Positions 1 through 64,000 of a stretch of DNA of 64,000 nt are shown in pieces. Both the position numbers and the translations under genes were made by a program. The stretch's first letter is position 1. Every line of letters starts with the position of its first letter. Source of the stretch: a virus (Duplodnaviria > Caudoviricetes); the IMG/VR virus record IMGVR_UViG_2974532474_000001, positions 4,763-68,762 of that record; one strand, written 5' to 3'. The notes below the pieces were generated by a model. It had not been told where the DNA came from. It worked only from the letters and a program-made list of their open reading frames with translations, and did not search any database.

Positions 1-1454
1 GGCAGCGGATCACGGGCAAGCTGCAGACCGTACTCACGCAGCCGGCCAACCTATTCCGGGACGCGATCCCGCGCGAGGAAATCACCAAAGAGGTGGACAA
101 AATCCCGTTGGATGGGTCCGTCGATATGGCCAAACAGGCTGTTCACAGTGCCCACGGGCTTGGCAGGAATGAAGCGGCCGCAGACCTCAACCCGTCTGCG
201 ATCTACGCGAGCGAAATCATGGACGGCAACACTTGCCGCGCGTGCGCTGACATTGATAGCCACAAATACCCGGACCTTGAGACCGCCATGGCTGATTACC
301 CAAACGGTGGTTATGACGGCTGCGAGGGTGGGCTGCGTTGCCGCGGCACGCTGGTGTTCATGTATGACGACCCGGTTATTCCCCGGGACGATCCCAACCC
401 CGAACCGCTGCCCCCGATCCCCCCGGAACCGACCCCGGCGCCGGAACCGGAAAAGCCCAAGACGCCCCGCAAGCGCAAGCCAAAGGTGACCCCGGCCCCG
501 GTTGAGGATCCCAAACCGAAGACCAGGAAAGAGGCGTTGGCCAAGGAACGCGCTGAACAGGAACCGGAAACGCCCGGGCTGCCGCCCAAGCCGACCGGCA
601 CGCCGCCGCCCCGCAAAAAGGGCCAATCCCAGCGGTACACCGACATTGACCAACTGCCCATTGACCATGGCAAGGTCACGGACACCCCGGGGCTGGTGGC
701 GAAGTACACCAACCCGGGCCATGACAAGGTGTATGGCACCAAGTTCTATAACAACAACTGCTCAAGCGTGGTTCAGGCTTACGAGTTCCAGCGCCGTGGA
801 TACGACGTAAAAGCCGCCCCGGTTGCTGACGGTAAGGGCCGCTATGACACCGAGTATGTGAGCCAGTGGTGGAAGGACACCAAGGGCAACCCGGCGCTCA
901 TGGAGTACGCCGCTTTGCTGCCGGACGTACCCGGGCGCATGAATAGGCACTTGCGCACCGTGGCGAAACTGGAACAGTGGGCGGACCCGTTCCCGGACGG
1001 CGCGCGTGGCTTTGTGGCGCTCCACTGGACCCAAGGTGGCGGTCACGTATTCAACTGGGAAAAGGTGGGCGGAAAGCTCACATGGCTGGAAGGCCAAACG
1101 GGCGATTGGGACGCCGCGCGCCACTTCACCCCGGGCATGTTCAAGCCGGATTCAGTGCGCATCGTCCGAATTGACGACAAAGTGCCCACCCCGCTGGCCA
1201 TGCAAGCCCTGGAAACCCGGCCACCAGAACTTGAACAGGAAGTAGCGGAAAAGGGCATAAATGGCGCTGGCGGGTTGTCCAGTGCGGACAAGAAACTGCG
1301 GTCAGTGTGGCGCATGCGCACCGGCCCCAACGGCATTGAATACGTCCCCCCGGCCTACCGCAAGAACAAATCCAATAGGTGGGAAGCGATCCCGGAACAC
1401 GAGCGCGCCAAGATGCTTGAGGATTTCAAGAAAAACGGGAACCGGCCCACCTAA
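1..1454 (+). CDS. MuF-like minor head protein fused to a C-terminal papain-fold toxin domain (Tox-PL type); 5' truncated by the window
   Basis: Frame is open from base 3. MuF-type Cys motif (MDGNTCRAC...GCEGGLRCRGTL), Pro/Lys linker, then NNCSSVVQAYEFQRRGY...GGGHVFNW...LEGQTG with a papain-like Cys/His arrangement. Confidence 0.75.
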   Translation, partial: QRITGKLQTVLTQPANLFRDAIPREEITKEVDKIPLDGSVDMAKQAVHSAHGLGRNEAAADLNPSAIYASEIMDGNTCRACADIDSHKYPDLETAMADYPNGGYDGCEGGLRCRGTLVFMYDDPVIPRDDPNPEPLPPIPPEPTPAPEPEKPKTPRKRKPKVTPAPVEDPKPKTRKEALAKERAEQEPETPGLPPKPTGTPPPRKKGQSQRYTDIDQLPIDHGKVTDTPGLVAKYTNPGHDKVYGTKFYNNNCSSVVQAYEFQRRGYDVKAAPVADGKGRYDTEYVSQWWKDTKGNPALMEYAALLPDVPGRMNRHLRTVAKLEQWADPFPDGARGFVALHWTQGGGHVFNWEKVGGKLTWLEGQTGDWDAARHFTPGMFKPDSVRIVRIDDKVPTPLAMQALETRPPELEQEVAEKGINGAGGLSSADKKLRSVWRMRTGPNGIEYVPPAYRKNKSNRWEAIPEHERAKMLEDFKKNGNRPT

Positions 1455-1485
1455 AACAGGCACGAACGGACGGACTATTAGAACA
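1454..1485 (+). promoter_or_regulatory. Class M promoter (AAACAGGCACG-N8-GACTAT), leaderless, for the immunity gene
   Basis: Motif C at 1457, ATG 28 nt later; same geometry as 10 other copies. Confidence 0.75.
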
Positions 1486-1811
1486 TGGCACAACTGACAT
1501 TTGAGGAAGCCCGGGCAGCCGTCCGAGCTCAAAACCAGCCCATTTGGGAAGACAACGACATACCCGGCGAATACATGGTCGCGGACTACGGGTGGGAGAA
1601 CGACGAAAGCTATCTACTCGTTGAGGGCGCGCGCGAGTATCTGGAAGACGGCGAAGACGAATTTGTGTTGCAGGACGCCCCGGCTGTGTTCGTGGACAAG
1701 GAAACCGGCACCGTGGTGCTGGCTGAGTTCCTGGCTGTCTTCGAGGTCATAGCGTCCATGACCCCGGTTCCCGGCCACGAGCCGCCCACGGACCCTGACG
1801 ACGACGAATAA
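1485..1811 (+). CDS. Putative immunity protein (Imm35/YrhB-like)
   Basis: Small acidic protein directly after the toxin; LTFEEAR...YGW...REYLEDG...APAVFVDKETG pattern recalls Imm35. Confidence 0.65.
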   Translation: MAQLTFEEARAAVRAQNQPIWEDNDIPGEYMVADYGWENDESYLLVEGAREYLEDGEDEFVLQDAPAVFVDKETGTVVLAEFLAVFEVIASMTPVPGHEPPTDPDDDE

Positions 1812-1824
1812 GCCGCACCCCAAA

Positions 1825-1861
1825 CGCCCCACAGCCGACCAAGGCTGTGGGGCGCTTTTTT
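1825..1861 (+). terminator. Rho-independent terminator
   Basis: CGCCCCACAGCC-GACCAA-GGCTGTGGGGCG followed by TTTTTT. Confidence 0.9.
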
Positions 1862-1873
1862 GTGACACCTCAG

Positions 1874-1915
1874 CCGTCCCACAACCGTGGTCACGCCGTG
1901 GGCATTATCAGGGCA
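1874..1915 (+). promoter_or_regulatory. Class L (late) promoter CCGTCCCACA...CATTAT
   Basis: Motif at -41, NANNNT at -12..-7, A at +1. Confidence 0.7.
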
Positions 1916-1954
1916 CGAGGCTAGTCAACGATTCAGTGGAAACGAGGTAGCACC

Positions 1955-2176
1955 ATGCCGGTCAAACGCGGTAAAGATGGACGATTTGCACCCAACGGCG
2001 GACGCGTCCGCGATAAGGGCAAGGGCAAGGGCAAGAAAAAGCCCATCAGTAAGTCCGGGTTTGACCGCTGGATGGGTGCCAAAAAGCGCACTGAGGCCAA
2101 GAAATCCGCCGCCGCCGAGGCCAGCTTCAATCGTTGGGCAGACGCCAAAGACCGCGTAGCCAAAAAGAAAAAGTAA
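1955..2176 (+). CDS. Small Lys/Arg-rich protein 1 (N-term MPVKRGKDGRF)
   Basis: GAGG RBS; 73 aa, strongly basic. Confidence 0.8.
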   Translation: MPVKRGKDGRFAPNGGRVRDKGKGKGKKKPISKSGFDRWMGAKKRTEAKKSAAAEASFNRWADAKDRVAKKKK

Positions 2177-2188
2177 GGAACAAAGAAC

Positions 2189-2653
2189 ATGCCAGTTAGG
2201 CGAGATTCAAACGGGCGGTTCGCCGGCGGAAGCGGCGGAAGTTCTAAGCGAGCTTCCAAGGCGTCAAAGCGTATGGGCGCCGCCAAGCCAGTCACCCACA
2301 ACGACCGCATGCGCGCCAACCTGACGCCCACCAAAGCCACGGGCAAGGGGCGTGTTGGGCAGACCGCAAGCAAGACCGTTCGGGCTGCTGGTGTGGCGAA
2401 CAAGGCGAAAGCGACCAAGTACAACCGCCAGGACCGTGACGTCGCTGGTGCCAAGGCATTCAACATGACCAAGGCGCCGGGGCTGGCTGGGCAGAAGGCC
2501 AAGAAAAACAGCCTGACCCGCAACACGGACAAGATCAAGGGCGGTTTGAAGCGAGCCGCCGCGGTCAACGCGCAGATGGGCGAAAAGGCCGAAATGGTCA
2601 AAGCCATTGCGGGAGTCCGCAAGGACAAGCGCAAGAAATACGGAAAGCGATAG
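2189..2653 (+). CDS. Lys/Arg-rich protein 2 (N-term MPVRRDSNGRF)
   Basis: 154 aa, strongly basic, tandem arrangement. Confidence 0.8.
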   Translation: MPVRRDSNGRFAGGSGGSSKRASKASKRMGAAKPVTHNDRMRANLTPTKATGKGRVGQTASKTVRAAGVANKAKATKYNRQDRDVAGAKAFNMTKAPGLAGQKAKKNSLTRNTDKIKGGLKRAAAVNAQMGEKAEMVKAIAGVRKDKRKKYGKR

Positions 2654-2661
2654 GTGACCTC

Positions 2662-3045
2662 ATGCCGGTAAAACGCGACGCTAACGGGCGGTTCACGACC
2701 AGCGGCGGCACCAAGGTGGGCAGCCGTTCGGCCAAGCTGGCCAAGGTCAAGGGCCACAAAAAGGCTGTGTTCGACAACAACACGGCCCGTAAGAACCTGA
2801 AACAGGTACGCCGGAAAGCCGAAATTGACGACGACCGGGCGTTCCGCAGGGGCGACAAAGAGGCCATGAAAAAGACCGAGAAGCACCTCGAAAGCTTCCG
2901 GCCCAAGGAATCCAAGCTGATCAAGGAACAAGTGAAGCTTGGGCAAAAGGGCAAGACCGGGCAGCGCAAGCTACTGCCGTTCAAGCCCGAAATTGCCAAC
3001 AAAAAGGCGCAAGTCAAAAAGCGCCGCGCGAAGGCGGGGAAGTAA
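2662..3045 (+). CDS. Lys/Arg-rich protein 3 (N-term MPVKRDANGRF)
   Basis: AGGTG RBS; 127 aa, strongly basic. Confidence 0.8.
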   Translation: MPVKRDANGRFTTSGGTKVGSRSAKLAKVKGHKKAVFDNNTARKNLKQVRRKAEIDDDRAFRRGDKEAMKKTEKHLESFRPKESKLIKEQVKLGQKGKTGQRKLLPFKPEIANKKAQVKKRRAKAGK

Positions 3046-3047
3046 CC

Positions 3048-4496
3048 ATGACTGTGAAGTTCAAAACCGTTGAGGGCGTGCCCTTGGTCAAAACAGGCAC
3101 ATGGAACGGTTCGACAGGTGCCCGGGCAATCGGCAAAGAGGACTTGGAAGCAATCGTGGAAGCCCACGAATCCAAGGTTCTTGACAAGGGTGTGCTAAAA
3201 AAGGGCCACCTTGACCCGCGCCATGAGAATCCCACGTGGGACGGTGAGCCGGCTTACGGTCAGGTGGACAATCTGCGCTTGTCCGAGGACGGCGAAACGC
3301 TGCTGGGTGACTACATCAACGTGCCGGAAGATTTGGCCGACTCGCTGCCGTCCGCGTATCCCAACAGGTCCGCAGAAATCGCGTGGGGCGTGAAGCTCAA
3401 GGACGCTGCCGGGAAGATCACCAAGGAATTCAAGGCCGCGCTTGCTGGTGTCGCTCTGCTGGGGCGCACCCCGCCGGCGGTGAAGGGCTTGGGTGGCCCC
3501 GTGTCTGCGTTCTCCGCTGGGCTGGAATACGAGAGCATCGGCGTGTTCACCATGGTGTCGCAGTTCTCGCTCCCGGGCGGTCTGACGGCCAACGCGCTGC
3601 GTGAGGCACTGTCTACGGCGATCACCGACGAATTCAAGGCCAAGCGCACGCTGGACAGCGAATATGGCGAGTGGCCGTGGATGGTGGACTACGACGACGA
3701 AAAGGCGTGGTTCCGTTCCAACGGCGGTGTGTTCCAGGTTGGTTACACCGCGTCTGACGACGGCGTGATCACTCTGAATGACGACGTTACCGAGGTAATC
3801 GAAAAACGCACTTACGTTCCGGTTTCCGACACGGCCCCCGTCCCACAAACAATGCTTTCCGAAAAGCAAGCTAACGACGTACAGGGCGCCGCAAGCGCCA
3901 ACGAGAAAGCTACTAGGGAGGAATCCTCCATGTCCGAGTACCTTAAGAAGCTCCGGGACAAGCTGGGCTTGCCTGACACGGCCACGGAGGAAGAAATCCT
4001 TACCGCTGCCGCCGAGGCCGTCCCCGCACCCGCAGCCGACGACAAAGCACCTGCTGCCGCCCCCGCCGCTGCCCCCGCAGCAACGACCGAGGTTCAGGAA
4101 CAGACCAACAACAGCGCCGGCAAGCACGCCGCCCCCGCTGCTGGCGGCGGCGCCCCGGAAACCATTCAGGTTTCCAAGGCCATGTTCTCTGAGCTCATGG
4201 CCACCAGCCAGTCCAACGCCGCCAAGCTTGAAACCTACGAACAGGACAAGCACAAGGCGCACATTGAGGGCTTGGTTTCCAAGTTCTCTGCCGCTGGCAA
4301 GATTCACCCCAGCGAGGTGGCGTTCTTCACCAACGCGCTGGCCAAGGATGAAGCCGAGACCGTCGCGCACCTTGAGTCGCGGGTCGGCATCCCCGTTTCT
4401 CCGATTGGTTCCTCGACCGCCGACACCGTGGCTTTCAGCGAAAGCGACAACCTGGACCCGGCGTTCGCATACTTCAACCTGGAAGGTGGCAACTAA
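3048..4496 (+). CDS. Capsid maturation protease-scaffold fusion (Mu gpI-like)
   Basis: LKKGH, SAYPNRSAE and ALLGRTPPAVKGL motifs; Ala-rich/helical C-terminal half; lies just before capsid genes. Confidence 0.8.
   Translation: MTVKFKTVEGVPLVKTGTWNGSTGARAIGKEDLEAIVEAHESKVLDKGVLKKGHLDPRHENPTWDGEPAYGQVDNLRLSEDGETLLGDYINVPEDLADSLPSAYPNRSAEIAWGVKLKDAAGKITKEFKAALAGVALLGRTPPAVKGLGGPVSAFSAGLEYESIGVFTMVSQFSLPGGLTANALREALSTAITDEFKAKRTLDSEYGEWPWMVDYDDEKAWFRSNGGVFQVGYTASDDGVITLNDDVTEVIEKRTYVPVSDTAPVPQTMLSEKQANDVQGAASANEKATREESSMSEYLKKLRDKLGLPDTATEEEILTAAAEAVPAPAADDKAPAAAPAAAPAATTEVQEQTNNSAGKHAAPAAGGGAPETIQVSKAMFSELMATSQSNAAKLETYEQDKHKAHIEGLVSKFSAAGKIHPSEVAFFTNALAKDEAETVAHLESRVGIPVSPIGSSTADTVAFSESDNLDPAFAYFNLEGGN
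3838..3879 (+). promoter_or_regulatory. Internal class L promoter within the protease gene
   Basis: CCGTCCCACA at 3838; CAAGCT at 3867-3872; G at +1. Confidence 0.6.
3930..4496 (+). CDS. Nested in-frame scaffolding protein
   Basis: Strong AGGGAGG RBS before in-frame ATG 3930 (MSEYLKKLRDKLG). Confidence 0.7.
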   Translation: MSEYLKKLRDKLGLPDTATEEEILTAAAEAVPAPAADDKAPAAAPAAAPAATTEVQEQTNNSAGKHAAPAAGGGAPETIQVSKAMFSELMATSQSNAAKLETYEQDKHKAHIEGLVSKFSAAGKIHPSEVAFFTNALAKDEAETVAHLESRVGIPVSPIGSSTADTVAFSESDNLDPAFAYFNLEGGN

Positions 4497-4499
4497 GCC

Positions 4500-4883
4500 A
4501 TGGGTAAGTACCAGAACCCCACCGATATTGTCCGTGACCCGGCCAAGAACTACACCGCCAAGGCTGGCGCGGGTGCTGCTGTCCGCGGCTCGCGTTTCGT
4601 GTCTTTCATTGCTGGCGGTAACCGCGAGGTTCCCCGCGCGGCTGAGTCCACCGCAACGTCCGCCGTCGTCGGTGTCTCCAAGTACGACGCCGCCGCAAGC
4701 GAGACGTTCGGCATCATCAAGGGCGGACAGGCTGGCGTTATCGCTGGCGGCGCCGTCGCTGCTGGTGACCGGGTGGTCTCCGACGCGCAGGGCCGCGCCG
4801 TGAAGGCTGCGGACGGTGCCCCTTACGTCGGTGTTGCATACACCGACGCCGCCCTCAACGCCGTCGTATACATCGACTTCTAA
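4500..4883 (+). CDS. Capsid decoration/cement protein (DUF2190-like)
   Basis: GQAGVIAGGAVAAGDRVVSDAQGRAV pattern; between scaffold and major capsid. Confidence 0.75.
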   Translation: MGKYQNPTDIVRDPAKNYTAKAGAGAAVRGSRFVSFIAGGNREVPRAAESTATSAVVGVSKYDAAASETFGIIKGGQAGVIAGGAVAAGDRVVSDAQGRAVKAADGAPYVGVAYTDAALNAVVYIDF

Positions 4884-4906
4884 GCCAGAAAGGCACGGAA
4901 AAACAC

Positions 4907-5803
4907 ATGAGCACTGTCACTTACCCGCCGCAGGGTCCGACCGTCAACGGTCACCAGATCACTGTTGATTGGGCGCTCAAAAACCCTACGTTCATCAATA
5001 AGGCTGTCAGCCTTGCTGTTCAGGGCAAGTTCATTTCTGACTACATTTTCCGCGCCGGCGACGCCGCCGCTGGTGCTGTGGTCTACGAACGCACCCTCGG
5101 GCCGAATGAGAAGTACCCGGCCAAGGGCGACGTCCAGATCGTGGAACCGGGCGACGAATTCCCGCTGGTTGACGTTGGCGAGATTTCCAAGGAAACCGCC
5201 ATTGTTGACAAGTTCGGTGCTGCCGCGCTGGTCACCTACGAACAGGTGCGCCGCAACCAGAAGGACAAGATCACTGAGGCAATCGTCAAGATTTCCAACG
5301 CGATCCTTCGCAAGACTGACAGCCGCGCCATGGCTGCCCTTGCTGCGGACCCGGACAAGCTCACGGTTGGCGCTGCCGCACCGTGGGGCACCGGCACCCC
5401 GGACCCCTTCGCTGACATTGTTGGCGCTGTGGGCCTTGGCGAGGGTCAGGAACTCGACTACAACTTCGATACCGTCCTGATCAACCCCACGGACGCCGCC
5501 AAGCTGCTCAAGAACCGCGACATTCGCGACCAGTTGCCCCGCGAGGCCGTAGCGTCCAACCCGCTGCTGTCGGGCCGCCTGGAAGGTCTGGCCGGTCTCA
5601 ACTGGATTCAGACCAACCGCAAGGCTGCCGGCTCGCTGTACATTCTGCAGCGCAACATCACGGGCGTGCACGCTGAGGAATTGGCGACGTACACCCGCAA
5701 CATTGACGAGCCGATCAACGAGCGTTGGCGCGTCCAGGGTGCCCGTGTTTCGGTGCCCATCATCACCGACCCCAAGTCCCTTATCGAACTGACGGGAATC
5801 TAG
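4907..5803 (+). CDS. Major capsid protein
   Basis: 298 aa; HK97-like segments (VEPGDEFP, KFGAAALVTYE, DTVLINPTD); position. Confidence 0.85.
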   Translation: MSTVTYPPQGPTVNGHQITVDWALKNPTFINKAVSLAVQGKFISDYIFRAGDAAAGAVVYERTLGPNEKYPAKGDVQIVEPGDEFPLVDVGEISKETAIVDKFGAAALVTYEQVRRNQKDKITEAIVKISNAILRKTDSRAMAALAADPDKLTVGAAAPWGTGTPDPFADIVGAVGLGEGQELDYNFDTVLINPTDAAKLLKNRDIRDQLPREAVASNPLLSGRLEGLAGLNWIQTNRKAAGSLYILQRNITGVHAEELATYTRNIDEPINERWRVQGARVSVPIITDPKSLIELTGI

Positions 5804-5806
5804 CCA

Positions 5807-6220
5807 ATGACCACCGCAGCACAGAAGCGCCGCAGCGCGTCCGACGCGCTCAAGGGAACCGCTACCCCGGCAGAGGAAACCCTGCCGCTGACCCCGGAAA
5901 CGGGCGAGGAAACCAAGAGCGAGGAAACCCCCGCCGCTGGTGACAAGCCCGACGCAACCGAGGCTAAAACCGACGCTGACGCCAAGGTTGATACCCCGGA
6001 CGCCGACCCGGCAGAGGGTGACGCCGCTGACGCGGACGCAGAAGACGACGACTACGACGAGGAAGACGAACTGGTTGAAGCCGTTGTGCTGTTCGACCTG
6101 TTCAACTACTTTGACGAGTCCGGCGCCCACTGCTCTGCGCTCAAGGGCAATACGGTGCACGTTGACCACGAGACCGCCGCGCGAGGCGTGAAGCTCCGCG
6201 CGCTCAAGGTCAAGGGCTAA
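5807..6220 (+). CDS. Acidic hypothetical protein, head region
   Basis: Asp/Glu-rich ORF packed after MCP. Confidence 0.7.
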   Translation: MTTAAQKRRSASDALKGTATPAEETLPLTPETGEETKSEETPAAGDKPDATEAKTDADAKVDTPDADPAEGDAADADAEDDDYDEEDELVEAVVLFDLFNYFDESGAHCSALKGNTVHVDHETAARGVKLRALKVKG

Positions 6221-6240
6221 GCCCCGAAAGGCTAAACACC

Positions 6241-6744
6241 ATGGCTGAGGCCACAACGTGGGGTGTCAGCGTCGATGATGTATCGGCGCTGGCCCCCCAT
6301 ATTGTTATTACCAACTCCGACGCACCGCCCACGGGCGGAACCCCGGATCCCTACAACGCCACCACGGTTCGGAAGCTCACGAATCAACAGGTGCAAAAGT
6401 TCATCAACGACGTGACCGCAATGGTGGACATGCGGCTGCATGAGCGTGTCAGGATCACCGACGAGGTGTTCAACGCCAAGATTGCCGCCGCCGCCAAGGA
6501 CATTGTGGCCAACGGTGCTGGTTCCTACTTGGTGGCTGCCGCGTTCCCCATGAAAGCTGGCCCCAACGAGAACACCAGCTACGCCGCGGAACTGTGGAAC
6601 CGCTACAAGTACGGGCTGGAAGAACTCGAAAAAGCCATTGCTGACTTCATCAAGGATGGCGAGGGAGTCACCCCCATTGCCCGGGCTTCGAGCATTGCGG
6701 CGTTCTTCCCGCCTGTTCGCATCCGGGACGACATGAGGTTTTAG
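6241..6744 (+). CDS. Head-to-tail adaptor
   Basis: Helical 167 aa protein; synteny. Confidence 0.6.
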   Translation: MAEATTWGVSVDDVSALAPHIVITNSDAPPTGGTPDPYNATTVRKLTNQQVQKFINDVTAMVDMRLHERVRITDEVFNAKIAAAAKDIVANGAGSYLVAAAFPMKAGPNENTSYAAELWNRYKYGLEELEKAIADFIKDGEGVTPIARASSIAAFFPPVRIRDDMRF

Positions 6745-6747
6745 CAC

Positions 6748-7218
6748 ATGAGTGCCACAATGCGGTTTGAGGGCGAGGGCTTCCGGGCGTTCAACCTCAT
6801 GTTGCAGCGCTTCCAGATCAACTTCAATGACTCTGAACAGGTCTTTGAGGCCATAGCGGACCACCAAAAAACGGTGTGGCAAAAGCAATTTGACCAAGAG
6901 GGCGCATATACCGGCCCGGGCACATGGTCAGCGCTGTCACCGAACTATGGGGCGTGGAAGCAACGGCACTACCCGGGCAAGAGAATCTTGGAGCTCACGG
7001 GAGATTTGCGCGAGTCGCTGACAGAACGCCCGTTCGGCGTGGACGAAATCAACGATCACGTCATGGTAATTGGCACAGCCGTGCCATATAGCGCGTTCCA
7101 CCAAAACGGAACCGAGACCATGCCGGCGCGCCGCATCCTGGAAACGCCCCCCGAAAAGGACCGTTTGCAGTATGCAAAGTACCTTCAAAACTGGATTGTG
7201 AAACGGAGTGTGACCTAA
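6748..7218 (+). CDS. Virion morphogenesis/tail completion protein (Mu gpG, P2 gpS-like)
   Basis: WSALSP...L.LTGDLRESL...IGTAVPYSAFHQNGT..MPARR motif. Confidence 0.75.
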   Translation: MSATMRFEGEGFRAFNLMLQRFQINFNDSEQVFEAIADHQKTVWQKQFDQEGAYTGPGTWSALSPNYGAWKQRHYPGKRILELTGDLRESLTERPFGVDEINDHVMVIGTAVPYSAFHQNGTETMPARRILETPPEKDRLQYAKYLQNWIVKRSVT

Positions 7219-7835
7219 TGCTTGGTGCCGAGGGTGTTTCCCGTGCGCTGGTGTATCGGCTGCTAGAACGAGTCCCGGCCAAGCTGGCGGAAATCCGGGC
7301 GCGGCTTGGGGTGGACGCTACCGAGCTACCGGAACTTGCCGCGATCTACCCCCACGAAATCAGCATCCGGGCTATCAATGCGTACCCGTGCGCTTCCGTG
7401 GTGGCCTACCAGACCACGGGCCGGGTGGGTAACAGGCAATTTGAGTCTGACAGCGGCTATGACGAGTATTCATTCAAGTACAAAATGCGCATTTTTCTGT
7501 GGGGCATGTCCAACGATCATGTGGCCACGGACTTGCTGCGCAAGCGGCTGGCGCTGGCCGTCCGGGAGGTGCTGCTGAATGACAAAATTTTCTACAACGA
7601 GAACAGCCAGTATGCAGACCTTGACCCTGACACCCTCTTGGAGTCCTACAGCGACGTGGGCAGCTTGGCGGAAAACCAGTTCCTTGGCGGGGTTTACCTT
7701 GAGCTTGAGGTTTCAAGCCAAGAAATCTTGGTTGCGTTCCAGGGTGTTCCCAACCCGGACCCGGCAACGGTGATACCGGACTTTAGCGCCGTGGGCGAGG
7801 GCGACACGCACCCCGTCCCCCAACCGGAACCCTAG
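7218..7835 (+). CDS. Putative tail terminator
   Basis: Position before sheath; beta-rich composition. Confidence 0.55.
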   Translation: MLGAEGVSRALVYRLLERVPAKLAEIRARLGVDATELPELAAIYPHEISIRAINAYPCASVVAYQTTGRVGNRQFESDSGYDEYSFKYKMRIFLWGMSNDHVATDLLRKRLALAVREVLLNDKIFYNENSQYADLDPDTLLESYSDVGSLAENQFLGGVYLELEVSSQEILVAFQGVPNPDPATVIPDFSAVGEGDTHPVPQPEP

Positions 7836-7854
7836 ACAAATGACCCTAGAGCCA
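7813..7854 (+). promoter_or_regulatory. Class L promoter, leaderless for 7854
   Basis: CCGTCCCCCA 41 nt before ATG; GACCCT at -12..-7. Confidence 0.7.
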
Positions 7855-8135
7855 TGACTGAAAACGTGAGGGTTTACAACCCCAATGCATTTGAGGTGGT
7901 CATTGACCTTGAGGGGCACGCCCTTGACGGTGGTTCGGCCACCGACGTGGGCCGGGACACCCTCACGGACCACCTCATTGATACTGGCCAATTGCTGATT
8001 CAGTACCCGGAAATCGTGGCGGTTGAGTCAGTGGTTGAGGAAGCCCCGGCACCGCCGGCGGTTGAGACACCCAAGCCCAAACAGCGGCGAACAAGCACCG
8101 AGGCCACCGGCAACGGTTCTGAGAACAGGAGATAA
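7854..8135 (+). CDS. Hypothetical tail-region protein
   Basis: 93 aa ORF immediately before the sheath gene. Confidence 0.7.
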   Translation: MTENVRVYNPNAFEVVIDLEGHALDGGSATDVGRDTLTDHLIDTGQLLIQYPEIVAVESVVEEAPAPPAVETPKPKQRRTSTEATGNGSENRR

Positions 8136-8138
8136 GAA

Positions 8139-9587
8139 ATGGCTATTGGTGTTGAGGTAACAACCTCACTGCGTACCGGCCCCACGAACCCGGGCACGGT
8201 TTCCGGGCGTCTGCAAATTGCTGGCATCACGGAACGAGGCTCGTCTACCGAGTCCGTGCTGGTGAAGTCGCTGGCACAGTATGAAAGCCTCTTTGGCACC
8301 CGTCAGGCTTACGCGTCCAACATGTACGATTCAGCGCGCACGTTCTTTGAGGAAGGCGGCTCCGAACTCGTTGTTTCGCGTGCCGTTGGTCCGGCTGCCA
8401 CCGCTGGTTTCCTGGTCCTCAAGTCCACCGCTGGAACCGTGGACACGCTGCGTATCGCGGCGCGTAACCCCGGCTCGCATTCGTCCGCGATCACTGCCGA
8501 GGTGACCGTTTCCGGTGGCCTGTTTACGATCACGGTTCGCCGTAGCTCTGAGGTCATTGGCTTGTTCGCCAACCTGACCACCCCGGCTGACGCCGTGGCC
8601 GCTGCGTCCACCAACGCGCATGTGGTGATCACGGACATGGGCGACGCCACCGCAGCCCCGGGCAACCAGCCCAAGGCATTGGTCCCCACCGTGCTGTCCG
8701 CTGGCATTGACGACCGCGCCGCCGTCACGGCTGCCATTGTGGCCACTGCGCTGGCGAACCCCGGCCCCGTCACCAAGGGCGCTGCCGTGGCAGCACCCGG
8801 CTATGCTGCGTCCGCTATTGGTTCGCTGCTCATTGCCCACGCCAAGGCCAACGGCAAGGTTGCGTTGCTGTCTCCCGCATCCGGGGCGACCGCTACCGCT
8901 GCCGCCGCCGAGGCCAAGGCGCTGGTTGGTGCTGACGGCGCCTATGCTGGCGTGTTCTACCCGCATGTGGTCATTCCTGACGGCAATGGCACCCGCACGC
9001 TGTCGCCGGAAGCCTACGTCGGCGCCGTGCGAGCTCGCGCCCACGTCAACATTGGTTTCTGGGCTGTCCCGGCCGGCGAACGCGCCCTGCCGCGCTGGAT
9101 CGTTGGCACTGTCACCAACGTGGACCGCCCCACCAACAACACCCTTGCTGATTCCCAGTTGAACGGCATTGTGACCATTGGCGGCAAGCCGCGCCTGTAT
9201 GGCTGGGCTTCGCTCGCGCTGGACCGCGACAACCTGGGCATGCTGTCCGCGCAGGACTCCCTCAACAACCTCACGGTTCAGGTGGAGGACACGCTGGAAG
9301 AGTTCGTTTTCAGCGGCGTGGACAACCGCGGCGTTCTGCTGGGACGCATCGAATCCGCCGTTACCGGCATCGTGGACCCCATTGCGCTGGCAAATGGTTT
9401 CTACCCGCGCAAGGTTGACGGCGAAATTGTGGATCCCGGCTACCGCGTGACGGTGGACGAAACGATCAACACCGCCACGAGCCTTGCTAACAACGAGGTC
9501 CGCGTCGCTCTCAGTGTTCGCCTTGCTCCCACGGCGGCGCTGATCAAGGCCGAAATCATCAAGGTTGCCCTGTCGGCTGCCGTCTAA
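8139..9587 (+). CDS. Contractile tail sheath protein
   Basis: 482 aa; GITERG, FFEEGG, YPHV, VPAGE and C-terminal PTAALI sheath motifs. Confidence 0.9.
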   Translation: MAIGVEVTTSLRTGPTNPGTVSGRLQIAGITERGSSTESVLVKSLAQYESLFGTRQAYASNMYDSARTFFEEGGSELVVSRAVGPAATAGFLVLKSTAGTVDTLRIAARNPGSHSSAITAEVTVSGGLFTITVRRSSEVIGLFANLTTPADAVAAASTNAHVVITDMGDATAAPGNQPKALVPTVLSAGIDDRAAVTAAIVATALANPGPVTKGAAVAAPGYAASAIGSLLIAHAKANGKVALLSPASGATATAAAAEAKALVGADGAYAGVFYPHVVIPDGNGTRTLSPEAYVGAVRARAHVNIGFWAVPAGERALPRWIVGTVTNVDRPTNNTLADSQLNGIVTIGGKPRLYGWASLALDRDNLGMLSAQDSLNNLTVQVEDTLEEFVFSGVDNRGVLLGRIESAVTGIVDPIALANGFYPRKVDGEIVDPGYRVTVDETINTATSLANNEVRVALSVRLAPTAALIKAEIIKVALSAAV

Positions 9588-9609
9588 CCCCAAGAAAGGA
9601 ATCTGAGTC

Positions 9610-10014
9610 ATGAAGACAACCAAACGGAATTTTATTAGCACCATCTTGGGCGTTACGGGCACATGGTCCACCCACACAGGTGGAGCTTTGAACGCTGACG
9701 TGACACGCGACTACGACGGCGGGGCCACCACCCCTGACCTGATTGGTGGCGCTCCCACGGCGGACGACCTGGAACTGTCCCGGGCCTTTGACCCGGTGCG
9801 CGATCTTCCCCTCCTGGAGAAGCTGCGCAAGGAAGTGGGCCGGGGCCGGTACACGATCACGAAACAGTCCACTGACGCCAACATGACCAAGGTGGGCAAG
9901 CCGTTGACGTATGCCAACTGCCTGTTGCTGTCGGTCAACGACCCGGAATCGGACTCGAATAGCTCCGATACGTCGCCCATCACGGTGAAGTTCGCCACGA
10001 CCGGCGCCGTCTAA
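9610..10014 (+). CDS. Tail tube protein
   Basis: 134 aa after sheath; WSTHTGG...LELSRAFDP...LLSVNDPESDSNS. Confidence 0.8.
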   Translation: MKTTKRNFISTILGVTGTWSTHTGGALNADVTRDYDGGATTPDLIGGAPTADDLELSRAFDPVRDLPLLEKLRKEVGRGRYTITKQSTDANMTKVGKPLTYANCLLLSVNDPESDSNSSDTSPITVKFATTGAV

Positions 10015-10027
10015 GACGGGTAAGCGT

Positions 10028-10119
10028 CCCACCCGGGACTTGCTGGGGTTCCGGGTGGGCAAATCAGTGGGACGGGGTGCGTCCGAGTTGTCCGTGCTTG
10101 GACACGCGCCCCGTCCCAC
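10028..10119. repeat. Two adjacent inverted repeats (10028-10059 and 10067-10119)
   Basis: CCCACCCGG/CCGGGTGGG and GTGGGACGGGG.../...CCCCGTCCCAC. Confidence 0.75.
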
Positions 10120-10152
10120 ACCCATTTAACGAATCGGGCAATTCTTGTCTCA
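10111..10152 (+). promoter_or_regulatory. Class L promoter upstream of tail assembly chaperone
   Basis: CCGTCCCACA at 10111; AATTCT at 10140-10145; A at +1. Confidence 0.6.
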
Positions 10153-10201
10153 GACCACCCCGCACGAGGCGGGGCGGCGGACTGAACGGACAAAACAGGC
10201 C

Positions 10202-10768
10202 ATGACTGAAACAACCCCCGATTACGGCACCATCCCCGCATCTTCCGGCACCCACGCAGCCGAGGCCGCAGCGGCCACTCCGACGCCCTACGCCTACACG
10301 GCCAAGCCGGAACCGGAAGACCGCGAGGAATCCCCGCTTGACGCGCTGCTGGCCGAGTCCAAGAAATCCCTTGAGGAATTCGTTACTTGGCAGGTGGATG
10401 GGCGCGACGGCTGGGCTGTTCGGTTCTCCAATGTGATCGAACCGGAAGACACCAAGCGTTACCGGAAGTCAGCAATCGGTAAGCGCAAGAACGCCGAGGA
10501 CGCCGACCAAGTGGTCGCCGCCGCTATGCCTCTCATTGAGAACTGCCGCGCGATCCTTCGCAACGGCAAGGTGGTGGTTGCCAGCGACGGCGACGACCTC
10601 ACGTTCGGGCACAACCAGTTCATCGAAATGTTCGGCGGCATGGGTGCTATCCACGCTGTACGGCTGTTCCTTGGGCCGGGTCAGACCCTCTCATGGGGCG
10701 GCGCCCTGTTTGAGGCTGCGGGCTACGGCGCGGACGTGACCGAAGCTGTGGACCCTCACAAGTCCTAG
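10202..10768 (+). CDS. Tail assembly chaperone
   Basis: Between tube and tape measure; ATG 10202 preferred over the TTG at 10145. Confidence 0.75.
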   Translation: MTETTPDYGTIPASSGTHAAEAAAATPTPYAYTAKPEPEDREESPLDALLAESKKSLEEFVTWQVDGRDGWAVRFSNVIEPEDTKRYRKSAIGKRKNAEDADQVVAAAMPLIENCRAILRNGKVVVASDGDDLTFGHNQFIEMFGGMGAIHAVRLFLGPGQTLSWGGALFEAAGYGADVTEAVDPHKS

Positions 10769-10947
10769 CCGAGTTCCTGGAGGAAGACGACTACTTTAGC
10801 GAACTCGCGATAGTGGCGGACATTCTCCGAATGGACCCGGTGGCGGTGGTGGAGGAACGGAACTGGCGTTACAGGGCCGTCCGAGTCGCCGCGGCAAGGG
10901 TCATTGCCGAGGCTAGGAAAAAGGCAAACGAGAAGAAACAACAATGA
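10750..10947 (+). CDS. Frameshift extension of the tail assembly chaperone (-1 frame), slippery site near GGACCCT
   Basis: -1 frame open to TGA 10945-10947 (PSQVLAEFLEEDDYF...EKKQQ); fills the gap before the tape measure gene. Confidence 0.65.
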   Translation, partial: GPSQVLAEFLEEDDYFSELAIVADILRMDPVAVVEERNWRYRAVRVAAARVIAEARKKANEKKQQ

Positions 10948-10956
10948 TTTGGAGGG

Positions 10957-13900
10957 GTGCCGGTGGCTACCACTGAGGAACGCGTGGTGCTTACGGTTGA
11001 AACCCGCGACGAAATAACGGCACCCCTCCAAAACATCGTCAAAAAGACGGAACAGGCCAACGACCGTGTGGCCAAATCAGCGCAGCGCCAAGCGTCCACC
11101 GTCGAAAAGGCCATGGCGCAAGTCAGTAGCTCCACAGCCACCGCCATGGGTTCCAGTGACCGCATGGCGCGCGCCTACGACCAAGCTGTGGGCCGCATGG
11201 GCACCAGCACGGGCCGTGTCGGTGACGTGATCAACTCCCGGCTTGGCGGCGCCGTGGATAAGGTCATGCGAAACGTCGCGGCATCCATCACCCGGGCCAC
11301 CCCCGGCATTATCTCTGGCGCGGAACGCATAGGGTCCGGCATTGGGTCAGCTCTAGCCGGCGCGGTGAACACGTCCATTACCGTGGGCGATAAAATCGGC
11401 GCTGGCTTGTCCAGTGGGCTGGGAACCGCTGGCAAGACCCTTGGCGTTGCCGGGGTCATGGTGGGCGGCGTCGTCGGTAAAGCCATTTCCGGTGGCATCA
11501 ACCGCCAACTGAACATTGAAGACGCCCGGGCCAAGCTGTCCGGGCTTGGCACGGACGCCGCCGTCGTGAACAGCATCATGGACAGCGCCCTTGCCGCCGT
11601 CCAGGGTACGGCCTTTGGGCTGGATTCCGCCGCTACAGCCGCCGCGTCCGCTGTGGCCTCCGGTATTCAACCGGGCAAGGACTTGACGCGCACCCTCAAG
11701 CTGGTGGGCGACGCTGCAACCATTGCCGGGACTGACTACGGCGAAATGGGCGCGATCTTCAACAAGATTTCAGCATCCGGTGTGATCCAAGGCGAAGAGC
11801 TCGCGCAGCTTGGTGACCGAGGGATCCCGATTCTGCAATTGCTGGCCAAAGAAATGGGCGTTACTGCCGCTGAGGTCAAGGACTTGGCGTCCAAGGGCAA
11901 GGTTGATTTTGCTACCTTCCAGAACGCCATGGAAAAGGGCATGGGCGGCGCTGCCCTCAAGTCCGGCGAAACCACCCGCGGCGCCATGGCCAACACGGGC
12001 GCGGCACTGTCTCGCGTAGGTGCCACCCTCACGTCCGGGTTCTTCCCGCTCGCTGTGGGCGGCTTCAACGAGGTAACCAAGACCCTTGACGGCATGAATA
12101 AGGCCGTCAAACCGGCTGCCACGGCCTTTGGCACATGGTTTGCCGGTAAAGCTTCCCCCGTGGTTTCCACGTTCTCAGAGCGCGCCCTCAAGGCGTTTGC
12201 TGAGGTAACAGGCGGCTTCGCTGCCATGCAAGCTGGCTACAAGCGAGCCAACGACGGCGTTACGTCCAGTGGGCTGCCCGGTTTCATGGAACGCTTGGGC
12301 ATTGCCGCCGGCAAGGTCCGCGACGCCGTGGCCGGAATGAATCCGAACCTGGACAACCTCAAGGCGCTGGTTGCCCCGCTGGCTGGCATGTTCCTGGCTA
12401 TGGGTTCCGGGCTGCTGGGAAACCTTCCCATCATTGGCCGGTTCCTGCCGGTGCTGAACCCGTTCTTGGGCATCCTGTTGGGCCTTATCGCCGCGAGCCC
12501 GGAACTACGCCGCGCCCTTGGTGACGCGTTCCAAGCCATTGTCCCGGCCCTTGGTGCCGTGGTAGCTGCCTTTGCCCCTCTCGTGCCCATTCTGGCTGAG
12601 GTGGTGGCGTGGGGCGTCGACTTGGTGGTCAAGGTGCTGGACTTGCTGGTGCCGTTGTTCCCGGTACTGGTGCCGCTGGTGGTGGCCTTTGTCGCCGCCG
12701 CAAAGCTCGCTGGCCCGGTCATGGCCGCGTGGCGCGTCGCTGTCGTCCTGTTCACTGCCGCGCAAATTGGCTTCCAGACCGCCATGGGAGTCAGCACCGT
12801 GCTGACTCAAGCGCAGACCGCAGCGACCGAGCGCGGCACCGTCGGATTTATCGCCATGAAGGTGGCGCAATACGGCGCCGTAGCTGCCTTGGCTGTGGCC
12901 ACCGCAGCGCAGTGGCTTTTTAACGCGGCTGTGTCAGCAAACCCCATCAGCCTCATTGTCATTGCCATTGCCGCCCTCGTGGCTGGCATCATTTGGGCCT
13001 ACAACAACGTGGGTTGGTTCAAAGACGGGGTGGACGCCGCCCTGAAATGGATAGGCGAGGCGTTCCAGAACGTAGTCAACTGGTGGAACTCCGATTTCAT
13101 GCCGGCGCTGTCCGCCGTGGGCCAATGGTTCGTGGACGTATGGACCAACGTAAGCATTTTCCTGTCTGACACTTTCACGAATGTGGGTAACTGGTTCCGG
13201 GATTTCATCGGCTTTTTCGTTGACGGCTGGGGCATGCTGGTTGATTTCTGGAACGGCATTTTGCTGCCAGCAATCCAAGCCGTAGGTGATTTCTTCGCCC
13301 CCATCCTTGACTGGATAACGCGCCTGATATGGAACGCCACGACCATTGCCGTGGCCTTGTTCTACAAGCTTGTGGATTTCTGGAATGGCGTACTGCAGCC
13401 AGCCCTCCAAGCCGTGGGCGACTGGTTCAACAGCATTTTCACATGGATTTTCGAGACCATCATCCGGCCCGTGGTTGACGGAATCGTTGGCCTGTTCCGC
13501 ACCTTGGTGGACTGGTGGAACCTCACCCTCATGCCAGCCCTGCAAGCTGTCGGTCAGTGGTTCAGCGATATTTTCTCTTGGATTTACAACAGCATCATCC
13601 TGCCGTACATCACTTTCTGGATTGACGCTTTCCGCATGGTGGTGGACTGGTGGAACCTTACTTTCCTCCCGGCCCTGCAAGCCGTAGGCCAGTGGTTCTC
13701 TGACGTGCTGAACTGGATTTACAACGTCATTATCAAGCCCGTGGTTGACCTGATAGTCGGCGCTTTCACCGCCCTAACGGACTGGTGGAATAACACCCTG
13801 TCGCCCATGATTACGACCGTAGGCGGCTGGTTCCGTGACGGAATCGGCAAGGCAATTGAGGGCGTATCCGGCTTCATAGATGGGCTGATAAAGGGCTTCC

Positions 13901-14499
13901 AGGGCTTTATTTCGTTCTGGTCCGAAAAGCTCAAGCCTGTTGCTGACGCCATAGCTGAAATTTTCAAGGGCATTGGTGACGCTATCGGAAACGCCCTCGG
14001 CAAAATGGGCGAATTCATGAATAACCCCCTTGGTGGCGTCCAGGACTGGCTTGGCATTGACAAGGACGGCAACGGGCAAGGCGTGATGCCGGTGAACAGC
14101 GGCGGCGGCGTCTACCTCAAGGGCGGCGGCGTGCTGGGCTACGCCGGCGGCGGAACGGTCTTGCCCGGGTTCGCCCCGGGCAAGGACACGATCCCGGCCA
14201 TGCTGTCCCGTGGCGAGTCCGTGCTGGTTCCTGAGCTCACCTCGGCGCTGGGTCCGCGCAACATCATGGCAGCCAACCGCGAGGCGTCCGGGGGACGCCC
14301 TGCCGGGTCCGGCCCCACCGCGTCGCTGGTGGGTGCACTGGGTGGCGGCGGCGGGACGCAAGTAATCGTTGCGGACGGCGCCGTGCAGGTCAATGTCGAG
14401 GTCAAGGGCGGCGACACCGAGGCAGCGCAAAACGTGGCGGATGCCGTGCGTGAGGCTGTCGAGGAAGTCTTCGAGGAAATCAAGAGGCGGGGTTACTAA
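10957..14499 (+). CDS. Tape measure protein
   Basis: 1180 aa; tape-measure domain (LQGTAFGLD...GEELAQLGDRG), Trp/Phe periodic repeats, C-terminal GKDTIPAMLSRGESV. Confidence 0.95.
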   Translation: MPVATTEERVVLTVETRDEITAPLQNIVKKTEQANDRVAKSAQRQASTVEKAMAQVSSSTATAMGSSDRMARAYDQAVGRMGTSTGRVGDVINSRLGGAVDKVMRNVAASITRATPGIISGAERIGSGIGSALAGAVNTSITVGDKIGAGLSSGLGTAGKTLGVAGVMVGGVVGKAISGGINRQLNIEDARAKLSGLGTDAAVVNSIMDSALAAVQGTAFGLDSAATAAASAVASGIQPGKDLTRTLKLVGDAATIAGTDYGEMGAIFNKISASGVIQGEELAQLGDRGIPILQLLAKEMGVTAAEVKDLASKGKVDFATFQNAMEKGMGGAALKSGETTRGAMANTGAALSRVGATLTSGFFPLAVGGFNEVTKTLDGMNKAVKPAATAFGTWFAGKASPVVSTFSERALKAFAEVTGGFAAMQAGYKRANDGVTSSGLPGFMERLGIAAGKVRDAVAGMNPNLDNLKALVAPLAGMFLAMGSGLLGNLPIIGRFLPVLNPFLGILLGLIAASPELRRALGDAFQAIVPALGAVVAAFAPLVPILAEVVAWGVDLVVKVLDLLVPLFPVLVPLVVAFVAAAKLAGPVMAAWRVAVVLFTAAQIGFQTAMGVSTVLTQAQTAATERGTVGFIAMKVAQYGAVAALAVATAAQWLFNAAVSANPISLIVIAIAALVAGIIWAYNNVGWFKDGVDAALKWIGEAFQNVVNWWNSDFMPALSAVGQWFVDVWTNVSIFLSDTFTNVGNWFRDFIGFFVDGWGMLVDFWNGILLPAIQAVGDFFAPILDWITRLIWNATTIAVALFYKLVDFWNGVLQPALQAVGDWFNSIFTWIFETIIRPVVDGIVGLFRTLVDWWNLTLMPALQAVGQWFSDIFSWIYNSIILPYITFWIDAFRMVVDWWNLTFLPALQAVGQWFSDVLNWIYNVIIKPVVDLIVGAFTALTDWWNNTLSPMITTVGGWFRDGIGKAIEGVSGFIDGLIKGFQGFISFWSEKLKPVADAIAEIFKGIGDAIGNALGKMGEFMNNPLGGVQDWLGIDKDGNGQGVMPVNSGGGVYLKGGGVLGYAGGGTVLPGFAPGKDTIPAMLSRGESVLVPELTSALGPRNIMAANREASGGRPAGSGPTASLVGALGGGGGTQVIVADGAVQVNVEVKGGDTEAAQNVADAVREAVEEVFEEIKRRGY

Positions 14500-15168
14500 G
14501 TGGTCAACATTCTGGTTCAGAAACCGCAGTATTGGCACACCATGCGTGTCATTACTGACAACGGGTTTCAGGGGTCTATGCACTCCACCCCTACCGTCTT
14601 CCAGTACAGCGACGTTGCCAAGTATGGGCAGGTGGAGCGCGAGGGCAAGAAAGCAATTTCCCGGCTGGTGGCCCCCGGGCTGCGCACGCTCTCGTTTACG
14701 CAGCGCGTCGCGAGCTTGGACTATCAGCAAACCATTGAGCCGATTGTCCAGCGCTTCACGAACCTTTCGGCCGCTGGGGTCCGGGTGCGTTTCCCGAACG
14801 GGTCCGGGCCTTTCGAGCAACCATGCTGGTGGGTTATCAAGGGCTTGGACGTGCGCGTGCTGCGGCGCGCCACGGACAACAGCATTAGCCATGCCGAGGT
14901 GTCATGGTCCCTTGAGGAACACGTCGACGTGACGGCCAACGCGATCAAACCGCGCCCGGTCCCCAAAGCTCCGGTGGTGGCGCCCAAGCCCGTGGCCGCG
15001 CCGTCCCGGACTTACCGGGTGGTGTCCGGCGACTGCCTGTGGAATATCGCCGTTCGCTTCCTTGGCAACGGTGCGCGCTGGCCGGAAATCTACAACATGA
15101 ACCGCGCCATTATCGGCGGAAACCCTAACCTGATCTTCCCCGGTCAGGTCTACCGGCTGCCGGGGTAA
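14500..15168 (+). CDS. LysM-containing tail tube initiator/baseplate protein
   Basis: C-terminal LysM (YRVVSGDCLWNIAVRFLGNGARWPEIY...NPNLIFPGQ). Confidence 0.85.
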   Translation: MVNILVQKPQYWHTMRVITDNGFQGSMHSTPTVFQYSDVAKYGQVEREGKKAISRLVAPGLRTLSFTQRVASLDYQQTIEPIVQRFTNLSAAGVRVRFPNGSGPFEQPCWWVIKGLDVRVLRRATDNSISHAEVSWSLEEHVDVTANAIKPRPVPKAPVVAPKPVAAPSRTYRVVSGDCLWNIAVRFLGNGARWPEIYNMNRAIIGGNPNLIFPGQVYRLPG

Positions 15169-15173
15169 CGGGC

Positions 15174-16517
15174 ATGGGAAGCACGCTAGACGCCAACAGG
15201 CTCAAGAACATTTCAGTGACCGGCAAGGGGTTGGAAGCTGACCTTGTGGAGGCTTGCCTCAAGGCCACGTTTTCCACCAGCACGTCCCAAGTGACTGAGT
15301 TCTCTTTGACGTTCCTGGACACCATGGACCTGCAAACGTTCCGTTCCGGGATCCTCAGCGCCGGGGCAACGGTGAAATATGGCGGCTGGCACATGGTCAG
15401 CCGGGTGGTGTCGCTGGGGTCCGGCGCCGCTGGCCCGGAACTGACGGTGAAAGCCCCGTCAGCGTTCGTGGAGGGCTACAAATCCGAGATTGGCGGACAC
15501 TCTTGGGGTGAACAGGACGTCGCCGCGTGGGTGGTAGCTCAAGCGCGGCGCCGTGACCTTGTGCCCGTGGTCCAGCCCGGGCTTGGCCGGAAGACCATTA
15601 TCCGGGCCGCGACGGACGGCGATAACAAAGAAAGCACTTGGGACGTAATGGCGAACCTTGCCACGGCGACCGGGTGCTGGCTGTTTGAGTATGGCACCGT
15701 GCTGGTGTTTGCGCGCCCGTCCTGGCTCATGAAGTCCGACTGGGGCGGACGGCATTGGGAACTGTACTGGAACAACTGGGCTGACTACCACGAGGGCATG
15801 CAGGGCATGCCGGCGTACTCGAAAGACCCCGGAAGTAACCCGGCTGAACAAATGACGGTTCGCCTGTTGTCTGCGGACGCTGACGAGGCGCGCCCGGGCG
15901 ACAAAGTGAGCATGGGCGGCGCTGCGGTGGGCGACATGGGCGGCGATTGGATCGTGGTAGGTGTCAGCTACCCCATGACCGTTGCCGGTGTCGTCACGCT
16001 CTCATGCCAGCGGCCCATTGACCCGGTGATCCCACCAGAGAACACCGGAACAGGCACCAGTGGCGCGGCTGCCAAGACCACCACCGTGGTGAGTACCACC
16101 ACTGGCAAGGCCGGGGCGGGTGCGAACACGTCCGGCGTGGATGGGTGGATGGCGCGCACCAAGGGCCGGTATGTGGACACAGACGGCGCGTATGGTGCGC
16201 AGTGCGTTGACTTGGTGAGCCTCTACAACACCCAGTTCGTGGGCGGCGGCGCGATCTTTGGCAACGGTAACCAGTGGTACAACAACCCGGCAGCGAACGC
16301 CAACTATGTGCGAATCCCGGCTGGTCAGCGAGCCCAAAAGGGTGACATTGCTTGCTGGGGTTCCTACTACGGCGGCGGCTACGGCCATGTGTGCATTGTC
16401 GTGGAGGACCGCGGCGGCTCGCTCTACACACTCACCCAGAACCCCGGCCCCGCTAACTTCCAGGTCCTCACCAAACAAGGGCTGCAGGGCTACCTCCGAC
16501 CACGAAAGTTCGCCTAA
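15174..16517 (+). CDS. Baseplate hub protein with C-terminal CHAP peptidoglycan hydrolase
   Basis: N-terminal hub-like region; DGAYGAQCVDL...GDIACW...GYGHVCIV. Confidence 0.8.
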   Translation: MGSTLDANRLKNISVTGKGLEADLVEACLKATFSTSTSQVTEFSLTFLDTMDLQTFRSGILSAGATVKYGGWHMVSRVVSLGSGAAGPELTVKAPSAFVEGYKSEIGGHSWGEQDVAAWVVAQARRRDLVPVVQPGLGRKTIIRAATDGDNKESTWDVMANLATATGCWLFEYGTVLVFARPSWLMKSDWGGRHWELYWNNWADYHEGMQGMPAYSKDPGSNPAEQMTVRLLSADADEARPGDKVSMGGAAVGDMGGDWIVVGVSYPMTVAGVVTLSCQRPIDPVIPPENTGTGTSGAAAKTTTVVSTTTGKAGAGANTSGVDGWMARTKGRYVDTDGAYGAQCVDLVSLYNTQFVGGGAIFGNGNQWYNNPAANANYVRIPAGQRAQKGDIACWGSYYGGGYGHVCIVVEDRGGSLYTLTQNPGPANFQVLTKQGLQGYLRPRKFA

Positions 16518-16519
16518 AC

Positions 16520-16924
16520 ATGGAAACCATTTGGTCTTGGCTGGTCTTGGCTCGCGTGTCCCGGCTGGTCAAGGACGTGCGCAGCGGTGAAAGCGCGGAC
16601 ACTTCGCATGCGGCGGCGGAAGGGCTGCGGCTGGACGTGGCCGAGGCTATCAGCCACGCATGCGCGCCGGACGGCTGGAACTGGCCGCGCGAGGATGCCC
16701 GGTTGTTGGCTGTCCTGCTCCGCGACGGGCGCAGCGTCCCCGTGGAATCTGCCCCTTATGGTTCAGTGGTGGAAACAGCGTCGGGGCGTCTGGGGCTTCG
16801 CACCAATGGGGGACTGATTGAGTCCCACGGGGCGGCGTTGTCCGTGGTGCCCAACGAACCGGGCCGCTGGGTCCGGGCGTGGCTCATTCCCGGCGTTTCT
16901 TACTTTGGGAGGGCAACAACGTGA
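16520..16924 (+). CDS. Hypothetical baseplate-region protein
   Basis: Tightly packed ORF in the tail operon. Confidence 0.6.
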   Translation: METIWSWLVLARVSRLVKDVRSGESADTSHAAAEGLRLDVAEAISHACAPDGWNWPREDARLLAVLLRDGRSVPVESAPYGSVVETASGRLGLRTNGGLIESHGAALSVVPNEPGRWVRAWLIPGVSYFGRATT

Positions 16925-18891
16925 ACGGCAGCGCGCTGCAACAGGCAGCTAGGCAACCAACGAGGCAGGAAGCGCCGGACAAGGTGGAATCATTCCACCG
17001 CGGCATTGTTTCGGAGGTCCGTTCTGACGGCATGCTTTGGGTGATCGTGCCCCGGCTGGCCGGTGATTCCCCGATTGGCCCCATGCCGGCTGCGTCGTAT
17101 GCCCTGACCGTGGGGGAACGCGTCATGGTTGGTGCCGTGGGTGACTCCCGGGGTGACCTCATGATTATCTGCCGCGAGTACGGCGATTCCAGCGCGTTTC
17201 CGGCGTTCGAGGGCGTGCATTTGGCGACGGCGCCGACAGGGCCGGACCATGCCACGAGGAAAGACTACGTGGACGCCCTTGGTTCAATCACGGCGGATCC
17301 CAACACTGTGGCGCGCCGTGGCGCTTCCGGGTCATTGCTGGCCCAAGAGGTCTACCTCAGCGGACTACAGACGGCGAACAACGCGGCGACGCGCAAAAGC
17401 TACGTTGACACCGGGGACGCGGCCCGGATGCCCAAGAACCCCACTTTGCTGCCCGGGACGGCGCACGACCTCAACGACTACCAGTCGCCCGACATTATGC
17501 ACCAGAGCTTCAACGCGGCGACCACCATTAGCGCAAACTACCCGGTGAACCTTGCCGGGTTGCTGGAAATCTTTGCACCCTCAACCACGTTCATTTACCA
17601 GCGGTACACGACGTACAACAACGTCACCCGCATTTTCTGGCGTGCCAAGTATTCCACCAACGCGTGGGGCGCCTGGAAGGAAGTCCAGGAAGCTGCGGCC
17701 ATGGTCACGGCGTTGGCTGGCAAAGCTGCGCTTGCCCACACCCACGCGGCTGCGGACATTACCAGCGGCGTCTTTGCCGCCGCCCTGTTGCCAGCGGCCA
17801 CCACGTCAGCCCAAGGTGCCATGTCAGCGGCGGACAAGACCAAGCTGGACGCGGCAACGATCAACGCCACCGGCTCAACCATTGCCTTGCGCAACAGCGC
17901 CGGCGAGCTCACAGCAACTAACTACTTCATGCCGTCCGGCCAAGCGCAATCGGCGCTCCCTCAGTCCCTCACACGCCGGGACTATGTGGACGCCGCCGTG
18001 GCTACCAAGGCCAACACGTCCCACGCTCACACCTATGCCGACATAACGGGCACCGTTCCCACCTCAGCGCTGCCGCCGCTGGCCGTCAATGACGTGTTCA
18101 CCGTGGCAACTCAAGCGGAAATGCTGGCCCTCGTGGCGCAACGCGGCGATATGGCCATACGTTCCGACACGGGCAAGAGTTACGCGCTTTCCACGGACAA
18201 CCCGGGCACGCTGGCGGACTGGAAAGAGCTAATGGCAGCCGGTCAGGTTCAGTCCGTGGCTGGCAAGACCGGGGTAGTGGCCTTGGTCAAGGGGGACGTT
18301 GGGCTTGGGTCCGTTGACAACACCACTGACCTTGGCAAGCCGATTTCGACGGCCACGCAGACCGCGCTCAACGCCAAGGCGAATAGCACCCACACGCATT
18401 TGTGGGCTGACCTCACGGACAAGCCCACGACGTTTACGCCGTCCGCGCATGTGCACAGCGCCGCCGACCTGACCAGCGGCACGGTGCCTGTTGCGCGGCT
18501 GCCGCTGGCCACCACATCCGCAGCCGGTGCCATGAGCGCAGCGGACAAGGCCACGTTCGACGTCGTCTCCGAGGACACGGGCTGGGTCAACGTCCCGCTT
18601 ACGGCGCCGTGGGTGAACTACGACACCGGGGTGCACGCCACGGCTCAAGTCCGGCGCATCGGCAATGACGTGGAGTTCAAAGCGTTCCTGAAATCGGGGT
18701 CTTTGGGCACCAACGTGGGCGTGATCCCGGCAGGGTTCCGGCCCGTCTCGCAACGCTGGCCAACGGCCACGTTCCAGTCCACAATTGTGGGTTCAACGTT
18801 CTGCGTGATCTACCCGGACGGCACGGTGTTCTTGGTAGGGTCCGGCGCGGTTACTTACGTGTCCATTGAGTGCCGATGGATGCTGGGATAG
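16921..18891 (+). CDS. Baseplate spike/tail fibre protein
   Basis: GTG overlapping upstream stop; N-terminal OB-fold-like FHRGIVSEV...LWVIVPRL; HATRKDYVD and H-x-H repeats; C-terminal DTGWVNV...VRRIGNDV fibre tip. Confidence 0.7.
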   Translation: MNGSALQQAARQPTRQEAPDKVESFHRGIVSEVRSDGMLWVIVPRLAGDSPIGPMPAASYALTVGERVMVGAVGDSRGDLMIICREYGDSSAFPAFEGVHLATAPTGPDHATRKDYVDALGSITADPNTVARRGASGSLLAQEVYLSGLQTANNAATRKSYVDTGDAARMPKNPTLLPGTAHDLNDYQSPDIMHQSFNAATTISANYPVNLAGLLEIFAPSTTFIYQRYTTYNNVTRIFWRAKYSTNAWGAWKEVQEAAAMVTALAGKAALAHTHAAADITSGVFAAALLPAATTSAQGAMSAADKTKLDAATINATGSTIALRNSAGELTATNYFMPSGQAQSALPQSLTRRDYVDAAVATKANTSHAHTYADITGTVPTSALPPLAVNDVFTVATQAEMLALVAQRGDMAIRSDTGKSYALSTDNPGTLADWKELMAAGQVQSVAGKTGVVALVKGDVGLGSVDNTTDLGKPISTATQTALNAKANSTHTHLWADLTDKPTTFTPSAHVHSAADLTSGTVPVARLPLATTSAAGAMSAADKATFDVVSEDTGWVNVPLTAPWVNYDTGVHATAQVRRIGNDVEFKAFLKSGSLGTNVGVIPAGFRPVSQRWPTATFQSTIVGSTFCVIYPDGTVFLVGSGAVTYVSIECRWMLG

Positions 18892-18902
18892 GACACCCCG
18901 GC

Positions 18903-18944
18903 CCGTCCCACAGTGAAGCGGTCATGACCTCCACCATGGGGGCA
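18903..18944 (+). promoter_or_regulatory. Class L promoter, leaderless for 18944
   Basis: CCGTCCCACA 41 nt before ATG; CACCAT at -12..-7. Confidence 0.75.
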
Positions 18945-20881
18945 TGGCCGTTTCAACAACACCCCGCTTTGGCGTAGAGACATACAGCGCTGGAACCGAC
19001 CCGCACCCCGGGCGTACCAAGTTCAACGAGCGCATGCTCGCGTTCGAGGCGCTGGCAGCTATCGCCACGCAAGGCACCACGGGCGCGCGCCCGTCTGCTG
19101 GCAAAGCCCGGGCGTTCTACTGGGACACCACCGTCGACAGGCTCTATTTCGACAACGGCACGGCCTGGAAGGAAGTAACGACCAACGGCGGCGGTGGCCC
19201 CGGCGCCGCGATTGTTCCGGGCGCGGCTGCCAGCGAGGGCACGTCTTCCCGTTCCGCGCGCGCTGACCACACCCACAGTTTGCCGTTGGCCACGGCTGCC
19301 GTGGCCGGTGCCATGGCGGCTGCTGACAAGGCCAAGCTTGACGCTGCCAGCGCTTCCCCCACCCCCAACACTTTGGTGATGCTGGACGCCAACGGACGCA
19401 CTCAGGTGGCTGCCCCGTCCGCTGGCGGCGACACCACGAACAAGACGTATGTTGACGCTCAAGTTGCCACGAGGGCGACGACGGCCCACAGTCACGCGGC
19501 TGCGGACATTTCCAGTGGTGTCTTGGCTGCCGCTCGCTTGCCGGCTTCCACCTCCGCTGCTGCTGGGTCCATGTCCGCTGCTGATAAAGCCAAGCTGGAC
19601 GCTGCGTCGGCTGCGGCCACACCGTCTACCCTTGTCCTGTTGGATGCCAACGGGCGCGCTGCCGTAGCCAACCCCAGCCTTGCCGGGGAAATAGCGAACA
19701 AGGGCTACGTTGACACCCAGGTTGCCACGAGGGCCACCACGGTGCACACGCACGCTTGGGCGGACATTACCAGCGGCGTGCCCACCACCTTTACCCCCGC
19801 AGCCCACAGCCACGCGGCGGCTGACGTATCAAGCGGCGTGTTTGCTGCTGCCCGTCTTCCCGCAGCAACAGGCGCGGCCCAAGGTGCAATGAGCGCAGCG
19901 GATAAGACCAAGCTGGACGGCGCCACCTCACTGGCCACCCCGTCCACGCTGGTGATGCTGGACGCTGCCGGACGCGCTGCCGTGGCTGCCCCATCGGGCG
20001 GCGGCGACATTGCAAACAAGACCTATGTAGACGGGCAGGTTGCCACCAAGGCCAACACCACCCACACCCACACATGGGCGCAAATCACGAACCCGCCGGC
20101 GACCTACGCCCCGTCTGCGCACAATCATGATTGGTTCGACCTCACGGGCGTGCCCACGGCTTCCCGCACCCAGTCCGGCATCATGTCGTCTTCCGCTTAC
20201 GCGCTGCTCTACGACGCCACGGCGGCTTACGCCACGTCCAACATTGTTATGCGTGACGGCGTTGGCAATATCCAAATCAACCGGCCCACGGCTGACATTC
20301 ACGGCGCTAACAAGCTCTACGTTGACGACCAGATGAACGCGGCACGCGCTGGCAAGCTGGACGTTTCGGTGTTCACCGCCGCGATTTCCACCAGTGCCAG
20401 CGCTCGCGCGATCCGGTCCCCTAACTTGGCCTCATACATGACGTTCTACGACAACGGCGTGGTTGAGTCCCCGGCGATCTACAACACCAACGCCGCGAGC
20501 GGATCCGGTTTCCGTGCTGTCTGGGTCAACAACACTGGCGGTTTGGGCTATAACCTGTCCTCCGAAAAGTACAAGACCAACATCGACGCTTACGAGGTGC
20601 CGCTGGAAGTCCTGGAACAGATCGAACCCAAGCGCTTCCAGTACAAAGACAGCTTGGAAGAAATGGGCGAGGACGCACCCTTCCGCGTGAACTTCCTGGC
20701 GGAAGACCTCCACGACGCCGGACTAACCGAGTTCGTCAGCTACGACGGCGAAGGCACCGAGCGTGAGAACTGCCAAACCATCAACGAACAGTTGCTGGTC
20801 AACGTGCTGTGGAGCTTCGCACGTCAACAGCAAACCCAGATCAAGGCCATGCAAAACCAACTCAACGAAATGGCCAAGTGA
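18944..20881 (+). CDS. Tail fibre with repeated modules and C-terminal intramolecular chaperone (peptidase S74-like)
   Basis: Repeats GAMSAADKAKLD...NKTYVD; LSSEKYKTNI...FLAEDL chaperone motif and terminal coiled coil. Confidence 0.85.
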   Translation: MAVSTTPRFGVETYSAGTDPHPGRTKFNERMLAFEALAAIATQGTTGARPSAGKARAFYWDTTVDRLYFDNGTAWKEVTTNGGGGPGAAIVPGAAASEGTSSRSARADHTHSLPLATAAVAGAMAAADKAKLDAASASPTPNTLVMLDANGRTQVAAPSAGGDTTNKTYVDAQVATRATTAHSHAAADISSGVLAAARLPASTSAAAGSMSAADKAKLDAASAAATPSTLVLLDANGRAAVANPSLAGEIANKGYVDTQVATRATTVHTHAWADITSGVPTTFTPAAHSHAAADVSSGVFAAARLPAATGAAQGAMSAADKTKLDGATSLATPSTLVMLDAAGRAAVAAPSGGGDIANKTYVDGQVATKANTTHTHTWAQITNPPATYAPSAHNHDWFDLTGVPTASRTQSGIMSSSAYALLYDATAAYATSNIVMRDGVGNIQINRPTADIHGANKLYVDDQMNAARAGKLDVSVFTAAISTSASARAIRSPNLASYMTFYDNGVVESPAIYNTNAASGSGFRAVWVNNTGGLGYNLSSEKYKTNIDAYEVPLEVLEQIEPKRFQYKDSLEEMGEDAPFRVNFLAEDLHDAGLTEFVSYDGEGTERENCQTINEQLLVNVLWSFARQQQTQIKAMQNQLNEMAK

Positions 20882-21168
20882 TGTTTTCCGACATTCCCGC
20901 TTGGATCGGCACCGACCTAACCCCTTGGGCAATTGTGGGGCTAGTGGTGGTGTCGATCCTCACGGGCCGTTTTCTGGTCCCAAAGATTTACTACAACGAA
21001 ATCAAGGCCGAACGCGACCGTTGGCGGAATGTGGCCGAGTCCTTGACCGGCGACGTGAAAACCATTGCCGGTTCCTTGCCCGGGGTGCTTGAGGTGGGCA
21101 AGTCCATGGATAAGGTCATGACCGCTGTACGCGAGAAAGCCGACGCTGAAACGGGGGCTGGCGAGTGA
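20881..21168 (+). CDS. Membrane protein (lysis cassette)
   Basis: TGATG overlap; N-terminal hydrophobic helix then coiled coil. Confidence 0.75.
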   Translation: MFSDIPAWIGTDLTPWAIVGLVVVSILTGRFLVPKIYYNEIKAERDRWRNVAESLTGDVKTIAGSLPGVLEVGKSMDKVMTAVREKADAETGAGE

Positions 21169-21383
21169 ATGCACTAGGCAGGTTGTTTGGGTGGCACAAG
21201 TACACCGTCAGCGCCGAGGAAAAGGACGCGTCAACGGCGGCACTCATGGAAGCCGAACAGGTCAAACAGACCGTGCAAGCCCTCCACACCGAATCCACGA
21301 CGGTGGGCGCCCGTCAGCGCCGCATTCGTGAAGAAAACAACTGGACAAGATCACTGGAACACGTATTTAGGGGAGCCCAATGA
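21165..21383 (+). CDS. Small hypothetical protein (lysis cassette)
   Basis: 4-nt overlaps on both sides. Confidence 0.7.
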   Translation: MNALGRLFGWHKYTVSAEEKDASTAALMEAEQVKQTVQALHTESTTVGARQRRIREENNWTRSLEHVFRGAQ

Positions 21384-21784
21384 AAAAAGAAATCGGCATC
21401 GGGCTGGGTGTGATGCTGCTGGCAGCAACGGCGTTCCTTTGGTCTGAGCATTCGTCCTTCACCGTCGTGCTGCTGGTCATTCTGGTTGGCTCGCTCGCGG
21501 TCCTGACGATCTACTACATGCGCCGTAGCCACTGGCGCCGCTACCCGTCCGGGCGGGTATTTATGTACCTCATTTGGGCGTTTGATGCCCTGATTGTGTA
21601 CTGGCTGTTCTCCCGCCTGATTGAGTCCAGGGACTTGAGAATTGGCATTTTTAACGTCCTGATTGCTGGCCTTGTGGCCGCGATTTGGTTGATCACTGGC
21701 ACGTTTTGGAAGTCTCAGCGGCGTGCCCGTGCTGAAAGGCTGCGCAACGCAGCAATCAACAAGAAAGAGGAAACCCAGCCATGA
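21380..21784 (+). CDS. Multi-pass membrane protein (holin-like)
   Basis: About four hydrophobic segments and a basic C-tail. Confidence 0.7.
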   Translation: MKKEIGIGLGVMLLAATAFLWSEHSSFTVVLLVILVGSLAVLTIYYMRRSHWRRYPSGRVFMYLIWAFDALIVYWLFSRLIESRDLRIGIFNVLIAGLVAAIWLITGTFWKSQRRARAERLRNAAINKKEETQP

Positions 21785-23436
21785 CCACTGCATCACAGGA
21801 ACGGTTCCTTTCCGGCGCCGCTGGCAACTACTACGACCCGGACGGCGTTTATGCGTTCCAGTGCGTTGACACCGCCATTGCTTACGCCATGGCGTGCTAC
21901 CCGGAAGTGAACTGGGAAACCACGTTTGGCCGCGGCAACGCCAAGGACCACTATCCCAAGAGCAACGCCTACTTTGATTCCATCCCCAACATTGTGGGAG
22001 ACCTCAACAGCTACCCGCAGCGCGGCGACATTGTGGTTTGGGGCGGGGACAGCTTCAACCCTTACGGCCACATTGCCGTGGTGTTGTGGGCGGACGCATA
22101 TGGCATGCGTGTGCTGCAACAGAACGCTGACGGTTCCGCGCGGCTGCCTACGCAGGTAGCAACCGTGGGTTACGTCATTCCGGGTGCTGGCGGCGTCGTG
22201 GGCTGGCTGCGTCCCAAGGTGTCCGGCACCGCCCCCACCCCGACCCCGGCACCCCCAGCCGGCCGACTCAACGGCATTGACGTGTCCATGCACCAAGGCA
22301 CCGCCTTGAGCTTCGCCGCAACAGGTGCGCAGTTCGTGGGCATCAAAGCCACCGAGGGTGTGGGCTACACGGATCCGCAGTACGTCGCCAATGTCGCCAA
22401 GGCGCGCCGCGACGGGCTGCCAATCATGCACTACCACTTCGCCCGTCCATTCGCCGCTGACGGGAACACCGCCACCGCGGAAGCGGACTGGTTCCTTTCC
22501 GTGGTCCGTGCGCAGCTTGGGCCGGACGACGTGCTTGTGCTGGACTTCGAGGCCGAGAACACCCACCGCACGGATTGGGCCAATGACTTCCTGGACCTCG
22601 TGCATGCCAACACGGAAAAGCGCCCGTGGCTGTACTGCAACCAGTCCGTGGCCAACCAGCCCGGATGGGATGCCGTCAAGGGTAAGTATCCGCTGTGGTG
22701 CGCCCAGTACCCTTCGCCTGTCATTCAGTCGTGGTCTCCGCTCAACGCGGCCCCGTCCGTTCCGGGCTGGAACCTTGTTATGTGGCAGTACAGCCAGAGC
22801 GGCCGGCTGCCCGGTTACGGCGGCGACCTGGACCTGAACGTGTTCTACGGCGACATGGGAGCATGGCAGACCCTTGCCGCTGGTGGCAACTGGATTGCTC
22901 CGGTAGTTCCTCCCGTGGTGGCGCCTCCGGTGGCTGGCACGCCGTCACAGTGCATTGTTGAGCCGGGGGACACCCTCAGCGCGATTGCTGCACAGTTCGG
23001 TGTTGACCTTGGCGCCCTGATCAAGGCCAACCCGGGAATCAACCCGGAACTGATCTACCCCGGGCAGGTGCTGAACCTTCCCGGTGGTGGTCCGCTGACG
23101 AACCCGGGCGCCGTGTCTCAGTGCGTTGTGGACGCCGGGGACACGCTCGCTGGTATCGCCGCGCAATTCGGTGTTGATCTTGGGGCTTTGATCAGCCTCA
23201 ACGGCATCACCAACCCTGACCTGATTTTCCCGGGTCAGTTGCTCAACCTCCCGGCCAAGGTGGCTGCCCCGGCAGCCCCCGCCCCGGCTGCGGTTCGACA
23301 GGTGGTTGTTGAATCGGGCGACACCTTGGGCGGCATTGCCACCCAATTTGGTGTTGACGTGGGGGCGCTGGCCCGGGTTAACGGCATCACCAACCCGGAC
23401 TATATCCAAGCTGGTCAAGTCCTCAACCTCCCGTAA
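21781..23436 (+). CDS. Endolysin: CHAP + GH25 muramidase + three LysM
   Basis: FQCVD...PYGHIAVV; GIDVSMHQG...IKATEG...LDFE...WQYSQSG...DLN; three VEPGDTL..IA repeats. Confidence 0.92.
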   Translation: MTTASQERFLSGAAGNYYDPDGVYAFQCVDTAIAYAMACYPEVNWETTFGRGNAKDHYPKSNAYFDSIPNIVGDLNSYPQRGDIVVWGGDSFNPYGHIAVVLWADAYGMRVLQQNADGSARLPTQVATVGYVIPGAGGVVGWLRPKVSGTAPTPTPAPPAGRLNGIDVSMHQGTALSFAATGAQFVGIKATEGVGYTDPQYVANVAKARRDGLPIMHYHFARPFAADGNTATAEADWFLSVVRAQLGPDDVLVLDFEAENTHRTDWANDFLDLVHANTEKRPWLYCNQSVANQPGWDAVKGKYPLWCAQYPSPVIQSWSPLNAAPSVPGWNLVMWQYSQSGRLPGYGGDLDLNVFYGDMGAWQTLAAGGNWIAPVVPPVVAPPVAGTPSQCIVEPGDTLSAIAAQFGVDLGALIKANPGINPELIYPGQVLNLPGGGPLTNPGAVSQCVVDAGDTLAGIAAQFGVDLGALISLNGITNPDLIFPGQLLNLPAKVAAPAAPAPAAVRQVVVESGDTLGGIATQFGVDVGALARVNGITNPDYIQAGQVLNLP

Positions 23437-23450
23437 GGAATAAATAAATC

Positions 23451-23921
23451 ATGATTGTTTTCGACGTTCCCCAGTGGCAGTTCTTTGTGCAACTGTTCGG
23501 CGGCACCGTAATGACCCTGTTGGTGGGCCTTGTGACCACTCGCGTGACCGCCCCGCAAACGCGCGCAATTCTGTTGGCGGCGCTGTCGGTGCTGAGCTCC
23601 ATAGTCACCGAGCTTGTGGCGGCGCTACAGACCAACACGCCCTATAACTTGGGCACCGCGCTGGCGTTCGGCCTCTTGACGTTCCTGGTAGCCGTGGGCA
23701 CCCGCTACGGCCTCTTGAAACACACCAACCTTGAGATTGCCGCACAAAACACTCTTGTCACAGCCTCCAAAACCGATGTACTGGCAGCCGAGCAAGATAA
23801 AGCCCGTGAGTTGCTGGCAAAGGCTGGCGTGTCCACGATTGCAACGGACCCCGCAGAGGGCATCGACGTTTTGCGGGTGATTGATTCCCGCTACGTGCCC
23901 CGCCACAGCACCCGCGAGTAA
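23451..23921 (+). CDS. Holin
   Basis: Three predicted TM helices directly after the endolysin. Confidence 0.75.
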   Translation: MIVFDVPQWQFFVQLFGGTVMTLLVGLVTTRVTAPQTRAILLAALSVLSSIVTELVAALQTNTPYNLGTALAFGLLTFLVAVGTRYGLLKHTNLEIAAQNTLVTASKTDVLAAEQDKARELLAKAGVSTIATDPAEGIDVLRVIDSRYVPRHSTRE

Positions 23922-23929
23922 GCGAACGC

Positions 23930-23963
23930 AAGAAAGCCCCCACCAAGCGGTGGGGGCTTTCTT
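23930..23963. terminator. Bidirectional terminator
   Basis: AAGAAAGCCCCCACC-AAGC-GGTGGGGGCTTTCTT between convergent genes. Confidence 0.9.
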
Positions 23964-23973
23964 GTGTCCGGGG

Positions 23974-24192
23974 TTAGATGCTGACGTACTTTTGCACCGT
24001 GTCCAGCAAGTGCATGTAGTCGCTGCTGAGGGCGTCGTCAAAGAACGTTTTGGCTTCCTCCCGGTGTCCCGCTTTCTCAAGGGCTTTGCGGACCCGTGAG
24101 GCGATCATAAAGGCGTTGCCGTCGTGCCCTTCCAACGGGACCACGACGTCGGGAAAGAGTGGCTGGCCCTCAACTTCGGCGGCGTTAGGCAT
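23974..24192 (-). CDS. Conserved-type phage hypothetical (GNAF...SSDYMHLL)
   Basis: AAAGGA RBS before ATG 24192. Confidence 0.75.
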   Translation of the reverse strand: MPNAAEVEGQPLFPDVVVPLEGHDGNAFMIASRVRKALEKAGHREEAKTFFDDALSSDYMHLLDTVQKYVSI

Positions 24193-24346
24193 GGTGTTGG
24201 GTGTTCCTTTCGAGGACGGCACCACCAATTTGGTAAGTGCCAAAGTTGAAGCGTTGGGCTTTGCGTTGGCAGTAGAAACAGCGGTTCAGTGTGCCTTGGG
24301 TGGTCACTATGAAGTAGTGGCCATGGGTGCTGCAGTGGCTTGTCAT
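24185..24346 (-). CDS. 53 aa Cys/His micro-ORF (MTSHCSTHGHYF...RCFYC)
   Basis: Hand-translated; ATGA overlap with upstream ORF. Confidence 0.55.
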   Translation of the reverse strand: MTSHCSTHGHYFIVTTQGTLNRCFYCQRKAQRFNFGTYQIGGAVLERNTQHHA

Positions 24347-24438
24347 GGGCGGGGTCCACGGTCATGGCGGATACATGAGGGGATGCTGATAAGTAGAGCT
24401 ACAGCGACGGGGATAAGGACGATAACGAGAGCGTGCAC
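24343..24438 (-). CDS. 31 aa single-TM micro-ORF (MHALVIVLIPVAVALLISIPSC...)
   Basis: Hand-translated; GTG start after GGAGG. Confidence 0.5.
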   Translation of the reverse strand: MHALVIVLIPVAVALLISIPSCIRHDRGPRP

Positions 24439-24440
24439 GG

Positions 24441-24581
24441 CTAAGCCTCCACTTTCCACGGGTGGCGGTCATTGGACTGGATTTGCCATGTGAGGTTTCC
24501 CTCGTCGTCGCGTCCGCACCAACTGACCGGGAAGCCGTCACCGGGCTTGAGTTCAGATGCTTTGACGGTCTTGGTGGTCAT
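24441..24581 (-). CDS. 46 aa micro-ORF (MTTKTVKASELKPGDGF...)
   Basis: Hand-translated; AAAGGA RBS and CGCCACAG leader motif. Confidence 0.65.
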   Translation of the reverse strand: MTTKTVKASELKPGDGFPVSWCGRDDEGNLTWQIQSNDRHPWKVEA

Positions 24582-24612
24582 GTCCGTTGTCCTTTGTAGC
24601 TGTGGCGGGGTT

Positions 24613-25158
24613 TTATTTGCTGGTGTCTGCTATCAGCGGCATGAGGGCCGAGAGGGGCACTGAGGTGAGTTCCAAGGGGATGTTGGTAATGCCGTTGGTG
24701 TGTTCGAGGGTGGCGCGTCCACGGGTGGGGCGGACGTGAGTAACGCGCCATTCGTAGCCCTTCCACTGTGGCGTGTGTTCGGCCACGATTGCCACCGTGT
24801 CACCTTCGCTGAACTCAACACCCTTGTGGGCGAGGTAAGCAATCGCGGTGGCCCGGGCAATATCGGCGGCGGTTGACGTTGCGGGTACGGCGTCGCCCGT
24901 GGTCTTCCAGCCAAAGTCCATGTCCTCAAACCACACGGCGTCGGATGCTTCCTCGGCGTCGCCGTTGTCGTCCACGGTGTAGAAACCATAGCTGAGTTCG
25001 TCCGTGTCGAAACCTTCGCCAATGACGCCGGGGCCAAGCTGAACCGCGCCGCCGTCAATGATCAAGGTAGCGCAGCCGCCACCAGTGTCTTCAACGTGGG
25101 CGGTGATGCCCTCAGCGGCGAAGGCTTCGATCATTTCGGAGAAGGTAATGGCGGTCAT
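24613..25158 (-). CDS. Immediate-early hypothetical protein
   Basis: AAAGAGGA RBS; directly downstream of a sigA-type promoter. Confidence 0.8.
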   Translation of the reverse strand: MTAITFSEMIEAFAAEGITAHVEDTGGGCATLIIDGGAVQLGPGVIGEGFDTDELSYGFYTVDDNGDAEEASDAVWFEDMDFGWKTTGDAVPATSTAADIARATAIAYLAHKGVEFSEGDTVAIVAEHTPQWKGYEWRVTHVRPTRGRATLEHTNGITNIPLELTSVPLSALMPLIADTSK

Positions 25159-25196
25159 GGTGTCCTCTTTCGTTGTGGCGGGTTGCTACAAGAAAG

Positions 25197-25226
25197 AATG
25201 TAGCACCCCACTACAGGACTATGCAA
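25197..25226 (-). promoter_or_regulatory. SigA-type promoter TTGCAT-N18-TACATT containing palindromic operator TGTAG-N7-CTACA (25199-25215)
   Basis: Reverse complement read directly; near-identical copy at 58872. Confidence 0.8.
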
Positions 25227-25440
25227 CCCGCTTGGCGAAACCACCCGGTTTGCCAGTCCGCTGGACGTGCGTAATGAACGGCTCAATGGTGGACTCGCGC
25301 CACCCGGGAGAGTGGCTGATTTCAAAATCAGGGACGGGCATAAGGCCGCGCATCTTCCAAGCGCGCACGGTCTTGACTTCAACCTTGAGCATTCTGGCTA
25401 TCTGGTTGTAATCAATCAGGCGAACAGGTTTCTTAGGCAT
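25219..25440 (-). CDS. HTH DNA-binding protein (MerR/excisionase-like)
   Basis: IDYNQIARMLKVEVKTVRAWKMRGLMPVPD...GWRESTIE; GGGAGG RBS. Confidence 0.8.
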   Translation of the reverse strand: MPKKPVRLIDYNQIARMLKVEVKTVRAWKMRGLMPVPDFEISHSPGWRESTIEPFITHVQRTGKPGGFAKRVA

Positions 25441-25473
25441 CGGGGGTTCCTCCCGGGTAGTTGTGGTCAATTG

Positions 25474-25503
25474 AGTGTAGCGGGGTGCTACTAGAGGCCG
25501 CAA
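25474..25503 (-). promoter_or_regulatory. SigA-type promoter TTGCGG-N18-TACACT with operator variant (25476-25492)
   Basis: TGTAGCGGGGTGCTACT on the plus strand. Confidence 0.65.
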
Positions 25504-25510
25504 CGCGCCC

Positions 25511-25552
25511 CCGTCCCCCAGCCGTGGCCCCGTAGCTGCAACCATGAGGCCA
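25511..25552 (+). promoter_or_regulatory. Class L promoter, leaderless for the baseplate wedge gene
   Basis: CCGTCCCCCA 41 nt before ATG; AACCAT at -12..-7. Confidence 0.75.
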
Positions 25553-25890
25553 TGGCTACTGGCGTACTTTCTTTCCCGTTCAAGCTTCAAGCGGACGGCA
25601 CGGCGGCAACAGCCGGTTATGGCACGGACCAGGAAACTGAGGAAGCCATAGCCGTGCTGGTGCTAACCCATATCGGGGAACGCCAAATGCAGCCCATGTT
25701 CGGAGTTCCTGACCCGGCTTTCTCCGGTCTGGGTGCTGGCGATATTCAAGTGGGGCTAGACCAGTACGGGCCAGCCGGCATAACCGTGCAATCAGTGACC
25801 ACCGAGCCGGTGGACGGCACCGACCAAATTGTGCGCGCCAAAGTGGCGTGGACGCGAACCAGCGACGGAACAGGAACGAACAATGGCTGA
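25552..25890 (+). CDS. Baseplate wedge protein (gpW/gp25-like)
   Basis: LSFPF...VLTHIGERQMQPMFGV motif. Confidence 0.85.
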   Translation: MATGVLSFPFKLQADGTAATAGYGTDQETEEAIAVLVLTHIGERQMQPMFGVPDPAFSGLGAGDIQVGLDQYGPAGITVQSVTTEPVDGTDQIVRAKVAWTRTSDGTGTNNG

Positions 25891-27004
25891 CGTACCCGAA
25901 TACGAGGCGTTGAACCTACTCAACTACGGCACCGAACCTGACCTTGTGGCGGCGGCGACGGCCTACGCCATGGCTGCGCTGCCGGAATGGCAGCCCCGCG
26001 CCGGTAACACCGAAATGGTGTTGATGGAGTCCCTAGCGGTGATGCTGGGGCCGGAAATCCTGGCTATTCAGATGTTGCCCGGGCAGATCGTGGAACAGTT
26101 GATGAAGCTCTACGGCGTGGCCCGGAACCCCGGCGCGCCTGTCATTGGCCGGGTTCAGTTCACGGTGACCAACAGTTCCCCGACGCAGACCATCCCGGCT
26201 GGCACCCGGCTGCGGCTGCCTATTGCTGGCACGGGCGAAACGGTGGATTTCTTCACTAAAGATGAGCTCCAAATCATCACGTCTGAAAGCTCCACCGGGC
26301 AAGTGGACATTTACGCCGAATACCTTGGAACGGTGGGCAACGCCACCCCGGCTGGCACAAGCTTGGACGTGGTGGACACGCTTTCCTTTGTTGAGGGCGT
26401 TGTCACCGTGGGTGTGCTGTCCGGTGGGCTGGGTCTTGAGGCTGACCAAGAGTTCCAGGGCCGCGCCTCCGCGACGCTCGCGCGCTTGACTTCCACCCTT
26501 GTGCTGCCGGAATCGTTCCAGTTCGCTGCCGCGTCACGCCCGGAAGTGGGCCGCGCCAAGGTCTTTGACCTCTACAACCCCGCCCAACCGCTGGTGAACC
26601 CCGCCGTGGGCTTTGTGACCGTGGCTCTTGCGGACGCCAACGGCGCCGCGCTGCCCGGGTCTGTCACCTCAGAGATTGCAAGCTGGTTGGCCGGTCAGGC
26701 GCTCGCGTCGCTCAAGGTCAGTGTCATTGACCCCACCTTTACGACGGTCAACGTCACCGTGAGCGTCAAGGCGTCGCCCGGGTTCACCACGGCGCAAGTA
26801 CAGGCGAACGTCACCGCCGCCCTGTCTGCATGGCTGAACCCCAAGACGTGGGACTGGAACCCGGTAGTGGGCCAATACGCAATTGTTGCGAAGGTGGCGG
26901 CGGCTGCCGGGGTAGCTGAGGTCACCAGCGCCCCGGCCAACATTGCCCTTGCTGGCAAGGCGCCGCTGCCCACCTTGGGCACTGTAACCGTGAACGTGGT
27001 CTAA
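25883..27004 (+). CDS. Baseplate J-like protein
   Basis: TIPAGTRL...GNATPAG...SGGLGLEADQEFQGR...V.VAL pattern. Confidence 0.9.
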   Translation: MADVPEYEALNLLNYGTEPDLVAAATAYAMAALPEWQPRAGNTEMVLMESLAVMLGPEILAIQMLPGQIVEQLMKLYGVARNPGAPVIGRVQFTVTNSSPTQTIPAGTRLRLPIAGTGETVDFFTKDELQIITSESSTGQVDIYAEYLGTVGNATPAGTSLDVVDTLSFVEGVVTVGVLSGGLGLEADQEFQGRASATLARLTSTLVLPESFQFAAASRPEVGRAKVFDLYNPAQPLVNPAVGFVTVALADANGAALPGSVTSEIASWLAGQALASLKVSVIDPTFTTVNVTVSVKASPGFTTAQVQANVTAALSAWLNPKTWDWNPVVGQYAIVAKVAAAAGVAEVTSAPANIALAGKAPLPTLGTVTVNVV

Positions 27005-27013
27005 GGGGCTGAC

Positions 27014-28873
27014 ATGGCTATTCTGCGCAACAACAACACCAACCCGGACATGGTGGGGACGGCTGGCACTACCACCGTCCTGACCAACTTTGTGGGAAAC
27101 TCTCGCGGCCCCTCCATGACGTATTGGAACGCGTCCCCCGGAACAGGTGGCAGCGCCACGCGTGAGGCCGTCGCGGTTGGTGGCCCGGATCCGAGCATGC
27201 CCGAGGGTGGGCCGTTCATCCGGTACACCCAGACCGTGGCGAACACTGGCGGAAGCTGCGGCGCCTACTACCGGGACACCGCAGCACTGACCCCGGGTGT
27301 GGCTGGCGACACCCGCTATTGGCAAGCATGGGTTCGACCCTCAGCCACCCGGCAATTCCGTATGTCCGGTTCGTTCAAGGACAACGCCGCGGCGGACATT
27401 ACGACGGGCACCGGGGTGTTCACGACTTGCCCTGCTGGTGAGTGGACGCAACTTCCACCTCTTGCCATTACCGCCACGGGCGATTATGTGAAGCTGCAAC
27501 TTTGGCCCGTTGCTATTGGCCCGGTTGCCGCTGGTGAGACGTTCGACGTGGTGGGGTGGGTGACGCAAGCGCCGTGGCCCCTCTTTGACGGCTACACGCC
27601 CAACAATGACGAGTTCAGCACCTCATGGGTGGGCAGCGCCGGGGTGTCCCTCACGACGCTGACGGCCAACATGGTCACGGGCATGAGTAACAGCGCCGGA
27701 ACAGGCGGGGTGCTGCGTATCTGGCAGTCACTTGACGCGCCGATGAACTCAAGCCGGTCTTTGAAGTCCCTCCAAACCGTGGCAAGCACTGGCGGTTCTG
27801 CAGGTGTGATCCACCAAAGCACCGTGGGCGGCGTCGCGGGTGACGTGAAATCTGCAAGCTACTGGGTGAAGTTCAACAAAGACCGCTACGTCCGCCCTCT
27901 GTACCGGCTGCGCAACGGCTCAACCGTGGTGTCTACGGACATAACCAACAACACCGTCTTTGTCCCGGCGAACACTTGGAGTGAGCTCAAGGTTGAGGGC
28001 GTCGTCGCAAATCAGGACTTCACCAACCAGCAAGTGTGGCCATGGATTCAGGCACCCACCGGCACCCTGGACGTGGGCGACACCATGCAGTTGGCGCGGG
28101 TACTTATGGTGGACGGTGACAAGCTGCCCCCGGACGGCTGGTGGGACGGCGACGAACCCGGCAGCGGCAAATACGTGTTTGCTTGGGACGGCGCACCGAA
28201 CGCGTCCACCTCCACGCGCATGACCCGGCTGGACATTATCCACTGGTGGACTCGCATGTGGTACGGGCGTTTGCCGGCTGCCTACCAAGACATTGACGCG
28301 GTGATTCAGCCCGAAAGTGGCAGCTTCCCGCTGCTCCGGTTCATGGACGGCGCCGGTCAAGTGTCCGGGCAGATTCGGGACCTGTCAGACCTCATGATGT
28401 CCGGTAAGTTCATGGACCCCACGCAGACCCCGGACTATGCGGTGCGGTGGCTCGCGCAGCTTATGGGTGTCACGGCTGCGCAGCGTGCCATTGACGTGGC
28501 CGCGTTGCGCGCCTACATGCAAGACCTTGTTACGTCCGGGCGTCCGGCTGTGGGCACCACCCAAAGCATTGTGGATGCCACCAAGCGATTCCTGGTGGGC
28601 GAACGACAGGTAACGGTTGTGCCGTCTCCCACGACGGCCCACACCATTCTTGTGCTTGTCCGAACCGATGAAGTGCCAAGCGGTAACCTCACGACGCTGG
28701 TAAACCAGATCAGGTCCACAGGTGTTGTCCCGGCTGGGCATAACCTCGTGGCCCAATTCGCTACCGCTACGTGGGATTCATACGAGGCGGCGGTGGGTGC
28801 CAATTGGTCCACGGCTGACGCCAACCAGCCAACGTGGCGCGCGGCTGACAGCCTTGGAATCACGCTTAGCTAA
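27014..28873 (+). CDS. Baseplate wedge/tail protein (P2 gpI-like C-terminus, duplicated carbohydrate-binding-like modules)
   Basis: Two similar beta-rich repeats; LPAAYQ..D...LLRF...DP..TP...VRWLAQLMGV...GT. Confidence 0.7.
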   Translation: MAILRNNNTNPDMVGTAGTTTVLTNFVGNSRGPSMTYWNASPGTGGSATREAVAVGGPDPSMPEGGPFIRYTQTVANTGGSCGAYYRDTAALTPGVAGDTRYWQAWVRPSATRQFRMSGSFKDNAAADITTGTGVFTTCPAGEWTQLPPLAITATGDYVKLQLWPVAIGPVAAGETFDVVGWVTQAPWPLFDGYTPNNDEFSTSWVGSAGVSLTTLTANMVTGMSNSAGTGGVLRIWQSLDAPMNSSRSLKSLQTVASTGGSAGVIHQSTVGGVAGDVKSASYWVKFNKDRYVRPLYRLRNGSTVVSTDITNNTVFVPANTWSELKVEGVVANQDFTNQQVWPWIQAPTGTLDVGDTMQLARVLMVDGDKLPPDGWWDGDEPGSGKYVFAWDGAPNASTSTRMTRLDIIHWWTRMWYGRLPAAYQDIDAVIQPESGSFPLLRFMDGAGQVSGQIRDLSDLMMSGKFMDPTQTPDYAVRWLAQLMGVTAAQRAIDVAALRAYMQDLVTSGRPAVGTTQSIVDATKRFLVGERQVTVVPSPTTAHTILVLVRTDEVPSGNLTTLVNQIRSTGVVPAGHNLVAQFATATWDSYEAAVGANWSTADANQPTWRAADSLGITLS

Positions 28874-28884
28874 GTTGTAAAAAC

Positions 28885-28945
28885 TTCAACCCACCCCCTA
28901 TAGTTTCTGGGAGACCCCCGGGGCTATATTGGGGGTAGGGGTTGA
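28885..28945. repeat. Imperfect inverted repeat
   Basis: TCAACCC-ACCCCC-TATAG / CTATA-TT-GGGGGT-AG-GGGTTGA. Confidence 0.6.
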
Positions 28946-28951
28946 GGCAGC

Positions 28952-28991
28952 AAAAAGCCCCCGCACTGGGTAACCAGCGCAGGGGCTTTTT
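28952..28991. terminator. Terminator with GTAA tetraloop
   Basis: AAAAAGCCCC...CTGG GTAA CCAG...GGGGCTTTTT. Confidence 0.85.
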
Positions 28992-29093
28992 CAGTAATCG
29001 CCACAACTACTGGTGTCAGTTTATCAGTGGCACCACAAGATATGGCCCTGCACAGAATCGCCACACACAACTACACACGAAAGGCAGCAACCA

Positions 29094-29333
29094 ATGTCAA
29101 AGCTGCGAAACACCCTTGTCCGGTTCGCCCGTTGGTTCGCCGGCACGTCACCTGTTCCGGCGCCGGAACCGCCGCGGTCCAGGTTGGAAGAACTCCACGA
29201 CCAGCGGCTGCAGAACGTCTTCCAGCGTGGCATGGCTGCGTTGGAATCCCGCCCCGCCAACATGACCGACCGAGACCGTGAAATCCTTGGTCACTCCATT
29301 GCCAACATGCTGGCCCGAAACGTCGCGTCATGA
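29094..29333 (+). CDS. Hypothetical protein
   Basis: AAAGG RBS before ATG 29094. Confidence 0.7.
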   Translation: MSKLRNTLVRFARWFAGTSPVPAPEPPRSRLEELHDQRLQNVFQRGMAALESRPANMTDRDREILGHSIANMLARNVAS

Positions 29334-29557
29334 TTGTTGAGCTTGTGGGCGGTCCCGCTGACGGTGCCAAATTTGAAATCAAGGACGATAGCACTCTGGG
29401 GCTGCAAATCCCGTGCACCGTGGTAACTGACAACCCGGATTTGCAGTCGCGCCAAATCGGCCCGGGCTTCCCTTGCGTGGCCGTGTACGCCCACTTTCAG
29501 ACCCTACCCAGCGGCACCCGTGTTTTCCGGCTGTCCGGGATCCACAGCAAAGCATGA
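29330..29557 (+). CDS. Hypothetical protein (LVGGPADG motif)
   Basis: ATGA overlaps at both ends. Confidence 0.7.
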   Translation: MIVELVGGPADGAKFEIKDDSTLGLQIPCTVVTDNPDLQSRQIGPGFPCVAVYAHFQTLPSGTRVFRLSGIHSKA

Positions 29558-30966
29558 TCACCCGGGGCAGCGAGGTGGTCCGCAAGGGGCACCACAAACT
29601 TGGCAAGGTGCTGGGGCTTGTCCCGGGCGGCTATGAGGTCATGTGGTCCGGGTCCAAGGCCATTACCTATGAAGACGAACTAACCATTGAATTGCGATTT
29701 CCCGACGACGAAAGAGAACCCATGGAAAGCATGAAAGTCATTGCCCTGCAAGCCGAGAACGTCAAGCGTCTGCGAGCCGTGAACATCGGTTTTGACGGCA
29801 CTTTGCAGGTTATTGGCGGTGACAACGGCGAGGGTAAGTCCTCAGTCTTGGATGCCATTTGGCTGGCCCTTGGTGGCCGTCAGGCCGTCAGCGAAACGCA
29901 GACCACCCGGCCCATTCACGACGGCGAAACGGTGGCCGTCGCCACGGTGGACCTTGGGGAAATCATCGTGACCCGGACGTGGAAGGAAGGCAAAACCCCC
30001 ACGGTCAAGGTCACCACCCCGGAAGGGGCAGAACACAAGTCACCCCAAGCGATCTTGGACGCCCTCACGTCCAAGGTGGGCATTGACCCGCTCGCGTTCA
30101 CTCTGCTGTCCTCCAAGGACCAGATGAAGCAACTCTTGGAACTGGTGGAACTGCCCTTTGACCCGGCAAAGCTGGACGACGATTATTCCGAGGCGTTCAC
30201 CGAACGCACTGCGGTGAACCGTCGCGTGGCCGAGGTGGAAGCGCAGTTGAAGAACTACCCGGCCCCGGCTGACGACCTCCCGGAACAAGAGATCGACGTC
30301 GCGGACTTGGTGGACGCGCTGCGTCGTATTGATTCGATCAACGCCGCCGTGATCCGGGCCAATGAGAACCTGACCGAGGCCGTGGCTAACGTCCAGTATT
30401 ACGAGGAAAAGCTGGAAGCTGCCCGGGCTGCTCAATCCGCTGCGCAAGTGGCCCGGGCGGACGCCCACAACCTTGCGGCGGCGTCCCCCAACGCTGACGA
30501 ATTGCGCGCCAAGCTGGACGGCGTGGGAGAAACGAACAAGGCCGTGCGAACCGAGGCCGAACGTCAGCGGGGCATTGCGCTGCTGGCCAACGTCAAGGCC
30601 AAAGCGGCTGGACTCACGGCGAAGCTTGAAGCGATCAAGGACACCCGGGCAGCCGGGTTGGCGGCGGCGAACTGGCCCATTGAGAACCTGGGTTTTGACG
30701 CTGACGGGCTGACCTACAACGGCGTGCCGTTCAATCAGGCTTCCAGTGCCGAACAGATCAGGGTGAGCATGGCCATGGCCATGGCGGCAAGCCCCAAGCT
30801 CAAGACCCTGTTCATTCGGGACGGCTCGCTGTTGGACGGCAAGAACATGGCACTTGTGGCCGAACTGGCAGCCGCCCAAGGCTTCCAAGTGATCATGGAA
30901 CGCGTGGGCGACCATGACAAGGGCGCAATCATCATTGAAGACGGAACAGTAAAGGCAGCATCCTAA
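29554..30966 (+). CDS. Rad50/SbcC-like coiled-coil ABC ATPase
   Basis: Walker A GDNGEGKSS, long coiled coil, SSAEQ signature, LFIRDGSLLD. Start may instead be at MESMKV. Confidence 0.85.
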   Translation: MITRGSEVVRKGHHKLGKVLGLVPGGYEVMWSGSKAITYEDELTIELRFPDDEREPMESMKVIALQAENVKRLRAVNIGFDGTLQVIGGDNGEGKSSVLDAIWLALGGRQAVSETQTTRPIHDGETVAVATVDLGEIIVTRTWKEGKTPTVKVTTPEGAEHKSPQAILDALTSKVGIDPLAFTLLSSKDQMKQLLELVELPFDPAKLDDDYSEAFTERTAVNRRVAEVEAQLKNYPAPADDLPEQEIDVADLVDALRRIDSINAAVIRANENLTEAVANVQYYEEKLEAARAAQSAAQVARADAHNLAAASPNADELRAKLDGVGETNKAVRTEAERQRGIALLANVKAKAAGLTAKLEAIKDTRAAGLAAANWPIENLGFDADGLTYNGVPFNQASSAEQIRVSMAMAMAASPKLKTLFIRDGSLLDGKNMALVAELAAAQGFQVIMERVGDHDKGAIIIEDGTVKAAS

Positions 30967-30968
30967 AA

Positions 30969-31223
30969 ATGACACTCAAAGTTGACCCGGGCGAGGCCAA
31001 GCGGTTGCTATCCGCTGTGACCAAGGGAACAGCGCGCAGCACCCGGCTGCGTGGCATAGCGGAACGGCGCTACAAGCGAGACCTTGCCCGGGCCAACGAA
31101 CCCCGCCGCTTGGCGGTGCTGGCAGCCAAGGAAGCTGGCATAAAGGGCACGGACATTGCCGCCGCTGCTGGCGTGTCCGTGGCCCGTCTTTACCAGATAC
31201 TTGAGGGCGCTCAAGACGCGTAA
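30969..31223 (+). CDS. Small HTH DNA-binding protein
   Basis: GIKGTDIAAAAGVSVARLYQIL. Confidence 0.75.
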   Translation: MTLKVDPGEAKRLLSAVTKGTARSTRLRGIAERRYKRDLARANEPRRLAVLAAKEAGIKGTDIAAAAGVSVARLYQILEGAQDA

Positions 31224-31240
31224 ACCATCAAGGGGGGGAC

Positions 31241-31270
31241 TTGGTAAATGTCGCCCCTTTGCACTACTGT
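31241..31270 (+). promoter_or_regulatory. Possible SigA-type promoter TTGGTA-N18-TACTGT
   Basis: Intergenic, upstream of the recombination operon. Confidence 0.5.
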
Positions 31271-31308
31271 GAAAACCGTTCCACCAATCGCCACAAACTA
31301 CTGAGGAA

Positions 31309-31671
31309 GTGATCCCGCTGGACATTATCCAAGCCGCTCACGCACTACCTGTTTTGACTCGCGAACAGGGCACCGCTGTTGTCCTGGCATGTCTCCGCAT
31401 GACCTATGAAGAGCTCCCGGCAGATGCCGACATGGGGCAGACCGTCCGGGCGTTGGCTCTCATGCTCCGGGGTGACGTTTCGGAACGCGATTTTGAGGAA
31501 GTATGGGCTTTGTGGCTGCTGCGCACGCAGATAGCTGACCCCATGGGTGACCTTGAGTGGTTGCTGGACCTTCCGAACACCGAGGCCAACCGGGAACGCG
31601 AGGTGGTCAACGCTGAGGGCAACCTCATGGCCGCTATTAACGCCATGTTGGACAAGGCGGGTTGCAAGTGA
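31309..31671 (+). CDS. Hypothetical protein
   Basis: GAGG RBS with GTG start. Confidence 0.7.
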   Translation: MIPLDIIQAAHALPVLTREQGTAVVLACLRMTYEELPADADMGQTVRALALMLRGDVSERDFEEVWALWLLRTQIADPMGDLEWLLDLPNTEANREREVVNAEGNLMAAINAMLDKAGCK

Positions 31672-32621
31672 CCGCCGTTGCCGAGTCCACGCAGTACGTC
31701 GACCACTCCATCCCCGGCCACGCCCCCGGTAGCGCCGAATGGGTGAAGTTCATGACGGCCTCAAAAATCGCGGCAATCATGGGCCACAGCACTTATGACA
31801 GCTATTTCAGCATGTGGCACCGCATGGCCGGGAACATTGACCCGGACGCTGCCAGCGAGGAAGCCCTGCGCGGCCACTACCTTGAGCCGTCCATTTCCAA
31901 CTGGTTTGGCGACCAAATGCCCGGGTATGAACTGCTGCCCACGGGCATGTGGGTGGCCAAGGACAACCCCCGCTTTGCCGCCACCCCTGACCGCTTCATG
32001 GTCCCGAAAAATCCGGGCATGGCGCTGTCTTTAGGTGAGGTCAAAAGCTCCAATAACGATTGGGAGTGGGGGGTGGAGGACACCGAGGAAGTGCCCTTGC
32101 CCTACTACGATCAGACGCAGTGGCAAATGCGTTGCATCCGAACGTACTACCCGGAAATTGAGGGCGTGCACGTTCCCGTGCTGACCACCGGGCTGAACTT
32201 CGCCAAGTATTACGTCCCGTGGGATCCCGACTACGTGGAAATCCTGGAATCCCGGGCAACCGAGTTCATGGACAAGCTGGAAGCCGGGGAATCCCCCAGC
32301 ATTGACCCCATGGACGGGCACCTGCAGACGTACACGGCCATTAGGAAGTTGCACCCGGACATTGAGGGGCGAGCCGTGGACCTGACCGACGACGAGGCGC
32401 GCCCGTTCTTTGAATCCCACGCAGAGGACAAGGAACTTGCCCTGCGATTGCAAGCCGCCAAAAGCGTCATTGCCGCCAAGATGGGCAACGCCCAAACGGC
32501 CAAATGGCGTGGCCGTAAGATTTTCACCCGCATGTCCAAACAAGGCGGGACACCCTACCTGACCGCAGCCCGTGGACTGGCCACCGCTGACCTACTCCTA
32601 GAAATGGAAACCAACGCATGA
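31668..32621 (+). CDS. YqaJ/RecE-like exonuclease
   Basis: TASKIAAIMG, RGHYLEP, ATPD, GEVKS, YYDQTQWQM. Confidence 0.9.
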   Translation: MTAVAESTQYVDHSIPGHAPGSAEWVKFMTASKIAAIMGHSTYDSYFSMWHRMAGNIDPDAASEEALRGHYLEPSISNWFGDQMPGYELLPTGMWVAKDNPRFAATPDRFMVPKNPGMALSLGEVKSSNNDWEWGVEDTEEVPLPYYDQTQWQMRCIRTYYPEIEGVHVPVLTTGLNFAKYYVPWDPDYVEILESRATEFMDKLEAGESPSIDPMDGHLQTYTAIRKLHPDIEGRAVDLTDDEARPFFESHAEDKELALRLQAAKSVIAAKMGNAQTAKWRGRKIFTRMSKQGGTPYLTAARGLATADLLLEMETNA

Positions 32622-33565
32622 CCAACGCAGCCCAAGAACGCGCCCTCGTACTGCAAGACCAAGTTCGTGGCCTCCTGTTGCACCACCGCCGCCAACTGAC
32701 CAGCACGCTGCCGTCCCACCTCAAGGACAAGGGCGACGCGTGGCTGTCCGGGGCACTGGCTGCCCTGCAACGTGACCCCAAGCTTGCGACCGCAGCCCTC
32801 AACGCACCACACACCCTTGTTTCGGCGCTGTCCGAGGCAGCCCAAAAGGGTCTGAACCCGGGAACCCCGGAATACTACCTGACCCCGCGCCGGAACAAGG
32901 GGCAGGACGAAATCCTTGGAATCACGGGCTACCAAGGGGAAATTGAGCTCATTTTCCGGGCCGGGGCCGTGGCCACCATCGTGGCTGAGGTTGTCCACGA
33001 AAACGACACCTACACCTATGTGCGAGGCGTCCAGGACCGGCCCGTCCATGAAATCCCCGGGGGCAACTTCGGGGCCATGGCGAACCGGGGCAAAATGGTG
33101 GGCGTCTATGCGTACTGCATCATGAAGGACGGCAGCGTTTCCCGCATCGTTGAACACGGCGCGGACCATATCGCCAAGGTGAAGGCTGAGGCCCAAGGCG
33201 CTAACGGCGACTATTCCCCATGGAAAAAGTGGGAAGACCAGATGTGGCTCAAGACCGCCGTCCACAGTCTCAGCAAGTGGGTGCCCACGTCCGCCGAGTA
33301 CATCAGGGAACAGCACCGCGCCGTGGCCGTTGGGGCAGCTACCGCCGTCCCGGATGCCGCCAAGGCCAACGCCGGGGGCGCGCCAACAGGCGACACGCCC
33401 CGCCCCGCCCCGTCCAATATCAACGACAACCCCAACCCGGGTGCAGAATTTGAAGACCTTGGGGAAAACCAGACTGTCGAAACCTCCACTGGCGAGACTT
33501 TCGGGGACGACCCAACCGCTGCGTCTTGGGGTCTTGGGGATCCCGCCCCGCAGCAACAGAACTAA
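32618..33565 (+). CDS. recT: RecT-like single-strand annealing protein
   Basis: GLNP...YYLTPR...ITGYQGEIELIFRAG...VVHEND...M.LKTAV; follows the exonuclease. Confidence 0.9.
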   Translation: MTNAAQERALVLQDQVRGLLLHHRRQLTSTLPSHLKDKGDAWLSGALAALQRDPKLATAALNAPHTLVSALSEAAQKGLNPGTPEYYLTPRRNKGQDEILGITGYQGEIELIFRAGAVATIVAEVVHENDTYTYVRGVQDRPVHEIPGGNFGAMANRGKMVGVYAYCIMKDGSVSRIVEHGADHIAKVKAEAQGANGDYSPWKKWEDQMWLKTAVHSLSKWVPTSAEYIREQHRAVAVGAATAVPDAAKANAGGAPTGDTPRPAPSNINDNPNPGAEFEDLGENQTVETSTGETFGDDPTAASWGLGDPAPQQQN

Positions 33566-33599
33566 GTAACGCCACAACGAACAAAGGAACAGCATTAAA

Positions 33600-33752
33600 A
33601 TGTCTGGGGTAGAGAATCACCTGTTTGCCGGGGTCCGGGACTCCCGCACTTGGCCACGACACAAGCGCAAGGCCGTCAGCCGCAAGGCAGCCCGTAAGGC
33701 CATTGCCCGGGCAGCGCAAGCAAAGCGCGACGCGATCAGGGGTGATCGGTAG
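33600..33752 (+). CDS. 50 aa basic micro-ORF (MSGVENHLF...)
   Basis: Hand-translated; AAAGGA RBS. Confidence 0.6.
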   Translation: MSGVENHLFAGVRDSRTWPRHKRKAVSRKAARKAIARAAQAKRDAIRGDR

Positions 33753-33754
33753 CC

Positions 33755-34003
33755 ATGGCATCAAGTCTGGGGACTATTCAGGACATTCACAAGCAACTGA
33801 CCCTTGGGGGGTCCGTTCGTGTTGTGGCTACGTCCAAGCCGCTGCGCATTGCCGACAATGCGTTCCTCAAGTGCTGCAACCGCTGCGGCAACACCTATGA
33901 GACGGCGACCCGCCGGCAGCCCGTCATGAGGTTGTGCGAGGACTGCAAGTATGTGCTGAGTCCGCAGGAACGGCGCACGTACATGGTCAGGGCGAAGAAA
34001 TGA
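33755..34003 (+). CDS. Zn-finger protein
   Basis: CNRC...LCEDCK. Confidence 0.65.
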   Translation: MASSLGTIQDIHKQLTLGGSVRVVATSKPLRIADNAFLKCCNRCGNTYETATRRQPVMRLCEDCKYVLSPQERRTYMVRAKK

Positions 34004-34332
34004 ACGAGCCAACAGGACCACGGGAAGAAAAGCCCGTTTGGCGCGACGGCGGACCTCACAGCGTCAAGGGGGTGGCGTTCCAGGACCAAGAGACTGGCGA
34101 CGCTATCAAAGCTGCATACCTTGGGGCCATGGAGAATATCCGGGAACTCATGGAGCGCCGGGAAGAGCTCACGGAAAAGGTGACGCCCATGTACGGGCGC
34201 ACCGAGTACACGCTGAACTATGAGGCGTGCGCGAACCTTTCCGACATTGAGAAAGTGGCTTTGGCCTACGGCGGCATACCCCCGTTTGGTGGGAGTGTGC
34301 GAGGCATCCGGGTGACCGTCTTCAACGACTGA
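34000..34332 (+). CDS. Hypothetical protein
   Basis: ATGA overlap. Confidence 0.65.
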   Translation: MNEPTGPREEKPVWRDGGPHSVKGVAFQDQETGDAIKAAYLGAMENIRELMERREELTEKVTPMYGRTEYTLNYEACANLSDIEKVALAYGGIPPFGGSVRGIRVTVFND

Positions 34333-34398
34333 CCCCGCTTTACCTCTCACCACATCACCAGACCGCCGCACGACACAGACACCACCAAGGGGGACTTC

Positions 34399-34929
34399 AT
34401 GACGACTAAGCACGCCGTGAAGTCCCCCACTGTGTCGCGCCCACGCTCGCTCAATAGCGGGGGAAAGACGCCGCCAATGTCAGGCAAGGACACACGCGCC
34501 TACATCACAGTGACCAATGAACTGTTTGACCACCCCAAGTTCAAGCGAATTCGGGATCCTTGGGCACGGTTGCACCTCATTGAACTGTGGACCTACTGCA
34601 ACAGGTACAAGACCGATGGAGTGATTGACGAGGACGCCCTCATGGAAAAGGGCGACAACGTGGGCGAGGAACTGCTAAAGCGGGGATGGGTCCACGGGCC
34701 GGATGCAGACGGCAATTACCAGATGCACGACTACCTCAAGCACCAGAAATCCAAGGCCGAGATTGAGGGACTGACCCGGCAAAGGACAGTGGCCGCGGGT
34801 TACGGAAACCACAAGCGCTGGCATGAAGCGAACGAGGTTTTCGAGGCTTCATGCGGTTACTGCACGGGCGAACTTGAGCCACCCAAAGCCAGGACGCGCA
34901 AAACCAGCGTTGGCCCTCATTCCAGCTAA
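34399..34929 (+). CDS. Replication initiator-like protein (N-terminal winged-helix type)
   Basis: YITVTNELFDHPKF...LWTYCNRYKTDGVI...YQMHDYLKHQ; followed by an iteron array. Confidence 0.65.
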   Translation: MTTKHAVKSPTVSRPRSLNSGGKTPPMSGKDTRAYITVTNELFDHPKFKRIRDPWARLHLIELWTYCNRYKTDGVIDEDALMEKGDNVGEELLKRGWVHGPDADGNYQMHDYLKHQKSKAEIEGLTRQRTVAAGYGNHKRWHEANEVFEASCGYCTGELEPPKARTRKTSVGPHSS

Positions 34930-35009
34930 CACACAGCTAATCCCACGCAACGCACAGGAAACTCACAGCGACATTTTGAGGGTCAAAAACCCCTAGAATC
35001 CGCCGATCT

Positions 35010-35136
35010 ATCACAAGTGCGATCACAAACGCGATCACAAGTGTGATCACAAAACGATCGCAAACGTATCGCAAAACCGTCGCACCATAACCAGAACCAG
35101 AACCACAACCAGAACCACAACCAGAACCACAACCAA
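35010..35136 (+). repeat. Iteron-like array, putative replication origin
   Basis: ATC(A/G)CAA-type units at 11-12 bp period from 35010 to about 35085, then eight AACCA(G/C/A) hexamers at 35089-35136. Confidence 0.75.
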
Positions 35137-35248
35137 CAAAACAGTGCGGGTCACCAAACGCTGTTGTAGAGGTGCTGGGGAAATTCAAAACGTCCAGTAA
35201 GTTAACGCGCGAGCCAAGCGCAGACCACCACACGAAAGGACCACCGCA

Positions 35249-35635
35249 ATGCCCGACCTGAACAACGCGGCCATAGCCCTCCTAGCCGCCGCATCCTGGG
35301 CCACCGCAGAAACCCACACCACCTCACAAGTGCTGGACGACGCTACACACTTCCGAAGCTGGCTAGACGAACAGGACGCCAACTATCAGGCATCCCAACG
35401 CATCAAGTGCCCCACCTGTTCCGCAGCCCCCGGCAACGTCTGCCGCGACCAATGGAACGGCGTAAGGAACATGCCCCACCCCGACAGGATCAACGCAGCC
35501 GCAGCAACCCCAACACGCGGCCCCCTATCCGTGGCATGTGTCTACTGCAAAGTGGGAATAGGCGAGCCCTGCCAAGCGTCCAGCGGGTTCGTCATAGACG
35601 GCTTCCACACCTCACGAGAACAGGCAGCCCAATGA
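35249..35635 (+). CDS. Double Zn-finger protein
   Basis: CPTCSAAPGNVC...HPDR and CVYCKVGIGEPC...HTSR. Confidence 0.75.
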   Translation: MPDLNNAAIALLAAASWATAETHTTSQVLDDATHFRSWLDEQDANYQASQRIKCPTCSAAPGNVCRDQWNGVRNMPHPDRINAAAATPTRGPLSVACVYCKVGIGEPCQASSGFVIDGFHTSREQAAQ

Positions 35636-35979
35636 CCACCACACCAACCGGCATGACCAACAACCAAGCCGCCCTGTTCGCAGCCGCCACACTCAACGCC
35701 AACCGCAACACCAACAGCCCACGCTTTATCGAAGACGTGGAAGGCTTCAAGCTCCTGCTAGACACCCTGGACCAACGAGACGCCGAGGCAGCCGAGAAAG
35801 CCCGCGTCCAAGCAATGCCCGGGTACTGCAACCACCACCTCAAAGCCCAATACCAAAGCCACTGGGGAAACGCACCACTCGACATAAGACCCATCAACCC
35901 CGGCGAACAATGCAACGCACAAGGCTGCTTCCAAGACGACCCCACCAACATCAACCCCAAGAACGGAACAGAAAAATGA
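35632..35979 (+). CDS. Hypothetical protein
   Basis: ATGA overlaps. Confidence 0.65.
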   Translation: MTTTPTGMTNNQAALFAAATLNANRNTNSPRFIEDVEGFKLLLDTLDQRDAEAAEKARVQAMPGYCNHHLKAQYQSHWGNAPLDIRPINPGEQCNAQGCFQDDPTNINPKNGTEK

Positions 35980-36695
35980 CCCCCACACCTGACACAACCC
36001 CCATTGACCACGCGCCACTGTCCACAACTGGGGAAAACCCTGTGGATAAGCTCATTGCCTCCATCCAGGCTGCGAGGGAGGGAATCACCCCGGCAAAGGC
36101 GCTGGCCCTTGTGGAGGAAACGGCCGCGACCCTCACGGAAGTGCTGCCAGAGGACGCCCGGGAACGGCTGTCCCGGGCTGCCAGTGCTTTGACGGCGCAG
36201 CGACCCACTGAGGCCGCGCGAGACGCTGAGGCGGTCAGGCATCGGCTTGACGCGAAGCGGTGGACGGCGCAAGCCCGGGTGGCTGAGGAAAAGGCCGAAA
36301 GCCTGTTTGCTATGACTCCCGAGGAATGGCGTCTTGAGGTGGCCAAGCGTGAGGTGGGGCAGGCGAAGCGCAGCGCGGAACGGCAGGAAGCCCGGGATGG
36401 GTCCATTTCGGTGGACATAACCACTGAGGTGACCGAGACGGTGCAAGTGACGAAAGAGGAAATGACGGCTGCCGGCTGGCACCACGAGAGCAAATGCGGC
36501 CATGCTGCTGAGGAAGCCATGGCGGGTGTTGTCACCGTGGATGATGCCGCGGCGTTGCGCGCGGACACCCACTATGCCTTGCAGGACTGGCACGACCGTG
36601 AGCATGGCATCACGCAGTGGCGGAACTGCCCGTATGAGCCGTGCAAGCTGCTGCCGGAAGCCGCCAAGGTCTTCAAGATCGGTGGCCGGCGGTGA
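35976..36695 (+). CDS. Hypothetical protein with C-terminal His/Cys motif
   Basis: ATGA overlap; HDREH...CPYEPC. Confidence 0.7.
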   Translation: MTPTPDTTPIDHAPLSTTGENPVDKLIASIQAAREGITPAKALALVEETAATLTEVLPEDARERLSRAASALTAQRPTEAARDAEAVRHRLDAKRWTAQARVAEEKAESLFAMTPEEWRLEVAKREVGQAKRSAERQEARDGSISVDITTEVTETVQVTKEEMTAAGWHHESKCGHAAEEAMAGVVTVDDAAALRADTHYALQDWHDREHGITQWRNCPYEPCKLLPEAAKVFKIGGRR

Positions 36696-37165
36696 GGCGC
36701 CGGGACGCGCACGACGCAGCGGGGCGCATCTACGACGCCATGGACGACGGGAAGCTCAAGGGCATTGCCATTGTCCGAACCGGCAGCAACGGCAGCGTGG
36801 AAGCGTGGGAGGGCCGCACCCACTTGGGCGGGTACACCCTGGAAGGCGGCGCGGCGGACCTATTGGAGTTCCAGCGAATGTTCCCGGGTGGCCGGGTTGA
36901 GCGCATGGGGCTGGAATCCAAGGCCGGGAAGTGGGCGCCGACGACCGACCGGGCGCGCTACATCACCAACAGTGGCCCGGACCACGGCGACGTGCTGGTG
37001 ATCTTCCACTATTTCGTGGCCCATGAATGCCTGAATTTCAGTGGGCGCGCCGAAACAGGCGGCAAACCCAAGTGGTGGTGTGTGTCCTGCAAAAAGCCCG
37101 TGACCACCACCAAAGCCCGGGAAATCGGCCTCTTGCCCAAACTCCAACGCAAGGGGACCAAGTGA
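36692..37165 (+). CDS. Hypothetical protein with C-terminal Zn-ribbon
   Basis: GTGA overlap; HEC...WWCVSC. Confidence 0.65.
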   Translation: MRRRDAHDAAGRIYDAMDDGKLKGIAIVRTGSNGSVEAWEGRTHLGGYTLEGGAADLLEFQRMFPGGRVERMGLESKAGKWAPTTDRARYITNSGPDHGDVLVIFHYFVAHECLNFSGRAETGGKPKWWCVSCKKPVTTTKAREIGLLPKLQRKGTK

Positions 37166-37341
37166 GGATTCAACGAGTCAAGGACGGCGACCTCGTGCCC
37201 GTGGAAGGGCTGGACGTACCCGCCGCCACCCAAGTGCACATGTACGGTGCCACGGGCGCGTTCATGGTGGAGGAAGACCCCAACACCGGCATTCTGCGCA
37301 TCACCAGACTGTGGGGCAGCATCACATTGCAAAGCAGGTAA
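37162..37341 (+). CDS. Small hypothetical protein
   Basis: GTGA overlap with AAGGGG RBS. Confidence 0.6.
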   Translation: MRIQRVKDGDLVPVEGLDVPAATQVHMYGATGAFMVEEDPNTGILRITRLWGSITLQSR

Positions 37342-37362
37342 CCGTTTCGGGGGCGCGAGCTA

Positions 37363-37394
37363 AAACAGGCACGCGCCCCCATACGCTGGAAATA
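37363..37394 (+). promoter_or_regulatory. Class M promoter (TACGCT)
   Basis: AAACAGGCACG-N8-TACGCT. Confidence 0.8.
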
Positions 37395-37426
37395 TAAGCA
37401 CCCGCCACAACGAAAGACCCCCAGCC

Positions 37427-37879
37427 ATGAAACTGACCCACCGCGACACCAAATTTGACGTCCAAATCTTGGGCGAGCTCCGCAACTTCACCATTGAAAC
37501 CCGCACAGGTGCCGTAATCAGCGTGAGCGAGGGCGCGGACGGCTCACTCCACCTCCACGAGGGAAGCCACCGCAGCCTCAGAATCGTGCCGGTAGTGGCC
37601 AACGCCGTCCGCATAGACGTGGTAGACCCATTCCTTGAGCAAGCCGCCCCCATGACCCCAATTCCTGACATTGCGGCCCTCGTGAAACTGGACCCGGGAT
37701 CCCGGCTCTACAGTGTGGCCACCCAAACGGTCTACACATGGCATGGCGGCGCCGAACCACACAACGGCCACATAGTCACCAGTGACGCCGGGTCCGGCTG
37801 GGGCACCACCCCCGAGTTCTGGGACGTGGCCGCGCCGCTGCTGCTGGCCGCACACCCAGAAAGCCGGCCCAATGGCTGA
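37427..37879 (+). CDS. Hypothetical protein
   Basis: Follows promoter and CGCCACAACGAAAG leader. Confidence 0.7.
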   Translation: MKLTHRDTKFDVQILGELRNFTIETRTGAVISVSEGADGSLHLHEGSHRSLRIVPVVANAVRIDVVDPFLEQAAPMTPIPDIAALVKLDPGSRLYSVATQTVYTWHGGAEPHNGHIVTSDAGSGWGTTPEFWDVAAPLLLAAHPESRPNG

Positions 37880-38132
37880 CGAAATCGTTGAAGATCAAGA
37901 CCAGCTAGACGCCCTCCCGCTGGGGTCCGTGGTCCTGGACAGCTACGGCTACGAACGGCCCCCATTCGACGGCGACGTGTACCGTTCCGCCATAACCCAG
38001 GGGGTTGCGGTCTGGTGGCAAGCCGGACCACAAGGCCCATTCCACACCGTCTGTTTCCCCGCCAAAGTCCTCCACAAAGGCAACGGCCCCACCACCACCG
38101 AACTGTTCCTGCAGGGGCTAATCAGCACATGA
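37872..38132 (+). CDS. Hypothetical protein (DQLDALPLGSVVLD)
   Basis: Overlapping start. Confidence 0.7.
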   Translation: MADEIVEDQDQLDALPLGSVVLDSYGYERPPFDGDVYRSAITQGVAVWWQAGPQGPFHTVCFPAKVLHKGNGPTTTELFLQGLIST

Positions 38133-38323
38133 CATGGCGGCACCACATTGAAGGCAACACCCAGCACGTATGGCCCGAAAACGACCTTGTGGAACACGAC
38201 CACAAGGACGACGACGGCGGCTGTGTCTGCATCCCACGAACCGAACCCATACCCCGCGAGGACGGCACCATTGGATGGGTGATAGTCCACCACGCACTAG
38301 ACGGCAGAGAGGCCACAGAATGA
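38129..38323 (+). CDS. Small His/Cys metal-binding-type protein
   Basis: HVWPENDLVEH...CVC.P...WVIVHHALDGRE. Confidence 0.7.
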   Translation: MTWRHHIEGNTQHVWPENDLVEHDHKDDDGGCVCIPRTEPIPREDGTIGWVIVHHALDGREATE

Positions 38324-38826
38324 CCATTGACCTGACCCCCTTGGACGAAATCCGGGCACGCACCAAGTCCGTTGAGAACAGCCGATTGCGCGCCCTCAAG
38401 GTAGAACCTGACCCCGTGATGGGCATCAACGCCGTGTTGCTGCGCAGCGCCGCCGACGTTGACGGCTACTACATGAACATTCTGGAAATCATGAGCGGCC
38501 CCCACTACGAAACACCCGTCGTGAAGCTCGAAACAGCCCACCAGATTGTGGCCGCTGCCCGGGACGCCCACGCCCTCATGCTGATCGTGGACGCGATCAA
38601 GACCACCATGGAACAGGAAGCCGCAGACCTCCGCATAACCGCTGACCGGCTCACACAAGACGCGCTCAAACCGCCGACCAGCACCACAAGGGCAGACCGG
38701 CAGCAAGCACGCGAGGACGCCGAACGCTACCGTAACTTTTCCTCATGGGCTGACAGTGTGGCCTACAAAATTCCCAAGATCATTGACAGCATCCTGAGCC
38801 CCAAGGAAGACACCCCGAATGAGTAA
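38320..38826 (+). CDS. Hypothetical protein
   Basis: ATGA overlap. Confidence 0.7.
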   Translation: MTIDLTPLDEIRARTKSVENSRLRALKVEPDPVMGINAVLLRSAADVDGYYMNILEIMSGPHYETPVVKLETAHQIVAAARDAHALMLIVDAIKTTMEQEAADLRITADRLTQDALKPPTSTTRADRQQAREDAERYRNFSSWADSVAYKIPKIIDSILSPKEDTPNE

Positions 38827-39055
38827 GAACCTGAAACCCCAGCCGGCCCCCATCCAGCACAAAACAGCCACCCCGCGCATTGTCATTGACACCGTGGAAC
38901 CGTCCGTAATCCTGGACATGCAACGCGACGGTGTGTTCCTCAAGATGGACCCGGAAACTGCCCGGAAACTGGGCATGTCCTTGGCAACAGGTGCCGCACG
39001 CGCCGAGGGCAAAACCAAGGGCCACATAATCATGACCTTTGTGGAGGACAAATAA
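38819..39055 (+). CDS. Hypothetical protein
   Basis: AAGGA RBS. Confidence 0.7.
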   Translation: MSKNLKPQPAPIQHKTATPRIVIDTVEPSVILDMQRDGVFLKMDPETARKLGMSLATGAARAEGKTKGHIIMTFVEDK

Positions 39056-39057
39056 CC

Positions 39058-39345
39058 ATGAGCTCACTCACTGACCCCAAGAGCATCAAGGCAACTGCCC
39101 GGGCGATCTTCGAGGGCGGACGGGAACACCCCCTTGCCGACCTTGCCCGACTCATTGAAGGCGCAATATCGGACGCCAAGTTCCAAGGGCTGGCACCCTT
39201 CGACGTTGCCCGGTGGGTGGCCCACGTCTTGGACCACAACGGCTACCAAGTGAACCCTGACAGCGAGCCAGCAAGCGCCCATGTGGACGTTGACGGCAGC
39301 CCCAACGACTGCCAAGACTGCCCGATAGACCACGAGGAAGAATAG
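39058..39345 (+). CDS. Hypothetical protein
   Basis: GGAGG RBS. Confidence 0.7.
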   Translation: MSSLTDPKSIKATARAIFEGGREHPLADLARLIEGAISDAKFQGLAPFDVARWVAHVLDHNGYQVNPDSEPASAHVDVDGSPNDCQDCPIDHEEE

Positions 39346-39347
39346 CC

Positions 39348-39875
39348 ATGCCTGAATTCGCCACAGCACGCCAACGCATCAACGAGTACCTACGCCAACG
39401 CAAGACGCAAACCCGCGACTTGGGCAACTCCATTCACGTCAGCTACACAGACCCCAAGGGCGAGCCGGCCGAACTGAGGGTTTCCGACATTGAGGAAATC
39501 ATGTTGACCTCAACAGGGCTGGAATCCTGGACTTACTTCTACGCGTTCCACGCCGCCTACGCAGCCTTGCGCGCCCATGAAGCATGGACCATGGGACGCG
39601 GTGAAGACCTGACCGGCAACGGCACCAAATCCCACAAAATCAGTTGCGTGGGCTGCCCGGGCGGCTGGCACACCTACGCACTTAGTGCCGAGGATGCGCG
39701 CGAGCTATTCACCGGCCACCAAGCCAACATTGTGGCCACCCACTTGCGTGACAGCTTCCAGAACCCTGACAAGGCAACCGAACAACAGGCAATCCTTGAC
39801 CGGGTATGGCATGAAGGCTGGGACGCCAACGACGGTGACACAAGCCCCTACGCATTCGAGGAAGGCACCGAATGA
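39348..39875 (+). CDS. Hypothetical protein with C-x2-C...HQA module
   Basis: GAGG RBS. Confidence 0.7.
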   Translation: MPEFATARQRINEYLRQRKTQTRDLGNSIHVSYTDPKGEPAELRVSDIEEIMLTSTGLESWTYFYAFHAAYAALRAHEAWTMGRGEDLTGNGTKSHKISCVGCPGGWHTYALSAEDARELFTGHQANIVATHLRDSFQNPDKATEQQAILDRVWHEGWDANDGDTSPYAFEEGTE

Positions 39876-40726
39876 CCACCGCCCTGGAAGTCCTCAAAGC
39901 TCACCCTGAATGGCAGTTCAGCATGATCATGAACCGGGTTACTTGCACCGGCCCGGGCTGTGATTGGAAGCATGACGACGTTGGCCTAAGTGAGCCAGCC
40001 GGGGACTTGTTCCGCGCCCATCAGGCTGAGGAAATCAGCAAGGCCATGACGGGTGCACCTGTTGAGCTCAAGACCGAGCCGCTGGCAGCCCACAGCACGC
40101 AGCGCGAGGAAATGCTGAGGGGATTCAACGCTGACGTGGCCGGCGGAACCCTCACCCTTGTGCACGATTCCGGGCTTCACCGTTACCTGACGTTCCGGCC
40201 CCGTGGTGGTAATTTCTGCTGGTTTGACATCATCACCAGCCCCGGGCAACTCACCATCAGGGGCGACATGGGCGACTACATGTTCGCCCGGGAACAGGAC
40301 ATGCTCCGGGATTTCTTCCACCGCAACGTGAACCCCAGCTATTGGGCCGAAAAGGTGCTTGCCGAAGACGTGCACAGCGCCGTGAGGGAATACAGCTTTG
40401 ATAGGTTCAAAGCAAGCGTTCTGCATGATTTCTGGCACGCCCGGGAGGACTACACGCCCGAGCAAGCCCGGGCACTGTGGGAGGAAATCCGCGCCACCGG
40501 CCCCCTGGACGACTATGCAGACGTTCACCACCTCAACGGCGCCGTGGACGCCCTCCAAACGTTCCGGGCCGAGTCCGTGGACGGGTTCAGCTTCGACACC
40601 CACGGATATGAGGATTTCGAGGACTACGGCCACCACTTCCTGTGGTGCTGCCATGCCGTCCTGTTCGCTGCCCGTGCGTATCGTGAACACCACCAAGCCA
40701 AGACCCTGGAAAGGGGTAAATCATGA
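39872..40726 (+). CDS. Conserved-type phage hypothetical (HDSGLHRYLTF...WFDIITSPG...YWAEK)
   Basis: ATGA overlap; motif-rich. Confidence 0.75.
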   Translation: MTTALEVLKAHPEWQFSMIMNRVTCTGPGCDWKHDDVGLSEPAGDLFRAHQAEEISKAMTGAPVELKTEPLAAHSTQREEMLRGFNADVAGGTLTLVHDSGLHRYLTFRPRGGNFCWFDIITSPGQLTIRGDMGDYMFAREQDMLRDFFHRNVNPSYWAEKVLAEDVHSAVREYSFDRFKASVLHDFWHAREDYTPEQARALWEEIRATGPLDDYADVHHLNGAVDALQTFRAESVDGFSFDTHGYEDFEDYGHHFLWCCHAVLFAARAYREHHQAKTLERGKS

Positions 40727-41148
40727 CCATTGCACCAATCACCCAAGCCGAAATAGACAACGTGGAGGTAACCCGCGACGGCGTAACCCTTAGCGCTGCG
40801 GAAGGCACCATAAAGACCAGTGTTGCCACGGACCCATCCACGCTGAGGACTCGCGCAATCTACCTGTTGGCACTTGCCAACTACATTGACAACCCACCCT
40901 TGCCGCCCTTCGAGTTCCCCAAGAACCACGCCGCCGTGATCACCGCAGACGGCGCCATGAAAGACGGGAAAGTGCCGCTGGCACGCTTCACCCGCATTGA
41001 GGATTCAGGCTGGTTCAGCCGAACTTACGGGTGGATCACCGAGGCCACGATCCTGAAAGAGTTCACCAACATGCAGGTAGTCAGCGAGGGCATCCCCGGA
41101 CTGACCCCCGAGGACGAACCGGACGTCGAACCCGCCCCCGCCGGCTAA
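40723..41148 (+). CDS. Hypothetical protein
   Basis: ATGA overlap. Confidence 0.7.
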   Translation: MTIAPITQAEIDNVEVTRDGVTLSAAEGTIKTSVATDPSTLRTRAIYLLALANYIDNPPLPPFEFPKNHAAVITADGAMKDGKVPLARFTRIEDSGWFSRTYGWITEATILKEFTNMQVVSEGIPGLTPEDEPDVEPAPAG

Positions 41149-41155
41149 CCCCACC

Positions 41156-41195
41156 AAAAGCCCCGTGACGCATCCCACAGTGTCGCGGGGCTTTT
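41156..41195. terminator. Terminator
   Basis: AAAAGCCCCGTGAC...GTCGCGGGGCTTTT. Confidence 0.85.
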
Positions 41196-41233
41196 GCGTA
41201 CCGTCAACCCACCAGCAAACAAAGAGGTTGACC

Positions 41234-41395
41234 ATGGCAAAGCACCGCGTAACCCACCTGACCAAGTGCCACGAGTGCGCCACACTCGTTGAGGAACCCT
41301 GCCGGTTCGCTTTCGAGTACGCCCTGTGTGCACGCCACAAGGATTGCCGCCCATGCCCACTTTTGGAGTGGAGGGAAAAACAGGCACGCGCCTAG
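41234..41395 (+). CDS. Cys-rich micro-protein
   Basis: AGAGG RBS; CHEC, C..HKDC.PC. Confidence 0.65.
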   Translation: MAKHRVTHLTKCHECATLVEEPCRFAFEYALCARHKDCRPCPLLEWREKQARA

Positions 41396-41409
41396 ATACG
41401 TTGGGGATA
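41378..41409 (+). promoter_or_regulatory. Class M promoter, leaderless
   Basis: TACGTT -10; ATG at +28. Confidence 0.8.
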
Positions 41410-41840
41410 TGACCGAAACACAGAAACCCCGACGCAACCCCCGCGCTGAACTGATCAACCACGCCCGAACCCTTGGGGATCCCAATTGGTCCCTTTCCGT
41501 GCCCCCAGAGGCCAAGCAACTTATCAACGCCCTTGCCGAACAGGTGGCCATTTCCATGCCACCCCCGCAAGTGGTCATTCCCGAGGACAAGCCCCGCGAC
41601 CCGGTTGTGACGCTGGCAAGTAGCGCCAAGAACTATCTGGAATACCGCAAGGGCAAGCTTGAGGACACCCTCGCCAACCTGGAACGCGCCATAGCTGACT
41701 TGCGCCGCTACCCCGGCAGCGACGGCGTGAACCTCATGTGCCGTGCCGCCGAGGCAGCCAACGCCGCCACCCAACTGCAAGACGCCATGGAACACGCCGA
41801 ACAATTCGCCTACCTCGTGGGAGAACGCGCCAATGACTAA
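41409..41840 (+). CDS. Hypothetical protein
   Basis: Leaderless ATG. Confidence 0.75.
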   Translation: MTETQKPRRNPRAELINHARTLGDPNWSLSVPPEAKQLINALAEQVAISMPPPQVVIPEDKPRDPVVTLASSAKNYLEYRKGKLEDTLANLERAIADLRRYPGSDGVNLMCRAAEAANAATQLQDAMEHAEQFAYLVGERAND

Positions 41841-42426
41841 ACGGCAATACCTCGTGACGTTCGACGTTCCAGAGGACATGGACCCCGAAAGGCTGGACAG
41901 CCACATGGCCGACCTGCTTTTCAACGCCAAGGTGGAAAGGCTCGCTGACACTGTGGGCGGATTCCCCGCCATTTGGGACGCCAACGCCCCACAAGGCACC
42001 GTTATGGTGTTCCAGGCTGACCAAAGGGAACCCATCGGGCACATAACCCCGCAACCATCCGCCGAACGCTTCACGGGAAGGGACAACAGCCCAACGCCGG
42101 AACAGTGGGACCAGCTACGGGAACGCGTCAAGGACATGGTGAGGGGCAACCCTTGGGGCCACGTTGAGGTGATGCAACCAGACGGCACCATGGCCCCGCC
42201 GCCTGTCCCCGGCGCGATCCTTGGGACCGGGGGCTGGGTAGTTCAAGACCCGCCCCCGGCACGCAAGGGGTCCGACGCCCTGAACCTCCCGGCGTGCGTC
42301 AACTGCCACAACATGATTCTCACCTTCGAGGACCACGCCCAAAACTGCACTACCCGCCAAGGCGCGTATCAACTCCCAACACTTACCCCCGGATTCCTGC
42401 AACCAAAGGACAGCGACAATGGATAA
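41833..42426 (+). CDS. Hypothetical protein
   Basis: GGGAG RBS. Confidence 0.65.
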   Translation: MTKRQYLVTFDVPEDMDPERLDSHMADLLFNAKVERLADTVGGFPAIWDANAPQGTVMVFQADQREPIGHITPQPSAERFTGRDNSPTPEQWDQLRERVKDMVRGNPWGHVEVMQPDGTMAPPPVPGAILGTGGWVVQDPPPARKGSDALNLPACVNCHNMILTFEDHAQNCTTRQGAYQLPTLTPGFLQPKDSDNG

Positions 42427-42988
42427 CCGCCCCATGACTGACCCGGACCTTGAGCCGGCCGTTTTTGAACTGGCCTTTGAAATCTTCACCGCAGACAATG
42501 ACAGTTTCAAGGGCACCCCGGAAGAACTCTGGGCATCTTCCGGGGTTCACCACACTGCCTACGCGTTCAATATTGCGCGCGCTCTCATTGCCAAGGGCTA
42601 CAGCAAGACCCCTGGCGACATGGTGCGCGTGGAGGAAGTGCGGCCCGTCATTGCTGAAATCACGGACCCTGACCCGTGCCAACGGGACATGAACGGCGGC
42701 TGCCAAACCCATCTTTACCTTGACCTCAAGCCTGACGACCAATGCCCCCAGCAAGTCGCCAAGACATGGCTGCAAGACCACCCGGAACCCAAAGCAGAAC
42801 CCGGGGCGGGTGACCTCCTATGCCATGGTGGCTGTGGGAACTTCACCCCTTGGACTGCCGTAAACACGGAATTGAGCCGCTGGACGGTCACCACCACCAG
42901 CACCAAGGACAGTGGCGACCCGGGCGCCCATATCCGGGTGTGGTGCCCCGCCTGTGGCCCATGGGGCGGCACCTATGCCACGGATTGA
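42419..42988 (+). CDS. Hypothetical protein with Cys motifs
   Basis: AAGGA RBS; CHGGCG...WCPACG. Confidence 0.7.
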   Translation: MDNRPMTDPDLEPAVFELAFEIFTADNDSFKGTPEELWASSGVHHTAYAFNIARALIAKGYSKTPGDMVRVEEVRPVIAEITDPDPCQRDMNGGCQTHLYLDLKPDDQCPQQVAKTWLQDHPEPKAEPGAGDLLCHGGCGNFTPWTAVNTELSRWTVTTTSTKDSGDPGAHIRVWCPACGPWGGTYATD

Positions 42989-43127
42989 GCTCCTAAGAGA
43001 CCACCGTGGCCACATAGCTGGACATGTGGCCACGGTTACCAAGGAAGAACAGGAAGCCGCGGACAAGTGGAAAGCGGCCCTACGGGAAACCGAAATAGAC
43101 AACTTTGGCGATTGGATCGACTGGTGA
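42975..43127 (+). CDS. 50 aa hypothetical protein
   Basis: Overlapping start. Confidence 0.55.
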   Translation: MPRIELLRDHRGHIAGHVATVTKEEQEAADKWKAALRETEIDNFGDWIDW

Positions 43128-43363
43128 AACAAGGAAAATATTGGTGCTTGGCCTTGGCTGCGGTGGCTTTGCTGCTGTTCGGCGCGCAAATCTGGACCGG
43201 CGACGGGCGGTTCGGTGGGCTGGCATGGCTGGCCGTCGTCGGTGGGATCATTGCCGGGGTTGTGGGCATTTCTCAATCGGTCAAAGCCGAAACCCAGGAA
43301 CTCAAAAAACACCCCGTGTTGGGCTGGGACGACGAAAAACAGGCACGCGAGGGGCGAGACTGA
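43124..43363 (+). CDS. Two-TM membrane protein
   Basis: GTGA overlap; two hydrophobic stretches. Confidence 0.65.
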   Translation: MKQGKYWCLALAAVALLLFGAQIWTGDGRFGGLAWLAVVGGIIAGVVGISQSVKAETQELKKHPVLGWDDEKQAREGRD

Positions 43364-43368
43364 GAATA
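43337..43368 (+). promoter_or_regulatory. Class M promoter, leaderless
   Basis: GAGACT -10; ATG at +28. Confidence 0.8.
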
Positions 43369-43568
43369 TGAGCAACCAGAACCCCGACTTACCAGACCCC
43401 GGCACAAGTGCAATGCTGGCCGACGCCATAGCCATGCAGGAAGTCATGCTGGCCATGACTTCCGCCGGCTTCACTCAGGACCAAGCGCTCAAGTACATGG
43501 TCTACCGCTCCATTGCCGTGGTGGAAATGCAAACCCCATGCACGAACTGCGGACAACAACCAAAATGA
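43368..43568 (+). CDS. Small hypothetical protein
   Basis: Leaderless ATG; GFTQDQAL motif, C-terminal CxxC. Confidence 0.7.
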   Translation: MSNQNPDLPDPGTSAMLADAIAMQEVMLAMTSAGFTQDQALKYMVYRSIAVVEMQTPCTNCGQQPK

Positions 43569-44164
43569 ACGTGCGCGACTTTGACCCCCGACCCGCCGGC
43601 GACGTAGTGCCCGATCCATTCGTGGAGGGCAGCAACAACAGGTGGATGCCGTTCGATCCGCACAAGGCTGCCATGGGCTACCACGCAGCCCGGGCCATGG
43701 CCTACTACCGGCAAGTTGAGCTTGAGCCCGAGAACACCAGCGCTGTGGCGTTGCTGGTCACGGAATACCACATTGCGAGCCTCTACTACGCCCAAGTGAC
43801 CGGGGGCATGTCCCGCAAAGGCTGTATTGGCTTCAACAAAGGCATGCGGGAACGGCCCGAAACGTTCGGGCACAATATCCGGCACATGCTGGGGTTCCTG
43901 GGCATTGACCCCCGGGAAATCGCCCCTTTCCGGTCCCCGACCCCGATCCAGCGCGAGGCATTGGAGGGGCTGGTGCGGGACTTGCTCCACCATCAGGACC
44001 ACGAGGGCGAGGCGGTGGACGTGCGCGGCCCACACGGCTGGTACGACGTCGCGTCCGTGATCGTGGGCGCCCTCAACCCCGACGCCCGAAAGGGTGACCC
44101 ATCCCTGCTGCCCGGAATCCGGGCCAAACTCGACAATCTCAAGGAACAGGACACCACCAAATGA
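43565..44164 (+). CDS. Hypothetical protein
   Basis: ATGA overlap. Confidence 0.7.
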   Translation: MNVRDFDPRPAGDVVPDPFVEGSNNRWMPFDPHKAAMGYHAARAMAYYRQVELEPENTSAVALLVTEYHIASLYYAQVTGGMSRKGCIGFNKGMRERPETFGHNIRHMLGFLGIDPREIAPFRSPTPIQREALEGLVRDLLHHQDHEGEAVDVRGPHGWYDVASVIVGALNPDARKGDPSLLPGIRAKLDNLKEQDTTK

Positions 44165-45246
44165 ACTGCATAGGACTGGCCGAACACTTCCTGCCGGACG
44201 CCCCCAAGGGTTCGTTCTACACATGCCCCCACGGGCGTATCCACCGGCTCAAGCGCAATGGTTGGAAGCCCGTTAGGAACCCCATCTTGCTGCGTCGCGT
44301 CAAACAGGAACAGTGGCGCGCAATGTCCGCCGAGCTTATCGCTTTGTGCGAGCGGGTGGCCGCGCGTGCCATTGCCAAAGAGGCTGAGGAAGCCGAGCGC
44401 CTGGAACGCATGGAAGCGAACCGGGAACACAACGCCAAGGAACGCGCCAAAGCCCGGGACCACGCCAACAGAATCCGGTGGGGAACCGACGCCGAGGCCG
44501 GGGACGCCGTGAAGCTTGAGCCGGAAGGCTTCGAGGTCACCCGCGTGCTGGGACGAACCAAGCACGACGCAAAGGCCGGGGACGTTGTGGAACTCGACAT
44601 GGAGAACCCGCCCAATGCCGACTTTCGCAAAGACCCCGAATATGCGGAAGCCCTCAAGGACTGGAAAGACCGCGAGGGCGGCGACTGGGTGCCGGTAGCG
44701 AATCGCGAGGACTACACGCCCAAGTTCATGGACCCCAGCGTGCCCCGGGAGGAACACAAGCGCCGGCTCATGCGCCTGTTCGACGGCGAACGTAAAGGCA
44801 AGGGCCACAGCGAGGCCGCAGACTTCACAGTGGACTACTACGCCGCCGCCACGAACATGAGCAAGAACGGCGTCTATGACATGTTCATTGAGGCGTGGAA
44901 CGACCGCTGCAAGGAAACGGGAGACACCCCACGCGTGGCCCTTGTGACCGCTGACGGGCGGGACAAAACCGAGGACGAAATCCGGGAGGAAGCCGCAAAG
45001 CTCAACCTGGAAGTGGCCTTTGACGTGAGCGCCGGCAGCGCAAAACCGGACGTGATCACCACCCCCGCCGCCGAACCCAAGGAAGCCCGGGGCGGCGTAA
45101 TCATTGACCCGCCCACGCCCCCGGGCACCATCAAAGTGGAGCTTTCCCCCGGCAGCTTCATCAGTGCTGACGCCGCCGCCAATCAGGTCATGAACGCCGC
45201 CGCAGCAAGCATCCGTGAGAACGGCGCCCGGGGCGTGTGGCTGTGA
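44161..45246 (+). CDS. Hypothetical protein (charged, coiled-coil segment)
   Basis: AAGGA RBS; 361 aa. Confidence 0.75.
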   Translation: MNCIGLAEHFLPDAPKGSFYTCPHGRIHRLKRNGWKPVRNPILLRRVKQEQWRAMSAELIALCERVAARAIAKEAEEAERLERMEANREHNAKERAKARDHANRIRWGTDAEAGDAVKLEPEGFEVTRVLGRTKHDAKAGDVVELDMENPPNADFRKDPEYAEALKDWKDREGGDWVPVANREDYTPKFMDPSVPREEHKRRLMRLFDGERKGKGHSEAADFTVDYYAAATNMSKNGVYDMFIEAWNDRCKETGDTPRVALVTADGRDKTEDEIREEAAKLNLEVAFDVSAGSAKPDVITTPAAEPKEARGGVIIDPPTPPGTIKVELSPGSFISADAAANQVMNAAAASIRENGARGVWL

Positions 45247-45674
45247 CGCACCCACTCGTGGAGTTCCTGGCGGTCCGGTTTGCCGAGGAACAGGCGGACG
45301 CCACAAACGCCCTCAAGATCAAAAACGGCGAACCCATCCCCAAGGACGCAGACCATGACTACAGCATGGACGTGTTCGGATGGGAGAGCTTCGCGGACGA
45401 ACACCAAACCAAGGTAGTGAACACCTGGAACCCGGTGAGGGTCTTGGCTGAGGTGCACGCCAAACGCGGCATTCTGGCCATGCACACAGCCGAGGACGGC
45501 GGACACGGCTGGCACGGCTGGGAACGCACCAACGGGCTTGTCTGCACCACATGCGGCGACGTGGACGACAGGCCAAACCCGTGGCCATGTGACACGCTCA
45601 AGTGGCTTGGGCAGCCCTACCAAGACCATGAGGACTACCAAGGCGCGTGGGCGCATGACCCCGTGTTAGGCTAG
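45243..45674 (+). CDS. DUF6221-like protein
   Basis: LVEFLAVRFAEE...PVRVLAEV.AKR...PCDTL..L..PY.DH.DY...W. Confidence 0.7.
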   Translation: MTHPLVEFLAVRFAEEQADATNALKIKNGEPIPKDADHDYSMDVFGWESFADEHQTKVVNTWNPVRVLAEVHAKRGILAMHTAEDGGHGWHGWERTNGLVCTTCGDVDDRPNPWPCDTLKWLGQPYQDHEDYQGAWAHDPVLG

Positions 45675-45700
45675 CCCCGTCCTTTAGATCGGATGAAACG

Positions 45701-45732
45701 AAAAGCCCCCGGCGGCAACCCGGGGGCTTTTT
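45701..45732. terminator. Terminator
   Basis: AAAAGCCCCCGG...CCGGGGGCTTTTT. Confidence 0.9.
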
Positions 45733-45824
45733 GGTGCCCGACATGCAAAGAAACAGCCCGATTTCTTACACGTCCCGGCAACCTGTAAAGCTTTCTTACA
45801 CGTTCCCCCGCGAGCCCTAAGCAA

Positions 45825-45856
45825 AAACAGGCACGGCACCGCGGACAATGAGAATA
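45825..45856 (+). promoter_or_regulatory. Class M promoter, leaderless
   Basis: GACAAT -10; ATG at +28. Confidence 0.8.
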
Positions 45857-46656
45857 TGAACCCCTTGCACAACACCATTGAGGAAGTCCGGGCGCTCATT
45901 GAAGCGAACGGGCACACCCTCCCGGCGCAACTGACCAGCGCCGAACTGTTCGCCGGATACGGCGGCTTAGCCCAAGCAATCGAACGCGCATTCGGCGCCC
46001 ACACCCTTTGGCTTAGTGAGTTCGACGCCGCCCCGTCCAAAATCCTTGCCCACCACTGGCCCAACGTGATCAACCACGGCGACGTAACCAAGATCAATTG
46101 GGCACTCATGGGACGGCCCAACATCATGGGCGGCGGGTTCCCGTGTCAGGACGTAAGCCTTGCCGGTCTGCGCAAGGGCTTGAACTCCGACACCCGCTCC
46201 GGTCTGTGGTTCCACTTCCTCAAAGGAATCGTGGCCCTGCAGCCCGAGTTCGTACTATTCGAGAACGTCCGGGGCATCCTGTCCGCCAAGTCAGTCCGGG
46301 AAATGGAAAGCACCCCCGAAACGCTGGCACTGGACGCCGAAATTGAAGAACTGACCAACCGCCGCGAAATCCTCCACACAGAATTGGACACCCTCTATGA
46401 CGCCGCTGCCCACGCTGAGTTCAACACCCTTGAAGACCGAATTTCTGGCCTCCTGGAACAGCGAGAGGGGACTATGGGAGACGAATCAGATGGACCTATT
46501 CAGCGAGCACTCGGAACCGTTCTCGGAGACTTGGCCGATGCAGGGTATGACGCGCAATGGTGTGGCCTACGCGCTGCCGACGTGGGCGCCCCCCATGGGC
46601 GTTTCCGCGTCTTCGGCCTTGGAATCCGGCGCGACCTCCTCAGCCCCGCAGCCTGA
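45856..46656 (+). CDS. C5-cytosine DNA methyltransferase, catalytic half (motifs I-VIII)
   Basis: ELFAGYGG (I), GGFPCQDVS (IV), FENVRG (VI), VGAPHGRFRVF (VIII); stops before the variable region. Confidence 0.9.
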   Translation: MNPLHNTIEEVRALIEANGHTLPAQLTSAELFAGYGGLAQAIERAFGAHTLWLSEFDAAPSKILAHHWPNVINHGDVTKINWALMGRPNIMGGGFPCQDVSLAGLRKGLNSDTRSGLWFHFLKGIVALQPEFVLFENVRGILSAKSVREMESTPETLALDAEIEELTNRREILHTELDTLYDAAAHAEFNTLEDRISGLLEQREGTMGDESDGPIQRALGTVLGDLADAGYDAQWCGLRAADVGAPHGRFRVFGLGIRRDLLSPAA

Positions 46657-47896
46657 CAAGCTGATTCCCACGCCGGAAGCGAAGCTTGCCAGTTCCGGGC
46701 CGGACTACGCGCGAGCCAACAGGGCCGGAAGCGGTGGCCATGACCTCACCACGGCAATGCACATTCTGCATAACGAGTCCGTGGAGGAAGTCCCGGAATC
46801 CTCCCTGCTGCTCACACCTGTTGCCGCTGAGGGCGTCAAGCCGTCCAACACCATGGGCGTTGAGCGTCGCCTATCCACCGGGCAGCTGTTCCTCACCAAT
46901 CAGGTGGTCACCATCATGGGGCTAGACCCCTCAGAGGACACGGGCAAGCTGCTGCCGACGCCCACGACGCAGGAAACCAAGTCGGGGCCGTCCCAAGGTG
47001 CCAGGAACACGCCGCCGCTCAATCATGTGGTCACGGACCTACTGCCCACCCCCATTGCCTCAGACAGTAAGGGAACTGGCCCTGCAGACGCCAACCGGGA
47101 GACCGTGCAACTGCGAGCCATTACCGGGCTCTTGCCTACCCCCATGTGTGGCGACGCCAAGCAAGCCCGGAACTCAACGGCGAACCGTAACAAGATTCCC
47201 CCTACCGGCATTCATGCTGGGGACACCCTCACTGACTTGTTCGTGCCAAACGGGAACACCCCCATTTTCCCGACACCCAAGGGAAGCGACGGGGAAAAGG
47301 GCGGACCCAACCAGCGCGGAAGCTCCGGGGACTACGCCCTGCCAGCCATTGGCCACCTGTTGCCCACCCCGGCAGCCAACGACAGCGGCAACACCCCGGA
47401 AGAACACCTACGGAAGAAACCCGGGCGCACGCAAGTAACCAGCTTGCAGGTCATAGCTGACCATGGCCTCATTGAGACGGGCGGCAAGATTCTGCCCACC
47501 CCGACCGTGGGCAACGCAACAGGTGGCAACGCGCAGCGAGGCGGCGACCGTTCCGACGAAAAGCTCTTGCCCGGGCTTGCCGTCGAAATGACCGAGAAAG
47601 ACCCCTCAGAAATCAACTGGGGTGCCTACGCCCCGGCCATTCGACGCTGGGAACGTATCAGTGGCCGCATGGCCCCGCCGCCGACGACGGCAGCCGGCCG
47701 CGACGGCGCGCAACGCCTGAACCCGGCCTTTGTGGAGTGGATGATGGGGCTGAACCACGGGCACGTCACCGGGGTGGACATTCCCCGGTCAGCCATGCTC
47801 AAAGCCCTTGGTAACGGCGTCTGCCCACAGCAAGCCGAGGTAGCCATTCACCACCTGTTGAGCATGTTTGTGCGAGCCTACGGACTGGCCGCATGA
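46490..47896 (+). CDS. C5 methyltransferase second half: eight LPTP modules + motifs IX/X
   Basis: Frame open from 46397; GGGAG RBS before ATG 46490; RLNPAFVEWMMGL and LKALGNGVCPQQA. Start uncertain. Confidence 0.8.
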   Translation: MDLFSEHSEPFSETWPMQGMTRNGVAYALPTWAPPMGVSASSALESGATSSAPQPDKLIPTPEAKLASSGPDYARANRAGSGGHDLTTAMHILHNESVEEVPESSLLLTPVAAEGVKPSNTMGVERRLSTGQLFLTNQVVTIMGLDPSEDTGKLLPTPTTQETKSGPSQGARNTPPLNHVVTDLLPTPIASDSKGTGPADANRETVQLRAITGLLPTPMCGDAKQARNSTANRNKIPPTGIHAGDTLTDLFVPNGNTPIFPTPKGSDGEKGGPNQRGSSGDYALPAIGHLLPTPAANDSGNTPEEHLRKKPGRTQVTSLQVIADHGLIETGGKILPTPTVGNATGGNAQRGGDRSDEKLLPGLAVEMTEKDPSEINWGAYAPAIRRWERISGRMAPPPTTAAGRDGAQRLNPAFVEWMMGLNHGHVTGVDIPRSAMLKALGNGVCPQQAEVAIHHLLSMFVRAYGLAA

Positions 47897-48177
47897 AGGC
47901 CAAGCGCGAGCCGCGCACGTTCGATTTCCGCGAGACGTACTGGGGCCACAATTTCAGCGTGCATGGTGTCCCCACCAAGAAAAACCCGGGCAAGTGGAAG
48001 CGTGGCAAGTTCACTGGCTGGACCATATCCACGCCACGGCCACAGCCCGGTGACCGCATGATTTGGCAGACCAAGCTAGGGCACATAGTCGCCAAAATCA
48101 CCCATGTGGACCCCTACCGGGATCCCCAAGACATGGCCAAGGTCAAAGGCCGCATCCTGGAACGCGTCCGCGAGTAA
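47893..48177 (+). CDS. Hypothetical basic protein
   Basis: ATGA overlap. Confidence 0.7.
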   Translation: MKAKREPRTFDFRETYWGHNFSVHGVPTKKNPGKWKRGKFTGWTISTPRPQPGDRMIWQTKLGHIVAKITHVDPYRDPQDMAKVKGRILERVRE

Positions 48178-48181
48178 CCGA

Positions 48182-48208
48182 AAGCCCCCGTCATTTCGGC
48201 GGGGGCTT
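48182..48208. terminator. Probable terminator hairpin
   Basis: AAGCCCCCGTC...GCGGGGGCTT; weak U-tract on plus strand. Confidence 0.6.
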
Positions 48209-48221
48209 CCGCTTTACACAA

Positions 48222-48253
48222 AAACAGGCACGCGCGCTGAAAGACTGAACTTA
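48222..48253 (+). promoter_or_regulatory. Class M promoter, leaderless
   Basis: AAGACT -10; ATG at +28. Confidence 0.8.
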
Positions 48254-50055
48254 TGACCCTTTGCGAACCCTGCCAAGTCCTCTATGACGGGTGGCTTGAG
48301 TACAAGAAACCGGCAAAAGGGTGGATAACCCTGAACAACCCGGAACGCAGCGCAGAAACGCGCCGCTCACAAATCCAGGACACCCGCGACCTGCAACGCC
48401 GGCAACTGGACATGATCCGTGATAGCTGCAAACAAAATCACCAACCAGAGGAAAACGTGACCACTGAACTGACCGCCGAGGAAACCGCCGCCGTCGCTGA
48501 GGCGCTGGAAATCGCCAACGCCGTGGAAATGCCAGCGCCCGAACTCCACTACGAGGACAGCAACGTGAAGCTGTGGCACGGCGACTGCGTGGACGTACTC
48601 AAGACCTTGCCGGACAACAGCGTCGACGCCGTCGTCACAGACCCGCCCTATGGAATTCGGTTCATGGGCAAGGCATGGGACGGCGAAGACATTGAGGAAA
48701 TGACCCGCAAGCGCCGCGAGTCCGCGCCCATGCCGGACGGCGTGGGTGGACCGAACGGCGGTTACCAGTCCGCAAGCACCGAGGCTGGACGCTACAACCA
48801 GACCTTGACCGCAAACCAAGCGTTTGGGGAATGGTGCCTTGAGTGGACGCGCGAGTGCTTCCGTGTCCTCAAGCCCGGTGGCCACATTCTTGCGTTCGGC
48901 GGTTCCCGCACATGGCACAGGCTCGCAAGCGCCGTGGAAGATGCCGGGTTTGAAATCCGGGACTCAATCGCATGGCTCTACGGATCCGGGTTCCCGAAAT
49001 CCATGGACATTTCCAAAGCAATCGACAAAATGCGCCACGAGTCAGCGGACAAGCTCAAAGTCACCTCGTGGCTGGCTGACCAAGCCGACGCCAACAACAT
49101 CACCCGGCGCATGCTGGACGTTGCCATGGGCACCAGCGACATGGGCGGCTGGTGGCTCTCCCGGCTGGAACACCGCAGCCAGATTCCCACCATGGAGCAA
49201 ATCCCCCGCGTGCTGGCCACCCTTGGGGTTGAGGCTGAGGACGTGCCGGCCGAAATCCAGGAACTCATTTTTGAGCTCAACGGCGCCAAGGGCACCCCGG
49301 GCAAGGCATGGCTTGAGCGCGAGGTTGTGGGCACCCGCGAGACCGGCGACGCTTTGGGCTGGCTGCAATCCACTGGCAGCACCACCAAGACCGTGGACGT
49401 GACCACCGCATCCAGTGACGCAGCCAAGCAATGGGAGGGCTGGGGCACGACGTTGAAGCCGTCCTTTGAACCCATGGTTGTGGGCCGCAAACCCATGCGC
49501 CTGACCACTGCGGCCAACGTGATCAAGCACGGCACCGGGGGCATGAACATTGCCGCCACCCGTGTGGGCGACGAACTGCGCACCAACAAAGGCGGCAGCG
49601 CGTCCAGCCTGTCAGCCGTCACCCGCGTGGAACAGGGCTACCGCGACACCGTGACCGAGTGCGAGGGCACCGAATCCACCGTTTCCGGGCGCTGGCCCAC
49701 CAATGTGCTGCTGGACGACTTCACCGCGGAACTGCTCAACCAGCAAGAACGCGACGCCGCCCAATTCTTCCCCGTCTTCAAGTACGAGGCCAAAGCCCCA
49801 GCATCCGAACGCCCCAAAGTCGACGGCGTATCCCACCCCACCGTGAAGCCGCTGGACCTCATGCGCTGGTGCATCCGGCTTATCACCCCTCCCGGGGGCA
49901 TCATCCTGGAACCCTTCGCCGGCAGCGGCACCACAGCCGAGGCAGCCGTAATGGAAGGCATGCAGTGCATAGCCATTGAGCGGGAAGCCGACTACCTGCC
50001 CTTGATCCGGCAGCGACTCGAAAAGCCCATTGAAGTGGCCCTATTCCAAGTCTGA
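48253..50055 (+). CDS. Amino (N6A/N4C) DNA methyltransferase, beta class, with insertion
   Basis: VVTDPPY, RVLKPGG, HPTVKPLDLM, LEPFAGSGTT; possible internal GTG start near 48458. Confidence 0.9.
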   Translation: MTLCEPCQVLYDGWLEYKKPAKGWITLNNPERSAETRRSQIQDTRDLQRRQLDMIRDSCKQNHQPEENVTTELTAEETAAVAEALEIANAVEMPAPELHYEDSNVKLWHGDCVDVLKTLPDNSVDAVVTDPPYGIRFMGKAWDGEDIEEMTRKRRESAPMPDGVGGPNGGYQSASTEAGRYNQTLTANQAFGEWCLEWTRECFRVLKPGGHILAFGGSRTWHRLASAVEDAGFEIRDSIAWLYGSGFPKSMDISKAIDKMRHESADKLKVTSWLADQADANNITRRMLDVAMGTSDMGGWWLSRLEHRSQIPTMEQIPRVLATLGVEAEDVPAEIQELIFELNGAKGTPGKAWLEREVVGTRETGDALGWLQSTGSTTKTVDVTTASSDAAKQWEGWGTTLKPSFEPMVVGRKPMRLTTAANVIKHGTGGMNIAATRVGDELRTNKGGSASSLSAVTRVEQGYRDTVTECEGTESTVSGRWPTNVLLDDFTAELLNQQERDAAQFFPVFKYEAKAPASERPKVDGVSHPTVKPLDLMRWCIRLITPPGGIILEPFAGSGTTAEAAVMEGMQCIAIEREADYLPLIRQRLEKPIEVALFQV

Positions 50056-50056
50056 G

Positions 50057-50088
50057 AAACAGGCACGCCCCGCAATACGCTGAGGGTA
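50057..50088 (+). promoter_or_regulatory. Class M promoter (TACGCT)
   Basis: Same spacing; leader GCCACAACGAAAG follows. Confidence 0.8.
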
Positions 50089-50112
50089 TAAGCCACAACG
50101 AAAGGGCAAATC

Positions 50113-50685
50113 ATGCCAGTTACCGAGACATACACCGACGGGGCAGCCGCCCCGGAATGGGTCAAAGAGGGCGGCACCGTCGCCGTCTGCCAGCGCACCC
50201 GCTACGGCCCCGGCACAAGCGTGGACAAAGGCTATGTGGAGCGCCTGACCAAAACCCAAGTGATCCTGAACGACGGGCGCCGGTTCAGCCTCAAGAACGG
50301 CCTACGCCAAGTAGGCGACTCGAAACGCGACCCCTACGGACCCGGGCCGCTGTTCCTGGCTGAGTGGGGATCCGTCGAGGTCAAGTCAGCTCTACGGGAA
50401 CAGTTCCTGCGGAACACAGCCACCCTCATTGCCCAAAAGGCGCGCGTATTCGATATGGAACCAACCGGGCAGAAAGCCCACGAGCTTATGGGGCTGCTGG
50501 CCCAATGGCTGCACAAGGACGGCACCGTGGTGGATTACGGCGTGCCGGTCAGTGCATTGCGCCCCCATGAAATCGTGGTCAAGCCGGAAGCCGACGCGCG
50601 CCGCATAGCCAAGGCGGAAGGGCTGCCCGTCTACATGCGCGCGCCCGGGGTGCTGGCTGGCAAATGGGTTGAGGTGGCCGAATGA
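50113..50685 (+). CDS. Hypothetical protein
   Basis: AAAGGG RBS. Confidence 0.75.
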   Translation: MPVTETYTDGAAAPEWVKEGGTVAVCQRTRYGPGTSVDKGYVERLTKTQVILNDGRRFSLKNGLRQVGDSKRDPYGPGPLFLAEWGSVEVKSALREQFLRNTATLIAQKARVFDMEPTGQKAHELMGLLAQWLHKDGTVVDYGVPVSALRPHEIVVKPEADARRIAKAEGLPVYMRAPGVLAGKWVEVAE

Positions 50686-51122
50686 GCTTGCACCTTGTCA
50701 AGGCCATTGAGGAACTGGCGGAACGCTTGGACGGCGCCGCCGTCGCGCCAAGCATGTCTGAGGTAGCGGGAGAGCTCCGCGCGATCCTGGAACGCTACCC
50801 GCTGCCCCCGGAAGACGCGGACGAACGCGACTCAACGCACTGGCTGTTCCAGCGTCACAGTGAAACCCTCACCCGGGTGGCCAACGCCGTCAACGGCCCA
50901 CCCAAGCCGCTGTGGAGTCATTCCCACCATGACCTTGGCGAGAAAACCGAGGAACTGGCGGAAAAGCACAAGTCAGCCCTTTATCCGACCGCTGAACTGC
51001 TGGACGCCGTGGCCGAAAACGTCATGCTTGATTTCAACATTCCAAGCATGCGGTTGGCGCGTCAAGAGGTCCGTGTGACCCTCAAGCACCTTGCTGACGG
51101 GCTGGCCAATGGTCTCCGGTAG
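50682..51122 (+). CDS. Hypothetical protein
   Basis: ATGA overlap. Confidence 0.7.
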   Translation: MSLHLVKAIEELAERLDGAAVAPSMSEVAGELRAILERYPLPPEDADERDSTHWLFQRHSETLTRVANAVNGPPKPLWSHSHHDLGEKTEELAEKHKSALYPTAELLDAVAENVMLDFNIPSMRLARQEVRVTLKHLADGLANGLR

Positions 51123-51468
51123 CCGCCACAAGACCGTTGAGGACTCCCGGGAATGCTTGCACTGTGGCGAAACCCGGGGTGTTGTCCGGGCCAACAGTTA
51201 CGGGTGCGCCACGGTGGACCCATGGGGGCACTGCATTGAGGATTGGCCCCAGCACCGTTGGGCGGACTGGAAGCCGGAAGAAATCCCCAATTTCATCAAG
51301 ACCGAGGCAAAGCACAAGTATGTGCGCTGGAACATTGGGAACTTCCAATATGCGGCATGCGACGACACCACCAGAGGCCACGCGTTCCCCGTGACCGATG
51401 AAGACAAGTCATTCTTCCAAGCCGGCCAATGCATCTTTTGCGGAATAGAGGAACCCACCAATGCGTGA
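51109..51468 (+). CDS. Cys-rich hypothetical protein
   Basis: CLHCG...CIFCG. Confidence 0.65.
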   Translation: MVSGSRHKTVEDSRECLHCGETRGVVRANSYGCATVDPWGHCIEDWPQHRWADWKPEEIPNFIKTEAKHKYVRWNIGNFQYAACDDTTRGHAFPVTDEDKSFFQAGQCIFCGIEEPTNA

Positions 51469-51886
51469 CGAACGCCGGGTAAAAATCAACCTGTCACTGT
51501 CCTTTGAGGAAGTGGACGACAACGGCACTGTGGTGCGCCGGTCCACTGAAAGGTTCGGGGTTACCCACACAGCAACGATCACCGAGGCGACCCTGACCCG
51601 CTACCCGGACATGCCCTCCCACATGATTGCCCAAAAGATGGGCATTAGCATGCGGGACGCCGTGCTGGAAGTCCTCCCGGCGTTCCTGGACGGCAAGACC
51701 GGGCAAGCGTTCTGCCCCTCCACCATCCATGAGGGCAAAGAGATTCCCGCGCCCGTGGGTGGGCTGTTCATCAACCATTGGAACCCGGCCCGAAACAACC
51801 GGGTTTGGTACTGCGAGGAATGCGCAGCAATGGGCGAGCTCACAGGCATGTTCGAGCGAGACAAGGGCGCCGCTAATGGCAACTGA
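51461..51886 (+). CDS. Hypothetical protein with C-terminal Zn motif
   Basis: AGAGG RBS; FCPS..H...YCEEC. Confidence 0.7.
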   Translation: MRDERRVKINLSLSFEEVDDNGTVVRRSTERFGVTHTATITEATLTRYPDMPSHMIAQKMGISMRDAVLEVLPAFLDGKTGQAFCPSTIHEGKEIPAPVGGLFINHWNPARNNRVWYCEECAAMGELTGMFERDKGAANGN

Positions 51887-52160
51887 GGTCTACACCCCGG
51901 AACCCGTCCAAGGGCACCGCATGAAGCCCGATATTGAGATTGACGAACAAGGCGTTACATGGCTGCTCATTGAAACCAATTACGGCAGCTACAAAGCGAA
52001 CCACGCAACCATGACCGCGCCCCCGCCTGTCGCTGACCCCATCAGTGTGCGCATGGGCTTTGACCCCGGCCATATCAGCGTGGACTTCATCATCTATGCC
52101 CACGCCGCTGCAAGCGTCTTACGCGATAAGCCCGGGCCGTTCAACTTTGACGTGTTGTGA
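51876..52160 (+). CDS. Hypothetical protein
   Basis: Overlapping ATG. Confidence 0.6.
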   Translation: MATEVYTPEPVQGHRMKPDIEIDEQGVTWLLIETNYGSYKANHATMTAPPPVADPISVRMGFDPGHISVDFIIYAHAAASVLRDKPGPFNFDVL

Positions 52161-52259
52161 TTCCCAAGCCCGGACCCCGGCCCGTCACGAACCCTTACCA
52201 AGACCCGGTTGGCATAGCCCTTGTAAACCGCATCATCAAACGAAAGAGAGAACGAGAGA

Positions 52260-52538
52260 ATGACCGAAAACCTGGACCCAGCCAACGCCCCGTTGGACCA
52301 CAGCCAGCCGCCGAACCCGCGAGTGGGCGACATGGTGCTGTACCAGCCAAAAACGTGGGGCGCGCAGCCAGTACCGGCGACGGTCACGGCAGTGCTTGAG
52401 GACTCCCGTGTCTGCCTCAATATCATGTTCCCGCCGCACGTCCCGGAAGACCCCATCGACGCCGAACAGCGAGCGTTCCGGGACATAACCAGCTACCTGC
52501 CCGGGACCGAGCCGGGACGCTGGACACCACGCGACTAA
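52260..52538 (+). CDS. Small SH3-like hypothetical (PRVGDMVLY...PATVTAV...CLNIM)
   Basis: Purine-rich RBS. Confidence 0.7.
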   Translation: MTENLDPANAPLDHSQPPNPRVGDMVLYQPKTWGAQPVPATVTAVLEDSRVCLNIMFPPHVPEDPIDAEQRAFRDITSYLPGTEPGRWTPRD

Positions 52539-52569
52539 AACAGGCACGCGAGTGCTTACGGTGGGAATA
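52538..52569 (+). promoter_or_regulatory. Class M promoter, leaderless
   Basis: TACGGT -10; ATG at +28. Confidence 0.8.
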
Positions 52570-52940
52570 TGACCACCTTGCAAACACTCGCTGACGTTGC
52601 CGCGATTATCGCCCTCAAGTCACACACCTGGAACAACGAGGACGAACTACAAGAATCAATAGCTGAATCCCTCAAGGCCGCTGGGCTAGAGGTCACCCGC
52701 GAGGTGGCCCTGTCCGGTGGCCTTGGGCGTATAGACCTCATGGTGGGTGAACACCTTGGTGTTGAGGTCAAGGTAAAGGGGTCTTGGCAGCAACTCACCC
52801 GTCAGGTCATGCGCTACAGCCACGCCCCCGAAATCAAAGCCCTGTTGGTGGTCACCACCAAGCCCGGGCACGCCCAAAACGTCCCGCTCCAATCCAACGG
52901 CGTGCCGATCCTGACCCACTTGCTGCGGGGTGCGTTTTGA
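52569..52940 (+). CDS. PD-(D/E)XK nuclease-like protein
   Basis: EDELQ...REV...GRIDLMV...GVEVKV...QVMRY. Confidence 0.7.
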   Translation: MTTLQTLADVAAIIALKSHTWNNEDELQESIAESLKAAGLEVTREVALSGGLGRIDLMVGEHLGVEVKVKGSWQQLTRQVMRYSHAPEIKALLVVTTKPGHAQNVPLQSNGVPILTHLLRGAF

Positions 52941-54682
52941 GTCTCGCTCAACTCGAATTGCCCGTACCCACAACCCGGACCTATGGCTGGTACGAATACA
53001 CAGACCACGGCAAGCGCGGCAAGTGGACCCTACGCATGGAACCCGCCGTCGCTTCCCGTGTGAAGCGCATCTTTGCCCGTGTCCGCTGGACCACAGCCGG
53101 AACCGTGGAAATCTGGGACTCACTGGACGTAACCCGCGACCTGGAATGGATTCTTGAGCGCTGGCCCATGGTCCCAGCCAATCAGGCGACGGCGGAACGT
53201 ATCTACCTTGGCGCGAGGGCGCACCGACGCCGTGAGGAAACCATCCAGCGAGTCATTGCCGGGGAACGCCGTCTTGAGCTCCCGCGCGAGCCAGCCAAAG
53301 CCCCGCGTGATTACCAGCTAACCGCCGTGGACCTGTTGCGCTCAACTGGCCGGTTGCTGCTGACCGACTCCCGGGGCTTGGGCAAGACCTACACGGGGTT
53401 GCTCAACGGCACCCATGAGGACGCCCTGCCCATGCTCGTGGTCCCGCCGGCGCACCTCCCGGGCCGTTGGGCGTTAGAGGCGCAGGAATCGTTCCCGTTC
53501 CTCAGTGTCCAGATAGCCAAGAAAGGCGCACCCCCGGAAGGTTGGACGCCCGACGACATGCCCGACGTCATGATCGTGCCCTATTCCAAGCTGGCCGGAT
53601 GGGCTGACTACTTGGCGGGGAACTTCCGCAGCATCATCTTTGATGAAGTGCAAGACCTCCGAACAGGCAAGACCACCCGCAAGGGCCACGCCGCTGGCAT
53701 GCTCTGCGAAGACGCCACCTACCGGCTGGGGCTGACCGCCACCCCGATTTACAACTACGGCGGCGAAATCTGGAACATTATGGACATTCTCGCGCCCGGG
53801 GAACTGGGCACGAGTGACGAGTTCACCCGCGAATGGGGTTCGGTCAACTACAACGGCAAGACCCTGATCAAGGATCCCGCCGCGCTGGGTAGTTACCTAC
53901 GCGAGCAAGGTTTGATGCTGGGCAGGAACCGCAAGGACGTGGGCCGTGAGCTTCCGCCCCATGTGACCGTTCCCGTGACCGTAGAGAGCGACCCGGAAGC
54001 CCTGGACAAGGTGAAGGGCGACGCCCGGGCCATGGCGGAACTGATCCTTTCAGCGAACACCACCAGCTTTGAGCGCTTGAAGGCAGCCGGGGAACTGGAC
54101 TGGAAGCTCCGCGAGGCCACCGGCATTGGCAAAGCCCCGTATGTGGCCGAGTTTGTGCGCCTGTTGCTTGAGTCTGAGAACAAGGTGGTGCTGTTCGGTT
54201 GGCACCGTGCCGTCTATGACATTTGGATGGACTTGCTGAACGAGTTCCAGCCCGTCATGTATACGGGCAGCGAGTCCGCCGCGCAAAAGGATGCTGCGGC
54301 CGCTGAGTTCATCAAGGGTGACGCCCGGATTCTGATTATGTCCTTGCGATCTGGCAGCGGCGTGGACGGGCTGCAGGAAGCATCCAAGGTGTGCGTGTTC
54401 GGGGAACTGGACTGGTCCCCTCAAGTGCACTTGCAGGGCATCGGCCGGCTGGACCGCGACCCCGCAGACCCCGCCGTCGACCTCACACAGGTGGAACCCA
54501 CCGTGGCTTACTACCTGACCACCGAGGACGGCAGCGACCCGGTGATCATGGAAACCCTTGGGATCAAACGCAATCAGTCCGAACCCATGCTGAACCCTGA
54601 CGGGAAACTCACCAGAAACGCCACCCCAGACACCGGGCGCGCCCGTGCCCTTGCCCAACAAATTCTTGGAGGAAACCCATGA
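52937..54682 (+). CDS. SNF2-family helicase
   Basis: RDYQ, DSRGLGKT, IFDEVQDL, LTATPIYN, KVVLFG, QGIGRLDR; TTGA overlap start. Confidence 0.9.
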   Translation: MSLAQLELPVPTTRTYGWYEYTDHGKRGKWTLRMEPAVASRVKRIFARVRWTTAGTVEIWDSLDVTRDLEWILERWPMVPANQATAERIYLGARAHRRREETIQRVIAGERRLELPREPAKAPRDYQLTAVDLLRSTGRLLLTDSRGLGKTYTGLLNGTHEDALPMLVVPPAHLPGRWALEAQESFPFLSVQIAKKGAPPEGWTPDDMPDVMIVPYSKLAGWADYLAGNFRSIIFDEVQDLRTGKTTRKGHAAGMLCEDATYRLGLTATPIYNYGGEIWNIMDILAPGELGTSDEFTREWGSVNYNGKTLIKDPAALGSYLREQGLMLGRNRKDVGRELPPHVTVPVTVESDPEALDKVKGDARAMAELILSANTTSFERLKAAGELDWKLREATGIGKAPYVAEFVRLLLESENKVVLFGWHRAVYDIWMDLLNEFQPVMYTGSESAAQKDAAAAEFIKGDARILIMSLRSGSGVDGLQEASKVCVFGELDWSPQVHLQGIGRLDRDPADPAVDLTQVEPTVAYYLTTEDGSDPVIMETLGIKRNQSEPMLNPDGKLTRNATPDTGRARALAQQILGGNP

Positions 54683-54891
54683 TCAAGCTCTTTCGCCGCC
54701 GCCGTTACGTTGTCCAGTCATTCCACCCCGCCGAATACGCCCCCAACGATCAAAAACGGTTCCACGAGGCATACCAAGCGGACGACTACATGACCATGGT
54801 GCGCCGTAGCTACCCATGGACTGAATTCGTGGTCAGGGACCGCAAAACAGGGCTGGTGAGCCGTTACAAGTACATTCCCCGTGCACACTGA
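54679..54891 (+). CDS. Small hypothetical protein
   Basis: GGAGG RBS. Confidence 0.7.
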   Translation: MIKLFRRRRYVVQSFHPAEYAPNDQKRFHEAYQADDYMTMVRRSYPWTEFVVRDRKTGLVSRYKYIPRAH

Positions 54892-55243
54892 CACATGGCC
54901 CCGGGACGAGTCCGGCAACATACGCATGGTGCTGTATGTTGCCGGACCCATGACCGGGCTACCAGAGTTCAACCGCCCCCAATTCCATGCCGTCACCGAC
55001 GAATTACGCCGCCGCGGCTACTACGTGTTAAATCCGGCACGGCAGCCGTTAGGTTTGGAATATAACGACTATTTGAGACGTGGACTGTACGACGTTTCCC
55101 GGGCTGACGGGCTGGCTTTGCTGCCCAACTGGGAGGAATCGAACGGCGCACGAATCGAACACCGACTAGCCCTGAAAATGGGGCTGGAATGCCGCCCCCA
55201 TGATGAATGGGAAAACCTCTACGAGAAAGAGCCACAGCTATGA
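54881..55243 (+). CDS. DUF4406 / nucleoside deoxyribosyltransferase-like protein
   Basis: LYVAGPMTGLPEFNRPQF...LNPA...LLPNWEESNGARIE. Confidence 0.85.
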   Translation: MHTDTWPRDESGNIRMVLYVAGPMTGLPEFNRPQFHAVTDELRRRGYYVLNPARQPLGLEYNDYLRRGLYDVSRADGLALLPNWEESNGARIEHRLALKMGLECRPHDEWENLYEKEPQL

Positions 55244-55830
55244 GCAAGCCGCTTGTCCAGTACGCCACATTCAGAAACGAGAACCGGGAATTGGCCATTG
55301 ACGCCAAAGCACCCCGGGGCGTTCGGCTCAAGATCAGGTCACTCAAGACCGGCAGCACCTTGGGCGTGTTCCAGGTCCCCCACGGTGACCTCCCGGCCAT
55401 GATGTTTGAGCTCACGGGCGGCGCCGCCACCGAACAGGAACTTGCCGACGCCCAAGAGATCGTAGAGGCGTTCCAGGCGGGCGACAACACCACCCAGAAC
55501 GTGGCCATGCTGACCCGCCGGCTGCTGCTGGCCCTCCACATCAACGCCACCAACGTCATGGCCGCTGAAACGCTGGGGGAAGCACCAGCCCCGGAAACCC
55601 AAGAGGGCTGCCAAGGCTGCCGAGACTTCAACGAGGCCGTAGGGACTGCCCCTGCGGAAACCCTGCAAGACCCGGACTATGACCACGCCGCAGCGCCCAT
55701 GGAAGACCCGGAACCCCTCAGCCCGGAAGACGTGCGCCAAGCCCTCACGGAAGCCCTCAAGGAAAACGAGAGCTTGCGCACCCGGCTGCTGGCCGTCGCC
55801 GCCGTCCTTGACCCCGCCACCCAGTTCTGA
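55240..55830 (+). CDS. Hypothetical protein
   Basis: ATGA overlap. Confidence 0.7.
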   Translation: MSKPLVQYATFRNENRELAIDAKAPRGVRLKIRSLKTGSTLGVFQVPHGDLPAMMFELTGGAATEQELADAQEIVEAFQAGDNTTQNVAMLTRRLLLALHINATNVMAAETLGEAPAPETQEGCQGCRDFNEAVGTAPAETLQDPDYDHAAAPMEDPEPLSPEDVRQALTEALKENESLRTRLLAVAAVLDPATQF

Positions 55831-55834
55831 ACCC

Positions 55835-56110
55835 ATGTCCGGAGGACGCCCACCATCACGCCCCCACGGGCACTGCCTAAACCCCAAATGCGGCCACCCC
55901 ACACGAACCAGCGGACCCCACACCCCGGAAACCAAGGGAATGCGGCGCCACGTCAAGAACGTGTGCGCCCCGTGCGCCGTCAAGGGCTACACCCCAGTGC
56001 CAGAGGACATGCCCGACACCCTGTTATTCCAGGATTTCGAGTGGTCCCCTGAACTGCTGACCGACGCCGTGAACTACGCCATGGAGAACATGCTCGATGT
56101 TGCTGCATAA
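55835..56110 (+). CDS. Zn-finger-type hypothetical protein
   Basis: CLNPKC...VCAPC. Confidence 0.6.
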   Translation: MSGGRPPSRPHGHCLNPKCGHPTRTSGPHTPETKGMRRHVKNVCAPCAVKGYTPVPEDMPDTLLFQDFEWSPELLTDAVNYAMENMLDVAA

Positions 56111-56510
56111 CCCGCCCCTCACAATCGTGGCCACCGTCCCCATGGCCGACCTGTTGAACGCAAACGTGAGCGCCCACTGGGGTTCCCGCAGCCCCAAGGT
56201 CAAGGCGTTGCGCGAGGCCGGCGGCTGGCTCATGCGCGAAAAGCACAAAGGCCGCAACCCGTACTTTGAGCGCTGCCACATCAACGTGACCGTGCAATTC
56301 CCGAACAAATCCCGGGACCGGGACACCATGAATTACTACCCCACCAGCAAAGCCCATGTGGACGGCTTCATCGACGCCAAGCTCGCAATCAACGACCACG
56401 AGGGCATAGTTATTGGCCCCCACCTATGGCCCACCGCCACGCTGTCCGGGATGCCCGGTTACGCCCGGTTCATCTACCAGATAACCCACTTGGACAGCAC
56501 CTATGAGTGA
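56097..56510 (+). CDS. rusA: RusA-like Holliday junction resolvase
   Basis: LNAN..AHW...RDTMNY..T.KA.VDGFIDA....ND. Confidence 0.7.
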   Translation: MLLHNPPLTIVATVPMADLLNANVSAHWGSRSPKVKALREAGGWLMREKHKGRNPYFERCHINVTVQFPNKSRDRDTMNYYPTSKAHVDGFIDAKLAINDHEGIVIGPHLWPTATLSGMPGYARFIYQITHLDSTYE

Positions 56511-56700
56511 CCACATAGCCGCTATCCGCGCCGACCTGGAACGCGAACGCTTGGCGTTGCTCCAACAGGTCAGCACGGAACGGCACACCCCCACTTACTA
56601 CCGGCACCGCCCTGAACGCCCCAGTGTTGGCCGTCGCCGCGCCGAACTACTCCGAACCGAAAACGCAGCGTTCTACGCAGCCAGAAAGGCCACCAAATGA
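56503..56700 (+). CDS. Small hypothetical protein
   Basis: Overlapping start and stop. Confidence 0.6.
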   Translation: MSDHIAAIRADLERERLALLQQVSTERHTPTYYRHRPERPSVGRRRAELLRTENAAFYAARKATK

Positions 56701-57080
56701 GCATGTACTACAACCGCCACCAGCGACGCCACGACCGCAACAAAGGTCTCATGTTCGGTGCCTTTCTACTCGTGGCCATGCTGCTGGTGGGCGTCGTCGC
56801 CGTCACCCAGAACGCGAGCAAGCAAGCGCAGAACTGCACCGTGGCAGCCAAGCACATGACCACCGACGTGCACGACGGCCAAAGCGTCCGCGTGTATCAG
56901 GTGGAAACCACCGAATGTGGGGTACTGCGCATTGAAGACAACGCCCTGCAGGGAGTCTTCAACAGCGCGGACCTGTTCGCCGCCCTCCACGAGGGGCAGC
57001 GCTACCGCTTCACCACCGTGGGTTGGCGCATCCCCATCTTTAGCCAGTTCCCCACCGTCGTGAAGCTCGAAAGTGCCTAG
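56697..57080 (+). CDS. Membrane-anchored/secreted protein
   Basis: N-terminal TM then C..., ECGV, NSADL, F.T.GWR.P..SQFP. Confidence 0.75.
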   Translation: MSMYYNRHQRRHDRNKGLMFGAFLLVAMLLVGVVAVTQNASKQAQNCTVAAKHMTTDVHDGQSVRVYQVETTECGVLRIEDNALQGVFNSADLFAALHEGQRYRFTTVGWRIPIFSQFPTVVKLESA

Positions 57081-57303
57081 ACGCCGCTACTTCAACCGCG
57101 ACGTAAAGCCGTGGTTCATCACCCCCGCCGAACAAGCGCACATTGACAGCTTCAAACCCCCGGAAGAACTCCACCCATGTCTGATTATCGCGACCCCAGC
57201 ACCCGCAAAAACGCCACCACCGGACGCCGCGCCGCCGACTACCAGCCCCAACCCCTGGAACCCCGCAAAGGCCGCGGACCCGGCAAGCCCAAGCCCGTGG
57301 TGA
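57073..57303 (+). CDS. Pro-rich small protein
   Basis: Overlapping GTG start. Confidence 0.5.
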   Translation: MPRRRYFNRDVKPWFITPAEQAHIDSFKPPEELHPCLIIATPAPAKTPPPDAAPPTTSPNPWNPAKAADPASPSPW

Positions 57304-57324
57304 GGAAAGAAAGGACGCCCCGCC

Positions 57325-57642
57325 ATGACCGCTGAACACCCCACAGACCCACCAGCCAGCCCCCTCTTTGTTGACAAGCTACTGGGGCAAGAACACTGGA
57401 TGAAAGACCTCTACCTGAACCCCGAGCGACACAAGCCACATGTGCTTTACGAGGTGCCAGAACCCCGCGACCCCGCAGCGATCCGGGCAGACCTCATGGC
57501 AGCCGAGAAACTGGAACACGACCCCGACGTCGTGCATGAGGAAGGCAGCTGGGGCGCTGCCGGTTGCCCACGCTGCGACGCCATGGAACCCCTCAGCAAC
57601 GAACTGCTCCGCTCCACACTGCGGGGGCCAAGTGCCCCGTAA
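57325..57642 (+). CDS. Hypothetical protein
   Basis: AAAGGA RBS. Confidence 0.7.
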   Translation: MTAEHPTDPPASPLFVDKLLGQEHWMKDLYLNPERHKPHVLYEVPEPRDPAAIRADLMAAEKLEHDPDVVHEEGSWGAAGCPRCDAMEPLSNELLRSTLRGPSAP

Positions 57643-58114
57643 GACAACCGCCGAACGATTCTGGGAAAAGGTAGAGGTCAAGGAACCCCACGAGTGCTGG
57701 CCATGGACGGCCACTAAAGCCCCTGATACGGGTTACGGGCAGTTCTATGACGGCGCCCGGCTGGTGAAGCCACACCGCCACGTTTTTGAGCTCGCGAACG
57801 GGCCGATTCCAGAGGGCAAAGTCATTGACCACACTTGCCACAATGAGGCAGAGTGCCGGGACGTTCCTTGCCAGCACCGCGCCTGTTGCAACCCGGCGCA
57901 CCTGGAAGCCGTCACCCAGTCCGTAAACTCAATCCGGGGACGCACCGGGGACCACCAGAGCGAGAAAACACACTGCCCCGCAAACCACCCTTACAGCCCC
58001 GAAAACACAATTTGGGGCAGAGGTGGACGGCGGCGAACGTGCCGCACATGCAACCGCGTTTATCAACGCCGGTACAACGAGAAACGAAAGCTGAGGCAAG
58101 CCCATGGCGGGTGA
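57632..58114 (+). CDS. HNH endonuclease with C-terminal Zn domain
   Basis: CWPWT...GYG...HR...IDHTC...[12 protein letters not shown]; KTHCPANH...CRTC. Confidence 0.85.
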
Positions 58115-58667
58115 GACAACCATCACCGTGATTGGCAATCTGACGAACGATGTTGAATTACGGTTCACACCGTCAGGCAGCGCGGTGGCAAACTTCACCA
58201 TTGCCAGCACCCCGCGCACCTTCGACAGGCAAAAGAACGAATGGGTAGATCAGGAAACGCTTTTCTTGCGCTGCTCCATTTGGCGCGAGGCTGCCGAGAA
58301 CGTGGCCGAGTCCCTGACCAAGGGCATGCGCGTTATTGCTTCCGGGCGCCTCAAGTCCAGGTCATACGAGGACAAGGAACACCAAAAGCGCACGGTGATT
58401 GAGCTTGAGGTGGACGAGATTGGCCCGAGCTTGCGCTATGCCAACGCGAAGGTGACCCGGACCCCCAAGACAGGCGGTGGCGGTGGCGGGTTCGGTGGCG
58501 GTAATGGCGCGTCACAGGGCGGTCAGGGCGGCGGCGCTGGATATAGTAGTCAAGGCGGTTTTGGTGGCGGTGCAAGTTCCGCGCCGGCCGAGGATCCGTG
58601 GGCGACCCCGGGCGTTAGCAATGCTGGCGGCTGGGGGAACGGCCCCGATTCAGAACCGCCGTTTTAG
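58104..58667 (+). CDS. ssb: Single-stranded DNA-binding protein
   Basis: [21 protein letters not shown]...[18 protein letters not shown]; Gly-rich tail ending EPPF. Confidence 0.95.
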
Positions 58668-58813
58668 CTTCCAGTTGGTCCGGTTAGGTGCGTTTAGTGT
58701 GCGAGCGGAATTAGTACGCCGTGGACCACTCTAAAGATGATGTAGACGTTGCCAGCGATCCGGTAGCCAATAGGTGAGGTGGAGGACGTAGGGCGTTACG
58801 TTGGAAGCCACGG

Positions 58814-58847
58814 AAAGCCCCGGTGCACGCTCGCGCCGGGGCTTTTT
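58814..58847. terminator. Terminator
   Basis: AAAGCCCCGG...CCGGGGCTTTTT. Confidence 0.85.
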
Positions 58848-58871
58848 CGTGTCCTCTTGCATGAAGTGTGG

Positions 58872-58901
58872 TTGCATTCCAATGTAGTGGGGTGCTACAT
58901 T
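58872..58901 (+). promoter_or_regulatory. SigA-type promoter TTGCAT-N18-TACATT with operator TGTAG-N7-CTACA (58883-58899)
   Basis: 25 bp identical to the reverse complement of the 25191-25215 site. Confidence 0.8.
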
Positions 58902-58941
58902 CTTTCTAACGCAGAAACCGCCACAGCAAAGGACCAGGAAA

Positions 58942-59316
58942 ATGACACTCACCCCCGGATTCATCATCACCAACGTTGAGACCACAAGCACGGGCTACTA
59001 CCACTTGGAGTTCGTCAGCGCTGACGGCAAGCGCATGGCATCGGCCACGCAGCACGGCAACGGCGGTTCCAACGTCTACCGCCACGGCCTCAAGAAAGGC
59101 AAAGAATGGGGCTACGACACCACGGAAGCTTTCGACGCGTGGCTGGAAGAAAACGCAGCCTTCGCCGCAGCGAAAATGCGCGAGCTTGAACAGCCCGAAC
59201 TTGCCTACTACGTGGAAGCACGGGATGGGGAATGGGACGACATTGTAATGATTGCCATTCTTGACGCCGTGGACATGCAGGAAGTCCAAGTCCACAAGAA
59301 CCGCCGCGCTTCCTAA
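58942..59316 (+). CDS. Immediate-early hypothetical protein
   Basis: AAAGGA RBS after promoter. Confidence 0.8.
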   Translation: MTLTPGFIITNVETTSTGYYHLEFVSADGKRMASATQHGNGGSNVYRHGLKKGKEWGYDTTEAFDAWLEENAAFAAAKMRELEQPELAYYVEARDGEWDDIVMIAILDAVDMQEVQVHKNRRAS

Positions 59317-59349
59317 CCCCCCGCCACAGCTACGCAAAGGACCAAAGCC

Positions 59350-60078
59350 ATGACCGCCGAACAGCCCCTTGACCTCCACGTATTCGCTACGGGCGACCGC
59401 ATCCACAACGGAACTAGCCCGATTGTGTACACCGTCACCAAGGTGACCAAAACCCTTGTTCACGCTGTCAGCGAGAACGGCACCCCCGTGAAATTCAAAC
59501 TCAAGTGGGACGACTTGACCCCCGCAGCCCCCGCCCCCAAGCTGGGCAAGAAAGCGCAGCGCGAGGCCGACGCGTGGGCCAAGCGCGTTGAGGCTGAGGG
59601 CTTCCATGTGGGTCAAGAGGTCATGGCCACACGCATCACCGAGGATTCCCGGGGGTACGTCAAGAGCAAGTGGGAGGAACCCGCAGTTATCGCCGAGCTA
59701 CGCACCTTTGACGCCCTTGTGAGGTTTGAGGGTGGGGCGGTTGAGAGTTCGGGATTTGGTCTGCGCGCCCTCACGGAAACCCCCACGCCGTTGCTGCACC
59801 CCAAGCGTGAGGTGTTCGACGTGAAGGCGTGCAAGGGCAATGAGGTGTTGGAAGTGATCACGATCAACGGCAGCCTCAAGCGCGCCCGTTCGGTGGCTGA
59901 AATGCTTGGCTGCAAGTACGGTTTCGGAACCATGCATATTGACTTCAAAACCAGCTTCCTTGAGTACCACCAAGGTCTTGGCAACATGGGTGTTGAGATT
60001 GAGGATTTGGACCCCGACGCCCCGTTCGAGGTTGGCCCATTTGATGAAGACTTGACCGCTGAAATGGCGGCTGATTAG
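59350..60078 (+). CDS. Hypothetical protein (SH3-like segments)
   Basis: AAAGGA RBS; FATGDRI, FHVGQEV. Confidence 0.75.
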   Translation: MTAEQPLDLHVFATGDRIHNGTSPIVYTVTKVTKTLVHAVSENGTPVKFKLKWDDLTPAAPAPKLGKKAQREADAWAKRVEAEGFHVGQEVMATRITEDSRGYVKSKWEEPAVIAELRTFDALVRFEGGAVESSGFGLRALTETPTPLLHPKREVFDVKACKGNEVLEVITINGSLKRARSVAEMLGCKYGFGTMHIDFKTSFLEYHQGLGNMGVEIEDLDPDAPFEVGPFDEDLTAEMAAD

Positions 60079-60094
60079 AACAAGCGAGACCGAG

Positions 60095-60121
60095 AAAGCC
60101 ACCCTACGGGGTGGCTTTTTT
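60095..60121 (+). terminator. Terminator
   Basis: AAAGCCACCC-TACG-GGGTGGCTTTTTT. Confidence 0.9.
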
Positions 60122-60134
60122 CGTGCCCGGGCAA

Positions 60135-60166
60135 AAACAAGCACGCCCCAAGAGAGACTGAGGATA
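60135..60166 (+). promoter_or_regulatory. Class M promoter variant (AAACAAGCACG), leaderless
   Basis: GAGACT -10; ATG at +28. Confidence 0.75.
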
Positions 60167-60405
60167 TGGACGCTTTCGAGTATCAGACCGTGAAGGTTCC
60201 CCGCGACGCCAAGGGGCGCACTAAAGCGCTGACGGCCTACGGGCAGCAAGGGTGGGAGGTCACCAACACCAATGACGCATGGCAAAAGACCGTGACCGTG
60301 ACCATGCGCCGTGTGGTGCCCGGTGGCGCGCGGCCCAAGCCCAAACAGCCCGGGCTATTCGGACTGATATTCCAAGCACTCGCAAACCGCAACACCGCCA
60401 AGTAA
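60166..60405 (+). CDS. DUF4177-like small protein
   Basis: FEYQTVKV...LTAYGQQGWEV. Confidence 0.65.
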   Translation: MDAFEYQTVKVPRDAKGRTKALTAYGQQGWEVTNTNDAWQKTVTVTMRRVVPGGARPKPKQPGLFGLIFQALANRNTAK

Positions 60406-60417
60406 AGGAACCCAGCT

Positions 60418-61533
60418 TTGAAACTCACCATTGATTCCAGCACGCTCAATGAGGCCGTGGGCTTCGCTGCCCGGGCCGTGAACCCCCGCCATGCCCAGTC
60501 AGTCCTCACGGGGCTGGTGCTGGAAGCCAGCGGCGGTGTGCTGTCCATCCGAGGCTTTGACCAGACCAAGGCCAACGCCGTGGAAGTCACCGCCGACATT
60601 GAGGAAGACGGCCTTGTGCTGCTTCCCGGCGCCGTGCTGGCCAACATGCTCAAGGCTCTGCCGAATAACAAGCCGCTGGACCTGGAAGTCTCCGACAGGG
60701 CAACGCTCAAGGTGGGGCGCGCCAAGTTCTCTACCCCGGTCATGCCGATGGACAACTACCCGGTGTTGCCCGGGCTTCCGCAGCGTCTTGGGTATGTGGA
60801 CAGTGACGTGTTCGCCAAGGCCGTGGCGCAGATTCAGCATGCCGCCGGCCGGAACTCCGACGTGGAGGTTTTGAACGGCATTCATGTTGAGCTCCGCGGC
60901 GATCTTTTGACGCTGCTGGCCACTGACCGTTACCGTGTGGCCGTCGCTGATATTCCCATCCACCGCTATGAGGGCACCCCGGAAAATGCCGAGTTCCTTG
61001 TGTTGGCCGAGGTGCTGGTGAACGCTGCCCGGGGCGGCAGCGGCAACATGGACGTACTGGGTTCTGAACAGCGCATTGGGTTTGTCTCCGCTACCAGGAC
61101 GGCCACAGCCAACCTCATGGCTGGACAGTTCCCCCCGGTGCGTCGCCTGTTCCCGGCAGCCCACATGGTGGCCAACCGGGCGACCATTGACGTGGATGCG
61201 CTGCTGGGTGCTGTGACTCGTGCCGCCGTCGTCGTGGACGGGAAAAACCCCATCCGGCTGAACTTCCGGGAAGGTGAGGTTATTGTTGACGCTGGCCGCG
61301 CTGACTCTAACGCTGGTGAGGAAGCGGTGGAGTGCTGGCACGACTTCGAGGGGCCAAAGGCGGTGGGATTCAACCCCACGTATCTGTCGGAAGGGTTGCG
61401 CTCGCTGTCCACCCCGCAAGCCGTGTTTGGCTTCCACGCTGAGACCGGCGTGAAGCCCATTAGCCTGACGGATTCCGGCGACACGCTGAACAGCCAGCAA
61501 TTGCTTATGCCCATGAGGCTGGAAAGCATCTAG
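60418..61533 (+). CDS. dnaN: DNA polymerase III beta sliding clamp homologue
   Basis: L.GL.LEA...LSIRGFD, LLATDRYRVA, GQFPPVRRLFP, GFNPTYL, LLMPMR. Confidence 0.92.
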   Translation: MKLTIDSSTLNEAVGFAARAVNPRHAQSVLTGLVLEASGGVLSIRGFDQTKANAVEVTADIEEDGLVLLPGAVLANMLKALPNNKPLDLEVSDRATLKVGRAKFSTPVMPMDNYPVLPGLPQRLGYVDSDVFAKAVAQIQHAAGRNSDVEVLNGIHVELRGDLLTLLATDRYRVAVADIPIHRYEGTPENAEFLVLAEVLVNAARGGSGNMDVLGSEQRIGFVSATRTATANLMAGQFPPVRRLFPAAHMVANRATIDVDALLGAVTRAAVVVDGKNPIRLNFREGEVIVDAGRADSNAGEEAVECWHDFEGPKAVGFNPTYLSEGLRSLSTPQAVFGFHAETGVKPISLTDSGDTLNSQQLLMPMRLESI

Positions 61534-61580
61534 CGGCGTGTTAATCTGAGTTCCTTGCTGCGTCGGGTTGCAGGGGTCAT

Positions 61581-61613
61581 GGAAAGCCCGGGGATTTTGT
61601 CCCCGGGCTTTCC
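61581..61613. terminator. Hairpin, probable terminator
   Basis: GGAAAGCCCGGGGA-TTTTG-TCCCCGGGCTTTCC. Confidence 0.8.
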
Positions 61614-61622
61614 TTTGCCCAA

Positions 61623-61655
61623 AAACAGGCACGCTCGCGCATAGCGTGGGTTTTA
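61623..61655 (+). promoter_or_regulatory. Class M promoter, leaderless
   Basis: TAGCGT -10; ATG at +29. Confidence 0.75.
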
Positions 61656-62002
61656 TGAGCTATGACATTTCAATGGAAGTGCCCCCAAGTGAGGGCTGCT
61701 GCAAGTGCCACGGTGGCGAATATGTGGACTTGGGCAACATGACCCGCAACGTGTCCCCGCTGTGGCGCCACGCCGCCCCACAGACGGACGGGCTGGCCGG
61801 TCTCGACGGCAAGACAGGTGGCGAGTTCGCCGCGTATCTGCGCACGTCCCTGGAACACATGAAAGCCCACCGGGCCGAGTATGAGCCGCTGGTACGAGGG
61901 GACGGGACGTGGGGGAACTACCAAAACGCGGTGGACTACATGACCACCGTGGTGGAAGCCGCCGAACAGAACCCCGCCGCGCGGTTCCACGTCAGCGTTT
62001 GA
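61655..62002 (+). CDS. Conserved-type phage hypothetical (MSYDISM...NMTRNVSPLW...WGNY)
   Basis: ATG at the promoter +1. Confidence 0.75.
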   Translation: MSYDISMEVPPSEGCCKCHGGEYVDLGNMTRNVSPLWRHAAPQTDGLAGLDGKTGGEFAAYLRTSLEHMKAHRAEYEPLVRGDGTWGNYQNAVDYMTTVVEAAEQNPAARFHVSV

Positions 62003-62009
62003 TCCCCTA

Positions 62010-62041
62010 AAACAGGCACGCAGCGTGTCACGCTGGAAATA
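62010..62041 (+). promoter_or_regulatory. Class M promoter (CACGCT)
   Basis: Same spacing as other copies. Confidence 0.75.
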
Positions 62042-62074
62042 AGAACACCACCCCCATCAAGAAAGACCAACCCC

Positions 62075-62467
62075 ATGGATTTGCTCGCTATTTGGTTCTA
62101 CGTTTTCCCGTGGATTTCGTTGCTCGCGTGTATCAACCTCACGCTGATTGTCATTCACCTGTGGTGGCCGCGTCCCAACGCTGTCACCAAGGCCGCGAAC
62201 GCCGCACGCCGTGAGGGCTTCAAGGACGGTTTCAAGACCGGCCACGAGGAAGGCGTGAAAGAGGGCTACAAAGCCGGCGCTGAGGACAACCACCTTGAGG
62301 AAGGGCACTTTATCAAGTGCCCCGACTGTGACCACGCAATCCACATTCCCACCATCCTGCATGTGGACGGCGAACCTGGAGACCAGACGATCACATGCGA
62401 GCCGGACACCACGGAACTGTGGATCCATATAGAGGGCCACAAGGCCGGGACCATTGACCACGCGTAA
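62075..62467 (+). CDS. Membrane protein with C-terminal Zn ribbon
   Basis: N-terminal TM, GF.DG..EG repeats, CPDC. Confidence 0.75.
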   Translation: MDLLAIWFYVFPWISLLACINLTLIVIHLWWPRPNAVTKAANAARREGFKDGFKTGHEEGVKEGYKAGAEDNHLEEGHFIKCPDCDHAIHIPTILHVDGEPGDQTITCEPDTTELWIHIEGHKAGTIDHA

Positions 62468-62590
62468 GCGCCGCGCCTTGGTGGTCCCTCCCGGGCCGAT
62501 CACGGAACCGAGCTACTGCCCCCGCTGTGGTCAGGGCTACATACTTCAACAGTTCGCTGACGAATGCCCCTGCAGGGAGGAACCAAAGCC

Positions 62591-62734
62591 GTGCGAATCA
62601 CCTACGCAAGCACCAACGACGATTTGAAATATCTCACCAGCTTGGGGGTGCCGCTGGAAGACGTGGCCCACCGTATGGGCCGCTCTGAGGACGCCGTCCA
62701 AGCCATGCTGACCAAAGACGAACCGGAAGACTGA
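62591..62734 (+). CDS. 47 aa HTH micro-protein
   Basis: Hand-translated; AGGGAGG RBS; LGVPLEDVAHRMGRSEDAVQAML. Confidence 0.65.
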   Translation: MRITYASTNDDLKYLTSLGVPLEDVAHRMGRSEDAVQAMLTKDEPED

Positions 62735-62738
62735 GGAA

Positions 62739-63047
62739 ATGCCAGCACAACACCAGTGGAGCGACGAAACCCTGCGCTTGAGGCAGGAAGCCCACGAGGC
62801 CATAGACAAGCTCGCGCGGTCCATGCACAAGGACCGTGGCGACTGGGGGCGGCGGGACGATTGGACCGACGAGGAACGCGCCGCCGTGGACCTCAAGGAC
62901 CAACACCTGACCGCATGGGTGGTGAATACCCAGTACCAAGGCTTTGACGACCCGGAAGACAGCACGGAAGTGGCTTGTTCGTCCGGCGCCGCTGGGTCAA
63001 CAATGCGGGGGCTGGCGGAATCGCTGGCCGACGCCTACTCCGAATAA
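62739..63047 (+). CDS. Hypothetical protein
   Basis: GAGG RBS; LTAWVV...G.M.GLA. Confidence 0.7.
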   Translation: MPAQHQWSDETLRLRQEAHEAIDKLARSMHKDRGDWGRRDDWTDEERAAVDLKDQHLTAWVVNTQYQGFDDPEDSTEVACSSGAAGSTMRGLAESLADAYSE

Positions 63048-63071
63048 CCGACAAAGAGAGAGACGGACATT

Positions 63072-63623
63072 ATGGGTTTCATGGACAAGCTGCGCACCTT
63101 GTGGCACGGCAACAGCATGGGCGCGACGGCTGAACAGGTGAGCGCCAAGGAAGCCGAGGACGCCATGGCGGCGGCGGCGGACCTGCTGACCCCCAGCGAG
63201 GCGCGCCGGCGTGAACAGTACGCCGAGAAGGTAGCCACGTTCGTGGGCAAGTGGAACGGCAAGGACGCCCCCAGCGAGGCATACGGGCCACAGTCCCCGG
63301 CCCTCATTCAAGAGTTCATGCAGGAATTCCAGCCCGGGTGGCGCTGGGATTTCGGCAACGCCGTGGACCTTGCCGACCACCCGGACGCGCTGCCCGGGTT
63401 CTTTCAGGTGCCAGTGGGTGCGCCGTTGCGGTTCGGTGACATTGTGGTGTTCAAGACTGACTTCATGCGCCCGTTCGGGAACGTGGGCATTGTCATGGAC
63501 CCGGACACCAGCATGGGCAACGTAACCGTGTTCACGCAGCATGTCACCAAGGGCGCTTTGCGAGCTCACGAACCCATGACGGTGGCCGCGATCTTTAGGC
63601 GGAACCATGCCCACACGGTTTAG
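63072..63623 (+). CDS. CHAP-fold protein lacking catalytic Cys/His
   Basis: YGPQSPALI...FGNAVD...GDIVVF...PFGNVGIV...V.TQ aligns with the two intact CHAP domains in this window. Confidence 0.65.
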   Translation: MGFMDKLRTLWHGNSMGATAEQVSAKEAEDAMAAAADLLTPSEARRREQYAEKVATFVGKWNGKDAPSEAYGPQSPALIQEFMQEFQPGWRWDFGNAVDLADHPDALPGFFQVPVGAPLRFGDIVVFKTDFMRPFGNVGIVMDPDTSMGNVTVFTQHVTKGALRAHEPMTVAAIFRRNHAHTV

Positions 63624-63945
63624 CAAGGACCAGTATCCGCTCACCCTGGACAAGCAAGCGGTGTACGTCAAAGAACGGGTGGAGGAACGCGACGGCCACC
63701 ATATCTGGCAGCTATGCCGGCACGCTAAATATGGCTACCCCCGGGGCGGCGCGCCTGTCGGTTACCGGGCAGCCACCCGGCTGGCGTGGGAGGTGGAGCA
63801 TGGCGAGAACTTGCCCACTGAAACGCTGATCCTGCCGACGTGCGAGGAACCGGCATGCGTGAACCCCGCCCACATGGTTACGTCTTCGCTGCATCCCAGC
63901 CAGTTGCCCCGCGTGCCCCGCGCGGAAAAAGCACAAGCGAGTTAA
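63607..63945 (+). CDS. Degenerate HNH-like protein
   Basis: IWQ...GY...RLAWEVEHG...ILPTCEEPACVNPAHM. Confidence 0.65.
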   Translation: MPTRFSKDQYPLTLDKQAVYVKERVEERDGHHIWQLCRHAKYGYPRGGAPVGYRAATRLAWEVEHGENLPTETLILPTCEEPACVNPAHMVTSSLHPSQLPRVPRAEKAQAS

Positions 63946-64000
63946 GATAGATCGTAAAGACCCACCATTGAATAAAAAGTGAGCATGAGGGGAAGGTGAC

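Follow-up and report, generated by a model that had tools for sequence, protein, structure and literature searches.

An Imm35-like immunity gene with its own promoter-like element beside a MuF–Tox-PL1 gene in a lytic Arthrobacter myovirus

Introduction

Fusions of MuF with Tox-PL1 domains, accompanied by Imm35, were described in 2012, with Imm35 being specific for Tox-PL1 and some Tox-PL1 domains being releasing peptidases (Zhang, Aravind et al. 2012, PMC3482391). The locus described here has the same composition: a MuF-like domain is joined to a Tox-PL1 domain that shows the NC/H/D signature, and the very next gene is of the Imm35 type. However, the systems of Zhang et al. come from prophage remnants in bacterial genomes, whereas this locus belongs to a lytic myovirus and adds a conserved tail and a 30-nt spacer that bears a putative promoter.

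In temperate phages, polymorphic MuF toxins combine a MuF N-domain with a variable C-terminal toxin and are accompanied by an adjacent immunity gene (Jamet et al. 2017, PMC5576092; Apk2, PMC12226406). Jamet et al. (2017) detected MuF toxins in none of the virulent phages and suggested that they serve lysogen competition (PMC5576092). MuF–toxin fusions are already on record in lytic actinobacteriophages (Jacobs-Sera et al. 2020, PMC7302621): lytic Microbacterium phages encode fusions of MuF with a VIP2 ADP-ribosyltransferase, and they resemble the phage studied here in being lytic actinobacteriophages with a MuF-fused toxin domain. Cluster EC in that study also has an 18-bp motif that is oriented, intergenic, and mostly confined to the non-structural region, and that additionally precedes a gene inserted between MuF and the protease. 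Both the toxin type and the motif differ from those reported below, and no immunity function has been proposed for the EC gene.

Here, we analyse a stretch of 64,000 nt (‘the window’) from a cluster AR (Klausavirus) Arthrobacter myovirus. The original prediction, made from this sequence, was that of a timing circuit in which a head-borne toxin is synthesized late and its immunity gene is expressed separately. Its domains, gene pair, promoter-like element, and lytic lifestyle stand; the strictly monocistronic unit and the novelty do not. The novelty was overstated, the gene pair being known and sister phages having already been so annotated, whereas the premise that MuF toxins with adjacent immunity genes are established in phages agrees with the literature (Zhang et al. 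2012, PMC3482391).

Lifestyle of the phage

The genome from which the window was taken is 98 per cent complete. Neither a tyrosine integrase, a serine recombinase or resolvase, nor a lysogeny module was found in it, and neither a repressor nor an integrase appears among the sister-phage annotations, bearing out the predicted lytic lifestyle. The phage differs in this respect from the temperate carriers of Jamet et al. (2017, PMC5576092), and, since it lacks lysogeny, the lysogen-competition model cannot apply here. A search of the same genome for a phage sigma factor was likewise negative.

The MuF-like head protein and its papain-fold domain

The window encodes the C-terminal 483 aa of a 659-aa MuF-like protein (3–1454, + strand); the whole gene occupies positions 4237–6216 of the full viral record, with its start upstream of the window, and adjoins the portal gene (portal end at 4231 and MuF-like start at 4237 of that record). 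The protein matches PHROG 595 (E = 5e-64). Pfam Phage_Mu_F (PF04233) had no match to the window protein itself at E <= 1 and matched two of twenty-seven full-length alignable relatives (best E = 4.9e-9), and NCBIfam has no model for this protein or for the immunity protein. Existing annotations of the homologues vary: ‘MuF-like minor capsid protein’ in sister phages, ‘putative structural protein’ in ArV1, and ‘capsid maturation protease’ in cluster AO phages.

The window portion of the gene is divided into four segments. The end of the MuF-like domain (3..362, + strand), with its CxxC ... RCRGTLV motif, is followed by a linker (366..629, +) that is rich in Pro and Lys in translation and that is variable in length and gap-rich in the alignment of the twenty-seven relatives. 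Next come the Tox-PL1/Gln_amidase papain-fold cysteine hydrolase domain (630..1187, +; Pfam PF15644) and a C-terminal tail of ~85 aa (1197..1451, +; ...SAxKK...YRKNxxxRWExIP...). The original claim that the MuF gene ends in the toxin domain is correct in so far as the NNC, GGGHVFNW, and EGQTG elements are present, but the conserved tail comes after the domain. This tail, predicted by AlphaFold2 as a small sheet and a helix (pLDDT 67–89), is conserved in Klausavirus-like relatives and absent from cluster AO and more distant homologues, which still carry the immunity gene.

PF15644 Gln_amidase (‘Papain fold toxin 1’) matches residues 251–367 of the window protein with E = 9e-9 and 36.8 bits, against a curated cut-off of 24.1 bits, and it matches all twenty-seven full-length relatives. 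In whole-protein numbering, the catalytic positions are Cys429 (759–761, in NNC) and His524 (1044–1046, in GGGHVFNW), and the EGQTG element contributes Glu539 (1089–1091) and Gln541 (1095–1097). N428-C429, H524, and Q541 are invariant in 44/44 viral homologues, and position 539, E in this protein, is D or E in forty-three of them. The toxin-domain block was modelled at pLDDT ~88–98 (AlphaFold2), and its closest solved folds are SpvD (Z 10.0 over 157 aligned residues) and OspI (Z 8.8) (PDB 5lq7 and 3w30), followed by matches that include C39 peptidases and staphopain. The other top-ranking matches are described as papain-type peptidases or hydrolases, with the sole exception of YopQ (rank 3), and Z is no higher than about 5.5 for Tae4 and Ssp1, which are cell-wall amidases. 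A papain-fold Tox-PL1 domain, as originally read, is supported by both the intact NC...H...(D/E)xQ residues and the predicted fold. SpvD and OspI have a triad of the Cys-His-Asp type, and OspI is a glutamine deamidase; however, both are delivered by enteric pathogens as type III effectors against eukaryotic proteins and are only 10–12 per cent identical to the domain, and the likeness says nothing about its substrate here.

The Tox-PL1 domain is present in 140 sequenced phage records. Among proteins with a MuF N-domain related to that of the window, some have ADPrib_exo_Tox (E = 1e-23) at the C-terminus, some have EndoU (E = 1.6e-5), and some stop right behind RCRGTLV. As in the MuF toxins of temperate phages, relatives thus carry other toxin types, ADP-ribosyltransferase or EndoU, instead; the hypothesis of injection with the DNA is common to both. 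We considered and rejected a toxin cassette swapped among sister phages, all cluster AR phages having the same toxin type. Competition toxins do not usually behave in this way; a toxin domain that is neither at the extreme C-terminus nor swapped among sisters would suit a conserved function during infection.

The Imm35-like immunity gene

The next gene (1485..1811, + strand) encodes the small acidic protein that had been predicted, with 108 aa, a pI of 4.05, and twenty-eight Asp+Glu residues against four Lys+Arg. It matches PHROG 3585 ‘immunity protein’ (E = 1e-40). Pfam Imm35 (PF15567) had no match to the window immunity protein itself; among 120 scanned members of its family, which comprises 305 representatives, Imm35 weakly matched eleven (best E = 2e-4) and no other family matched. 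One sister-phage record already lists an ‘Antitoxin, imm35 Domain Protein’, and the annotator of KBurrousTX recorded an ‘imm35 Domain’. PADLOC gave no match for the immunity protein.

The AlphaFold2 model of the immunity protein (pLDDT 95) consists of a helix and an antiparallel sheet of the cystatin/PepSY type. Foldseek found nothing significant for this model in the PDB, and VIA-align returned only matches of Z 4–6 (YebF, YpeB PepSY domains, a designed cystatin fold, and immunity proteins of the Tai3/Tai4 type), which show a common arrangement and not homology. Close relatives all have W21, and throughout the family most members have the T of a K-x-T-G motif. The wide family alignment contains no conserved stretch.

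A member of the immunity family lies directly 3' of Tox-PL1 in twenty-two viral loci, and at most of the remaining Tox-PL1 loci the toxin gene is followed by a small ORF of weak similarity with the same K-x-T-G-x-V motif. The pairing of Tox-PL domains with Imm35-type proteins, assumed at the outset, is upheld by these neighbourhoods, in agreement with Zhang et al. (2012, PMC3482391). Because the toxin and immunity genes are in the same frame, they could also be folded as a single-chain fusion, with TAA and TAG translated as sense codons under NCBI table 6. Both domains folded well, but the pTM was only 0.58 and the fold carried no information on an interface, so that the modelling lends no support to binding between inhibitor and toxin.

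Neighbourhoods of the immunity gene were examined both in viral loci and in a sample of host-family genomes. Some of the bacteria sampled encode the inhibitor as an orphan, their genomes lacking the toxin gene. Such an orphan is present in Paenarthrobacter, and one copy is part of a defence island, where its neighbours are genes for a Type IIG restriction enzyme and Uzume.

The junction between the two genes

The spacer between the toxin and immunity genes contains a motif of the putative promoter class AAACAGGCACG (1454..1464, + strand). The predicted overlap with the toxin stop codon is confirmed, the first A of the motif being the last base of the TAA (1452–1454), and the motif ends 20 nt before the ATG of the immunity gene. 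A -10-like hexamer, GACTAT (nAnnnT; 1473..1478, +), occupies positions -12 to -7 relative to this ATG. From this position, transcription is predicted to start on the A of the ATG (1485), giving a leaderless mRNA; the geometry is that of actinobacterial leaderless promoters, in which a TANNNT-like hexamer at -12..-7 precedes a start codon without a ribosome-binding site. No GGAGG-like site was found in the spacer 5–10 nt before the ATG. At the junctions of sister phages, the hexamers GACGAT, GATGAT, GAAAAT, GACAAT, and GATCAT are found at the same distance of 8 nt past the motif, and the rest of the spacer varies.

Downstream, the terminator that had been placed at 1825–1861 is confirmed: a hairpin (1825–1854) with a 12-bp stem that includes ten G-C pairs (-31.2 kcal/mol, z = -6.0) precedes a T-run, and the hairpin is maintained in sister phages by compensatory changes. 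This intrinsic terminator (1825..1861, + strand) closes a portal–MuF–immunity unit. No terminator was found after the portal/MuF genes and ahead of the immunity gene, and the designation of the latter as a monocistronic unit was consequently too strong; late read-through transcripts should carry the immunity gene as well.

Two motif classes along the genome

Allowing one mismatch or fewer, AAACAGGCACG has thirteen matches in the window, all on the + strand, where 2.1 are expected; none of 100 shuffles reached this number. Ten copies are exact: besides the one at 1454, there are nine in the interval from 37363 to 62010. Apart from the junction copy, ten copies of the form AAACA(G/A)GCACG are spread over 37363..62020 (+ strand), at 37363, 41378, 43337, 45825, 48222, 50057, 52538, 60135 (a variant), 61623, and 62010. 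The one-mismatch matches at 2800 and 3091 were rejected as promoters, being intragenic and lacking a nAnnnT hexamer or an ATG at the right spacing.

The nAnnnT hexamer follows 8 nt past the motif in 11/11 copies, and an ATG lies exactly 20 nt past it in seven of the eleven and 21 nt past it in one; seven other copies share the leaderless geometry of the copy at 1454. The copies at 37363, 50057, and 62010 are instead 50–64 nt before an ATG, with a purine-rich, SD-like stretch in the leader, and those at 48222, 60135, and 61623 directly follow terminator hairpins. The first genes after the ten copies encode two DNA methyltransferases and eight proteins of unknown function, and none is structural; on the sister-phage map, a helicase and a sliding clamp are found further downstream, and PrincessTrina has the same ten-copy layout. 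The prediction that the other functional copies would be in the early/middle region fits this distribution, all ten being at 37–62 kb before methylase and other non-structural genes, with the early/middle assignment of these putative promoters being inferred only from the genes downstream.

A second motif class, CCGTCCCACA, occurs before structural-gene blocks. One copy lies downstream of the terminator (1874..1883, + strand), and the other exact intergenic copies are at 10111 and 18903 of the window and, before the portal gene, at 2772 of the full record; one-mismatch copies are at 7813 and 25511, and all copies are on the + strand. We regard CCGTCCCACA as a candidate late promoter or activator site, which at 1874 would mark the point where late transcription resumes beyond the terminator.

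Comparison across related phages

In 7/7 loci of the Klausavirus lineage, the toxin–immunity spacer measures 30–34 nt and contains the motif, whereas in fifteen other viral loci with the same gene pair, lytic cluster AO phages among them, it measures -4, -1, 0, or +11 nt (one start call being uncertain) and the motif is absent. At the junction, the motif is conserved in PrincessTrina, ArV1, DrYang, KBurrousTX, Colucci (as a G-to-A variant), and a metagenomic locus (L019), the flanks having diverged. The split between seven of seven loci and none of fifteen indicates that the separate promoter is a derived, conserved feature.

The cluster AO myoviruses (Brent, Jawnski, and others) provide a close comparison. 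These phages are lytic, infect the same host, and have Tox-PL1 on a post-portal protein followed by a gene of the same immunity family; in contrast to the window, no spacer separates toxin from immunity gene, the two sharing 4 nt or 1 nt or abutting, and both AAACAGGCACG and the C-terminal tail are absent. Judged on its enrichment, its conservation at diverged sister junctions, and its absence from other phages with the pair, the promoter-like element is real, and the separate wiring of the immunity gene is, on the loci compared, a lineage-specific variant of a known gene pair.

Proposed explanation and alternatives

On balance, and with no more than a modest degree of confidence, we favour the explanation that a head-borne Tox-PL1 toxin is paired with an Imm35-like inhibitor expressed from a separate promoter of the early/middle class and uncoupled from late toxin synthesis. 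The activity and timing of the promoter, the toxicity of the domain, its inhibition by binding, and its delivery by the virion are the parts that we infer. The Tox-PL1 part of the MuF-like protein would be a cysteine hydrolase, of deamidase/peptidase type, and the protein, like MuF proteins, would probably be packaged in the capsid and enter the cell with the DNA; the acidic Imm35-like protein is probably the cognate inhibitor of the adjoining toxin. In most phages with the pair, the 4-nt overlap implies that toxin and inhibitor are made together. The Klausavirus lineage instead has between them a 30-nt spacer with the phage's own putative AAACAGGCACG/nAnnnT leaderless promoter, of the class that heads methylase and other non-structural operons. 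With this spacer and the strong terminator, synthesis of the inhibitor would no longer depend on that of the toxin. The inhibitor could then build up along with early/middle genes, ahead of the late-made toxin fusion, and could also quench toxin brought in by the infecting genome. Several observations weigh against this explanation: the missing terminator between MuF and the immunity gene, the failure of the window immunity protein to match Pfam Imm35, the fusion model that gave no support to binding, and a toxin domain that is internal and not swapped.

The lack of a terminator before the immunity gene raises the alternative, which we consider unlikely, that the promoter is real and sets dosage, not timing. 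The immunity gene would be the last, SD-less cistron of the late portal–MuF transcript, and, because that transcript should include it in any case, the extra promoter may merely ensure an excess of inhibitor. Poor translation from a long late mRNA, expected of a spacer without a GGAGG-like site, speaks for this reading, and the temporal class of the promoter is in any event read from downstream genes only. Yet every other copy of the motif precedes non-structural genes while the structural blocks use a different motif, and the overlapping arrangement in the fifteen other loci evidently provides enough inhibitor with no promoter at all. A very unlikely alternative is that the 11-mer is not a promoter but a phage-regulator site or a translation-start element, comparable to the start-associated sequences or stoperators of mycobacteriophages, in which case the late polycistronic mRNA would be the sole source of the immunity protein. 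Its asymmetry, its single orientation, and its fixed distance to start codons without ribosome-binding sites agree with such a role, as do its dissimilarity to a TTGACA -35 and the negative search for a phage sigma factor; however, the three copies 50–64 nt before an ATG are not tied to a start codon, the nAnnnT hexamer is at the canonical -12..-7, and the three copies right after terminator hairpins are placed as restart promoters are.

The domain could also be something other than a toxin, with an enzymatic role in morphogenesis or entry, whether as a peptidase (self-processing or releasing), as a protease of the capsid, or as a cell-wall amidase, and with the acidic partner as an assembly chaperone or a pro-peptide-like inhibitor. 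The ‘capsid maturation protease’ annotation of the AO homologues and the releasing peptidases among Tox-PL1 domains (Zhang et al. 2012, PMC3482391) lean this way, as do the conserved tail after the domain, the stable inheritance of the domain in lytic phages, and the predicted cystatin/PepSY-like fold of the partner, which recalls protease pro-peptides. We nevertheless judge it quite unlikely: a Mu gpI-like protease-scaffold gene (3048–4496) is present separately from the MuF–toxin gene, AO phages keep domain and partner without the tail, in structure the domain is closer to two effector hydrolases, SpvD and OspI, than to Tae4 or Ssp1, and in proteins with related MuF N-domains its place is taken by ADP-ribosyltransferase or EndoU toxin domains.

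The capsid-packaged ADP-ribosyltransferase Alt of phage T4, also cited by Jamet et al. (2017, PMC5576092), is injected with the DNA. Like the head protein proposed here, it is a head-carried enzyme of a lytic phage that acts on the newly infected cell; to our knowledge, it has no dedicated inhibitor gene, and its capsid-targeting signal is a different one. By extension of the separate-promoter explanation, the hydrolase may serve as a brief effector of infection after injection, then be shut off by the early/middle inhibitor, the pool of which would shield the cell's machinery during assembly of toxin-loaded heads. We offer this only as a speculative and rather doubtful extension. If it holds, a lytic phage would possess a protein-level pulse timer; otherwise, the toxin–antidote pair would do no more than keep the producing cell safe while heads are assembled. 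The orphan inhibitor genes of host-family bacteria are in keeping with an infection effector, which such copies could disarm on arrival as a defence, and orphan immunity genes would then count among anti-phage defences. Lytic phages that share a laboratory host, Arthrobacter sp. ATCC 21022, provide the pair in two natural forms: overlapping genes in cluster AO and, in cluster AR, an antidote with its own putative promoter.

The predicted toxin–immunity gene pair

The window covers bases 4763–68762 of the 68.8-kb virus record and has 88–90% DNA identity to the cluster AR (Klausavirus) Arthrobacter myoviruses, such as Conboy, PrincessTrina, and ArV1. The left-end gene order is terminase, portal, toxin gene, small immunity gene, three small basic genes, protease-scaffold, decoration, and major capsid. 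No integrase or resolvase was found in the phage genome. MuF toxins were not found in virulent phages by Jamet et al.; MuF–VIP2 fusions in lytic Microbacterium phages were described later (PMC7302621).

The portion of the toxin gene inside the window (3–1454) encodes the C-terminal 483 aa of a 659-aa protein whose start lies 6 nt past the portal gene. Its sole Pfam domain is Gln_amidase (PF15644, ‘Papain fold toxin 1’, here Tox-PL1), which scores 36.8 bits where the cut-off is 24.1. Asn428-Cys429, His524, and Gln541 are invariant among 44 viral homologues with identities down to ~20%, and all but one of them have Asp or Glu at position 539, in agreement with the published NC/H/D signature of Tox-PL1 (PMC3482391). 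The AlphaFold2 model of the domain (pLDDT ~88–98) bears out the predicted papain fold: its top matches among solved structures are SpvD (Z 10.0, 157 residues) and OspI (Z 8.8), followed by C39 peptidases, staphopains, AvrPphB, and Josephin-type enzymes, so that the leading matches are nearly all papain-fold hydrolases. No capsid-protease role need be assumed for this domain, since the gene at 3048–4496, annotated as a scaffolding protein, is a protease–scaffold fusion, with N-terminal matches to head-maturation-protease families and a C-terminal match to Mu gpI.

The N-terminal part of the toxin-bearing protein reads as a divergent MuF domain. Pfam Phage_Mu_F gives no direct match to the protein and matches 2 of its 27 alignable relatives; its CxxC...RCRGTLV motif and its location just past the portal gene also fit the assignment. 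Related MuF N-domains on other viral contigs end right past RCRGTLV or bear an ADP-ribosyltransferase or EndoU nuclease instead, and with such interchangeable ends the wider family behaves as a polymorphic toxin family. The toxin domain had been taken for the end of the MuF protein, which it is not: it is followed by a ~85-aa tail (1197–1451), predicted to form a small sheet plus helix, that has no family match, is conserved in Klausavirus-like phages, and is missing from homologues in cluster AO, other lytic Arthrobacter myoviruses.

The immunity gene (1485–1811) encodes 108 aa with a pI of 4.05 and matches PHROG 3585 ‘immunity protein’ (E=1e-40). The partner gene is named ‘immunity protein’ in RefSeq sister records and ‘Antitoxin, imm35 Domain Protein’ in one GenBank record. 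Pfam Imm35 does not match the window protein itself; a profile search gave 305 family representatives, and 11 of the 120 scanned match Imm35 and no other family. The confident model (pLDDT 95), a helix on an antiparallel sheet, shows weak structural resemblance only, to cystatin/PepSY-type folds and to certain type VI immunity proteins. In one family member (P0042, 194 aa), the immunity domain is duplicated in tandem.

A gene of this family lies directly downstream of a Tox-PL1 gene in 22 viral loci, and the genomic association of the two is strong. Most remaining Tox-PL1 loci have a 67–97-aa ORF overlapping or abutting the toxin stop, with weak profile similarity and a common K-x-T-G-x-V motif. 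The pairing follows the Tox-PL1 domain, not the C-terminal tail. A read-through fusion fold of toxin and immunity protein gave confident domains with a pTM of 0.58 and no interface data. Our confidence in the identity of the gene pair is high.

Sequenced phage records with the Tox-PL1 domain number 140 and come from phages of Arthrobacter, Mycobacterium, Gordonia, and Microbacterium. It also matches inside ‘VIP2-like toxin’ genes, located towards the left end in 61 genomes of Mycobacterium phages (Fameo, Echild, Orange, and others), whose products may therefore bear two enzyme domains. One database relative (P0174) is a 1135-aa fusion matching portal-type PF06074, PF21919, and the Tox-PL1 toxin domain in Pfam.

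Predicted transcription of the immunity gene

As originally noted, the immunity gene has its own promoter-like motif overlapping the toxin stop codon: an exact copy of the 11-mer AAACAGGCACG (1454–1464) begins on the last base of the stop. At up to one mismatch, the 11-mer has 13 matches, all on the + strand, against ~2 expected; 10 are exact. The other nine exact copies and a variant at 60135 lie between 37 and 62 kb; two of the first genes downstream code for DNA methyltransferases and none for a structural protein, and a sister-phage map places a helicase and a sliding clamp further downstream. An nAnnnT hexamer stands 8 nt past every one of these 11 copies, and in 8 of these an ATG follows the 11-mer by 20–21 nt, putting the hexamer at −12 to −7 of the start codon, the geometry of actinobacterial leaderless promoters. 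In the remaining three, the leader contains an SD-like, purine-rich stretch. This element is, with fairly high confidence, a functional promoter. Because the 11-mer does not resemble a −35 element and the phage genome yielded no sigma factor, a phage-encoded activator likely acts at it.

Some copies lie directly 3′ of G+C-rich hairpins with T-runs, forming terminator–promoter modules (48170–48232, 60090–60145, and 61580–61633); interrupted T-runs caused a simple terminator scan to overlook these hairpins. Microbacterium cluster EC phages, which may offer a parallel, have an oriented 18-bp motif in 12 copies per genome, mostly among non-structural genes but also ahead of a gene of unknown function that is inserted between those for MuF and the capsid protease (PMC7302621).

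The junctions of PrincessTrina, ArV1, DrYang, KBurrousTX, and Colucci all retain the stop, 11-mer, hexamer, and exact 30-nt gap (Colucci with the G-to-A variant also seen at 60135), while the remaining spacer and flanking coding sequence diverge, flanking proteins falling to ~55–63% identity. A more distant metagenomic relative has another stop codon and a 34-nt gap, with the motif still 21 nt upstream of the ATG. None of the 15 other viral loci in which the two genes are paired has AAACAGGCACG at the junction, including those of cluster AO phages of the same host, whose toxin and immunity genes overlap or adjoin and whose toxins lack the tail. Nine of the 15 have a 4-nt overlap and the others −1, 0, −16, or +11 nt, plus one with an uncertain start call. 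The promoter-bearing spacer thus arose in a single lineage, which has kept it.

The predicted terminator is likewise present, as a strong hairpin (1825–1854, −31.2 kcal/mol, z = −6) with a T-run, retained in sister phages through compensatory changes. The description of the unit as monocistronic is only half right: the promoter-like motif and 3′ terminator stand, but the terminator scan found none separating the immunity gene from the portal or MuF genes, leaving two possible mRNA sources. As the toxin/immunity spacer has no ribosome-binding site, translation probably proceeds mainly from the leaderless transcript that starts at the gene's own promoter.

Structural gene blocks bear a distinct motif, CCGTCCC(A/C)CA, often with GACAC ahead, at oriented, intergenic sites (1874, 7813, 10111, 18903, and 25511, and 2772 of the phage genome record) preceding the portal, head, sheath, tail-chaperone, tail, and baseplate blocks; one further copy (3838) lies inside a gene. 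This motif may be a late promoter or an activator site. The layout would then be late motif, portal, MuF-toxin, own promoter, immunity gene, terminator, late motif, and head genes. We put the chance that the immunity gene is expressed ahead of the toxin at about even.

Orphan immunity genes in the host family

Of 301 Micrococcaceae genomes, seven have a close homologue of the immunity gene. In none of the seven was Tox-PL1 found within 8 kb of the orphan copy or elsewhere in the genome; PF15644 gave a signal of any kind in three of the 301, none among the seven, and exceeded the cut-off in one. In this host family, the toxin is therefore mainly a phage gene, and bacteria hold antidotes without toxins.

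The Paenarthrobacter copy (6001–6306 of a locus on contig NZ_JBIVXN010000012.1), 63% identical to the window protein, is flanked by a Type IIG restriction enzyme (E=1e-283) and Uzume UzuA (E=7e-87), with an Mrr-type nuclease beside it and a conjugative coupling protein (TraG) near, and may represent an anti-phage use of the immunity gene. The neighbours of three other copies are unremarkable: a permease or phosphotransferase to one side, and to the other a DUF222 or HNH protein. In this small sample, with one defence-island case, the pattern fits protection against a toxin from outside, possibly arriving with phage DNA.

Small basic head-module genes

Between the terminator and the protease-scaffold gene lie three consecutive small genes (1955–3045) whose very basic products (pI 11.1–11.7) all start with MPV(K/R)R(G/D)xxGRF but otherwise do not resemble one another; the three are candidates for internal proteins targeted to the capsid. 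The toxin-protein tail bears a basic motif, YRKNKSNRW, loosely like theirs.
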